Below are positions 1 through 64,000 of a stretch of 64,000 bases of DNA, piece by piece; the first letter of the stretch is position 1, and every line of letters begins with the position of its first letter. The stretch is from Girardia tigrina (lineage: Eukaryota): assembly GCA_001938485.1 (NCBI GenBank), contig MQRK01214219.1, positions 3,698 to 67,697 on the forward strand. The letters run 5' to 3'. The notes under the pieces are model-generated. The model worked only from the letters and a program-made list of their open reading frames with translations, ran no database searches and had not been told where the DNA came from. The position numbers and the translations under genes are program-made.

Positions 1-691
1 TAACATGTTGTACAAGTGTGAACATCTATTGGACACACACGCCCACACATACTGAGATACAAACACATGAACTCACGAATGATATCAATTAACATTGAAA
101 CAGTGATAAGAAGACACACACACACGTACGTTCTCGAGGCACACATTTCAATGAACAAAGAAGTAACTGATGCGTGCATGAACAGTTGTGAGTCAGCGTG
201 GCTGTTGCAGTAGAGCTTTGTTTTGCAATAATCTCTGTATGTATTACAAAAACAAAACCCCAATTTAGTTTTCAAATGGTGATTTAAAACTGATTTAACT
301 TTGACTNCATTAATTTTTTTACAATAAATAAATTCTCTATAAATTATCGGTGGATTAAATATTATTTCTACAATTTCAAATGTTCAATGAGGTGAGTTAT
401 TTTGCTTTGTTTATTAAATTTGAATTTAAATTTAACATCAATTAAATTTGAATTTAAAATTTGAAAATAACTAAATTTACATTCAAAATTCAGCAATGAT
501 TTGTCTGATTGTCAATGATACGGAAATTGTTTTCATGCATTTCATTATCGTCCTACTGAGCAGTTTTCATTTTTTTTCATTTGAAATCAAATTTTAATTT
601 CATAATAGTTTATTTATTTTTTTTGTGAGTATTAAACGGATTTTATTATTTATATCTAAATAAAAAAATATTCTTTGATAAAATTCTAAAA

Positions 692-1050
692 TCTTATCTT
701 ATAAAAGCCAAGTCACTCACTGCCTGCCTCACTGCCTCACTAACGCTGTAAGGTAAATTTTTGAAATGATTTTATAATCAATAAAGAAATGATTGTATAT
801 TAATAAATAAATATTAGAGTGATATTAGAATGAATGCGATTTTTGTAACCGTAATTTCTTAAATATCATTTTGTCTCGAGATATGATTTTCAAACTTTGC
901 ATTAAACAGAAATAAAAACTTTTGTTATACGATTTTTTATACTTGAAACACTGAAATTTTCAATAAAAATGCTTTCAGAAAAAAGTCGCGTGATCTAATA
1001 ACATTGAACCCCCGGCAAGAGAGGGCCGCGAAGCGGGCCGAGCGCGCTAG
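692..1050 (+). mobile_element. Non-autonomous Helitron
   Basis: 5' A|TC start (a|tcttatcttataaaagccaagtcactcactgcc); 3' GC-rich hairpin (ggccgcgaagcgggcc) followed by CTAG|T; no TSD. The same 5' end recurs at 14358. Confidence 0.8.
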
Positions 1051-1750
1051 TTATTTATACCTTTTCATTAATATATACCTTTTATATTTTATTTTTTAAT
1101 TACTTTCTCTTTTAAAATTAGTTTTATTTATTATTTTTATTCTTTTATTTATTATTTCTTCTAACTAATCTAAATTTGTTTTTCTTTTATTTATCTAAAC
1201 TTTTTTATTTTCTTTATTTATTTATATAGAAAATATAATTTAATATTTAAAAATATAAACTCTTCCGATTTATACTTTATTTTTTTATAATTAAAACAAA
1301 TATTAAATACAATAATATAGTTTTAAAATATTCCCTCAACATAACTAATGAATTTCCGTATGACTGAGTTCGTCTAAAAATTCCGGAATGTGAACATGGA
1401 CATGTTTTAATTAATTAATGAGATGCAGTATTAATGAAGTCATTCATCACAAAGATTAATGATAGTAGATTTGTAAATAAATTAATGCTTTGGTCTTACT
1501 TTATTTAAAACTAAAATTTAGTATCATACATTTAGAATATAAATGTTCTTAGCAAGCTAGTGCACCTAATTTTAGTTTCATATTTTACTATTTTTTTAAA
1601 ATGACCACTGACCAGCACTGGATTGTAAAAGTTAGATTTTACAAAAATATTACTCATAACTCAAAAAGGTTGCCGACGGTGTTTATTCACTTAATCGCAT
1701 CACAGATAATCGCAAATTCTATAAAATTTTATTCATTTATTGTCTATTTG

Positions 1751-4700
1751 TTTAATCATTTATTTTGACAAAATTTTATGATTTCAGATAATGGCAAATT
1801 TCATGTATGTTTATAATTGTTTATGATTTTATGATTTCAGATAATGGCAAATTTCATGTATGTTTATAATTGTTTAAATTATTTTGAGATATGTTACGAC
1901 CATAGAGTTACCCTGAAAGAAAACCCCGTCGCTATCCACACCCCGTACGCCCGAGACCATTGGAGAGAATTGTGGGGATAGTCTCCCTCGACTATCCCCG
2001 ATTAATGTTAAATTGGTCCCGAGCATTTTGGGGCGACGAATAAGCGAGGAGCTTCCCCGAGTTCGTCCCAATTACCGCCGCAGCTCCCTGTAGTCCTTTG
2101 AGGCTTCCTAAAATAAAACAAAAAGTTAACAATTTTAATTAACTTAATTAATATTACCTCGATAATTTAAAAAGTCCATTTGAAAATCCACGCGAGGACT
2201 TCATGAATCACCATTGTTTATCTTCGCCGTAAACATCCTGCACGATTGCAACGATCGACATCGCAATTGTCCTCTTTACTCTTTTGTAAACAGGACGCCG
2301 TGCGAATTCGCCGAACCGACATTTTGAAGACCAACTTACGGATGTCGACACTGTCCTTAACTCGATGCGTTAACAGGACGCTTCGAATTCCCTTAGGGTA
2401 TAAATACCCGACACACTTCATAGTTGAACTGAACAATATGATTGAACAATTTAATTTAATTTCATTTTCATCAACTGAACAGTTTGATTTAATTTAATTT
2501 TATTCAACTGAACAATTTAATATTGACGGTATCGCCAACCGAATTATCATAATTGAAAATTTCGAAGGTTTTATTAAACTGTTATTTGCTATTATCGATT
2601 TCCTAACGAAGCAGATCCACAGGTTATTATAAAAACCGTAATTTGTAGCTATATTTAATCTTGAAAGTTGTAATTTTGAAATTTTGATTTGATAATGTTT
2701 TTATGTTTATGTAATCGTTTGTCTTTTTAAAGTTTTAATCCTCTCTGTTTTATTGGATATCTTAACTGAATTGATCAAAATTAGCCGTTTCTACCTGATT
2801 TATTTTAATAGACATTCTGGGTTGGTGTATTTTATTAGAGTACAAGGTTAATTCTCTTGTATAAATACGCGAGTAGCCTTGATTTCCTGAACGGCCGAGT
2901 TTGATTGATATCCATCTTGATGCCCAAGGACGTACGTTCTGTCCGTAGCCCTCTAATAGATTTTCCCATTATATTGTTCATGAATGAAAATAAATCCTCG
3001 TTGGTAACAAAGATCTCTCCGAACCTCAGACTTAGATCAATGACTAGACAAGTTGACCAGGAAGGATCAGTAAGGAGGTATCGTGGGGAGAACGATGGAG
3101 GACGAGCTCGAGAAGAATAGAAGGAGGGTCAATGTAAATAATGTACATAACTACTGACGATAATTGAGTTCCAATCGATAATAAACCATTTCGTGTAAAA
3201 GTCTTTTCTTTTACTATTATTGATAGATCCATTTTACCATCGACAATTTAATAATTAATTTTTAAAACCAAAGTACAAATCGTTATCAAAGCCAATTAAC
3301 AATTTATGTTTCAATGGTTTCGGTAAACAATTCGTCTCAAAATTTTAAAATAATTTTTAACGTAATTTAATAATTAATAATTCTAGTTTTTAAACCGAAA
3401 TACAAATCGTTATCCAAGCCAATTACTAATTTATAAATTTATTTTTCGATAGTTCTGTATACAGTTCATCTCAATATTTTATAATAACTTTTAACCTAAA
3501 GCACAAGTCGAAATGGAAATTACTGAACACAAAGAACTTCTTCAAGGTTTCCTTTCGCTATTAACTGAAAATTTCGCCATCGAAAGAAGTTTTAAAGGAT
3601 TTAGTAATTTTAATTAGAAATAAATATAAAGAGAATCACCGCTTAAATAAAATCTCTTTTCCTGGAACATAAACCAAAACTCCATTTCAGTACTAAGACC
3701 CCTTTTCATTGCTAAATTATATGTTGTCGATTATAACTATGGCTTAAGTAACAATTCGTTTCAGTTAATTCCTTTTGTCTCATCATGAAAAGAATTTCAA
3801 AGTTCCCCGTCTCCCTGAAGCCCCGGTGAAACATTAATTTTAAATGTTAATTAAATCATGTCTTTAATAAAACCGTTCGATACTGAAAACAAAATTATTA
3901 AACGAAATAACCAAGTTTATTCATTTTTCTGTTTAATCAATTAATGGAAAAGATTTTTCTTAATTCATAATTGTGTGTTTTAATTTAAAATGTAGACGCT
4001 GTAATTAAATTAAATCCAGATTAGATTAAATGTAAGAAATTTAAATACCAGTACAATTGATTCGATCGTTTTAAATAATTAATCGTTATTAATAAATTAT
4101 ATCAATATCAAAAAATCAGAGCCGACTCTTAAAAGCCACGGAGAATTATAATCTTGTGAGGGTTAGGGTGAGAGTTGACACATGAATTATTAGCCTTGTG
4201 ACAAGCACAAATCAAACTACGAGAATTAAGTTCAGAGGCGACACATCTGAGTCCAACGTAATTAAAAACGATGATGGAGGCAGGATTGAAAATGATAGTG
4301 GAACTCTATTGTAGTTATATATTAATTAGTCATACATTAAATTACTGAATGTGTTAGGGTAACCAGATATTCCAGAATACCAATTTGCTGATAATTATCA
4401 AATTGTAATAATGGTATCGAATTAATTATAAATGGCATACGTAAAACATGGTGCGTCATCCTCGATATGGTACATGGATCCGTCTAATTTCCTTGAGTTA
4501 TAGTTGAGTTAATACTGAGCAGTTCTATATCCCGTAGCGAGATTCTGTGCGTTAAAATCCAATCTTTGATTAAAATTCTAAAGTTCGAAAGGATAGATAA
4601 ACTTATTAATATTTGACTAACGTTTATAAAATCAATGAATTGATCTTTAAAATTAGATAAAGGACTGTAACTCCCGGTCGGTTAAAATTGAGATTTGACG

Positions 4701-5570
4701 GGTATAAAATATTAGAAATTCCCTCTTTAAAATCATAAAATGACGTAAGATTAAACCTGAATAATTTCTAAATTAACGTAAAAGAGACTAACAATTGAGA
4801 GAACGAATAAATTAAATTAGTGTCAGAACACAGAAAGTGAATAATGTTATCATTATAAAATTTTGGTTCAAATTCAGTATGTTAATTATTATTTGAATGA
4901 AAATGATTGACGCAGGCAAGAACTTGGAGAGACGGTGCCGGCAGACCATAATATGTACAGGGGCACATGGTCTGACCGTCACTTATTGCTCTAGGATATC
5001 CTTGTCTGGCGAGAATAACCAAAAGGAATTTGAGTAATCCTGAGAAATTGAGTCGTTAAAGTTAGGATCATTTCTGTTGATGAAATTTTATTTGGAATCA
5101 ATTTAAATGTTTTGTTCTGATCTCAACGAAAACTTTTAATCAACAGATAACAATTTATCAATATGCACGATTCTGGAATGTATTTGAAATGTTTTTATAC
5201 ATTTAGAAGCTCAGCCACCAGTCGGGTCATCCTCGTTACTGGTTAAGAACCCGAAGGCGCTGTAATGCTTACACAACTTGTTGATGTAGCAAAGGAAGCG
5301 TGTCTGTTCCCCGTTGACATGTAATTAGTTAAGTTTTGACAGAGTTGCCGTTGAACTCTAATGAAAACGGATGGGGGATCGGAGTCATCATTAATGTTGT
5401 TTAAAGGGGAGCACGACAAAATAATTAAATAAAAATAAACATTCAATAAAAATAAAAATTTAATTAAACTAAAAATTCAATAAAAATTTAATCATTTATG
5501 TTTTATCTGTTTAATTGCGTATTTAATCATTTATTTTGACAAAATTTTATGTATGTTTATAATTGTTTAA
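1751..5570. mobile_element. Unclassified decayed element: short broken ORFs between ~50-bp direct repeats
   Basis: tttaatcatttattttgacaaaattttatg...tatgtttataattgttta occurs at ~1751 and ~5522. The interior is less AT-rich, with broken ORFs on both strands, a minus-strand GT-AG intron-like segment (2157-2108) and internal tandem duplications. No recognisable domain. Confidence 0.3.
1774..1877 (+). repeat. Two-copy tandem repeat, 53-bp period
   Basis: ttttatgatttcagataatggcaaatttcatgtatgtttataattgttta begins at both 1774 and 1827. Confidence 0.9.
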
Positions 5571-6387
5571 TTTATCTAATTGTTTATTTAATTTATTTTA
5601 ATTTAGATAAATCTAAATCATTGTTTAATTCATAAAAAATTATGGATACTACATTTGGTATTAGTACAAAAGGAAAGACATATATATTTATATTCATGCT
5701 ATTAACTAATAAATTATTAGTAATAATGAATAAATTAAATAAAACGAAGCTAAGTTTTATTCAACAATTGATAATACACATAAGCTTTTAATCAAAAAGC
5801 AATAATTGCTAATTAAAATAATAAATAGCCAGACACCGAATGTTATTCAACGGAAAATTGAGTCGCGTGTAGTCTGTATTTTGTTATTGTAGTAATCAGT
5901 TATTATCATTTAGAACTATGGTTTTTCTCCTATCATATATTTATTTATTTTAAATTATAAATATAAAAATATTTTTTCTTCCTATATTTTGTTTCTCTTT
6001 TTTATCTCAATGGAAGACTATTCATTACGCTGTCTTTCCATTGAGATATTTATTTTCTATGTATAAAAAAATCGATTGTCATAAATAAAATGAAAATAAT
6101 ATAAATAACATATAATCTAATTCAATAGCAAAATGAAAGATGAAATGCAATATTACAAAATAGAAGCAAATTATCTGTTCAAAAAGCCTTTACTTGTCAA
6201 TTCCAATTTAACTGGAGTTTCCGCCTTAACTACAATTTTAATGATGAAGATGCATATCAATCGTTTGCATTAAAGCAATTAACATTCTGCAAAAAAACTG
6301 CTCTGAATAACAAGAAAAACACAGGTCGGTCTTATGATGGAAATTCAATAAAAAATAAATCACAGCAACCTAAAAAAGTGAACAAGA

Positions 6388-6927
6388 ATGAAGAAAAATA
6401 AAAAAATAATGGTCGCGATCAGGGAAAATATTGTCAATTTGGCGAATGATGTTTGCATATTTTACACATCCCAGTCTCATTTTGTATTTACGGTTATGAG
6501 AACGGAGGCATATAACTTAATTCGATTGTTATCCTTACCGTCTATTCAAGAATATCATTCTATATTATCAAACAAGCTGTTGACAAATCATATCGTTCTC
6601 ATCAATCAGGGAGTAGAACTTAAAATTTTAATCTATCAAGAAATGCGTGATATTTCACAGGATTTGATTTTGAATTATTATAAATTTCCATCACCTCGTC
6701 CCACAAGTTTAAAAGATGAAATGCATCACTCACCGAAAATTATTTATTTCTCTACGTGGTTGAATGATGATTATATTCCTGGAATAAGAAAACGGAAAAT
6801 CGATTCCCACGGATTTAATTTTCCTATTATTAAAACAAAGCCATTTATTATTGTAAAAAACAATTATATCAAAATTTACCTAGCCGATATAATTTTATTT
6901 CAGTTTAATTTTGGAATTTCTTGTTGA
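6388..6927 (+). pseudogene. Unidentified 179-aa ORF, probably part of a longer decayed coding region (~6130-7400)
   Basis: Long open frame in very AT-rich DNA, with broken protein-like frames on each side; no motif recognised. Confidence 0.25.
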
Positions 6928-7935
6928 ATTTAATCTGTCAACAATTTTGTTTTAAAGATTGTTTCCAGCAAGAAATAATTAAATTGTATGAAAAATCATT
7001 TTCGAAATTTTATACAATTTTTAAAAAATTGCTTGTAAAATTTAATATTCTTCAATCGTCATTATCTGATCTAATTTTACAAATTAAAAAACAAGATTAA
7101 AAAAATCGTTTACATTTGTTAAAAATGATAAATATCGAAAACTAGGCAGAATAAAAGCTTAGTTTTGTGCACAATTTAAAAATCATTTAACAGATCATCA
7201 AATACGCCACGATATCCAATTTTCTTCCAATTTCTTATCAAATTTCTAATTAAATTTTCCGATATACAGTTTAGTACCGATACTATATTATTCGCTAATA
7301 TAGCATCGTATCAAATTTCTTGTTCAACCATTTACCAGACTTATACATCAATTTCCATCTATTATTATATCATTCCATTATCTTCCAGGTGTTATTTTTG
7401 ATTCATTTCATAGCCAAAACCAACCAGATTAGTTTATTATTTTGTTGTTAATTGACTGCATTTTTATCCGTTTTCTTTATTTTGATTTGTAAATATAAAG
7501 AAATAAAGTATTTTAAAACTATTTATTTTTATTACATTATCTAGTATAAGTAATCCTAATGGATAAAACATAATTTATTGAGTACTACATGTAACAGTTA
7601 TTGTAAAATTTCAATCGGCCAAAATCTGCACAGATATTCAGTGCAGCTGTAGGCCTACCTTCTATTCCTACCTGTATAAAATAACTCTGTATATTTGGAA
7701 ATATCTAAAGGTTTAAAACCACAATTGATAAAACAGTTCTGTATTGTACTTGTTTTTTATAGCTCGCCAGCTTTCAGCCACAAACAGTATGGCTTGCAAA
7801 AAGAGAACTTTTGAACTAATCTCTATGGCTGTAGTGGAACTTGTTAATATGTTTTCATAAATAGATTCTAATATGTAATTAACTAAATTTTATTTATTTG
7901 AAAGTGCAAAATCATTTATTGACATTTCGTAAAGG

Positions 7936-9427
7936 CAGTGGCGTAGCGTAGGGGGGTGGAGGGGGCGGTCCGCCCCGGGCGGCACAACTGTTGGGGGCGG
8001 CATTAGTGAATGGGAGAAATATTATGTATAAAATAAAACGAAGAAAAATCTGACCAGAAATGCTGGACATATCAGAATGTTAAAATGAACTAATTTAATG
8101 AAAACTGCCAATGGGTTGGAAGATTTGTCTCTTACCAGATATGTACAAATTCTTTACCGGTTGTTCTCTTTTTTTCCTCATCTACGCATCGCTGGATGTC
8201 CTGATTCATGAAACTGGTCGAAGTATTAAGCGGGTTGTGGAATCCAGATGGAGCACTAGAGCTGATGCTATAAATGTGTTGGTGAAAAATTTATCACAAG
8301 TCATGACTGCGCTGGAGAAGCTCATCAAAGAAGGAGAAACTTTAACGAAAAGATCAGATGCATCTTTAATCCTATCATCAGTACTGTCATTTCCGTTTCT
8401 ATCGCTTTTGAACCTTTTGAATTCAATTCTACCAGAGATCAATGATGCCCAGAAGTATCTTCAAACAAAAGGGCTCAATCTGCATCACAGTTCTGTCAAA
8501 CTCATATCACTCAAAGATTACCTTTTTGAGAATACAGAAAAGATGGTGGACAGTGCAATGGACGAATCCAAAATTCTCTGCTTTGAAGTGGGGATAAGTA
8601 TGGAGCGTCGTATTCGCAAAAAGAAAAGAATGGATGGCGAGGTATTGACTGATGTAGCGATGACATTTGATGCAGAATTGAGACGGGAAATGTTGTCTGT
8701 TATAGACAGGTTGATAGACGAAATATATTCAAGATTTCAACAAGTTCATGATCTTGCAAACAGATATGCTTTTATTGCACAATTGAGTCTCTTTGATGAT
8801 AATTACGATTGCCAACTTGGTGAAATAGAAGACGAGGCAGAGAAAAAGGAATTCTTAGCCGAAAGAAGAAGACTGCAGTATTTTGTCCGAGCTTCAGGAA
8901 ATAACAGAATTAACGGACCTTTAGAACTTTTGAGCTTCATACAGAGATATCACCTTAGAGACTCCGTCCTTAATATTGTGATTTTGCTGCGCATCTTTCT
9001 TACCCGGACTATTAGCGTTGCCAGCTGCGAACACTCGTTTTCCAAATTAAAGCTCATTAAGAACTATCTCCGATCTACAATAAGCCAATCAAGGCTTACA
9101 GATTTGGTAGTTCTCTCCATTGAGAGGGAGCTTGCTGCTGAACTGAATTTTGATACTGTTATCAATAAATTTGCAGAAATGAAAGTGCGAAAAGTTCGCT
9201 TGTAAATTGTAAATAAAATTGTAAATTTTGAAATGACTTCATTGCTTGGTTATTTTTACTATAAGAATAAGAGTAATGCTAGAAAAATAGGAAATTAAAG
9301 TAAATATTTTGTGACTATTTAATTTTTAGTAAAAACAGTAATTAAGGGTTCCAAATAATGGGTTAGGGTTAGGGGGCGGCAAATCTTAGGACCGCCCCGG
9401 GCGCCAATAACAGTTGCTACGCCACTG
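7936..9427 (+). mobile_element. Internally deleted hAT transposon (Tip100/ZMYM1-like transposase)
   Basis: TIRs cagtggcgtagc...gctacgccactg; perfect 8-bp TSD cgtaaagg (7928-7935 and 9428-9435); GC-rich subterminal ccgccccgggcg motifs. Confidence 0.95.
8111..9205 (+). pseudogene. C-terminal half of hAT transposase, including the hATC dimerisation domain
   Basis: ESRWSTR motif and ISVASCEHSFSKLKLIKNYLRSTISQSRLTDLVVLSIERE. The N-terminal domains and first catalytic Asp residues are missing. Confidence 0.9.
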
Positions 9428-12400
9428 CGTAAAGGGTTAATTCTTTTTAAAATAAACGAACAAAATAAGGTTTAAATTTACTGTCCCAATTAAACAAACA
9501 AGTTCATTATTTATTTCTTGTTTTTGTTTCGGTTATTTGAGATTTGTGCTAATTAAGGGGAATCGACTGTATATGATGATTATTATAATAAGAAAAAAGG
9601 TATTAATATAAGATAAAAAATATTATACCGCTCATACTTTGATAAATTATTTATCTAATGACAGGACAAAAACACAGAAACCAAATAAGGTTTATCAAAA
9701 TAAACAATTACCGAAATTAAAACCTATATTGATATAAATATTCATAAAAAAATAAGATTTGCTATTACATTTTATTGAACAGGAACAACTTGATACACTA
9801 TCGCTTTAAATCAGACACTTTCAAAGATATCTCCAGACAATTTTAATAATGAAACACAAATTATTCCGTACAAAACACAATCAGCCAGGTCAACAGACAT
9901 TCTCAACACTGACTCCAACAGATAAATTATCGAATCAAAGCGTCAGAAAATATGATTGAAAACAAACATGAACATGAACAGTCGTTAAATTTTATTGAAG
10001 ACAACAATGAACATTGACACTCTTATCCGACAGAAATCGAAAACGGATATTCTTGATCGCATCCCAAATAACTGTCTGACATGAAATAGAGAGTGTATTC
10101 GTATATGCCCGGTTTCCGAGGAACTTCGAAATTCAGTTGCACGACTCCAGCCGGTGCATTCAACAGTTTGATCGATATCAAATTATCTTGCTTCGGTTCA
10201 CCGACAACCAGCCACCAACTTTCTTCGCGTTTCTAAATTGGAGATTCAATTAAAGACATGTTAGAGGAGAAGTACTAATTTAATTCAAATAAATTTGTTT
10301 TTATAAATACATAAGCTTATCTGGTTTATAAACTTGCATAATGTTTTTGAATTTTTTTATTATTAATTCATTAATGCTAAAAATATTTTTGAAATATAAA
10401 TTTAATATAATGGATCAAAAGATAAAAAACACAAATTTGTTATCAATGTTACATTTATCCAAAAGACAAAATCTAAGAAAAAATCTAAAGCTTAATTTTA
10501 GCATGGTAATGAAAAGGTTAATGCTATTCTTAAAAAAATACTTAAAATATTATATATTTGATATTTACAAAAACAAAATTAGTTAAAAATGAATTAATGA
10601 AGTTAATGAAAGTGAAGATATAAAAATATAAAAAACACTCACATAAGGGAAATAAGGCGCATGTACTGGTCCTTTAGAGAGCCTTTAGCGATAAATCGGG
10701 TTGATTAAATGTTTAAGATTTTGGATCACACTTCACAGCGTGCTTATATATATAATTATATAATAAATTTTAAAATTAAAATTATCTTTAAGAATTACTT
10801 TTCTTTATAATTTTCGATCTCGTTTAAATTCTTTTAATTGAGCACTCTTTCAGTGTGATTTACGAGTTTATAAATTTTTCGATTTGACTCGTTTAAATAT
10901 AATTTAGAACAAATAATTTATACGACGTCTAGACTAATAACAATCTTCTAGTCTTTCTCCTTTTCTCTTCAAAATAAATTCTCTGACCCTTCTTAATAAC
11001 TTTTTGACCTCTTCTATTAGATCATTTATTTATTAATTAATTTTATTTTTAATTTTAATTTATTATTTTCTTTTAAATATTTATCCTTCTTTTCTTCTTT
11101 TATTTACTTAAACCTTCTTTAATATCTTGTTTATTTATAAAAAATATATAATTTTTTAAAATTAAAACAAACGCTGTCGATTTATGATTTATTTATTTTT
11201 CTTCAAATTTAAATAACTATCAAAATAAAATACATTATTATACATTTTAGAATATACCCTCAATAATTTTTTAAATGAAGAAAAATTATTTTTCGATTGT
11301 AAAAATAGAAATCATTTTTTATGTTTTTTATTAAGTATGGTTTTTAAAAAGTATTTATTAAAAATGTTGGTATTTTAAACTTTTTATGTGATATAGAAAA
11401 TACTTTATAGCATTTTTCAATTCTAATTTTTTAATATAATATTCTGCTTGTGATGTTACTAATGGTTCGAAAAATAATGTTGATGTTGTTTAACGTTGTG
11501 GCTTTTATGAATATTTAATATTATTGCATTTTTACAAATTATTACGCTATTTCGGATTGATTTGAATTTATTTCAGTGGCGTCCGCATAATATTGGACTC
11601 ATTGATCAATTGATTATTCGATATTTTGGATGATTTCTATTTTAATCAATTTTTTGTGTTTCTTTCCATATTTTCCTGCTTCCGTTGCATATCTTGTCGT
11701 ATATTTCGTCGTTTAATTTTTGTCACATTTTTTGCGATTTTTTTCTGATTGTATCGGTCATTTTCCATCGATATTTGCGTTTTTCGATGGCAAAAATGAA
11801 ATAAAATGGAATATCATTATTTTTCTTTTGAATTTCTGTTGCTTGGTGTTGATTGTGATGTTTTTATTTCTTGTTGATTTTTATACGATTTTTCCGATTA
11901 TTTTTTGATTTTTCTGCGTTTATTTAGTGGGCGATGTTCCAATTTATCCACTTTTACATTTATTCGCTGTTTTGTTACTGTTTTTCGATGTAATTATTAT
12001 CTGTTATTATCCGCGGGTATTTTACGGATATTTTAATGATTTTTCCGACTACTTTGCTCGCTTATTATTTCGTAATGCAACAAAATAAGCGAATTATATG
12101 CGGAAAAATCTAAAATATTACCAAAAAATCAGAAATAAACGGATTAACGAAAATAACCGAACTCCGCATAAAAATCCGATCGAAAATTGATGTGGAAAAT
12201 AAAAACCGAAGAACAGCGTGCATAATAAGTAATAGCAAAACTCGCGAAATAACCCAAAATTCACCAAAAAATTAAGCGCAATAAATACCGTAAAATATTA
12301 TACAAAAAAGAGAACGGAAAATGATATTTTCAACGAAAATTTATAAAGTTAAAATAAATCACTTAGTTGGGTTATGAAGATATATTAAGCAAAATAAAAT

Positions 12401-12671
12401 CCCCACTCTCCTCCGGATTGTCACGGAGACAGGCCTATGCGTTTCGCCGGCTCCATGAGGTAAAAAGGTGATTTAAAATTAAAGGTCATTTGTAAAAAGT
12501 AAAATACACGCACATTGCGGTGGAATTTCCGCATGAAATTTGGAGTGCGCGCGTAGAGTATCGTCATTGGCATAGTGCAATTAATCCGGATAAACAAAAA
12601 TGTTTCAAAGGTCCGGAAAGAGGCTGGAAAAAAATACTAAAATTAGTAAAATTAAAACAAAATAAAAGTAC

Positions 12672-12950
12672 TTACTGCGGTGGAGGATGCAATAGGTACT
12701 GAAGAAACACATCTGACTTTAAGGATTGCCAATCTAACTGCAAGGGGAGAGTTCAGATGTCCATTTAGTGGCTGTACGAAGTCCACGAATACAGCTAAAG
12801 GTATGATATTCATTGCTATACAACCCGAAACTATCCAACCCCGTCGGATGCCTATCGGGAGACTGCTGGTGATTTTTTAGTTTGGGTGGACCATCTAAAG
12901 AGCCCAGATGCTCAATACCATTTAAAAGAAATGGGAGGCCACATATAATA
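12672..12950 (+). mobile_element. 3' end of non-LTR retrotransposon with C-terminal C2H2-like zinc finger (copy 1)
   Basis: FRCPFSGCTKSTNTAKGM plus a conserved 3' UTR (ggtggaccatctaaagagcc...ctcaataccattt...gggaggcc) shared with the copies at 26030-26452 and 33333-33985. Confidence 0.7.
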
Positions 12951-13175
12951 GACAAACATTACAAATTCAATTAATTAAATGCTGTGATGATGAAATTACT
13001 TTTATAATATAATTGCACAATATTGAATTTCAGTAAAAATAAAATATTTAAGTATAAAGTTGGATTACATATTATTTTTCATGTTTTTTGAATGATGAAT
13101 AATTAAATATTTTAAGTAGAGATTTTTTGTAGCGATTTTAAATTAAACTTTAAGTTATATTGAATATTTTTTCTA

Positions 13176-14822
13176 TTGGGTTGTTCGGAAAGTCATTTCG
13201 TTTTTTTTGTATTAAAGTAAAATACAAATTTTTATGACGAATAAATATTTTATTGAAATACATATTGTCCATTGTGGTCCAATACCTTCTTCCATCTTCC
13301 TGACAGTGACATGATTCCACGTTTATAAAATATTTGTTCTTTGCTACTAAAAAACTTTTTTCAGGTTATTTTTAACATCTTCATTTGATCCAAAAGTTTT
13401 ACCATCTAAATAATTTTGTAGAGATCGGAACAAATGATAATCAGAAGGTACGAGGTCTGGAGAATATGGTGGGTGAGGCATGATGTTCCATCCTAGCCGT
13501 AAAAGTTTTTGGCGAGTTACCAAACTTGTATGAGGTCTGACATTATCTTGGTGAAACACTACACCTTTCTATTGATCAATTCAGGCCTTTTGTGTTTAAG
13601 GGATTCATTTAATTTATCCAGTTGATGACAGTAGACGTCCGAATTGATCGTAGTTTTGTCCGAAAGAAGCTCATAAAATACGATTCCTTTGAAATCCCAC
13701 CAAACAGATAGTATCACTTTTTTATGAATGTCAGCTTTCGAAGTGCTTTGAACAGGTTTATCTTTTTTACTCCAAGATCTATTGCGTTTTAAATTATTGT
13801 AGACTACCCATTTCTCATCTCCAGTGACGATGCGCTTCAAAAATGGCTCATTTTCTTGACGTTTGAGAAGTATATCGCAGATGTCTAAACGATAACATAA
13901 ATTTCGTTCGGTAAGATTATGAGGAATCCATGTATCGAGTTTTGATGTAAAACCTAGGCGCTTCAAATGATCATGGACGGTCATATTAGATAAATGTAAT
14001 GTCTAAACCGAGTTGTTATTCGACGGTTTGAATCAATTAATGCCTTTATTATGTCTTCGTCGGCCTCAACGGGCCTTCCGGAACGTGAAGAATCTTCAAC
14101 ATCAAAATTTTCGGATCTAAATTTTTTAAACCAGTTTTGGCATTGGCGTTCTGTCAACACATCTTCTCCATACACTTGGCATAATTTTCTTCTTGCTTAT
14201 GCATAATTTTTACCTTTTCGGAAGTAAAAAAGTAATACATGCTGTAAATGCTGATTCTTGCTACCCATCTTTGATAGGTCAAAAATCAAATATAAATGTT
14301 TTTAATTATTCCAAAATTATTCAAAAAAAATCTAACCTTGGTTACCAACTGCTAAAATTTTATATTATAAAAGCCCAAGTCACTCACTGCCTGCCTCACT
14401 GCCTCACTAACGCTCATATTATTTACTTACAATTGTAAGCAGATAATTAAATTAGTTTACATTTTTTTGTGGCGAAAATCGTTTTACGGGCTATGGTTAG
14501 GGTTAGGGTTTAAGTTAACCGTTAGCGTAAGGATTATGGTTAGGGTTACAGTTTGTGTTAGGGGTTAGGGTTTATAAAGAAAATAAAAAAAATTAAATTT
14601 AAAAAAATTGAAAAATTAAACACCTATTTCGAAATAATAAATTATAAATTCCATTTTTTAATTAAAACAGAAACTTTCAAAAACGAAATTTAATTCTCCC
14701 GTCATACATGACGGGTCTTTTCCTAGTAAATAATATCGTCAATGATTATTAGTAATTATTAATATAAAAAATACATTTAAAACAAGTATTAAAAAAATGA
14801 AATGACTTTCGGAACAACCCAA
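13176..14822 (-). mobile_element. mariner (DD34D) element with decayed transposase (~14268-13250)
   Basis: ~31-bp TIRs ttgggttgttcggaaagtcatttc / gaaatgactttcggaacaacccaa with TA on both sides. Motifs WIPHNL, IVTGDEKW, HQDNVRPH and HPPYSPDLVPSDYHLF; stops and frameshifts present. Confidence 0.95.
14358..14726 (+). mobile_element. Non-autonomous Helitron nested in the mariner 5' region, with TTAGGG-like repeats
   Basis: 5' end nearly identical to 692-746; 3' hairpin cccgtcatacatgacggg then CTAG|T; inserted between A and T; degenerate ggttag repeats at ~14493-14573. Confidence 0.85.
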
Positions 14823-15219
14823 TATTTAAAAAAATGGAAAATAAATATTGTTTAATAAATTAATATAATATTAACTAAATAGAATATTAAAGAGTGAATC
14901 AAACCAAATATTTTTGTGTAGTCCTTGGGGAAACCATAGATTTTTTTCTGCTGATGCTGTTACCAAAATTAAAAAAATAGGACCATTTGCCAGTAAATGT
15001 ATTTGTGTTATTCATGCATTAAATTTGTCAATATATAAAATGTCATCCATTCAAGCAATACATAATTATATGCAGTAATTGAAAATGTAATATGATATAA
15101 TTGAATTATTAACCAATGAAATAATTTAATTAAATTTAGAAATTTTGATTGGTTATTTTATACAATATTGAAAAATTATTCTTAAACTCCAAAATTTTGA
15201 TATAAAAACATTAAGCGTC

Positions 15220-16032
15220 ATGTTTTTCTTTTTCTATTATATATGTTTGATTTATTTCAATTGCAAAGTAGCAGATTCGTTAAGCGTTCTAACGTGTGGA
15301 TCAAGAGCCTTCTTTGATAGAAATAAATATTTTATAGTTTCAAATAATTATTGTTATATTCCGGATGAAACTTTAACGGAACAAATTCAATCGGACTCAC
15401 AATTAATTTATAAAAGAATAAAAGACAATGTTGTATTATGTAGAATTGTGTCTGGTAGTGGAGTGATCCCACCTAATTATTTAAAAGAAAAGACTAAGGA
15501 TGCAATATATGCAAAAGATGCCGACTATAATTTAATGGTAAATGTTCGTAGTACTCTGTTGGATGATTGGAATGTATTCCGACCACAATTTATAAATGTT
15601 ATTTTGAGAGATTATAATGATGATATTGCTGGGAGAATCGATTTTAAAGTTTTAATTTCTGATTCAGTTACTTCCTGGTTTAATATTAATAACTTGATCG
15701 CTTCATTTCCATGGGATGTTAACAAATTGAAGAGTTATCGTTATAACTTTTTTAGTATCGAAGGAGATACAAAATTCTTTCGATCTTTTTACATCAATAT
15801 AGAGTATGGAGGGTGTCAAAAGGATAGAGGAATCATTGGATTAACATATTCCCCTGGATTTTGTTTTTATGAACAATATTGGTCAAATAAAACAAAATTT
15901 ATTTTCCCCCAAGTTTTCCTTGTCAACGACAACAGCGGAGAACCTGCAAATTGGAATTCATATGTGAAGCCATTAAAATCATTAGAAATAATCGGGGTAT
16001 ATGACTCAAGTGTTAATATTTACGTTGTTTAA
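15220..16032 (+). CDS. Intronless putative secreted protein (270 aa) with an unnamed invertebrate extracellular domain
   Basis: Intact ATG-to-stop ORF with a hydrophobic N-terminus. The motif string SWF..NLI.S.PW...NFFSIEG...RSFYIN..YGGC.KD.G...C.YE resembles, from memory, an uncharacterised domain of lophotrochozoan and amphioxus proteins. TATA-like gatataaaaa at ~15199 and aataaa at 16207. Confidence 0.75.
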   Translation: MFFFFYYICLIYFNCKVADSLSVLTCGSRAFFDRNKYFIVSNNYCYIPDETLTEQIQSDSQLIYKRIKDNVVLCRIVSGSGVIPPNYLKEKTKDAIYAKDADYNLMVNVRSTLLDDWNVFRPQFINVILRDYNDDIAGRIDFKVLISDSVTSWFNINNLIASFPWDVNKLKSYRYNFFSIEGDTKFFRSFYINIEYGGCQKDRGIIGLTYSPGFCFYEQYWSNKTKFIFPQVFLVNDNSGEPANWNSYVKPLKSLEIIGVYDSSVNIYVV

Positions 16033-17639
16033 TATTATAATAATATTCATTAATTTTGCTCTTTTTTCGACAATTATAACTTTTCATTTCTGTGTGGCGT
16101 GAATTTGTGAGATTCATTTATACTTGTGTAAATATTGCTCAAGAGCGATTTGCTATATTTCTTTTTACAATTAATAATGAAATAATATTTAAAAATTTGT
16201 AATTGAAATAAATTATTTATTTATTTATCTCAAGAGAGGACCTTAAACGATTTGAATGACACATAAATATAAACATTTAAGGGTGAAATACAAATAGCAG
16301 AAAATTCTAAATTAAATAGTATAAGTATTTCAAGAAAAAATTTTATTCTTCGAAATAAATTTTAGTCTTGTAAGAAGACTTTAAACCGAGGGGGATGTGA
16401 GGACAAAAGAATTTAAAAGTCCTGGCGTGGTTTCTATGTTAGAAGAATTTGAGACTGTCATAATATTTATCTAAAGACAATTTAAACATCATAAGAAACT
16501 AAAATGAGGAATATCATCAGTATAAATATTGAATTATACCGTCATCAATATGTGTCAAACATACACTCATTCAATTTACCATACACATTATTTCGGTCAA
16601 GACCTGTTACATAACAATACAGAGATCACAAGTAGAACATGTCATGCATACATTACGCAACATACATTTATTAGTTTTGATTTAATCAAAAATTAAATTT
16701 AATTAAAATTATAATATAATTTTCCTCACCAAGTCTCATTGTAAAATTAAATTCAATCTTAAACAAAGAATATGATTTTTCATGTATTATTTTCACTAAA
16801 TATGCCTTTTACATTCTTCCCGACAAACGATGAATATTCACACAAAATACCAGGAACATCTAACTTGAAATCTAGTTCACATATTTCTTGAAGTAGTGAG
16901 TTTTTCCCATATTCTTCTTGATTGTAGTGTACAGGTTTCTTCATCCATTTCACTTTCACATTCATCTTAGCCACTCTATTCACGGTATCCACTACTCAAT
17001 CGTCAACCTGGATGTATCTAGGTACTTCATCCACTTCGGCACATTTTCACTCACCACCTATGCTACAACTTCTCATACTAATAAGAAAAGGAGAGTCAAA
17101 AGTTAACTCTATTTTTGATCTCGTACTACTTGTGTAATAAAAATTTCAAAATTTGCTAAATTTGTTAAATACATAACTTTTTTATTTAATTAATTTTGTT
17201 ATATCTCATGCAAACAATGGGGCAATAATCAATGCACAGTATTCAACAAATAGTCTGAATTGCTGGTCATCTGATCGAGCTGTGGAGACCAGAACCTCTT
17301 TGATGTGCGGGAAATTGTCGCTCTGTGGGATGGATCATCTGGTCTAGAGCCAAACAGAATTTGGTTGGACCTGAATGGTGCCGGTCGGAGTACCGCTCAG
17401 TAACGATCGCTCACTCGGTTCGATGCGGCTTCTCGGACCGCATCCCTGTCTCTGTGAACGTCGATGGCACTCTAAAAGGTGGGTGGTTCGCTCGGTTCGT
17501 CGACATGAAACTCGAGTGCGTGGTCGATGAAGTTGTAGAGATCCGCCATGCGTCGCTGAATTGTGTGAGGCAATGGCGTATGTGATCTGACCGATTGAGA
17601 CCGCTGCCGTACAACGCGGTTCGAATTAAAATTCATTAC

Positions 17640-18548
17640 AATTTCAAAATGACACACATTCTTGATACCACACTGCAAGTCTTTTAGAGAAGGCGCCTGT
17701 ATTCTTGACACCTTCCCTTTGATAATACACCCGAAAGTTTTGAAGAGGTATAGATCAGAACTGTTAACTGGCTATTACAGTACAGTGCTGTAGCTGTTTT
17801 CAAACATCAATTGTTTCACCTTTATCGCCTGATGACATGGTGTAATTTTGTGTCGAAACATATTCCATCCAATGTGATGCATGGAATGTCGCAGATTGTT
17901 TTGGAGCAACTGCAAGTAGTTCTCAGCGTGTATTGTTTGACCTGCAGGTAGAAGCCATAAAGTATCAATACCTTGTGACAAAAAAGCACTCTATTATACA
18001 AAAAAACATTACACTAGAGGAATGCTTGACTGTTGATGCACCGCATCTCACTTAGTATCATGTTACTTTTGTACATCAAATTCTGAATTGATAATTGCGG
18101 AACTGACGGAAAGTTGATTCATCAGATGACAAAACTTTTTTTCCAATCGTCTACAGTCTACGTTCAATTTTCTTCGCAGAATTTCATCAGCTGACGCTAT
18201 TGCTTTAATTTGAGGAATAGTGTTTTTACAGGATTACGACTTCTGAGCATATTCTCTACCTGATAGTCCGCGTACTGGAACATAGATGGGTATCAGACAT
18301 TTAATGATGTTGGAAAAAGCTAAGAATCCCTTACAACATGTCTTCGGATTGTATTGTCATCTTTTGAGCTGGTGATTCTCATTCTTTTAGATCGTGATGT
18401 ATTGCTAGTAAAGTAGAACAAACTAGTTCTTCGAAATACGTAAAACAGAACTTTGTGGGATATCAAAACGAACTGTTATTTATTTGAGGTGTATCCTTCT
18501 TAACACAGGAGTGCAATACTATCCCTAGTTTCCTTTAGTATTTCCATT
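17640..18548 (-). mobile_element. Decayed Tc1-family transposase
   Basis: N-terminus MEILKETRDSIALL; degenerate VLSSDES and TIHAENYLQLLQNNL...TPCHQA...PVNSSDL segments typical of Tc1 DD34E. The same N-terminus recurs at ~30245-30335. Confidence 0.75.
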
Positions 18549-19039
18549 TGTTTCACCATTCTGTAGAAAATAAATGTAAAATATAGTCAAATCAATTTAA
18601 TAATATAAAATGAACACTTAAAGTGAATAATGTAGAAAATCAGAAATTTCAAATGAATTTAAAATCATGAAAGACTGACATGAAGTGTAACATAACATTA
18701 TCAAGGTCCATTTAAGAATATAATTATTATAGAAAAATATTTTTTACCCCGATAAACACTAATTTACACTCAGGCACATGCATACACATATCGTAAACAC
18801 ACCTTCTTTTGGACCATTTAAGTATATAAATTTTTTTTACGATATAAATATAAAAATGGATCCAATTAATGAGGATTATTAAATTAATTAATAAAAATAT
18901 TGATAAAAATAATCAATAAAAATGTAAATTAATGAAATCTTTTTTAAAACAACTTTTCCATACTGAGTGATCTAAAGAAGTGAGTAAAAAAGAATTTCTT
19001 AAAGCAAATATTTTGTGAGAACGCAAATATAAATAAACG

Positions 19040-19265
19040 AAAAAAATTAAACTGAGTTTCAAAATAATTACAATAAACATTAACCGGAAAATAGTTTCAG
19101 TTTTAAAATTTATTGACATTAGGTGATCTTTTAAATAAAGTAATGTTGTTTAGACTATTATTTAATTTAAATGAATTTCTGAGATTACAGAGTAATATTA
19201 ATAAAAAATAAAATAAAACATAAATTATAAAAATAAACTATTAAACAATTAATCAAATAGTGTAT
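19040..19265 (+). repeat. Dispersed AT-rich repeat (second copy ~31668-31895)
   Basis: aaaaattaaactgagttt...ggaaaatagtttcagttttaaaatttattgacatt...atgaatttctgagattacagagtaa is shared between the two copies. Confidence 0.85.
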
Positions 19266-20149
19266 GAAAAATTTTCTCAATCATATGTATTAAGAAAATA
19301 AATTTTCCACAGTGTTATTTTTATGACAGTTTGAATTGTATTTGATGCCATTCTCAGTTAAGCTTTCGTACTTTGACATCTAGCTAAATTGATAAGAATT
19401 TTGATAATGAATCGTTTTTATTAACCACATCAATATGAGTTTTACAAAATTTATTAATATCACAAGCACATTCACTATTGGACATTGTAGTACCGACTGC
19501 CAAACCGAGTGGGAAATTGTCGCTAGCGGACATGATCGGTCGGTTCCAGTGTCCAAATGTCGATACGCGGGCGTGCGTCGGCGCCGCAAACGACCCACAT
19601 TAGCTAGTCAAAGTGTGTTGGTCCTGTCGGCGGCGTCGCATCGGTCGGTGGTTCATTCGATGCGTCCAAGTGGGTAGTCCGGATGTCGATTCGCTGAACA
19701 ATGCGGCGGCAGCTCTGGTCCGCTCCATTTGATTCGATTACATTTTAAAAAATTAAAAAAGTAAGAAATCGGAAGAATTTATTTTCAACCACATTTTTAC
19801 CACATTTGAATTTCCCATGTTTAAATAATTTTAATTTAATTTAATTAAACAAAAGTCAGTTTTTTGTTTGCTATCGATTATCGAATCACTACAGACATTT
19901 TTCTTGATCATTATATTTCTGAATTCAAACTAATTATTTTTAAAAAATGAAAAATCTTTGAATAAAAATTATTAATTATACAGAATCTAATTGGTTAAAA
20001 TTAAATCTAAACATTTAGAAAAATTGCATATTAAATTAATATATTAAAATTGTAAATTACATTAAAAATTATATAATACATTCAAAAATTATTTTAAATC
20101 TTTTTACTTTAAAATTAAATTAATTTATTTTTAATTAGTAGGAATCAAA

Positions 20150-20244
20150 GAAAATACCAATCATCCATCTGGGTAGGAGTGGCACAATCCGAATCAATAC
20201 ACAACATTTACAATATCAACACATAATTCAAAACATTCCTCACA
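20150..20244 (-). repeat. TGTGAG...CTCCYACNCAGATGG terminus family (other copies start at 31014, 31896, 44184 on +)
   Basis: Four diverged copies begin TGTGAG, then a GT-rich spacer, then the conserved ctcc(c/t)ac(c/t/a)cagatgg..ttg(g/a)ta. Confidence 0.65.
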
Positions 20245-22539
20245 GTTTTAAAACATTATTAGACACAAATTTTCACATTATATATATATATATAAATATA
20301 ATTTTCAAATTTTATTTTTAAAATTTGACTTTAATAATTTTTTAAACACTTTTATCTAAAAAGTATTTTTATTTAAAAATAGTTTTTAAGAAAAAAACAT
20401 TTATTTAATCGAATTTAAATTCAGTGTAAACATTTATACTCTATAAAACTTTAAATATTCAAATATTTAAAAATTTAATATTTTAGTGATTACAATTTTT
20501 AAATATCGTTTTTTTGTAATTTAAAATTTAAATCATGATGGTCACAGAGTCATGGTATTTGTGCGGGTTTGTGCTCTGTCCATTTTGATATAGCAAGATT
20601 GTGTTGCTGAAATTTTTTAATTTTTATAAACAAAATCGTGTAACTTAAAACTTCAAATGATAATCGAAACAAAAATAATAGAAATTAAAAATGTAAAAGT
20701 GAAGAAAAGCAAATTTGTTCAAATATTTTTCATAAATTTTGGAAGTATTGATTTGTCTAATGTTAGAAAATGGAAGTAAATGCGCAATCTAACAGATGTA
20801 ATTCGGTGTTCTTTGATAGTTTCTTAAATCGGTAACAGTAATACAGACTGTTTTAAAATTGACAAATAAGTCTGCAAATCATTCGATTCGAAAAAGATAT
20901 AAAAAAATTAAATAATTTCTAAATATTTAAATTCAAAAGTCTCGTTCTCAATAAATAACAAATCAGACTCCAAATACTCTTTTCGAAATTCAATCAAAAG
21001 CAATAAATCGTTCCGAATCAGTAAAAAATAAATCGCTCCAATGTAGTTAAAATAATACGTTTAAATCTAGTAAAAAACAATTCAATAAACAGTCGAAATA
21101 ATTCGTTTGATGAAATTCTCATTAAAAAAATTGTATATCAAAGTTTATTTCAGAAAATTGTAAATTAAATCAAAATCATACCTTTTGTCACTCAAAAAAA
21201 TTTTGAATCCGTAAAAAGTGATTTTTGAAATCACTTGTGAAGCTAACTCTGATTGGTTAATCAATCAAAGCAAGCCTTTTGACTCATTTGTCACTTAAAA
21301 AAGTCGGCATACAAGCTCCAGTTAATAAATACAAAAAATTGCAACAATAACCGAAACAAAATCTATCTTTGTTGGGGTAAACAATTTTATAATTTAAAAT
21401 GAAATTATTATAAAAAATTATTATTTTTCTTTTTTTAATTTAAATTATTTAATTATTTTATATTTACTAATAATATTTTACACAAATAGTGTTGGGTTTT
21501 AATTTATTAAATTGTCTTTAATACAATTCTTAAATCTTTAATCGTAAATCTCTTTTCTTAATTCTTTAATCAATAATTCGCAATCAATAATCTTTTATCT
21601 TTAANNNNNNNNNNNNNNNNNNNNNNNNNNNNNNNNNNNNNNNNNNNNNNNNNNNNNNNNNNNNNNNNNNNNNNNNNNNNNNNNNNNNNNNNNNNNNNNN
21701 NNNNNNNNNNNNNNNNNNNNNNNNNNNNNNNNNNNNNNNNNNNNNNNNNNNNNNNNNNNNNNNNNNNNNNNNNNNNNNNNNNNNNNNNNNNNNNNNNNNN
21801 NNNNNNNNNNNNNNNNNNNNNNNNNNNNNNNNNNNNNNNNNNNNNNNNNNNNNNNNNNNNNNNNNNNNNNNNNNNNNNNNNNNNNNNNNNNNNNNNNNNN
21901 NNNNNNNNNNNNNNNNNNNNNNNNNNNNNNNNNNNNNNNNNNNNNNNNNNNNNNNNNNNNNNNNNNNNNNNNNNNNNNNNNNNNNNNNNNNNNNNNNNNN
22001 NNNNNNNNNNNNNNNNNNNNNNNNNNNNNNNNNNNNNNNNNNNNNNNNNNNNNNNNNNNNNNNNNNNNNNNNNNNNNNNNNNNNAAAACTAAATATTATT
22101 TTATTTGAAGTTTATAATTTTATTAAAAGAATTATTTAAAAATTTTCCTTTATAAAATTTTATCAAGAGTGCTCACAAGTATTTTTTCGGAACCCTAACA
22201 ATAGTAAACAATTCGATATTTACATTCAAAAATACAAAAACAAATTAAGTTTTTTGATACAACAAATATAATTATGAGTGATTTTCTCGGACAAGAGAGG
22301 AAGGAAACACTTGAATTATGCATGAAAATTTCAAAGTATAAATAGTAATTTATATAAAATTCAGAAACATTCTCTCCCTGGACCTATCCTTAAGGTCCAC
22401 TTACTCACTCTCTGTATTTCAATCATCTTTAATCTTTGATTTCTAACGAAAAAAACTTTTTAGCGGTTTCAAATATTCTAGTCTTCCTCTTTTTATTACA
22501 GCCCCTCCTGGTTTTTTATCTTCTTCAGGAATTGATTTT

Positions 22540-22991
22540 TTTGCTGTGGTAAGCTTCCACAATCTAGGTCCTGAAATTCCAGATTATATCCCGTTCTGTA
22601 ATTTCTAGATCAGGAGATTTACTTCGTCTTTTCCAAATGGGAATAACTTCTAATCTCCACTGGTTCCACCAATGCTAAAAATCCCTTGAATTATTTTTCA
22701 TCTTCACAGCAATCCTGTAATTGCAAATTTTATTGGTAATTTTGTAACCCCAAAGTAATTTTTTCGATGAAAGTTATTTAAACTAATACATTGCCTACCT
22801 AAATATCTAAATCCTAAACTAATAATCAAAATCACTTCTTTTTTTGCCATAACCGCTATTAAGTTATCTTTAATCATAGCATCTCCAACAAATTTTCTTG
22901 GAGCTCTCCTGGCCTCTCTTACCATCACTTCATACACTCCTCCGAAATGAGATTTTCCAGGTGGATTAAAAGTCCTTTTTGTAGAGTTCAT
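22540..22991 (-). mobile_element. BEL/Pao LTR retrotransposon integrase remnant
   Basis: TFNPPGKSHFGGVYEVMVREARRA matches the BEL/Pao integrase motif WxFNPPxAPHFGGxWERLV. Confidence 0.75.
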
Positions 22992-23254
22992 TTAAAACAA
23001 ATGCTTTTATATACAATAAAATTATATACATATATAATTTATCTATATGTCAAAGGTAAAAAGTATACAGATAAATAAACAGAGTTAATTTAGAATTTGA
23101 TCATTCGGAAACCTTTTAAAAAAGAAAAGTCATCTATATGAAACAGACAAAACAGCAAGTCAAAATTACCATAAATAATTAAAATAATATTGTTAGGGGT
23201 TCTTTTTGGTGAACTGTAAATTTTTGATATTTTTAAATTCTATTAATTTTTTAA

Positions 23255-23910
23255 GTTCTACTAATTAAAATGAAATAACTTTATATAAAAAAATTTAAGT
23301 TTATAGATAATATTTTTACTAACGGATAACATGAAATAGTAGGACACCTACTATTTTAATAGTAGGTGGAAAAAAATTGAAAAGGCGCCCAATATTGGTT
23401 TACACCTACTATTTGGTGCTTTTGTTTTGANNNNNNNNNNNNNNNNNNNNNNNNNNNNNNNNNNNNNNNNNNNNNNNNNNNNNNNNNTCATAGATAATAA
23501 AAGCATCATCAGTTAATATTTCTTCACTATCACTGTGATCAGTTTCTTTTTGGGATTCCGACAAATACTTTTTTACAAAACGTTCACCATACACATCATG
23601 TTTCATTCTTTAAAAACGATACACCTACTATTTGATTCCACCTACTATTTTAATAGTAGGTGGAAAATTTTTTGAAAACTTCATTACACCTACTATTTCA
23701 TGTCCACCTACTATTTGATGTTATCCGTTAATTAAAATGAAATAAGGTTTCATAAAAAATTATGGTTTACAGGTAATATTTTTACTAATTAAATTGAAAT
23801 AACTTTTTATAAAAATTATAGTTCACAGATAGTATTTTACTAATTAAAATGAAATAAGTTTTTATAGAAAATTATAGTGTAATGATTAAATTGGAACAAC
23901 TTTTTATAAA
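23255..23910. repeat. ~58-bp AT-rich minisatellite interrupted by a MITE
   Basis: The unit ctaattaaaatgaaataac/gttt.tataaaaaattat.gttta.agataatatttttac is repeated several times. Confidence 0.75.
23322..23728. mobile_element. MITE with subterminal cacctactattt repeats
   Basis: Inverted ends acggataacat.aaatagtagg / cctactatttgatgttatccgt. Removing it with one TA restores the minisatellite unit. Confidence 0.75.
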
Positions 23911-24289
23911 AATTAGATTAAAAATAATCACAATTAAAATAACAGCTTCGGAGTTAAAGAAAGAAAAATTGTAAAGAAGATTTTGATATATCTTATAACA
24001 CTATTTAAAATAAAAATCATTATGCTTATTGAATTTAATTGTCAACGGAAAAGTTTTATTAAAAAAATCATTTATTGAATATTTTAAAATGAAGTTCTAA
24101 AATAAAAATCATAATGTTTTATTGAAGTTAATTGTCCTCGGAAAGTTTTATTAAAAAATAATTTATAATTGAATAATTTAAAATTATTTAGGATTTGAAT
24201 TTTTACAGGACATGTCCATTAAAATATTTTTAAAGATCTAAATTTATATTTCAATTAATAAACATTGTAAAAATTAATTAGAAGTTGAT

Positions 24290-25856
24290 AATGTCGTAGA
24301 CGTAGATAATTGCTGGTTGCCGAAAAAAGATGATGTGTGTCACATTAACTTAACGGAATTAGAAGCGGAGGTAAAAGGAGTAAATATGGCACTGGCATGG
24401 AATGTTACTGAGGTGGAAATCCTGTGCGATTTGGCGACGGTTTGCGCATGGATCCAGTCAATTATGTTGGGGGAAAAGCGGGCACAGGTACATGGATTGT
24501 CGGAGATGTTGGTCAGAAGGCGGTTGTTCCCTTTGGACAGATTATTGAGTGAATATGGAATGTTGTTATCGATTTCTCTAGTAAAATCAAGTGAGAATAA
24601 AGCTGATATTCTGACCAGGGTTCCGCCAAGCTGGTTCAAGCACGAAAAATGCATGATGTTAACCAGTCCTGGGAAAGTGCCTGTTGTGGAAGAGGTGAAA
24701 GCCATTCATGTAATTCATAATTTTGGGGTAAATAGAACACTTTTTGCAGTTAAAAAGATTTGTGGAACGGCAGATGAGAGTTTAGTGACCAATGTGGTAG
24801 CAGAGGGAACGCAATGTTTGTCCATTGATCCATGTGCCGTGCGATGGCCTCGAGATGAGTTGGAAGTAACCAGAACATGGCAAAGCCTAGCGTGTGACAT
24901 AACACATTTTGGCGGAGAGATTTTCTTTACAAGCATTGATTGTGGACCGAGTCGTTTCGCAATCTGGAAATGTGTAGAAAATGAAAGCGCAATATCATCG
25001 CGGAATTATTAGGGGAAATATTTAGAAAGAGAGAGGACTCCCAGACGAGTTGTTATGTGATAACGGAAAAAGTTTCCTGTCACAGGCGGTACAGGAATTG
25101 TGTAGAGCGTGGAATGTATCGATGATATATCGATGTGCATATCGCCCGTCAGGAAACGGTATCGTCGAGAGGAACCATCGTACTATTAAAAGGATGTCTG
25201 CGAGATCTAGGAGAGATGTGCTAAGATGGTGTATTATTATAACTTGACAGCAAACAAGGGAGCGATTCAGTTCCAAGCAATAGTGTTTTTACGTATGAGT
25301 GGCGGTTTCTGACGATGAAATTATCGAATGAACAACAAAACAAGACCGCTTTCGTGCCTGGGGATAATGTGTTTGTAAAACCGGCTGATGCACGATGCAC
25401 GTCTCGGTGGACAAGGGGGTATCTCTGGTCAACTATGAAATGTCGGTTTATGTGGACGGGATTCCCTGACGCGTGGCTGATTTGAGACGGATCCCAGTAG
25501 AAACAGAGTTGAATACGACGAATGCAATCGAGAAGCGTGGAGATAGTCTTGATTTAGCTGATACTGAAATGCCGAGTTACGAGGAGAAGAGGGAGCCAGT
25601 TTCGACGTTTGTAGAAGGCCAGCCAAGGAGAGCGCGTCGCGTCCCCGGATGGTTCAGTGATTTCGAAATGGATGATGATGATGATGATGATGACATCACG
25701 GGGGCGTGTGATGAAGAGAATAATTAAATAAAAACTGACGGAAAATTAAATATCATTGTTTAACTGAAGTGGAACTACTGCGTAATTTAAAGGCAATTGT
25801 CGGTGAAATTCATTATATATTTATCTTTGGTTGGTCTTAATTATTTCTCAATTACA
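24290..25856 (+). mobile_element. 3' portion of Gypsy-type LTR retrotransposon (RNase H, integrase, PPT, probable 3' LTR ~25707-25856)
   Basis: HINLTELEA and NKADILTR (RNase H); LACDITH, LCDNGKSF and SGNGIVERNHRTIK (integrase D,D35E); purine tract acgggggcg then TG...CA. Same clade as the 53065-56238 element. Confidence 0.85.
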
Positions 25857-26029
25857 ATTACGATTGCCATTTTTTGGAAAATTAACTTTTTTTCTTATTT
25901 ATTAAATGAGGAAATTTTATTTTTCTATTTAAAAGAAATATAAATCAAAATTTTTCTGTACAATAAATATTATATATTTTTATTCATCTTCAATTTTGTG
26001 CGCTGTTGATGAACAATTAGTCCAAATTT

Positions 26030-26452
26030 TTCAGAGTAGAACCAATAAGTCCAGACAATCAGAAGAAGGGAATCAACCACTGAATGCGATACCAGAAGAC
26101 AACGTAACTCAAGTAACAATCGTCGATCCGAATGCTGCTTCGATAGGAGAGTTAGAAGCGAGTCCTTTAGAAACCCATCTGGACTACCACCTTACATATC
26201 TAACTGTGAGAGGAACCTTTAGATGCCCGTTTCGCGGATGTGTAAAGTCCACGTACACAGCCAAAGGGATGCAGAATCATGGGACTACTATCCATGACTG
26301 GTCGTTTCTGACTGGATTGCCAAAGCGTGCGTGGAAGCGAAAGACTGACGTACCTGTAGGAGGCCTATCGGGGAGCTTATAGATTTATTTGGTTTTGGTG
26401 TACCATCTAAAGAGCCTACAGGCTCAATACCATTCTTGAAAGAGATGGGAGA
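26030..26452 (+). mobile_element. 3' end of zinc-finger non-LTR retrotransposon (copy 2)
   Basis: FRCPFRGCVKSTYTAKGMQNHGTTIHDWSFLTG...PVGGLSG* plus the conserved 3' UTR. Confidence 0.7.
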
Positions 26453-26789
26453 TATATTTTAATACAGAAAAGGTAAGTTTAGAGTTTAGTATCAAAAACA
26501 TTACTTTCTAAACTTAAAATTTTTTTGAAATAAAAATTGTTCGTTTGTAATGTTGAGTATCTAATATTTTATTATTAACAAATAAATTATTAATAAACAT
26601 TTTTGTTTTAATGAGTAAAATAAGAATTTTATTTACTTTTTAATGTAAATTAATAATATGGATATACAAATAATAAAAAAATGCAAATAGTAACTGTTCC
26701 GCCCGACACTCAGGTTGCCCCGAGAATCGGACGGAGGCAGCAGGGTTGCGCAGGAAACCTTTCTTGATGTGCTGGGCCCATTTTAATTT

Positions 26790-27041
26790 GATCCGACTTA
26801 TGGGATTATTCATATTGGGATTCTCCAATCTCATACAAATGGCAATTAATGATCCTTTGGCATTGACCAATCGATAGATCATTTCATGAGGAAGCGCAAA
26901 TGAAATATCGAAATCTTGACACAAAAATGTCTCGTATTGCAAGAGTGCCAGACAGAGTTGTTCAAGGGCCGACAATTGCATTTCTTCAGCACCAACTCGA
27001 AACCAATTTAATAACAAATAAGGCAACTCGACTTCCTCCAT
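26790..27041 (-). pseudogene. HECTD1: HECTD1 (E3 ubiquitin ligase) N-terminal fragment with internal deletion
   Basis: LLNWFRVGAEEMQLSALEQLCLALL resembles HECTD1 [28 protein letters not shown], and RLVNAKGSLIAICMRLENPNMNNPISR resembles [28 protein letters not shown]. The intervening block is missing and the similarity then stops. Confidence 0.7.
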
Positions 27042-27375
27042 TAATATTTCTTGTTAATGTCAATTTGTCGAAATTAAATCTCCAAAAGAAAAAAGCCAAT
27101 GAATCGATTTTATTAATTTCAATTTTTCATCTTTTAATATCATTTAATCTCATAAAACAAATTCATTTTTTCATTAATCTAATTAATTTCTTAATCATAA
27201 AATAATGTTAATAATAATAATAGTTTTTTTATAAATAATAGTTTTTTTACATTTCTTTTCATATAACCCATAAATTCATTTTTAAATAAAAAACACAATT
27301 AAAATCACACAAAAAAGTTTTGTTTTTCTAGTTTTTTAAAGGCAAATGAGGAAAGCGTAGGATCCATTCAATATT

Positions 27376-27430
<55 letters not shown>

Positions 27431-27669
27431 AATTAATTTGTAATAACAATAAATAAAATAATTGAATCCTGAACAGTAACAATAAATTGAAAAAGTTTAA
27501 AGTAAAAACATAAATTTTAAATATGAATTTATACATAAGACAAAATAATATTACAAAAAGTGTAAAAAAGAAGAAGTTTTCTGTTAGAGAGGTCACAAAT
27601 TATCAAAGGAAACTACAAAAAGTTAAATAAAGAAAGAAAAGAAGGAAATATCAGAGAATTGAATATTAA

Positions 27670-30050
27670 ACTCTTAATTGATTGTCGACCCCAAATTTTG
27701 TTTTCGAAGAATTTTCCGGAAATCGGACATTTCGAAAATTCGACATTCCTCGAGACGGATTTCCGTCTTGGTCACCTCCAAACCTTTCGTTGGATTTGCG
27801 ATCATTACCTTTTTTAAAGATACGTGAGGGGTTTAAGGCTTACATTTCTACATCCGGCCTTTCACTACTCACGTTGCTAGCTTCAATTCGTCTAGCTTTT
27901 TGTACAAGATCCTCAAATCTTTGAAATCTATTAGAATGAACGTATTTCTTATATAATCGTGCACTCGCTCTGGAATTGGTCAAGAATTATGTTCTCCCCA
28001 TTTGTGTTATTGCCAAAAGCCTTATTTGCTAACTTTTGTAATGCGAAGACAAATTCTACAATATTTTCATTTGGTTTCTGAACACGATTTCTAAATGATC
28101 TAGTGTATAACTTAGTTTACTCAGAATCTACAACAATTATGTTTCTCAATGCTAAAATTAAATATTTTATATTTCTTAATTCATCTTTTTTCCAATTATT
28201 ATATGCTTGCAATGTGTACCCTTTTAAATATAATGGAAGTAGTTTAATCATTTCTACTTCTGACAATCCACATGTTGTGGCTAAACTTTTGTAATCATCA
28301 AAATATTTATCAAATTTCTCTGGTAGACCATCAAATGGCTCGACTGGTAAATATTCAAAACTTTTTGTAAACATTCTTGTTAATACTGGAGCTACTTTTT
28401 ACTTTTTCTAAATTTTCTTTTTCTTTATTCTTTTTGTGTGCCATATTTGTTATATTTTGTAATGAACTCACTTTAATCTGTTACTTTAATTCTAATGTAA
28501 ACTCTGGAACAACTGCTTTTAATCCTTAATGATTATCTCAATAAGAATGTTTTATTCGGGTTTCTCCTACTTAACAATCTACTAAGCTAGTTTTTATGAC
28601 AAGCAGGAATATTTTACTTGTGTTTGTGTGTGTGGGGTTACGATGCACAATCTAAAATGGTCGGCACGATTAAACAGAATAACTGTGAATTCTATCGCTT
28701 TAAAACTCAAAGCTACTCGGTCGCTTTTTCAAAATAAACTCAAAAATCAGCGAATTCTATTGCTTCTCAAAATTTTACAACTATATACTCGACCGGAATT
28801 TCCCTTCGGTCAAAATATATAAAAAATGTCTCAATTTAAATATAACCCCCAAATTAAATTAACCCTTCAACTAGATAAAAATTCAATAAACTTTATTTAA
28901 AAAATAAATCAACACAAGTATAGATATATTTCGTAAAAATCAAATATTATATAAAAGACAAATAATATATTCAATGGCACAATTTAACTTTATTTTATTT
29001 AAATTTAATTTGATATTTTTTGGTTCCGGTTCGCGGCACCAGTTTTTGTTGGGTCTACGGGAGACGACGGTAAAATTTTCGATGACCAAAAAAAAATTAT
29101 TTTCGGCTGGTTTGACCGATCTAAGTGGTGGGCTTAGAACGGCAGGTAAATTTATGTAATTTACGAACTTTATCGTTTACTTTTGAGAATTAAATGATAA
29201 CGAATAAAAACGATTTTCAAAATAAAATTTATTAATTATTTACAAATAGTTACAAATATATATATATAAGTAAAAATAGCCAGACATTTTTTGCGTGTTA
29301 TTTAATTTTTGATGGGAGAGTCCACCCTCCGATATCAAAAATCAGTTTAATCATATAATTTTATTTGTAAATATTAAATATGATTTTGAAAAATGCTAAA
29401 CTAGAATTACTAAAAATTTAATTTAATTTCAACTTAAAATAAATATTAATAATAATTAATAATAACCAGAGTTAAATATTCCTTGGCTTAACTACTTCCT
29501 CAAGTTTGATTTAAATAAATGTCAATCTTTCTTTTTCTTCTCAAAATTAAAATTTTCTTCTTTTAATTAAAATGCTTTTCCAATAAAATTTATTTTCAAA
29601 AAAATTTAGGATTCTTCTGGAGGCAAAATTTATAAAGGTTCAACTGCAAATTTTTCACGGATGAATTAATACAGAATTTTCTCTAAGGACCGAAATGTTA
29701 AAAATTTTCTCGGTATTTATCCAGAGGCTAAAATTTTAAAAAATTTCAATTGTTAACTGATTATTTATACGGTCCGATTTTGTGGACTTTAATTGAACAT
29801 TTATTCGGACACTTGTTCTTTGACTCTAATGAGTCACTATAACTGTCCTTTTGGCCTCCAGGCCTAATCTAACTCTAACTTGTTTTATTTAACTTAAAAT
29901 ATAAATAATATAAAATTTTATAATAATATTCACATATTATTTATTTGGTAAATGTAAATAAAAATAATTTAATTTAAATATTTATAAATAATTAAAAAAA
30001 AATAATAGTAGTCAACTATTATTTATTTATATTTTCTTTTTTACCCAACA
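27670..30050 (-). mobile_element. 5' portion of Gypsy LTR retrotransposon: ~1-kb LTR (30050-29047), tRNA-His-like PBS (29041-29026), decayed gag (from 28444)
   Basis: LTR bounded by inverted tgttggg...cccaaca; PBS tggtgccgcgaaccgg resembles the complement of the tRNA-His 3' end; gag motifs VEPFDG...IKLLPLYLKG...FRNRVQKPNENIVEF. Confidence 0.75.
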
Positions 30051-30335
30051 CTAGAAAAGACCTAGAATAGAAGAAGAGATAAATTTTGTCAGGCCAACCT
30101 CATGACATTAGAGCAACTTGAAGATATTTTTCTGCTAAGCATCGTGACTGTTGACGATCAATCACTATTTACCTGACACTAAACAGGAGTCTAAGAAGTG
30201 GGAATTCCAAAAGAAACTTTGTCTAATGTCAAAACGAGCCAGTTTTAATTTTGGGTGTATCCTTCTTCACACAGGAGCGCAATAGTGTACTTAGTTTTCC
30301 ATAGTATTTCTGCTTGTTTCACCATTCTGTAGAAA
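30051..30335. mobile_element. Short mariner (+) and Tc1 N-terminal (-) fragments
   Basis: FLLSIVTVDD...TKQESKKW-like frame; 30245-30335 is similar to 18480-18570. Confidence 0.5.
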
Positions 30336-30420
30336 ATTAATGAAAAATATGACATCTTAGTGCAGTATGCCCACTGTGCATTGTACAGTAAAGTGTCATG
30401 CTCTATTAAAAGATGTGATA

Positions 30421-30840
30421 TAGGGTATGTTCGATTAATCGGTTTAATTAATATTTCGATTAACGATTAATTGATAATTTTGGAACCGATTAATCGATTA
30501 AATTTTTGGTCAAATTAAAAATTATACAAATATAATTTTTAAATATTTTTTATTTAACTATAAGAATAACAACATATAAAAAAATCTAATGTGAAATATT
30601 TCAGTTCATTGTATTGGTTAGGGCATGATCGCTTAATCGGTTTCATCAATATAAAAAAATCAATAAAATTTTTGATTTTGCTCATTTAATAAATATGATC
30701 ATAAAAGCACAAATTATCAATTGTGCTGTCTTTTATGGAAGTACGTAGTTCAGTTACAAATAATCCAGCTGCACATAAACTTCTATCGGCCTCAACTGAA
30801 GTAGAAAGAATGCTTAATAAGGAATTTAAAATTTTGTAGA
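30421..30840 (-). mobile_element. hAT 3' end remnant
   Basis: TAGGG terminus with cgattaatcg subterminal repeats; minus-strand LSTSVEADRSLCAAGLFVTELRTSIKDSTIDNLCF is a hATC motif. Confidence 0.75.
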
Positions 30841-32309
30841 TATTACATTATGATATAATTATTCAACTAACACAACATTTTATTATAGGTTATGTCTTTA
30901 TATATCACTATATGAAGTGAAGTCATGGTGTGATGAAAAATAAAAAAGAACAGAGAATATAGTCTAATTATTTGTAATTATGTTATAATTTTAGTGATTG
31001 ATTTTATATACACTGTGAGGGAAAATTCGGAATGTTGTAAGTTTTTTGTTTGCATACTGTTTAGATTTGTGACTCTCCTACTCAGATGGGGTTGATATGT
31101 TATTGACTGATTGTTTGAATATGATGAAATTAATTTAATGGGATTAATTTTTAAATACTAATTAATTAAAGTTTTATAATTATAAATTTTAATAATATTT
31201 TTAGTAAACGATTTTAACTTATTAAATTTAATATATTTTAAAAATAATTGATTATTTAAAAATTACTCAATGCTTTTTTATCCAATAAAATTTTGAGAAA
31301 TTAAAAGTTAATATTAAAATTTTCCCATTATTTGACTTTTTAGATTTGAATACATAAACAAAAACTATATCAATCAAAGAAAGATGCTTACTGAGAATGG
31401 TTGTGGAGAATCTGTTTGTGTTGTTAATAAATGTTTACACTCAAATTGTGATGTTGTTAATATACATTACATTTTATTATCACAACATCAAAATATAAAT
31501 ATAATAAATAGAAAAAATATTTTTAAAAACCAAGCTCAAGATAAATATTTATTTAAAATTTTATATTAATTAAATATAACAATATTTTTAAAAACAACTA
31601 TTCCATATTGAGTAGATATAAATAATTTATTAAAACAAAAATTTTTGGATAATGGAAATATAAATAAACAAAAAAAATTAAACTGAGTTTGAAAATAATT
31701 AAAATAAACTTTAACTGGAAAATAGTTTCAGTTTTAAAATTTATTGACATTTGGTGATCTTTTGAATAATGTAATGTTGCTTAGAATATTATTTAATTGA
31801 AATGAATTTCTGAGATTACAGAGTAAAATTAATAAAAAATGAAAATAAAATCTAACATAAATTAATAAATATTAAACAAATAATCAAATTGTGCATGTGA
31901 GAAAATTTTTTGAATGGTGTTAATTGGATGTTGTTTGGTATGTTGTTTGAGGATTGTGTTTCTCCCACACAGATGGAAGATTGATACTTTAAATATTTAA
32001 AACAATGGATTATTTAATCAATTTTAAAAGTTAAATAACCAACTTGGAAATTAAATTAATATATAAATAATATATTAAAAATATTTTTCTTAAAATAAAT
32101 AAAAATTATTTTTTAATTTAAATCATAAATTATTTTGTATTTGAATTGTAAATAAAATTGTACTTTAAATTTGTTTGAACAATAAAACTTTTAGAAATAT
32201 TATTAAAAAGTTTATCAATCTAGAACGATGATTAGGTACGTAAGTTTTGTGGAAAATTGTCCTAGTGGCAATTTAAGTTGTGATACTAATAAATATATTG
32301 AAAATTCAA

Positions 32310-33332
32310 TTCTTCTTTTCTTTCTTTTTGACATTAGACGCCACATCTCTATTTTTAGCCTCACTTCTCAGACATTCGAAGTTCAATCAACTCCATTCTT
32401 TTAAATCGTCTGTCCATTGCCTATTTGGTCTTCTTCTTGGTCTTTATCCTTCCACTCTTCCTTCAATCATAACCTTTGCTACCGCTTGTTTTATTATTTG
32501 ATTTCCGTAGAATTTCAGCTTCCTTTTTTGATAATCTCTTCTATTGATTCCGGTTTTTTACCTAGTATTTCTGTCACTCTCCTAGACAAATTCGTTTGTC
32601 TTTTTTTCTTTCCAAGTGATCTTCAGCATTCTCCTGTAGCACTTCATTTCAAACTCTTTAAGTCTATCCATGCTCTTTTGATTTATTGTCCAACTCTAGT
32701 ATTCATAGATGAGTGTTGCCCATACAATAACCTTAGTTGTCTTTATTCTGCTCTTGAGATTGATTTCTTTGAGGTTAAAAACTGTACTAAGTTTAATCAT
32801 TGCGTTTGTTGCAATACCAATCCGGCTTTTGATTTATTCTTCAGTTCCCCTATTCTCTGTGATAGTAGAACCTAAGTATTTGAAACTCTTAACTTGTTCC
32901 AGCTTCTCCCCTTCAATGTTGATCTCGAGTTTAACCTCGTTGTGATGGTTTTTTGAAACCATTATTTTGGTTTTTTATCTCTTGACTTCCAATTCCAAAT
33001 TTCTTTGGCGCTTTGTACAATTTATTTTGAAGTTCCTGAATCTCTGCCTCATCTTTACCGATTAGATCTATGTCGTCAGAAAATAGTAGGTTTCTTATTC
33101 TTGTTCCTCCGCATCTTATTCTAACATCGTCTATATAGTCAATTACTTCCATAACAAATCTTTCATGGAAAAGGTTGAACAGTGTTGGTGAAAGAATGCA
33201 ACCTTGTCTTTCGCCTACTGATGATTTAAACCTGTCACTAAATTGCTCCCGTGTCAACACTTTTGTCTTTGCGTCTTCGTAAAAGCTCTTAATAATTCTT
33301 GCAATATGTTTTTCCATGTTGTGTTGATTCAT
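32310..33332 (-). mobile_element. 5'-truncated RTE-type LINE reverse transcriptase remnant
   Basis: GERQGCILSPTLFNLF, LLFSDDIDL and EQVKSFKYLGS motifs; AAG-rich tail at ~32310-32330. Confidence 0.85.
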
Positions 33333-33985
33333 AGTGTGTTATAGTGGGCCTCCCATCTCTTTCGAATGGTATTGAGCCTCTAGGCTCTTTAGAGGGTCCA
33401 CCCAAACTAAAGAATCACTAGCAGCCCCCCGATAGGCCTCCTACGGGGTAGTATAGTTTCGGTCTCCGAGATCTTTTCGGCTTCCCTGTGAGAAACGACC
33501 ACCCATGGGTTGTATAGCCATGGTTCTGCATACCTTTGACTGTATTCGTGGACTTCGTACAGCCGCGAAAGGGACATCTGAACTCCTCCCTTGCAGTTAG
33601 ATCTGCAATCCTAAAAGTCAGATATGTTTCTTCAGTACCTATCGCTTCTTCCACCGCCGTCGAGATAGTCGGGGGGTCCGTCACGGATTGAATCTGGTTG
33701 CCTGGAATGTTGAGGTTTTCTACGACTCTTTCTTCTGTGGTTGTACTTGTTTATGCTGGTGATAGTACCAAATTTTGATTTGGTTGATGACTTATTTTTT
33801 GAATGGTTGTTACCATGCTTGTCTAATAGAGCGACATGTCGCTCTAATTTAGCAATCTCGGTCTATTGTTTCGAATGGCAGTCATCATGTCGGTCTTATG
33901 GAGCATGTCAATCTAATTAAGCACTGTCACCATATTAGAAGAAATACGGTAGTCATGAATATTTTTATGCTTCCATGGTAGGCAG
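33333..33985 (-). mobile_element. 3' end of zinc-finger non-LTR retrotransposon (copy 3, longest)
   Basis: A post-RT-like segment CLPWKHK...VL...TAIRNNRPRLL, then FRCPFRGCTKSTNTVKGMQNHGYTTHGW and the conserved 3' UTR. Confidence 0.7.
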
Positions 33986-34611
33986 AAATTTTATTTAAAA
34001 ATGTTTGTTCGACATTAGTTTACAAATATATCTCTTTGCCTAATAACATATTATTTCCGACATAAAACAAATTAAAAACTATTTTAAATCCTAGTTCTAA
34101 AATTGAACCAAAACGTAATCATTAAAATATTGTGCCTGAAACACAAAATTAACTTATAAATAAACAAACATTACGAAAATGATTTAATATTAATTATTAA
34201 TTTATGAAAATATTAGAATAAATATCGTAACAACGTAAGATTTTATGAAACTTATTGTTCAAATATCTTTTATTTCAACTAAATAATTTAAGTTATCGTA
34301 TTCAAAATTCCATTTCATTTGAAATAGAGAACATTTAATGTAACTCATCATAATCAATAATTGCAGCCTTTAAATTGATCATTAATCATTAAAAATATTT
34401 ACGAATTTTTTTTGGTAATTATTATAAAATATTTAAAAAAACGAACAAAGAACGATACAAAATTATAATAGAAAAAATTATCATAGAAAAGAAAGAAACT
34501 TTCCGTTTGTTTTACTTCTATGCAAACTGAAAAAAATATGTTTATAAAATGAGAACCGATTTAAAAATGTAATCAAATTTTGATAAAAACAATTTTCAAT
34601 TGAAATCAATC

Positions 34612-34671
34612 ATGACGGACAAGAAACCGAATGAATGGATAATAAGTCTCCTATCAAGATTTGATGCACAA
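34612..34671 (+). CDS. NF1: Neurofibromin exon 1 (MTDKKPNEWIISLLSRFDAQ)
   Basis: Aligns with human MAAHRPVEWVQAVVSRFDEQ; 60 nt; donor gtagat at 34672. Confidence 0.95.
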
Positions 34672-34740
34672 GTAGATTTTCTCGATCAATTTCCATTGAA
34701 TGATTTCATTGCAAATATTTTTTCGATCGCTTTCATTCAG

Positions 34741-34884
34741 CTTCCAATTAAAACTGGCATGTATACGGCTCAATCGTTGCAGAATGTCGAACAAAACAAG
34801 CAATCGTTAATCAATGTCAGCAAATACCGAATGAATTTAGTCATAACGGAATTGACGAAAATTCTACAAAATGTCGATTCAATG
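34741..34884 (+). CDS. NF1: Neurofibromin exon 2 (LPIKTGMY...KILQNVDSM)
   Basis: Acceptor ttcag; 144 nt; aligns with LPIKTGQQ...LINISKYKFSLVISGLTTILKNVNNM; donor gtaaaa. Confidence 0.95.
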
Positions 34885-34962
34885 GTAAAATAAACGATGA
34901 TTCGTTTTTGTTGAAGGAATTTTGTTACGAGTTTTTTTACTGTTTTTTTAAAAATAATTTAG

Positions 34963-35046
34963 CACGTTTACGGAAAAGACGCCGAAAGAAACTTTTGTTA
35001 TTCTCAATTGATTATTTTAGATACTGCGGAAAAATGTTTGAATTCG
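34963..35046 (+). CDS. NF1: Neurofibromin exon 3 (HVYGKDAERNFCYSQLIILDTAEKCLNS)
   Basis: Acceptor tttag; 84 nt; aligns with RIFGEAAEKNLYLSQLIILDTLEKCLAG; donor gttggt. Confidence 0.95.
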
Positions 35047-35409
35047 GTTGGTGAATGACTATTTTATTGATATTTTGAATTTGTTTTAATTGAATTTCGA
35101 TTATGTTTTATTTGTATTATATTTTATATAATATTGAAAAAATAATTTATTTTATTGTATCTAATTATACTGTATTAACAGTGAATACTGAAAATTTAAC
35201 ATTTAATTGACAATTTATTGTTTAAATCAAATTTACGATGTGTTTCTTTCGTTAAAGAATATAATCAGATAGATCTTCCATTAAAAAAATTTAAAACACT
35301 CAAAAACCATAAATTTGTAGTCTATTCTAAAAGATTGAATTCTGATTCGGTGGAATACAAATAAATTGATTCAAAAACAAAACAACTTATTATTTAAAAT
35401 CAAGAATGC

Positions 35410-36115
35410 AATTAAAATCAAATTTTATTGTCGTAATATATTTCGGTGGATTTTCCACCATCTTCAGGCTGAATTAACAACAATTTCGCAAATATATATA
35501 GCAAATTAATGATTATATAATCATATTGTATAATAACTAATTAAATATTTTCAACAAATTCGAAGAGAGACTTGTTTGGACATTAATGGACGGATTAAGT
35601 GATTTAATCAACTCTTTCCCAATAATTTTTAAATTACTGCACAATATTTTAAAATTAGTTGTTTTCACCTCCGATTTACACCCTTCATATGTCCAGCAAT
35701 ATTACTCCCATTACCCAATCATCCTTGCTCCTGATCCGTTTACAGAGATGACGAGACGTATCTCCAATGTATGTAGCGTTGCACCCATTACACGAAAATT
35801 GATAAACCAGATTGGAACATATACTCAAAGGAGTACGAGATTTATTGCTGAACATTCTTTGAATTTTGTAAGGTTTAGAAATGATTTTTAAATTCACATA
35901 AATTGTTAAGTTTTTTATTTTGTACAGTAATTTTATCATTAATTTATTTGTCGGAAATACTATCAGAAAATTCATTAACACAATTGAAAGCAATAATCAT
36001 CACTTACATTTCTTAGAGCAGCTTCAACTATTGTAAATTAAAATCAAATTTTATTGTCGCAATATATTTCGGTGGATTTTCCACTATTTTTAGGCTGAAT
36101 TAACAACAATTTCGC
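35410..36115 (-). mobile_element. Truncated Penelope-like element (GIY-YIG remnant) between 80-bp direct repeats (pseudo-LTR)
   Basis: CSNLVYQFSCNGCNATYIGDTSRHLCKRI; near-identical repeats at 35410-35489 and 36036-36115. Confidence 0.85.
35431..35472 (-). ncRNA. Minimal hammerhead ribozyme motif (Penelope type)
   Basis: The minus strand reads tcagc CTGAAGA t ggtgga-aaa-tccacc GAAA tata tt acga: CUGANGA box, 6-bp stem II, GAAA and a palindromic mini stem III. Stem I is weak in this copy. Confidence 0.7.
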
Positions 36116-36499
36116 TGTCTTATATGTAGAAGAATTCACAGAAAAATTCTGATAAGAATAATCGAGAAAGAAAATATACACAGAAGTTTTTTAAATTTCT
36201 TATTAAGAATTATCTTAATTTATTATTTATTAAAAAATAATAATTTTTTTATTTTTCGAAAAAATCTTATACTTTACTTTTTTGTAAAAACAATTAATAC
36301 AAAATTTTATGCTAAAATATTAATTCAAAATACTTATAATAATCAACATTTATTTTTTAACAAACATATTGAAATAATTTAAAAATTATTAAAAAGAATA
36401 TTTTTACACTCAAAATAATGTTTAAAAAATATTTTTTAAAAAATACCGAAAATTAAATTATGCTACAATATTAAAACTTTTTAATTGTTAAGAACACTG

Positions 36500-37960
36500 A
36501 GACAATTATCGTTTGAATTATCACTAGTATAGCTCTGGAATTCCAACTCGCATTACTGATGTTTAGTATTTTCTGAAACTTGATCAATGTAAAGTGTCCC
36601 TTTTTTTCTAAAAATTGGAACACTCGAGTGAGATGAAACGAAAATTTTATATCATCTCTCCATATCTTCAAGAATTATTTCTGTTCGGTTATCAAACTGC
36701 GTTTTCAGTTGTTCGTACTGCTTCAACAGTTGAGATACGATATTCGATATTTGGCGATTGTGATTTACTTCAGAGATCTTGATCCATCACCAGACGGAGG
36801 ATTTTAACTAATACATGGGGTCTAAAACTGATAAACTGAGGTTTGTTGATGCGTTTCTCTGTGAACATTCGTTGCAATCTTACAATAATACCATTCTTTT
36901 TTTCCAGTGTTAATGCTGGTGGTATCTGCAATAATCATCTGTATTGAATTCCATAGGTGAAATTCATCGAGGATTTTAGAAATTCCTTGAGCAATAGTTT
37001 TTTCCCTGCCATCTATCAAGCCCAGAGCATCAATTTTGATTTATCTTTTTTTGATTTTGAAGGAAGACCAATTGATAATCGATACCATCGATGTGCTTGC
37101 CATCAAAGTGCAAGAACCAACTTTTCATATGCAACTTTTCAATATTTTTTTCCTTCAGCTTGATTGCCTCTTTGATTGTTGACTTGTAAATAACTTGTTG
37201 GCATGGAGTTCTTGTCAATGCATGCACGAGCAAATTGCTTGCATATGTTAGCAGCTTTCCTTGTTGATATTCTTGTAGAGGTCACCAAGTTGACTGCAAT
37301 TTTGCTTTTATGATGTTTTCTTATTGGTTTAGGAGTAGTCTCATCTTCTTCTTTTTGATAGTTTTCATATTAACTGTCTTCAGCCTCAGAAACCAAATCT
37401 CTAAAACCAGGATAATTAAATGATAATTTAGATGACCCATTAGAAAGTTTTTGTCTTTTAGAGGGATGGATTGTTTCTTTACTGGCCGCTTCGCCTGTAG
37501 AGTATCCCACTGTTCTTTTGCTTTCCACTTGGAGATGGTACAATCGCTTGTCCTCAGAAGATAACCATGTTCCATCAACTTTAGTAGTATCAAAAATTTC
37601 ACAAAGCGGTTCTTAGCTTTCCCATTTGACATATTAATCATACCATTTAAGTATTTCATCAAGCTTTGCTCATATAACTTGTTCAGATACATAAGGAAAA
37701 CTCAGTTTATTCTTCCACAATTTGGGGACTTCTTTGGAAATTTCCGCTATTCGCTCCTTTCTTCCCCTGATTTTTAGTACAAGGAAAGGCTAGCGTCCGA
37801 TAATTTGCTTCTAGAAATGCATTCTGCACTTTCTTTCCATTGAATATTCTTCCGAAGGGACCATTCTTCTTTTAAGAGAGTTTGAATTTTACCAGATTTG
37901 TCCAGACATCCATGTTCTTCTGAATGATACTTGTACGATGCCATGTGTAGCTTATGCAAT
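36500..37960 (-). mobile_element. Decayed DDE transposase (LHFDGK...IIADTTSINTG family; superfamily not assigned)
   Basis: Frames WFLHFDGKHIDGIDYQLV and KTIAQGISKILDEFHLWNSIQMIIADTTSINTG; many frameshifts. Confidence 0.7.
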
Positions 37961-37994
37961 AACTATAAAATTAGATGAGCAGCTACATGTATAC

Positions 37995-38150
37995 AGTCTA
38001 AAATGTTCTAGAATATTCCAGAATGCTCCAAATTATTCTAAATTGTTCTAGAATATTTTTAATTGTTCCAGAATGTTCTAGAATGATCTATAGTCTTCAA
38101 AATTTTTCTGAAATATTCTAAAATATTCTAAAGTTCTAAACACTTCTAAT
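37995..38150. repeat. 10-bp minisatellite (aatgttctag-like)
   Basis: Repeated aatgttctag / aatattccag / attgttctag units. Confidence 0.8.
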
Positions 38151-39946
38151 CTATACAAGTTTTAAATGATTTGCAGCAAAGCCACACGTATTAGTAGTAG
38201 CAGTAACAAGATTAAATAAATGACGAATCGTAATTTTAATTGCGAGACGGCCTTTTATTTACAACCGAGAGAATTTGAACATGTTTTTAATGTTTTCTAA
38301 CAATTATAATTATTATAATTAAATGCTTAAATTCAAACTTGATTAATTGATCATAATGTCAAGTAAAAATTGTAACATTGTTACGCTGTAATTATTTCCC
38401 TGTTTTTTGTTTTTTAAGGAGTTAGGTTCTAAAAACTACCTTTAAAATTGTGTATCGCAATTCGGAATCAGATTTCTAATGTAATCCTTTACATCAGCTG
38501 ATTCTCTGTATTTGATGTGGATTAGGTATTATCTTTAAAATATTTTAAACAAATCTTACTATATAATTACTCAATTTAATTTAATAAACTGATAAATTAA
38601 AGCCAACTATGCACAAATAAATTAACATTCCACTAATCTTAAATGCAAAACACTTGCAAAAAAATGATGGAAATAGAACACCAGATCGCCAAAATAAGTT
38701 TCGTAGAAACAAAATGTAAATTGTCATTATTTAAACTGATTTAGTTTAACTGGCATTATAATCAGTTTTAAATTTTTATTTTATGTCATATGGGAATTAA
38801 ATCTTTTTCTCATATTTGAGAATAACTGCTTTAGATTCTGATATAAATTGACCATTGTTAAGATTCGAAAGTAATGAACAAACTGAAATTTCAAATAAAA
38901 AATAATAAAATTGACTCTGCCACAAATAACTTAAATTATCTAACAATATTACTGATGTCTCTAAACGCTTTTTAAAATTTCATTCTTAGTTTAATTTCGA
39001 AATATCGAACTTTTTTTCTGTTTTTAGGACAAAAATATTTTAAAATGGTTTTAAGCTTTTTTGATCTAATATTAATTTATAAAAAAAGAATTAAATAAAA
39101 ATGTTTGTATCTGTTTTTCTGTACATAATGCTTCATCGAATACTATATAATCAATATTACAGTCTGTATGTTTTTTATCTTTCCCTGAAAAAATATGTTT
39201 CTCGCGATTTAATTTCAGTGGATCTTATGAGAAGTGGTTGCAACCTCAATATCAGGATTCATTTTTTTAACACCAAAATTTTATTTAAAATTGTTTCATA
39301 ATTTCTATTAAAATATATAAATTGTTATGACTGTAAAAATAGTTTTTATTTATAAAATAAATATTTAATATTTAATGGTTTTCTTAACATTTTTAATTTT
39401 AAGATATTTAATAGACACATTAAAAAGATATTTTTTTATTTTTAAATAGATATTTAATTTTTTAAGATTTTCTTTTATTTTTAATTATTTTTAATTTTTG
39501 AAATATTTTTAAAAAACACATTAAAAACATATTTTATTTTTTAAGTACGTATTTGATTTTTTAATAGTTGTTTTATTATATCCTTTTTTTAATTTTTTAA
39601 AACATTTAATACGCATTTTAACATTAAAATATTTTACCTTTAAATTAAAAAAAATAATAAATTATTCTGGCGAGATGGAAATTTAAATTAACCCCTCATA
39701 GATCTGTTGCATGGAAAAGTTTTAAATCAAAACCTATCTTTATCGAAGTAGATCATCGATAAAAGCGAAGCAATAAATGTTTTGCATTTTCCAAAATTTC
39801 AAAATTCAATATTACTCCTCCAATGTCTCATTTGAAAAATAGAAATTTAATCCTGAATCATTTCAAGTTTATAATCATATTAATATAAACAGTTTGAAAA
39901 ATCGATTTTTTTTTCAAAAATATGTTTAAACAAAATTCGAAATAAA

Positions 39947-40081
39947 GGTATCCGGACTGTTCATCCCCGGACTGTTCATCCTGGAATTTTCATCCCCGGA
40001 CGTTTCATCTAAGCGGACGGTTCATCCACGGACTGTTCATCCCGGGGATGAAACGTTAGATGAAACGTCCGGGGATGAACC

Positions 40082-40113
<32 letters not shown>

Positions 40114-42429
40114 ATGGACATTTTCCTCTTTGCAAACATTTTCCTCATCCTGGACTATTCATCCAAACAATAATAGAAAATGGAAATAATTTTTTTTTAA
40201 AATAATTGGATGTTAAATTATTAAAATAAAACATGTTAAAATGAATTAAATGTATATCTAGAACTACTAGTTCTTTAGTTATTTAAAAAGTGTTAATTGT
40301 GGGATAAATGTGCAATTGCTTTCAGATACATAAGGACATCCGCTCTTCCGTAACCGGCTATAGCACGTCTGACTCTGTCCACTAAGTCTCGATATTTCTT
40401 GACACCTATTTCCTGGATTCCTGTAGCCCCTTGCATGAATGCTGCCTTATGTTTGTGACAATCCTTCTCCAACCCTTCGATGAGCAACCACATTGAAGGA
40501 TGACTGCACATGAATAAGGATTGAATTCCATGATGCCACCCTTCGACGATGTTTGTGGTCCGTGCGATTCCGTCACCGGCAGAGTCGTATTGATTCCACA
40601 TAGGGATTGGAAACGTCGCTGAGCCAAAATTGTTGCCTCTGCCTCGAAGTCTTCTACCTCTAATATAGGTGTATTCAAAGTAAGATAGAAGCTCATTCAT
40701 TTTATCATGTTCTGGCATATGTTCAGTTAGCAAGTCGAATGACTCAGCAACATCATCAACCGGTACATGAGCTAGTGCTGATAAACACCGAACACATCCA
40801 CGCAGTTCGTCGTCATTTTCGTAATCAGGCTTCATTCCCAGTTCGTTGACCTTGCGTATAACACTCTGGCTGAGATGAAAATAGCAACCTGTTACCGATG
40901 CTTCTGGATATCCATGATTGAATGCTCCCATAGCCGCTTGTTCAAAATCGGTCAGNNNNNNNNNNNNNNNNNNNNNNNNNNNNNNNNNNNNNNNNNNNNN
41001 NNNNNNNNGATCGTAAGTTCCTCGAGTCTTGTTAGTTAGCAGGCAATATACTGCAGCTGGGTTGACCCCGTTGACGAACTGAAAATGGATGCTGTATAGT
41101 TGAAAATAGATGGATGGCACTACCTTGAAAGTGCTATCAGCCAGCCAGACATCAGATCTGGCAAGACCATCCAGAAGTGTCCTATCACCAAAGATGAGAA
41201 GTCGATCTGCGCTTGGACCAGAATCGAATAATAGTAGATTGATGAATCTGCATGGAAATTCAAAGCTGAGATCAGTTGGTAGCAATGGCAAGGTCTGACG
41301 GTTATCATTTTTTGACAAAGCTGCTTGACGATGACGACGGAGAACCCGGTGTAGAGAAGTTTTCTTCGGCAAGGCCATCAACACATGTGGGGCCAGATCA
41401 GCCATAACCGCACCACACGACGAACTTGGTGTTGCTACGGTTTCTATCATTTTTTCCTTCATCTTGCCGATGGCTTTCCGTGCGAGTGCTAAAGCGACAT
41501 TACCGCTGTGAGTGTGATCCGGTGATTGATCTCCGATGATAACGTTGTCTCCGTTTGTGAAAAGTCACGCGTTGCAGTTGAAAACCTGGTGCTTGCAACA
41601 ACGCCATTCTGTTTTTCCTTGTTCGTTACAACGTTTTCTCCAGTATTCATAGTTGAGATGTATCAGCATCCGCTTTCCACGTTTTGAAAGTCCAAAATTT
41701 GTTGTCGGCATTGAAGACTCCAAAGTTTTTTAAAGAAGTTTGTTGGGTTCTTGATGAATATTAACAATTATTCAAACAATTTTTGTTGTAATAAAAATTG
41801 TTTTTCTTTTAATAAAAATTTTTAGAGGAACTTTTCTAAAGTTTTTATTATTATTATTACAAATTTTATTATTATTACGATGCATTAATGATAAAAGTCT
41901 TAATTAAATTTTTTTACACTTCTATTTAGAATAATTACAACCTATTTTCTCCTTCTATTATATATNNNNNNNNNNNNNNNNNNNNNTAAAATTCATTATT
42001 TCCCAATTAATTTCATTTAAGTTTTTTTTACTCTTCAAATAAAATTTGATTATTCTCGAAACTAACTTTTTAAAATTAATTACGATATATTTTTAAATTA
42101 TAAATAATTAGACAACTTTTGATTTGAAATATTTACTTATTTCAAATATTATCTATAAAAATTATTTATTCAAAAATTTGATGGGATGAGCTATTCACAT
42201 AAGTCCCTCACAATAAAATTTTCAAACTCACGCTTCACTGATGCCAAGTCGCTTTGTCGGATTAGTCATATAGGCCAGGCCAAATTATGATTATATTATT
42301 AAGTTTAAGTTAATCAATTGGATGAATAGTCCGGGATGAACAGTCCGGGGATGAACCGTCCGCTTAGATGAAACGTCCGGGGATGAACATTCCGGGATGA
42401 ACATTCCGGGGATGAACAGTCCTAGAACC
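39947..42429 (-). mobile_element. Phantom-type MULE (FLYWCH plus MULE transposase) with tandem-repeat TIRs
   Basis: TIRs built from 14-15 bp ggactgttcatcccc units; flanking duplication gaaataaa (39939-39946 and 42430-42437; 9 bp if the preceding c is included). Confidence 0.9.
40293..41711 (-). pseudogene. FLYWCH-MULE transposase, 473 codons with one premature TGA (41565-41567)
   Basis: FLYWCH: YEYW...EWRCCKHQVFNC...DHTH. MULE: LADSTFK, LTDFEQA, GCYFHLSQ, RTTNIVEGWH. One N gap inside. Confidence 0.9.
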
Positions 42430-45134
42430 GAAATAAAAACTAACATTTTTTTTAATAAGTATAATTTTATTTGTTATTTTCATTTATTTTATTCATTTGT
42501 ATAATATTTTACAGGATAATAATTTCACAACAATCCATTTTTACAATTGTTGTCTTTTTGATTAAACAAGTTATTTTATTTCCTTTATTTATATCTAACT
42601 GTCAATTTTAGGTAATAGATAGAAATCGTCAGTTATTGATTTGTATAGAAATTTTAAAATATTTTTAGCATTAAAAATCCTTAAAATATGATTGCTTAAG
42701 TATTATAAGAAGGTTAAGAGATTCCGTATAATGAATCTCCGAACTTTTTAACTCTTAAAACTTATCAAAAATAAATGGTAAGATATAAATGAATAAATAA
42801 GTAAACTGAATTAACTAAGAGAATCAATAAATTGGAATCGCAGAAGGATTAGTCTATATAATTGAAGAAATACTTTACGGATCAAATGAGGTTTGGAATC
42901 GTGAACAATAGTTACAATAAAGTACTTACAGTAGAACCAGAAGTTATCACCAGCCAATCGAATTTTGATAGTTTAGTAGGGTGGAATCAGTTAAGAGGGA
43001 TCTTCATCTATTAAAAAATATATTGGAGTGGTTTTGAGCAATTTGTGAGATTCGCAGTTCGAAAATTAATCGGAACCAATCTATTGGTTTGATTTGTCCC
43101 GACTTGTCTTAGAGACGAACAAAGAGTGTTCGTTTCGAATGATAATAATGCTCGGAAAAATTGTTTTGAGTAAAAGATATAGTTCTTTGACCAATAAATC
43201 AAACAATAAATAAAGACTTAAAATCGATAATAAATAAAGAGTAAAAAAATATTCCTTACAAACTTTAAAATTTTTTTATTGATTTCTGCTTAAGGCAATA
43301 TCGATTAAACGTTATCGCCATAGGCAAGTCATATATAAATTAATTTTAATATATAATTTTAATATATAATTAATATATTATTGCAAATAATACCTAAATA
43401 ATAAATTATAATATACATTTTAATATAAATGAATAATGTTGTGAGATATAATTAATAACTTAATAATAATTTGTAAATAAGTTAAATTAAATTAAAAATA
43501 ATAATGGTTCAAGAATATTTTTAATAAAACTCTGTATTTAGAATTTAGAATTTAAATAAATTAAAATATGTCATGAAATATGACATATTTTAAAGTTGTT
43601 TAAATAATCAAAATTATTAGGCGACAATTTATTTTTTTGATTAAATAAATTTTAAGAAGAATATTTTAGTTATTCCTAACAAATGTAATAATATAAATGG
43701 AAAATATATATAGTATATGATTGTAAATAAATAAATTAGATTAATATAAATATAAATGTAATAAAAAGGGGCCAAAACTGAGACAAAAGTGATTAAAGTA
43801 ATTACTTACCATAATCATTAAAATTTTGATATTCACAACATAAAATGGACTCATGGATTGACAAAGGATATATGTATATATTAAAATTATCCAATAATTA
43901 TAGAGGTAAATTATATGTTATTTAAATTATGTTATATTATTTATGGACAATAAAAAAATCTGTTTACTTTAGCATTATTATTTAGTTATTTTGGCAAGAA
44001 AAATAAGAAATACAATAATAACAATAATAAAGCTTTTTTAAGAAATTGATTATTGAATATGTTTTGAAGTTTCTTACTCCACCATTAACAATTATAATTT
44101 AATATTTGTTAGTTTTTATGTTAGTTTCATAAAATGTTAGTTTTCATTGAATGATTTTTTTATTTATTTTAAAAATTGAAAGGTGTGAGGAATATTTTAA
44201 ATTGTTTGAATGTGTAAATGTATAGATGTTGTATGTTGATTTAAGTCTGTTGAATTTAGAATGGTGATTCTCCCACCCAGATGGAAATTGGTATTTTTTT
44301 ATTTAAATTTAAAGTAATTGACTATTCGAACATAATTAAAATAATCATTTTATAAGTTCATACTTTTAATTTAACAATTAAAATTAAGTTTAATATATTT
44401 TAGTAAAATTTAAATTAAATGCATTTTTAATAATTTGATGACATTTTTATTATTTTGGGATTTATTGAGAAATGGTAAAAATTATTATTTTTAATTAATA
44501 TTTTTTAGAAGTTAAATATTTTAAAAAATTACTTAGAAAAAATGTTCGAATAATCGTTTAAAAATAGAAATAAGAAAACCAATTAGAACGATGACAAACG
44601 ACGAAAGACTTTCTGAGATTCATAATGACTCTAAATGTGATTTTAATAAAAATTCAAATGAGACTTGTCTAAATGTTCTTAATAAAAGGAATTGATTTTG
44701 TCAATTTTGTGCGTTTATTAATGCCTTATCAAAAAAGATTCATATATAAAATATAAAAACTTGTGCGAAGGAAAGAAAAATCGTTCACAATCAAGTCAAT
44801 CTAGTAAGGTTCTTGACATTTGCTTACATTATAAAATAGAATATCTTCTATTTCAAAGGAGTATTCTGTTTTATAGAAGGGCTTTGTATTAAAAATGACA
44901 AAAGTCATCTAAATTAACTATATAATAGAAAATTTTTTTTCAAAATCTTATTAGAACATAAATCTTGAATTGAAGATTGATAACGTTTGTAAATGAATAT
45001 CTAACGAAATAAGTTTAATAAGATATACATAGAAAGTTAATAATTAGTGATGTGGTTGAATTTTCCCTATTGATCGACGAAAAAGCGATGACCAAAAATA
45101 AGGCAAAGAAAAATTATATTGAGCAATTTATTAA

Positions 45135-46430
45135 GGTAACCAGACAATTCGACATAAGACATTTCGATACAAGACAATTCGACACAAATTAATATATATA
45201 CAATTGAATATACAGGGTTATCATAAAGTAACTAGAGTTTTAAAACCACTTTAATATTTCGTAGAAATAGTGGAAAACACAAAACAAATTGAAAAATGTA
45301 TTCAGTTATATTTCGGATTTATNNNNNNNNNNNNNNNNNNNNNNNNNNNNNNNNNNNNNNNNNNNNNNNNNNATAAATCCGAAATATAACTGAATACATT
45401 TTTCAATTTGTTTTGTGTTTTCCACTATTTCTACGAAATATTAAAGTGGTTTTAAAACTCTAGTTACTTTATGATAACCCTGTACAATTGTAAAAAGTAA
45501 AGGTTAATTTTCAACATTTTATTCATTGCAAATTAGCTAGCCAACGCAAGTATTTCAGTTTATCAACATTCGATGCATTCAAATTGTAATCTTGCACAGC
45601 CATTGCAATAGCCTCATGCAATGATACATATCTTTTCTTTACAACCTCTGAACGACCTGACAGAGCATTTGCCAAAGTCAGTCTGTGACAAGCTATATCT
45701 CTTCCAAGTCCATCAAGCAAGATCCAAATACTGGGGTGGCTGCATTGAAATATGACATTAAGAACTTTGCAGAAACCTTCGCAACAATTTGTAGTTTTTG
45801 GTGTTTGCTCACCAGCAGAATCGAAATGTTTCCAGTATATTGGAAACTGAGGTGCTCTACCAAGAGCATCCTCGATATAAATTGATAAGAAATATGTGAG
45901 AATTTCATTGTACCTATCCTCATCAGGGAATGTTGCAGCAAAAATATCAAAAACATTCCTGACATCAGTATCAAGCACAAAAACAAAGGCACAAAGTGAT
46001 TTTAGCCTAAGTTTGATGTCAATGTTGCTTTCATATTCATTCTTTAATCCAACAGTGTTGACTTTTCTGATAAGACTTTGACAGAGGTGAAAGTAACAAC
46101 TTCTAACATCTACGTCAGGAAATGTGACTTTTGCTGCATTCATGCATGCCTTTTCAAAATCAACCAAGATTTTTGTTGGTGACAACTGCGGCAATAGTTG
46201 TTTACGAATTTGAAACATCGTGTGATAAGTTTCTGTATCCTTTTTTTGCAAAAGAAAGTAAATGCAAGGTGGATATGATGTGCTTATTTGAGAATGCAAA
46301 GTATAAAGCTGATAAAACATGTTTGGTGACTTGTCAAATGTTCCATCACCATAAATGGTNTCATTGCAAAGTTTAAGTAATAGGTTTCTGTCACCAAATG
46401 CCAAAACTCTGTTAGGATCATTAGTCCGGA
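45135..46430 (-). mobile_element. Truncated MULE (transposase 46404-45523) with one subrepeat-type TIR
   Basis: YGDGTFD, LVDFEKA, CYFHLCQ and KTTNCCEGF motifs; terminus ggtaaccagacaattcgacataagacatttcgatacaagacaattcgacac. Confidence 0.85.
45213..45482. mobile_element. Tc1/mariner-type element ends (TA|CAGGG...CCCTG|TA) nested in the MULE
   Basis: 110-bp perfect inverted arms on each side of an N gap, with TA flanks. Confidence 0.75.
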
Positions 46431-49400
46431 ATCATAAAAAAACTAGTATAGAATATTTTTATATTAAATACATATTTTTCATATTAAATACATATTTTTT
46501 CATAAAAATTGATTTTTTTTATATATATAAAATATATAAAAACTGAAATCTATTTTCAAAATAATATGGTAGGCTGAATTGTACACGAATGAATTTTTAA
46601 AACATTTGTTCATATTAAATTTATATTTTATATTAAATACATATTTTTCATATTAAATACATATTTTTTCATAAAAATTGATTTTTTTCATACTAAATTG
46701 ATATTTTTTCATATTAAATACAGAAAAACTCATGAGTCTAACTAAAAATATAGTTATTTAAAATGTTACATCTTGTATAAAAAATTTGAGTAATATTTAG
46801 TTTTAAGTTCGATTATATTAATTTTCATTTCCGGATAAGCGATACATAAAAAAACATTGAATAAAAAAATTTAAATGCTATTAAAAGATCTATGTATGCT
46901 GTAGAGGGAAATTTTATCGGTAAATTTTGGCAGTACAATTACATTTCGAAGGATTTTTGTAGATCAGTATATATAAGCAGAAAATATAAACATTATTTTA
47001 ATTATAAATGGAATATAATTTTATTTCTGTACTGTTAGGAAAACTTTTTGCAGCCCAAATTTCTTCGAATTCCATAAAAAAATTTCAAAAAACAGATTAC
47101 ATTCATTGGATGCATATTTCGCGTTCTCTTTTGTATATCTTTGATTGGAAGACCCATTTAATTATTGGAAATGAAAAGGAACACTTAGTATTAAAAATCA
47201 ATTGAAAATTATAGTTGAGTACTAAAACTGCAGAATATTTAATAAAGACGAATCATTACAATAAAATCTGTAACTTCTTCATAAGAAAAATATTATACTA
47301 GAATAAATTAACAATTTTATTGAGTACTTTTATAATTACTAAATATAAATTAAAATCATGTTTTGCTGTTTACTGTACCTAATAAAAAACTCCAGGTTTT
47401 ATGTTTGAGCTTTATTGAATATATTATTAAAATTTACAATAATAAGTAAATTAGTTCTGAACTTTTACTTTACCAACTCTCTCCTAATGGCTGGAAATTA
47501 GATCAAAATTACGAGTCCCTTATTGTATAAAGTGCGAAATACACATTGATTGTTTATTTTGGAAATTTGGATTTTTCGGATATGAGGTTAAAACAATATT
47601 TATTTATTCGACCTTATTTTCGAATATTTTTAAATACTTTAGTGTTAACATTTTCAAACAATATTTCTATCTTCGAAAGTTAATCTTTGACCTATTACTG
47701 CCACCTAATTGTTGTTACTTTTATTTTAATTAATGTGTAATTAGTAATAGCTCAACTTAAGTAATTTAAATCTAAGTAATTTAAGATTTTAAAATAAATC
47801 AATACAAATGATCAAATATCATTTGTTCTACTCTACATCCTCTCGAGGCTCTCCAAATATAACAGTTAAATCTTCATTAATAATTACTTCAAGAAAATCA
47901 CATAAACCGAATTTAATTTTTTAATGAAATTGTTTGGAACATTTTCTACATCATTGAAGCTTATTTAAACCACTCCTAAAAGACCATTTTTTTCCAAATG
48001 CTACAAAAATTACTTTAAAAAATACATCGCAGGGATTGACTGCAATTGACTGGAATGATAAGTATTAAATATTAAAGCATTATTAAGGACTTTCATAAAG
48101 ATGATCCAAATTGTGAATGTAATATTTGTTGTAGCAAATGTGTGAGTTCTCTTAACAGTTTCAATAATCAACTATATTGGACGAAACATCCCTCTAACTC
48201 TCCAATTGTGTCGACACGAAACTACGAAATCGACGATCTAAACCTAGAGATCAGGAACGTTAATGTCCGGTTGATTAATCGAAATCCGTTGTGCGGCGTC
48301 TTCAGAAGTGACATAATTGCCCCTTTGAAAGTCGAGTTGGGGATCTGCTGTGTGCTTCAATCTGGGTTGGTAGGTTATCAAAGTGGTCCAAACAAACTCG
48401 TTTCTCATTCTGGAATCGTTATCTTTTCGGTATTCGTCGAGAAATGTGCAAGTTCCGACTACCGGTCGAACAGAGATGGATAAAAATCAGCCGAAACAAG
48501 TGTTGATAGTGATCTACAAATGTCAATCACCCTGATCAATGAACCAGGATTGTCTCTGTCGATATTTGGGGCGGTTGATATAATCTAGAGACAATATTGA
48601 ACCCATCAAGTAGACTGAATAACAAAAATAATACTAACATTATTGATTTATTAATATTTTACTGTGTTTGTAAATACTTGGTTAGTATCTTTTAGATAAC
48701 CTTTTTTCTTAATATTAGTTACGAATACAGGTGTCTGAAATTGTTTTGCTAGCACATACAGTACCTGAAGAAAAAGGGTTGGCTGTTCCGAAAATTGGTT
48801 ACGAAACTTTTCTGTTACAAGATTTGAATTATTATAGGTTTTTAGCTATTCATCAAGGATAAAAACTCTTTTTCTTGACATAACTTTCCCATTGCCATAA
48901 TAACTGATATTTTTAAAAATAATAATAATGTATTATTGAAATCTGAAATCTGAAATATTAAAAAATTAATTAAGGAAATATTTTGATAGATTAATGTCAG
49001 GATTCAAATAAATTTTGTGATTTATTTTTAGTTAGTTACGCCTACGAAACCTTCTAGAAGTACATGATGAATGGAATTAAATAAAGATTATGAATGTTTC
49101 TTCGCCTTTGACTGATTTATTGCATTTAAAAAATTGTTCTTTTTTTGAAACGTGCTATAGTATATCAAAAGATTATTTTTTGGAATAATTTGATCAAAAT
49201 AAACTAGGAATTATTTTTTTATTATTTTAAAACTTATTTAGAATTTGCATTATTTAATGTCTTTAAAATTAAAATTTATAGTAATAGAAATAATAAATTG
49301 TAAAATCACTTTACAAATATTACTCTATACCAATAATATTTTACATATATAATAACAAAAATAGAAAGAATTATTATGATTATATCAGACAAGAATTTCT

Positions 49401-50102
49401 GATCATTATGTATACTTTATATATATTATTGCATAAATAAATCTTTACAATTTTAAATAAAAACATTTTTTTTAAACAAGAACCATCAATCCTTAAATTC
49501 AGTTTTTTATTGTTTAACTGGAAGCGATTTCATTTTGTTTATATTCATTTTTCATAAATACTGTAGATTTCGTAAATAAGCTGCTGAAATTAATAATTAT
49601 GGGTTTAATTACTTTAATTTTGATAAAATGGGATGATAGTTCACATATAATATTGATTTTTATACTATTTTCTCCGGATGATATTGTTATTTTGATCACT
49701 AGATGAAAGTTCGTTTTTGTATATATATTTTTGTATATTCATTTTTGCCTAAATATTCATATTTTTCAAAACATATAAAGTGATGCATTAATAAGTATGA
49801 AAGATTGATTAATATTTTTGCTTCAAATTTGATTTTTGAACAATTTTACTATGAAATATTGAATTATTTATAATAAAAACTGAATATATATTGTTAAAAA
49901 TTTTTAGGTTATGTTTTTAAATTGTTTGAAATAATAATTGAATTAAAGTATCATTTTAAGTTAAAAAAATCAAGAATTAAATATAGTTTATGTTAAGCAT
50001 GAAAAAATTTCGTAAATTTAAATAAAGAAAATGAAATTATTCAATAGTCGGAAATTTAAAAAAATTTAAAATTAATTATTAATACTATATTTATTTTTAT
50101 TA

Positions 50103-50319
50103 CAGTAAAATCTCTCTATAAAGAGTTATTTTCGACCGAGAAAACTACTTCTCTATAAGAAAAGTTGCTTATAGAGAGAGAATGAATATAAATTAAATTA
50201 ATGAATAATAGAAAAAATAATGCTTTAAATCCTTTGTAATTTTCAATTTAACAAAAAATATTTTTCCTTATAGAGAATTACATCTTAAATAGAGGGAACT
50301 TTATAGAGAGGTTTTACTG
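50103..50319. mobile_element. pogo/Tc1-type MITE
   Basis: TA|cagtaaaatctctctataaag...ctttatagagaggttttactg|TA. Confidence 0.85.
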
Positions 50320-50499
50320 TATACCGATTTGAAACTTATGAAATAAATAGTTTCTAAAAATTAAAAAAAAATAAATGAATTTAATTTCGATTATATTTGC
50401 TTAAATAAAAAATTGTTTGATGTATTTACATTTTAATTTAAAAATTATATCTCAATCATTTAAAGTTGAGATTATGTTTTGAAATAAATCAAATACTCC

Positions 50500-50899
50500 T
50501 TTAGGTTTGTGTTCGGACATTGTTTATCAATACACATATAATGGGTGCAATGCCACATACATCCCAGAGACTGCCCGTCATCTCTGCAAACGAGTCCAAG
50601 AACACAGTCAAAAGGGGGGAAAGAGTAATATTGCTGAACTTGAAAAAATGTTTAATGTAATATGAGCATAAAAGATTTTAAGAATTTGTGCAACCATTTT
50701 AAAAAATTATTAGGAGAGTGTCATGGGAAGCATTGTTGATAAGATCATGTGATCCAAAAATCATATTCAAACAGCACTCTGAAGTAATTTGTTAAGAGTT
50801 TTCGACTGGACTTAAGTAAGTGATTACATAATCATTCATTTCTTATATAAAAGCAATAAAGCAGTGATCTAATGATGACGGTTAAACCGTCGAAATATA
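50500..50899 (+). mobile_element. Penelope-like 3' remnant (GIY-YIG plus hammerhead), continuing at 52534 after the mariner insertion
   Basis: CSDIVYQYTYNGCNATYIPETARHLCKRVQEH, related to 35685-35993; hammerhead-like tgat CTAATGA t gacggt-taa-accgtc GAAA ta. Confidence 0.8.
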
Positions 50900-52531
50900 C
50901 TTAGGCTGTCCCAAAAGTCCTCAGGTGGCCTTTAAAAACACACTAATATTTTACCAAATTTAACCAAATTTGGACTGAATATTATTCAGACTGTCATAAA
51001 TACTGTGTTAAAATTTCAAATCATAAAATTAAAAAAAGTAAAATTTTGTTTTATTAAAGTATTGAAATTTTCAAAGTGCAGCGAATTCAAATCAAGCGGT
51101 TTTTAACAATGGAACCAAATAAATGTTGCCAACGTTTTTTTGTTCTAACTCAAAGTAAAAGAGGAATCTCTGCGTGAGAAATTCTTCAGCAACTTCAGCA
51201 GGCATGGGAAGACGTAAATCACCCAGCACTGAAAACTAGTCAACAATGGTTGACTGATTTTAAAAAAGAAAAGCGGACGTCCTTCGACGATTCATCAAGA
51301 AGTGACAGGCCGTCATTAATAGACAATGAAAAGATTAAAGCAGTCAAAGAAGTGATTGATGAAGCTCCAAATGCGTCTTTGCGTTATATTGAAAATGAAC
51401 TTTCTTTAGGCAAAAATACAGTCCANNNNNNNNNNNNNNNNNNNNNNNNNNNNNNNNNNNNNNNNNNNNNNNNNNATGAAAAGATTAAAGCAGTCAAAGA
51501 AGTGATTGATGAAGCTCCAAATGCGTCTTTGCGTTATATTGAAAATGAACTTTCTTTAGGCAAAAATACAGTCCACAAAATTTTGCGTGAAAAAACTTCA
51601 TTACAAAAAAGTTTGCTCTGTTTGGGTCCCTCACGAACTTTCTGCTGCTAATAAACAACAACGCATTAACACTGCAAAGCATATACGCCATGTAATTTCA
51701 CAGATGGGTGATGAAGCATATTCCAACATANNNATCGAGGATGAGACATGGGTCTTTTTCCAAGGTAGAGGAAAGAAAGAAGATCACAAAGTTTGGATTC
51801 CTTCTAATGCTGTTCCACCAAAAGTGATAAAGCCATCGCCAATGACTGATAAAAAAATCTCTTGTTTTCGTAACCTTTACCTGAAACAAATGTTTTAATG
51901 TAAAAGCACTGTCATATGGTACCAAGATTGATTCCGAGGCGTATGTTAACTTTGTTCATGACACCGGTGAAAAATGGCGGAAACTTAGATCTAACAGCAT
52001 CAAGCTAAAGGAACTTAAGTGGAGGCATTAATAGAGGCATTCTAGCAAAGAAACAACTCTTTTTTTGAAAGAAGAAAAATTGAAAAAAATTATCAATCGC
52101 CCTATAGTCCAGATTTTAATCTGTGTGAAAGATTCTTGTTTTCAAAAATAAAAAAAAGTTTTAAAAATCATGTTTTCAAATCACATGAATAAATTGAAGA
52201 ACCTTGTAAATTCTTTATCAACAGAAACATTAAAAAATCAACTAGATAAACTTTTTAACTATTGTCAGTTGGTTATTGACAACAATGGTTAATATGTTGT
52301 TGCTTAAGAAATTTTTTAAATATTTTTTTAAATAAATTTTAAAAAAAGCTGCATTTAATTTTTTTGTTGGTTAATAATATTATTTTTTTGGTAAGTTTCA
52401 AATTTTATGCTTTGAAATTTTAACACAGTATTTATGACAGTCTGAATAATATTCAGTCCAAATTCGGTTAAATTTGGTAAAATATTAGTGTGTTTTTAAA
52501 GGCCACCTGAGGACTTTTTGGACAGCCTAAG
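50900..52531 (+). mobile_element. mariner-like element with ~130-bp TIRs and decayed transposase (51109-~52307)
   Basis: TA TSD; TIRs cttaggctgtcc...tttcaaa with only 3 mismatches by eye; motifs WVPHEL, EDETW and SPYSPDFNLC. Confidence 0.9.
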
Positions 52532-52845
52532 TATTATCATAAAATATATTTTTAAATGGCGTGTATTTGTTTTAAATAAATAGTATTATACATTTTTTGT
52601 GGATTAATAAAACTTGAAAAACGGTTTTTAATATCGACAACGTGGAAGATGTTCCAAAAACATCTAACATATATAAAAAATATTTAAAAATCAAACTGGA
52701 AAAATCTTAACGAAGTACTTAAAATAATGAAGAGATTGAGAAACATAAATAAAGCCCATTTATCAATTAAAGATAGATTTCATACAATTAAAGCCAAGGA
52801 AGACCAAAGTTTAATGTAACAAAATCTGTTTTAATATTAAACATA

Positions 52846-55800
52846 CCGTGCTACTCCAAATACTTTTCGCGCGCCAACTAAACGAATCGTTAATTGCGCG
52901 CGCAAATTATTTGGCTCTTTTAGATTAAATTATTAATTTTCTCATATAAACAAAATAAAATAGTAAAAATTGAAAATAAAATTAATTATATCATTTTTAT
53001 TTAAATTAATTTCATTATAAATCTATACGCGTGAAAATTAATTCTGAGATTGTTGATTCAGTTTTGTAATTAATTGGCTCAACTAAATTGTTTGAATAAT
53101 ATAGTTTTTTTGTAAATCGAAAAAATCATCTTATTTTACAAGCTATCGCGGCAATGATAGTAATCAGTAATTTGAAGAAATTTGATGGTGGGGAGGACGT
53201 CGAACGTTGAATCGACAGATTCGAGTTTGCCATCGAGGTAGACGGGCTAATGGCAAAAGAAGTCTCATGCTTGGTCATGCTGTTGGATGTGTCGGTATGC
53301 GACACATGGAAGGGATTATCGCTGGATCAACAAAGGAATGCCAATGAAATCAAAAGTGAATTGCGCCGAGTGTTTGGTTTGGGAAGATTTAACACATGGC
53401 TGTTGCTTGATCAAAAGAGGATTCTCCCGGGTGACAGATTGGACGTGTCGGCGGCCGAGATTAATCAGCTGATGCGGACCGTTGTTGGGGACCAGGATTC
53501 GATCGATGTGTTTTGTGCAATGACATTTATTCACAGTTTACCGGATCAATTATAGAAAGAGGTGCAGCCAAGATTGGACGTCGAATTCACGTTCAAGAGT
53601 GTGGTGAACTTAGCCAAAATGATATAGCCTCATCAACATCATCAAGAAGTGATTGCGGCGACCAACAGTAAAGTTCGATGTATTAGTTATAATCGACTTG
53701 GACACACGCAGAAGACGTGTAGGGTTAAATGCTTTAAATGCGGAGAAGTCGGCCATATAAAACTAACTGTAACATGTCGGGAAACGACAGAGGGGAGAAG
53801 GTCATGGGTCCAGCCTCTCCCCAGTAAATTGTGTAGGACCAAATGTCACAGTAAGATGGGGTGGTGGTGTAACTACCTGCAACTATCAACACGGGGAGTA
53901 GTGTCACTCTTTTTAGAAGAAGTTGCACAAAGTCAAGAATCGAAGGAGTTAGAAACAAGAGCATTGTGGCGGTTGACGGTAGTCAGGTAAATATCCTCGG
54001 TAAAGTACATCTACATGAGATTTTATTTTGTGGTATGAACCTGGGGCCTGTTGGAGCAATTGTTGTTGAAAGGCTGCCTGCAGGTGTCGACATCATATTG
54101 GGAAACAATGTTATTCTGAAACGTGGACTGACAATACGGGTAGACGGTGATGATGTTTGTATAAAACTTGGCAGTAATGGAGCAAAATGGAGCAAAATGG
54201 AGCAGTAATGGAGCAAAATCGCAAGCTATTACTGCAGCAACTGGAGTAAAAAGTGGAAGACATTTGCAGATAAAATAGGATGATTTTGAAGCTCAATTTG
54301 ACGTAAGGTATTGGAGCACACGATGAAGATTTGTTGATGATCATCCGGTTGAACGGAATGGCTTAGACAAAGATGTCAGGGTGCTTGGACTGAATGTACA
54401 AAGCAATTTCCAGTGGAGAAGATATCAAGATCTCGTAACTAGGGAGCTTGAGAAAGCAACGAGGAGAGAAGTACATGGAATTTTAGGGGAGTGAATAGGC
54501 CATGTCCCAGTTGCAGGATGGTTACGGGTTGCTTGTGCCTATATTCAGAGATTAACCGCAAAACACAAGATAGGCCGGGATGAATTAGTGTCAAAAGACA
54601 TCATAGAGAAAGTTAATGAAATCTGTCAAAGGCTGAGGATGGATGGAGATCCAGCATCATGCAAGTGGGTGGTAAATTGCAATAATAATGTTGTCATTTG
54701 GACAGATGCAAGTAGTATAGCAATGGGCGTACTACTGTGCGTTAAGGGTAATATCATTGAAGACACTGCTGGTTAAGGAAAGAAGGCGATATAAGCCATA
54801 TTAATATGAGTGAACTGGATGCGGCAATAAGGGACTAAACTTGGCAATAACCTAGGGCTTTCATAAGTTCAAGCTGATGACGGAATCAGCAACAGTGTAT
54901 GATTGGCTCATGGCAGTATTCAAGAATACACACAACCCAAAAACCCGCACGTTATCTGAACATTTGGTGCGGTGAAGACTCGATATCACGAGAGAGTTGA
55001 AAGATCATGAAAAACTGAAAGTGGAACTGGAATTGGTGAAATCTCAATTGAATATGACAGATTGTTTGACCAGGGTTCCAAAACAATGGCTAAACAAGAA
55101 AGTGGAAGTAAACGCCATTGAAGTAAATCAGTATCCAAGTGTTGATGAGAACAAGAAAATTCATGATATCTGTCACTTTAAAGTCTACAGGACGAGTGAA
55201 CTGTTGAAGGCAAAATATGTGTCTAATGTAATAAAGTCGGATCAAGTTAAGGAAGCTATCATGAAGTGTGTTGTGTGTTCAAAGATCTGTCCAGCCCCAC
55301 GAATTGAGTATCGACATGGGCAATTGTCAACTGACAAGGTATGGTACCAACTTTATAGCGATGTGACTTATTTCAACGATGTCGCGTATCTGACCATAGT
55401 GGATTCAGTGACAAGATTTTTATTTGGAGAAAGTTGCGCAGTGAATCCGCCGAGGAAATAGGTTGGCATATAGATAGCGTATGCTCTGAATTTGGACCGC
55501 CGAAACGTTTCTTTTCCGACAATGCGGCTGTCTACCGAAGTGCCCCAGTGAAACGGTTACTGGATAAATAGAGAATCGAGCAAGGGTTCACCGCAGCCTA
55601 TCGGCATCAAGGGAATGGGATGGGCGAGAGAAATCACCGCACCATTAAGACAATGGTGGCGAGATCTGCAAAGTCGATCAGCGAATGCGCGTTTTGCTAC
55701 AACAGTACGACGGGTCACCGGGATGCGGGGCCCTATGAATTGATGTTCCATGCCAAGTTTCGACTGCCAATAATTCGAGATGAGCGTTAGGTTGAATGCA

Positions 55801-56613
55801 AATTCATCTCGGAATGCATTTTGAATGATGAGTATGATGCTATGATGAAAAACCCGTTCAGCATTGATGAGAATGTTTATTTGAGAATCGACAGGAAATG
55901 CACTGAACCATAGGCGGGGTCGCATGTAATTACATCGTTGAAGTCAGTAGTTGGGGTGGAGCTGGATGATGATGGAATCACTAGACATATATCCCATATC
56001 AGATATTAGTGGATTCCGATGATCGCATTTCAGACAGTGAAGACGAAATGAGTGAACTGACAACGCAAGAGGTAGCTATAGATTCTGCTAAACGACCGGT
56101 GCAAGAACAGAAACCCCCTCAGTATCTGGACGATTATGTGATTTGATCTGGAGATCATGGGGACTGTAATTAATTGGATCATCTAATTTGTTTGATTAAT
56201 AGTTTTTTTGTAAATCGAAAAAATCATCTTATTTTACAAGTTTTATGCAAAATTAACATAAAGATAATTAGAAGAATTATTAATAAAATTTATTTTAATT
56301 TTAGTATATAAAAAATGCCAGCAGCTAAGAATTATAGAAAAATTACTATTATACGAAAAGTATTTATAATAAACCAAGTTGATGGTACGAAATCAATTCA
56401 TTCTATCACAAAGGAAAATGATATTCCGGAGTCAAATATTAAGAGTTGGTTAAAGCAAGAAGATAAATTAAATAGATTATTAAAAGAAAATGCAGTTTAA
56501 ATACATTCTCAAAATAGATTATTTGGTGGCAGTAAACACCCAAAATTTGATAATTTGGAATAAAAAAATTTTGATTACGTAGTTGAAAATAATAATAATA
56601 GAATCTGTGTTAA

Positions 56614-56647
<34 letters not shown>

Positions 56648-58263
56648 GCCAAAGCTTTGCGATTCAAAAATGAATTTGTAAAAACTATTGGTGAATCATT
56701 AGATAATTGTAATGACGATGAATTAAAGGAAGACATATTTAAGTTACTAAACGAATTACTTAAATTTAAAGCTTCACCAGAAAGTGCTTTCGTTTCGAAA
56801 ATCGACACAATCGGGTTAAATGTGGGTAAACAACGATGAACAGATGCCCGAAAAAAATTGTAGAGATTTCCACCAGTTTTATTGGATAATGTCAATTAAT
56901 TATTAAAAAACAAAATATTTTACCAGAAAATTTTTTAAAATTTCGATCAAGTACCAATATATTTTGAACATGAGCCTACAACAACAATTGCAGTAAGAGG
57001 AACAAAAGATATTCTCCACAGAAATACTTAAAAAATCAAAAAAGTTTACATGTACCCCAACTATAAATTCTCAAGAAAAGATTCTTTTCTAACATGTATT
57101 ATTTCCTAAATTAAAGAATGAACCCAATGTTTCTTCAGGTTTCACAATTGAAGAAAATGCAACTGATATGTTGAATGAGACGATATGAAAAAGATTTTTT
57201 AATTAATGTATATTAAGAAGACCTCAAGCATGTCTTTTACGTCAACCAACATTAATAATTTTTATAGTTATACAGTACATGAGAAATTTGTAAAGCAATA
57301 CGCACAATTCATGAAGAAAGTTGTAATATTTTTTACTGTTGATTTCACCAATAATGATTGGTATGTTTCAACCTTTAGATGTTGAAGTTAATATAAGTCT
57401 TCAAGTTTATTATAACAATAAGTATAATAATTGCAATGGTCAAGCAATAAATAATCAAAAAATGAAGACAAAAGCTGGAAATATAAAAATGCTTTCCTAT
57501 ATAGAAATAGCTAATTGGATTGAAGAATGATCAAAATCAAAATCTGATTCAGATATTATAAATACATTTTTTGTTTGTGGGTTAGTGAAGATTTTGATAT
57601 TGATGATATAAGTATTATATATGAACCATTAAGAGAATGTTGGAATACAGATTTTGATAAATTAGCATGGAATAAAAAATATAAAAATTCTATGAATAAA
57701 ATGGAACGACAAAATTTCTTCAATGAAAATAATTATGAATGGATTACAAAATCTCTTTGGATGACTGTATGAAAAATTCTCCATATTGATGACCAATTAT
57801 TTAATGATTGGAAAGAAGAAATTAAACATCAATTTACTTCTTTTGTTGAAGATTCAAAGGTAAAAGTCTGAATTGTATGAGGAATATGAGCAATCATTAG
57901 TAGAAAAAGAAAGTTTGAAAATGAAATATAAATCTTGAAATTTGGAGAATATTTTGCTGAAAAATATTGAGAACTCATTTATTTAATCATCTGATATTTA
58001 TGGACATTGTGTCATTTTTTCTCGAAATTTAAATAAATTTTTGTACTCAATACTTTCTTTTTACTTAGTATTTATTTTTTTAATAAGGATAGAGAAATGG
58101 ATATCATAAATTGTTTCTATATTGAAACGTTTTTTTACTAACTTTTGATTTTATTTTTTGAATCTAAATAATTTGCTTGTGCAAACTTTTCACTTAATTT
58201 TATAATTGACATTTTCTTAAAATTTGGTTAGTTTGCGAGCGCAAACTATTCGGGTTAACACTG
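52846..58263 (+). mobile_element. Old pogo/Tigger-type transposon (transposase ~56315-57850) interrupted by an LTR element
   Basis: Diverged TIRs TA|ccgtgctactccaaatac...ctattcgggttaacactg|TA; CENP-B-like HTH (IPESNIKSWLKQ); DDE_1 motifs NFDQVPIYF and FQPLDV. Confidence 0.75.
53065..56238 (+). mobile_element. Gypsy-type LTR retrotransposon with 76/74-bp LTRs and RT core deleted
   Basis: LTRs at 53065-53140 and 56165-56238 (TG...CA); 5-bp TSD agttt; gag (KFDGGEDVE, CFKCGEVGH), protease remnant, RNase H WTDASSIAMG, integrase (LYSDVTY, FSDNAA, GNGMGERNHRTIK); purine-rich tract before the 3' LTR. Confidence 0.92.
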
Positions 58264-59891
58264 TAGTCGTGAAGTTAAGTAAAACTTCTACAGTAATAGT
58301 TTTAGTAAAATTACTAATATAATACAATTCAAAAAAAGCTGAATGCAAACAGGAATTACGAAATTATTATGAAAATGTAAATATATATGTAAAATCCATC
58401 TACATCAAAAACAGAAAGAGTTAATTTACTTTTTTAGTCCAATAAAGTCGTCATATAGCTCGAAGTTATTTATAATTTTTTTAATAATATTTTTTATAAT
58501 TTTGTTTTGATCCATCGTATGTCTATACTCCCATTATGTCTTTGTCAGTCGAGCAGCGATTGTCATGTTATGAATATCAAAAACATTGTTTTCAACACTT
58601 TAATTTTAACCAGTAATTAATAAATATTATACATCTGTTAAATTAAAGTGAATAAACGGGGTAAAACTAAATTCACAGGTTGTTCTTTGTCAACTAAACA
58701 TTATTTTTTTGTTATTTTTTGAAGTTACATTGGTTGTTCAAATGGACAAAAACAGATAAATAATTGAACTCTAAATCACCATCTATTTATTGTAATTTAC
58801 TCGTGTGAGTAAACTATAGTTTCAAATAAAATCTTCTAAAAGGTTCTCTTTTTACTATTCTTATTCTATATAAGCTTACTAATTCTATATAATCTTAAAA
58901 CTCTAAATAACTAACTAATATTATGCATTTTATTGTCGAATCGCACAACTTTTTTTCAGACAAATGTGGATTAATTACTCATCCTTAATCAACCTTTCCA
59001 TTAGCTTTTATAGCTTTTTATTTTTTTAATAAAATAACTAAAATTAAAATTTTATTTGGTTATCAGAATTACGTTTAATGAAATTATATATTGAAACAAA
59101 AATAAAATAATAGTTTTATTAATGAATTCTAATTCTATTAATTTACTGACTAACAAATTTATGGATAGACAAGATAATAAAATATAATGGCAGAAAGAGA
59201 TTTCAATAGTTTTACGAGACATTAGCTCAATTAATGATCTGATTCCGAAATTATTTAGTGAAATAAGACTGTAGAAAAAATTTCCAGTGAGTCTTAAATA
59301 AAGAATTGTGAAGGGATCTGGTTGGAGTATGTTGCACCATTCTAAAAATAATTACTTCTCTTTATAAAAATGAATAAATTGAATAATTGGTGGTATCAAT
59401 TCCAAATATACAAAATCTCGAATATTTCAAATACAATTGAATCGTTTCTACATTTAAAGGTAATTTACAATTATTATAGAATAATACAATATTCAATAGT
59501 AATAGTCATTTATAGTTGCTATCAACTATAAATGATTCTTCTACCATCTAACTCCTCTCCTGTCGCAAATATTTCAGATCCTGTGATGCTTAACAATTGC
59601 TATCCCAGTTCACTTCAGTCATATATCAGTATTATACAATAGAATAATCTTAATCAAATTTTTAGATATTGTTTAAGTTGTTTAAATATTATAATAATTA
59701 AATTAACCAACATTTTTGGTTTTCCATTAATAAATTAAACAAAAACAAAACAAGCATTATTTTCAAGAAAAGTGTTAGCTAATCCCAAGATTAATTTTAA
59801 GTGATACCCAATGATAAACTATTTAACATGCTGTGATTATAAGGGAAATGGGACAAATTAAGTTAACGTGATTGATATATTCTATTTTTAA

Positions 59892-61015
59892 CACTAGAAT
59901 GACAGGACCGGTCATTTTGACTGGTATGCTATACATTTGTGTCTGCATTGTGAAAATCGTGAGTAGTTTAAAGCTGCTATCTTATGATAATTGTTTATTT
60001 TTGCGGATTTACTTTCCTTCTTAAAATTTAGGCATCGGGGTAATATTTTAAGTATATCCAACAACAACAGAACCGGTAATATTGAGAAGTAAGCAATGAA
60101 TAGACTAGGAAAATCAAATATATTTTTTAAAACATGATCAGCAGTTATTTACGTGAAAAAGACTTTAAACTAGTCCCAATTATGTCAGAGTGCTTTTCGC
60201 TTCAACTAAGTAGTCCTCAGTAGAGTATTAAATACAGTGGCGTTTAAATTAGTCAAAAATTCAGTCCTATTACACTACCTCACTATTCCACTTTTCAGTA
60301 CAAATAATAAACTTATTACAAAAAAGCATTTTATATCATTCTTAACCCACTTAAATAATTGAAAGACATTGACTTTATTCAACATTTAATTCTTTTGTGC
60401 AAAGCAAATGATGTGTTTAAGTAATATTATTTTAAAACATTTTTTCCGCATATAATTTCATACTTTTTATGAAACTATAAATTAAAAATCCACTTTGATA
60501 CATTTGTAACAAATAAACAACTAAAACAAACATTATTTAAATGTATTTCATTATATTTGTTTATCACTGTATTTAAAATTAACGATTAATTAAATAAAGG
60601 AGTTAACTGAAACTGATGTTTGAGTGAACTCTTAACGGAAATAAATAGATAAATAAAAATATAAAAAATAAATTTTAAATAAATTATATTATCTAACAAT
60701 ATAAATGACTAACTTAAACAATGTTTTATGTAGTGTTTGATGTTATATCTGTTCTGATCGTCAAACGAGATTGAAAGAAAAGGGTATTGGAAATTGTTGT
60801 GGAACAGGAAATCAACGGTTGATTTTGTTTGTTTTGCTTCTGATATTTCCAGTTTTTTTCTCTGTAAATTGTCGATGATATATTTCCAAATATTTTGGTT
60901 TGTTTGATTACTAATTATTGTCAAAAATGACAAACCCTCAATGTTATGAAATTGTTTGGAATTCATTTTTGCCATTGATTGATTTTTTTACAATCACTTC
61001 TAATATTTATATACA

Positions 61016-61058
<43 letters not shown>

Positions 61059-61454
61059 NNNNNNNNNNNNNNNNNNNNNNNNNNNNNNNNNNNNNNNNNN
61101 NNNNNNNNNNNNNNNNNNNNNNNNNNNNNNNNNNNNNNNNNNNNNNNNNNNNNNNNNNNNNNNNNNNNNNNNNNNAAATAAAAAACAAATTTATAAAATG
61201 TATTACGTTTTTAAGACATGATTATGTAACATAGAATAAGAGTTCAGTAATATTTTCTATAATTTATATCTAAACGTGATTGTGAAGGCGAAACAGATAA
61301 TGAAGCAACTGTAACCCTACTTTTGGCCCACCCTGTATATATATATAATTTATAATATAAATAAAAATAAGTAGTAGGGCACTACAAATTATACGACCGG
61401 TCAAAGTGACCGCTTTCGCCATTAAATGTATAGAATTTTATCGTTGTACTAGTG
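59892..61454. mobile_element. Probable non-autonomous piggyBac-like element
   Basis: TTAA|cactag...ctagtg|ATAA (one mismatch) with subterminal accggtca....gacc palindromes at both ends. It spans an N gap, so the two ends may not belong to one copy. Confidence 0.5.
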
Positions 61455-62011
61455 ATAATGAATTGATAATTTTTTGAAACGGAGATTTATATAAAGAAGT
61501 TTTATTTTTCACAAGACACATTATCTTCTACATTTCTGGCTCTTTTAATAAATAAATTTTGTTTCCATCATTTCTTTTAAATCTCCAATAAAAACAAAAT
61601 TATTTAACGATTTTTCCGAGTATATTAACAATACGCAATGCTAATATTATTATTCTAATCATTATAAAAAAATTTAATTATCAGAAGAATTAGTTTTAAC
61701 TCAGTAATGGTAGATCTCAATAACTTTAGAATTGAAAATTAAAATTGTTTTATTTATACTCAATCTAATATAGTGTTCATTAACGATTTCCTGGTACTGG
61801 TTAAATTAAAAAAATAGTTCTGATTATAAATGGGTTGATGAGAACAATGATACATTTTGTTTAGATTTTAGAAAAAACAATTAAAAGCAATGTATTTTTG
61901 TTTATTTCTTTATTATACACAGTTGTCTAAAAGAAGAGTAAACTATTTTATTTATAAATCTTATCGGATTGGTAGTATGATTGGGACTTAAAGGTTTGTC
62001 TATGTTATAAT

Positions 62012-62324
62012 TAGGGTACGGAATTTAATGACCTTAAAAATCAAAAAAATGACTCTATTTTATTTCCTCTCTTTCCGGGTGAGATATTATTTTGTTCGTC
62101 CCCTCTGCCAATAGAGTCGCCACCGTCACCAATCCGCCGCAGTCACACCACTGCGCCACCCACTCTGTTATCAATGATTATTATTATTATTATTATTATT
62201 AATATTGGTGACGGTTGCGACTCTATTGGCAGAGGGGAGGATCAAAATAATATCTCAGCCGAAATGAGAGGAAATAAAATAGAGTCATTTTTTGATTTTT
62301 AAGGTCATTAAATTTCATGCCCTA
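62012..62324. mobile_element. hAT MITE with ~120-bp TIRs
   Basis: TAGGG...CCCTA termini; perfect 8-bp TSD gttataat (62004-62011 and 62325-62332); internal (att)n. Confidence 0.92.
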
Positions 62325-62516
62325 GTTATAATTAAACTCTATTTAAGAGTCACTGTCAAAATCTTCGCTAAGATATTCAGTTCCAAGATTAATTGTTTTA
62401 AATTAATAGACAATATAATTTATGTTATTTATTGTGTGCTAAGAACGGTAAATTCGGTAAAAGCACTCGAGAAGGCAACCAATATGCTAAAATGAAATTT
62501 TCGTTTATTTTACATG

Positions 62517-62561
<45 letters not shown>

Positions 62562-62624
62562 CTGATTATTCATTAAAATATCAATTGAATTTTTTTTTAT
62601 TATAAAAACTTTTCTTTTCTTAAG

Positions 62625-62693
62625 CAATCGAAAGAAACGTCCAGACTAGTCGAAACGATAATGGTAAAAAATCTTCTGCAAGAGATTTGTAAA
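62625..62693 (+). CDS. NF1: Neurofibromin exon 4 (QSKETSRLVETIMVKNLLQEICK)
   Basis: Pyrimidine tract plus taag acceptor; aligns with QPKDTMRLDETMLVKQLLPEICH; phase 0 with exon 3; donor gttcgc. Confidence 0.93.
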
Positions 62694-62760
62694 GTTCGCA
62701 GTCTTGTAATCAATGTAAAATTGATTGAATTTTCAACTAACCTAATCGAATTATATTTAG

Positions 62761-62882
62761 TTCATGAATTTAACGAATGAAAATTCCAAGCTTAATAACC
62801 AATTATTATCCAGCACAGCTCGAGTTTTATTCGCACTTTCCAGTAATTATTTTACGACTGTCTTCAACAGAATCTCGAATAG
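62761..62882 (+). CDS. NF1: Neurofibromin exon 5 (FMNLTNENSKLNNQLLSSTARVLFALSSNYFTTVFNRISN-R); the gene continues beyond the window
   Basis: Acceptor tttag with an upstream ctaac branch-like site; aligns with FLHTCREGNQHAAELRNSASGVLFSLSCNNFNAVFSRISTR; phase-2 donor gttggt. Confidence 0.93.
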
Positions 62883-64000
62883 GTTGGTTTCAGGCCATAA
62901 TTGTGTTTTGAAATTTTAGAAAATATTTTTTAACTTACATTATTTTTAGAAATCATTTCAGTACAGGATTTTTGAAAAAAAAGGATTCTTTAGAAAATTG
63001 TTTTTAAATAATAAATTACAATAATTAAATTATTCATAATGACATTTAAATAAATAAAAATCAATCTAAAGCCTAAATAAAGAGAACTTTGAAAAAAAGC
63101 AACATAAAAGTTTATTTAATAACAAGTTCGTCATACGTGTAAGGTGAGTTTTTCTTCCATGTCAGAACACTGACAAACACATGTTATTTTTAGTTAGTCG
63201 ACCTCTTTAATTATTTTTTTACTCTAATTTTTTTATGTGAATTATTTTTATTACTTTTTCAACATAGTGAATATGAACGTACTTTATGTATTTTTTTATG
63301 TATTTAGTTCTATTAATGCATCGTGATGTGGTTTGTTAAGATTCCTATTTACGTATTTTTTTATGTATGTTTGACTATTTATTTATTATTTCTGTAATTT
63401 TTAAAATTATTATTTTATTTGGGTATTATCATTTAGAATTTAAGATTGCCGTTGATGGCGATATGGACAGTTTGAATTTAAAATTTAAATAATCAATCGC
63501 CATAAATTACAAAATTAAATTATAAATCATAATCCGGATTTTACACGGACAATATTTTTTTTTATTATTTTATTCAATTACGACACTGTCATTTTTTACG
63601 ACGAGCATATTCCTTTATTGGAGAATTATTTTTGGTTGAAAGAAGTCTTGAATATTTATATGAACGATATTTTCATCCGTCAACATCGAAAAATATTTCA
63701 CTTGATCAACTGAAAATTTATCAAATATATTTTTACCAAACGAAACATAGACAATATATATCCTATTTGTTTTAGAAAAATCACTTATCAATATTATTCT
63801 GACAATATCCTGAACCTTTTGTTTTACGTAGTTTGATTTGGGGACTGAATTGTAAAAGGTATTCTTTTACAAGTATTAAGTATTGTTGCTGTTTTCACTA
63901 TAATATATTATTATTAAAGTTGCGAAGGGTATTATTTTTTATATTCATAACAATAGTAAGTAAAAACCGATTTGTTTGTCATATATTAACCTAATCATAC

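Follow-up and report, generated by a model that had tools for sequence, protein, structure and literature searches.

Introduction

The closest described relatives of the motif analyzed here are the minimal hammerhead ribozymes (min-HHRs) carried by pLTRs of metazoan Penelope-like elements (Cervera and De la Pena 2014, PMC4209133). As set out in the part of that study available to us, these are type I hammerheads with a long helix II, a short helix I, an extra base between positions 9 and 10.1, a G10.1–C11.1 pair and a palindromic helix III, and thousands of them survive as lone copies from truncated elements, all of which holds for the present family as well. The same text reports no detectable in vitro cleavage by a single minimal hammerhead (a result echoed in PMC6765202) and little by dimers; monomers given a longer helix III did cleave, mostly at non-physiological Mg2+ (PMC4209133). 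The family described here differs in having a helix I of 3 to 4 bp and a U at position 17, and the copy of principal interest differs further in carrying a G5A change together with a mariner inserted in helix III; the accessible portion of PMC4209133 describes no such insertion. This copy lies in a 64,000-nucleotide stretch of the Girardia tigrina genome (contig MQRK01214219.1), hereafter the window.

Three other systems bear on the arrangement. The Tc1/mariner superfamily is known to target palindromic AT sites (PMC8934666); Sleeping Beauty uses, as the element in the window does, a TA within an A/T-rich palindrome and duplicates it, whereas the present element, a DD34D mariner, shows strict A-TA-T flanks (in 95 of the first 100 ends listed) and repeats of ~131 bp. 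The bipartite hammerhead of mammalian Clec2 mRNAs (PMC6765202) likewise has halves hundreds of bases apart that are joined by pairing, whereas here the pairing would come from transposon ends, the motif is intronic, the predicted fold is out of register, the core carries a mutation, and any activity is putative. The animal non-LTR retrozymes (bioRxiv 10.64898/2026.07.22.740005) are hammerhead repeats related to Penelope, for which a depletion from introns is reported in Xenopus, but are tandem non-coding units, whereas the window copy is a lone remnant of a coding end; neither "orientation" nor "antisense" appears in the main text of that paper as seen by us. Finally, a fast engineered hammerhead placed in an intron is reported to lower expression up to 20-fold, and only in sense orientation (PMC11856399, as far as its text was available). 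The papers listed by the literature searches, from which subscription journals were outside coverage, included no prior report of a transposon-split or repeat-rejoined hammerhead or of an orientation bias of Penelope-related hammerheads.

Results

A mariner-split minimal hammerhead in intron 3 of NF1

The features of the locus are collected in Table 1. The end of exon 3 (35046) and the start of exon 4 (62625) were placed by tblastn with three NF1 homologues, the window exons match the PDB neurofibromin entry (E 1.7e-08), and exons 1 to 3 are joined GT..AG in contigs from three of the four sequencing runs; no run is recorded as RNA despite these spliced contigs, in which cut ends would be invisible. 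The exon coordinates place the hammerhead sense to NF1 and within intron 3, as the initial annotation had it, and the mariner-split copy lies ~10 kb upstream of the 3′ splice site of that intron.

Table 1. Coordinates of the features of the NF1 intron 3 locus, in window positions
Feature	Position	Strand	Basis or remark
NF1 coding intron 3 (27.6 kb), host of all three window hammerheads	35047..62624	+	tblastn, PDB match, spliced contigs
Family B hammerhead, core intact, stem I pair 1.1-2.1 broken	35431..35472	-	family-B comparison, run contigs
Second family B hammerhead, core wrecked (CTAAAAA), 626 bp from first	36036..36115	-	family-B comparison
5′-truncated Penelope-like 3′ end, family A: frameshifted GIY-YIG tail, 3′ UTR, hammerhead 5′ half	50428..50899	+	genome matches
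5′ half of minimal type I hammerhead	50865..50899	+	sequence and family alignment
Stem I, 5′ strand, TGAT	50865-50868	+	sequence
Core CTAATGA, then extra T	50869-50875	+	sequence
Stem II, 6 bp, 3-nt loop	50877-50891	+	sequence
GAAA	50892-50895	+	sequence
TATA (helix III)	50896-50899	+	sequence
Defective mariner (DD34D) of about 1,482 bp; transposase in sense orientation to NF1	50900..52531	+	TA duplication, inverted repeats
Left terminal inverted repeat, about 131 bp	50900..51030	+	sequence
Assembly artefact: 100-bp duplication and 50 N	51326..51475	.	skipped by contigs of runs X12 and X1
Right terminal inverted repeat	52401..52531	-	sequence
Duplicated TA, U16.1, U17, ATCA, remaining Penelope end	52532..52578	+	91% over 47 bases to family copy
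Duplicated TA	52532-52533	+	sequence; TT (U16.1, U17) next
Stem I, 3′ strand, ATCA	52536-52539	+	sequence

Excising the mariner together with one TA restores the family sequence; letters and family alignment agree on the rebuilt tgat-CTAATGA...atca motif, whose predicted cut site follows U17 at 52535. Searched with its 5′ flank against its own genome (1.43 Gb, about 30% GC), the Penelope remnant shares 89 to 91% identity with the best 40 among 3,154 candidates and differs from the family majority at 31 of 470 bases (6.6%). In 26 of 29 other copies, read by eye, TTAT follows at once; one copy is a base short, and in two a deletion reaches a second AATATATT. This second AATATATT, ten bases past helix III, belongs to family A, and the deletion, seen in L004 and L011, removes the cut site. 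The family consensus thus carries CUGANGA and GAAA and runs on with TTAT after the TA, and family open reading frames and copies together bear out the description of the locus as a Penelope GIY-YIG remnant carrying a minimal hammerhead with a palindromic helix III.

The family core is CUGAUGA, so that 50871, an A in the window, represents a genuine G5A change; it occurs in none of 33 copies compared and, by eye, in one of the first 100 among 1,825 family-A matches. The same 100 matches end in ATCC, giving a 3-bp stem I, in 77 cases, in ATCT in two and in ATCA, the 4-bp form of the window copy, in 21. ATCA is thus not private to the window copy, and the 4-bp stem I is a subfamily trait. The mariner does split the hammerhead, but the insertion lies in helix III, between 15.1 and 16.1, adjoining the catalytic core rather than within it as first described. 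Both lesions of a copy that had been called doubly dead are present, but they do not amount to double evidence, a second lesion being neutral after a first. Other than the mariner ends, no inverted partner was found over the hammerhead of the window copy.

The hammerhead family and its Penelope elements genome-wide

Exact-core hammerheads (CUGANGA and GAAA, with U16.1 and H17) number 10,829 in the genome, against none in the reversed control. Helix III sites, searched as CGAAATATAT, number 30,468 against 5,841 in the reversed control, or about 24,600 after correction, so that ~44% of these sites have an exact core and ~56% do not. Several haplotypes are kept in the assembly, and copy counts are therefore inflated: NF1 exons recur in contigs C230512, C147573 and C60766 (97.7% for exons 1 to 3), and several myosin and kinesin exons are present three or four times.

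Comparison of 60 distinct copies shows the G10.1–C11.1 pair in 49 and the extra U after position 9 in 58, with TATA, TAAT and CATG as palindromic variants of helix III. Across families, helix II shows compensatory A-U/G-C and C-G/U-A pairs and helix I covaries at pairs 1 and 2. Further hammerhead families combine a CATG or TAAT helix III with an A at position 17 (L027, L168, L209; L139, L217, L257). The search pattern missed some families, one copy being recovered through the 60-copy comparison only and one through BLAST only. The Rfam models, proposed in the initial annotation as a check, do not detect the minimal form, split or unsplit: covariance searches of the window returned no hammerhead with E values up to 5, nor did those of four unsplit-copy loci with E up to 10.

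Open reading frames of the family contain the motifs YVDD and IVYQY..YIGET, of a reverse transcriptase and of a GIY-YIG domain at the end of the frame. A family frame matches the Pfam GIY-YIG model weakly (E 0.0014, below cut-off), two partial family frames gave no match to the Pfam reverse transcriptase model, and the Penelope fragments of the window itself gave no Pfam match. Many family loci have pLTR tandem or inverted repeats that hold the hammerhead. In the inverted pairs, the two copies point away from each other (L128-L129, L185-L186 and many other loci), so that, whichever way the gene runs, the complement is transcribed ahead of the sense hammerhead and would mask it.

The mariner element and the order of insertion

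The TA duplication and the terminal inverted repeats confirm a TA-targeted mariner. Contigs of two of the four runs skip the 150 bases marked as an artefact in Table 1, which sets the true length of the element. The frame of the window copy contains WVPHEL, which, like YSPD, is a mariner motif; a D-34-D spacing is found in two of the nine family copies measured (L098, L099), the remainder carrying indels, and Pfam returned an HTH match only, with no match to a transposase family. The inverted repeats of mariners are usually roughly 30 bp, and those of ~131 bp found here are unusually long. The family as a whole (L061-L102) has these ~131-bp repeats, an A-TA-T target and copies 2 to 4% from the majority. 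Exact 23-mer ends number 1,374 in the genome, and from the ends listed we estimate about 950 insertions.

The family sequence is interrupted at the duplicated TA, so the Penelope copy came first and the mariner second. The Penelope copy is probably older by some way, judging from divergence from the respective majorities, 6.6% against 2.0% (31 of 1,579 bases) for the window mariner, although subfamily structure may inflate the former figure. An empty allele, that is, the site lacking the mariner, was sought and not found: the NF1 contig C230512 covers only window positions 34342-35489, stopping at 7,097 bases. Joints across the mariner in run contigs were considered as an empty allele and rejected, as they derive from other family copies.

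We consider it quite likely that the locus arose by neutral nesting, in which an older and probably never active lone ribozyme decayed and was then struck by a mariner at ATATAT; the nesting order, the target preference, the copy numbers and the intron position are all observed directly. A truncated Penelope copy with a minimal hammerhead sits sense in NF1 intron 3, where the lone motif, its monomer fold predicted to lie 6.6 kcal/mol above the ensemble, would be unable to form helix III and cleavage would need a second copy. G5A would be one of about 30 random changes. The mariner is inserted at a TA of helix III, ATATAT fitting its preferred target, and in the pre-mRNA its inverted ends would pair and hold the halves, mostly two bases out of register. 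As it stands, the locus is a clean but ordinary nested insertion.

Helix III as a mariner target

Read by eye over the first 100 listed of 1,630 mariner-end matches, an A precedes the TA in 95 and an A or T followed by A in 89, and ATATAT in helix III therefore offers two ordinary preferred sites. The genome holds about 11 million A/T-ATAT-A/T sites, and the expected number of helix III insertions is 3.3 over the about 24,600 sites, or 1.5 over the 10,829 exact cores only; these expectations are for one mariner family, with site density taken from one 90-kb sample. Mariner ends follow CGAAATA or CGAAATATA in 12 cases, of which four, the window copy included, are hammerheads; both junctions are seen for the window copy and two other split hammerheads. 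The other eight junctions, two duplicates among them, were not counted as hammerheads.

One could read the recurrence of four insertions across three hammerhead families as the mark of a true mariner hotspot, with helix III attracting the element by more than its ATAT letters, the more so as only 1.5 are expected when exact-core copies alone form the base. The split copies, however, lack an exact core, so that the proper base is the about 24,600 sites with 3.3 expected, at which three or more insertions have a chance probability of 0.65 and five or more of 0.24; moreover, nearly all of the estimated 950 insertions (~99.6%) fall outside hammerhead helix III. A hotspot is extremely improbable on these figures and, for this mariner family, close to refuted. 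Of the proposal that the TATA stem acts as a built-in mariner target, there remains that ATATAT contains preferred sites, but insertions occur at the chance rate (four against about 3.3 expected). The landing of the mariner in the hammerhead is likely a chance event, occurring at about the predicted rate.

Predicted rejoining of the halves by the mariner ends

In the predicted fold of the 1,541-nt region, 128 of the 131 repeat bases pair and continue helix III, and the model thus suggests that the two halves still meet in RNA despite the insertion. Since the TA is duplicated, the pairing register is shifted by two: in the flush register, two extra bases separate A14 from the first pair of helix III, and the active register must bulge the duplicated TA. 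The prediction favors the flush register over the active one by 5.3 kcal/mol, and the insertion probably disables the ribozyme by this misregister; all fold energies and probabilities given here are nearest-neighbor estimates without Mg2+.

A different history, in which the insertion activated the ribozyme before it was silenced, would have the inverted ends lend a dimer-dependent hammerhead the helix it lacks, so that the NF1 copy became a two-part ribozyme active as a monomer and G5A then silenced it or made the insertion tolerable. Besides the extent of repeat pairing, the predicted joint probability of the three key pairs speaks for it, at 3e-4 (split, with G5 restored) and 1.6e-3 (split as is) against 2e-5 for an unsplit copy. 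The active fold is thus predicted to be 15 to 70 times likelier in the split form than in a lone monomer. Precedent can be found in the single motifs that cleaved once helix III was lengthened (PMC4209133) and in the functional bipartite hammerhead of Clec2 mRNA (PMC6765202), both as described in the parts of these papers seen, although the extended monomers of PMC4209133 did so mostly at non-physiological Mg2+. All four mariner-split hammerheads carry a core lesion, which is suggestive only, because ~56% of sites have no exact core anyway and split copies are expected to be older than average. Together with the preference for the inactive flush register, and with a G5A change that may precede or follow the insertion, this leaves activation followed by silencing very unlikely. 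Taken alone, its in vitro component, that the split form cleaves faster than the unsplit monomer, is possible if somewhat doubtful, and an accompanying effect on the host is much less probable than that. If such a fold-back did operate, transposon ends would have a simple route to activating a ribozyme that lies latent within a host gene.

Antisense and other intronic copies

The initial annotation had contrasted the dead sense copy with an intact antisense copy in the same intron (35431-35472) as fitting selection against self-cleavage of the host pre-mRNA. The antisense copy does have an intact core, but its stem I is broken next to the cut site: base 1.1 is an A where the family has G, and the stem I pair at the cut site is lost, a difference (window position 35434) found also in run contigs. 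The second antisense copy (36036-36115), absent from the initial annotation, is worse still, with a wrecked core. A later NF1 intron (contig C218320) carries a sense copy with an intact core, its letters identical to those of the 35431 copy, so that the contrast fails within NF1 itself. Both NF1 family-B copies (35434; L128, C218320:9799) share the G-to-A change at 1.1, which is absent from the other family-B copies compared and may reflect a subfamily, local copying or recurrence.

Hammerheads collected from introns bracketed by exons of one gene number nine in sense and eight in antisense orientation, with an intact core in five of the nine and four of the eight. These 17 copies come from about 10 genes (NF1, DAG kinase, a PALP enzyme, four myosins and three kinesins), with duplicate haplotype contigs taken once; among those counted, the antisense copy at position 5712 of the DAG kinase intron is doubtful. 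Copies bracketed on one side only (antisense in P450, GCN1, C216278 and C206557; sense in C247296) and seven unassigned copies are excluded. Gene finding that started from the hammerheads covered 30 loci and 540 kb, with 388 frames submitted to Pfam (299 of 674 scored, one further, and 88 of 505 more), and yielded two bracketed genes; the search that started from genes covered 145 kb bracketed and 222 kb one-sided, plus 16 further stretches.

If sense intronic hammerheads lowered host mRNA, so that only disabled ones persist, lone intact sense copies should be missing, and among the nine bracketed sense copies none is both fully family-like and without an inverted partner (partners were unchecked in two damaged ones). 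For the sense copies in NF1 and DAG kinase, a complementary copy is transcribed ahead of each, and stem I of the PALP sense copy is down to 1 bp. A lone intact antisense copy neighbors P450 exons, which flank it on one side only. The principle has been demonstrated for fast ribozymes (PMC11856399, as seen in part), and in the window the ~10 kb to the 3′ splice site would leave minutes for cleavage. Against selection, the lone antisense copies in bracketed introns are damaged too, in four of four cases, the three fully family-like antisense copies each belong to an inverted pair, the orientation tally is 9:8, and a lone intact sense copy lies 5 kb past a kinesin-like exon, for which a later exon was not found. 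Monomers were inactive in vitro in the part of PMC4209133 available. The ribozyme moreover has a U at position 17 and no loop-loop contact.

Each of these two features slows hammerhead cleavage. The idea is sound in principle but needs an activity that this motif probably lacks. At 6.6% divergence, the probability of a change within the 11 core bases is 0.53. We regard selection against pre-mRNA cleavage as unlikely, and there is so far no sign of host selection against the hammerhead; the 17 copies exclude the wholesale removal of sense hammerheads but leave room for a bias against those that are lone and intact. With more than 10,000 exact-core minimal hammerheads, this genome could show whether these ribozymes cut in vivo through a comparison of lone sense and antisense intronic copies.

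Other features of the window

A short repeat with ends TACAGTAAAA...TTTTACTGTA (50101-50323), to which many contigs map, lies 100 bp upstream of the Penelope remnant and is probably a Tc1/mariner-type miniature element. At 45211-45484, a perfect palindrome of 137 bp, centered on a run of N, is probably an assembly artefact. Further mobile remnants, found at 13153-14196, 17475-18052, 40296-41564, 45526-46431 and 53129-55900, comprise a second mariner, a Tc1-like piece, two MULE transposases (Pfam) and an LTR-retroelement-like gag-pol remnant. Finally, an exon with a Sec63/Brl domain (10026-10232, minus strand, E 3.1e-12) is probably the end of a Brr2-like helicase gene.
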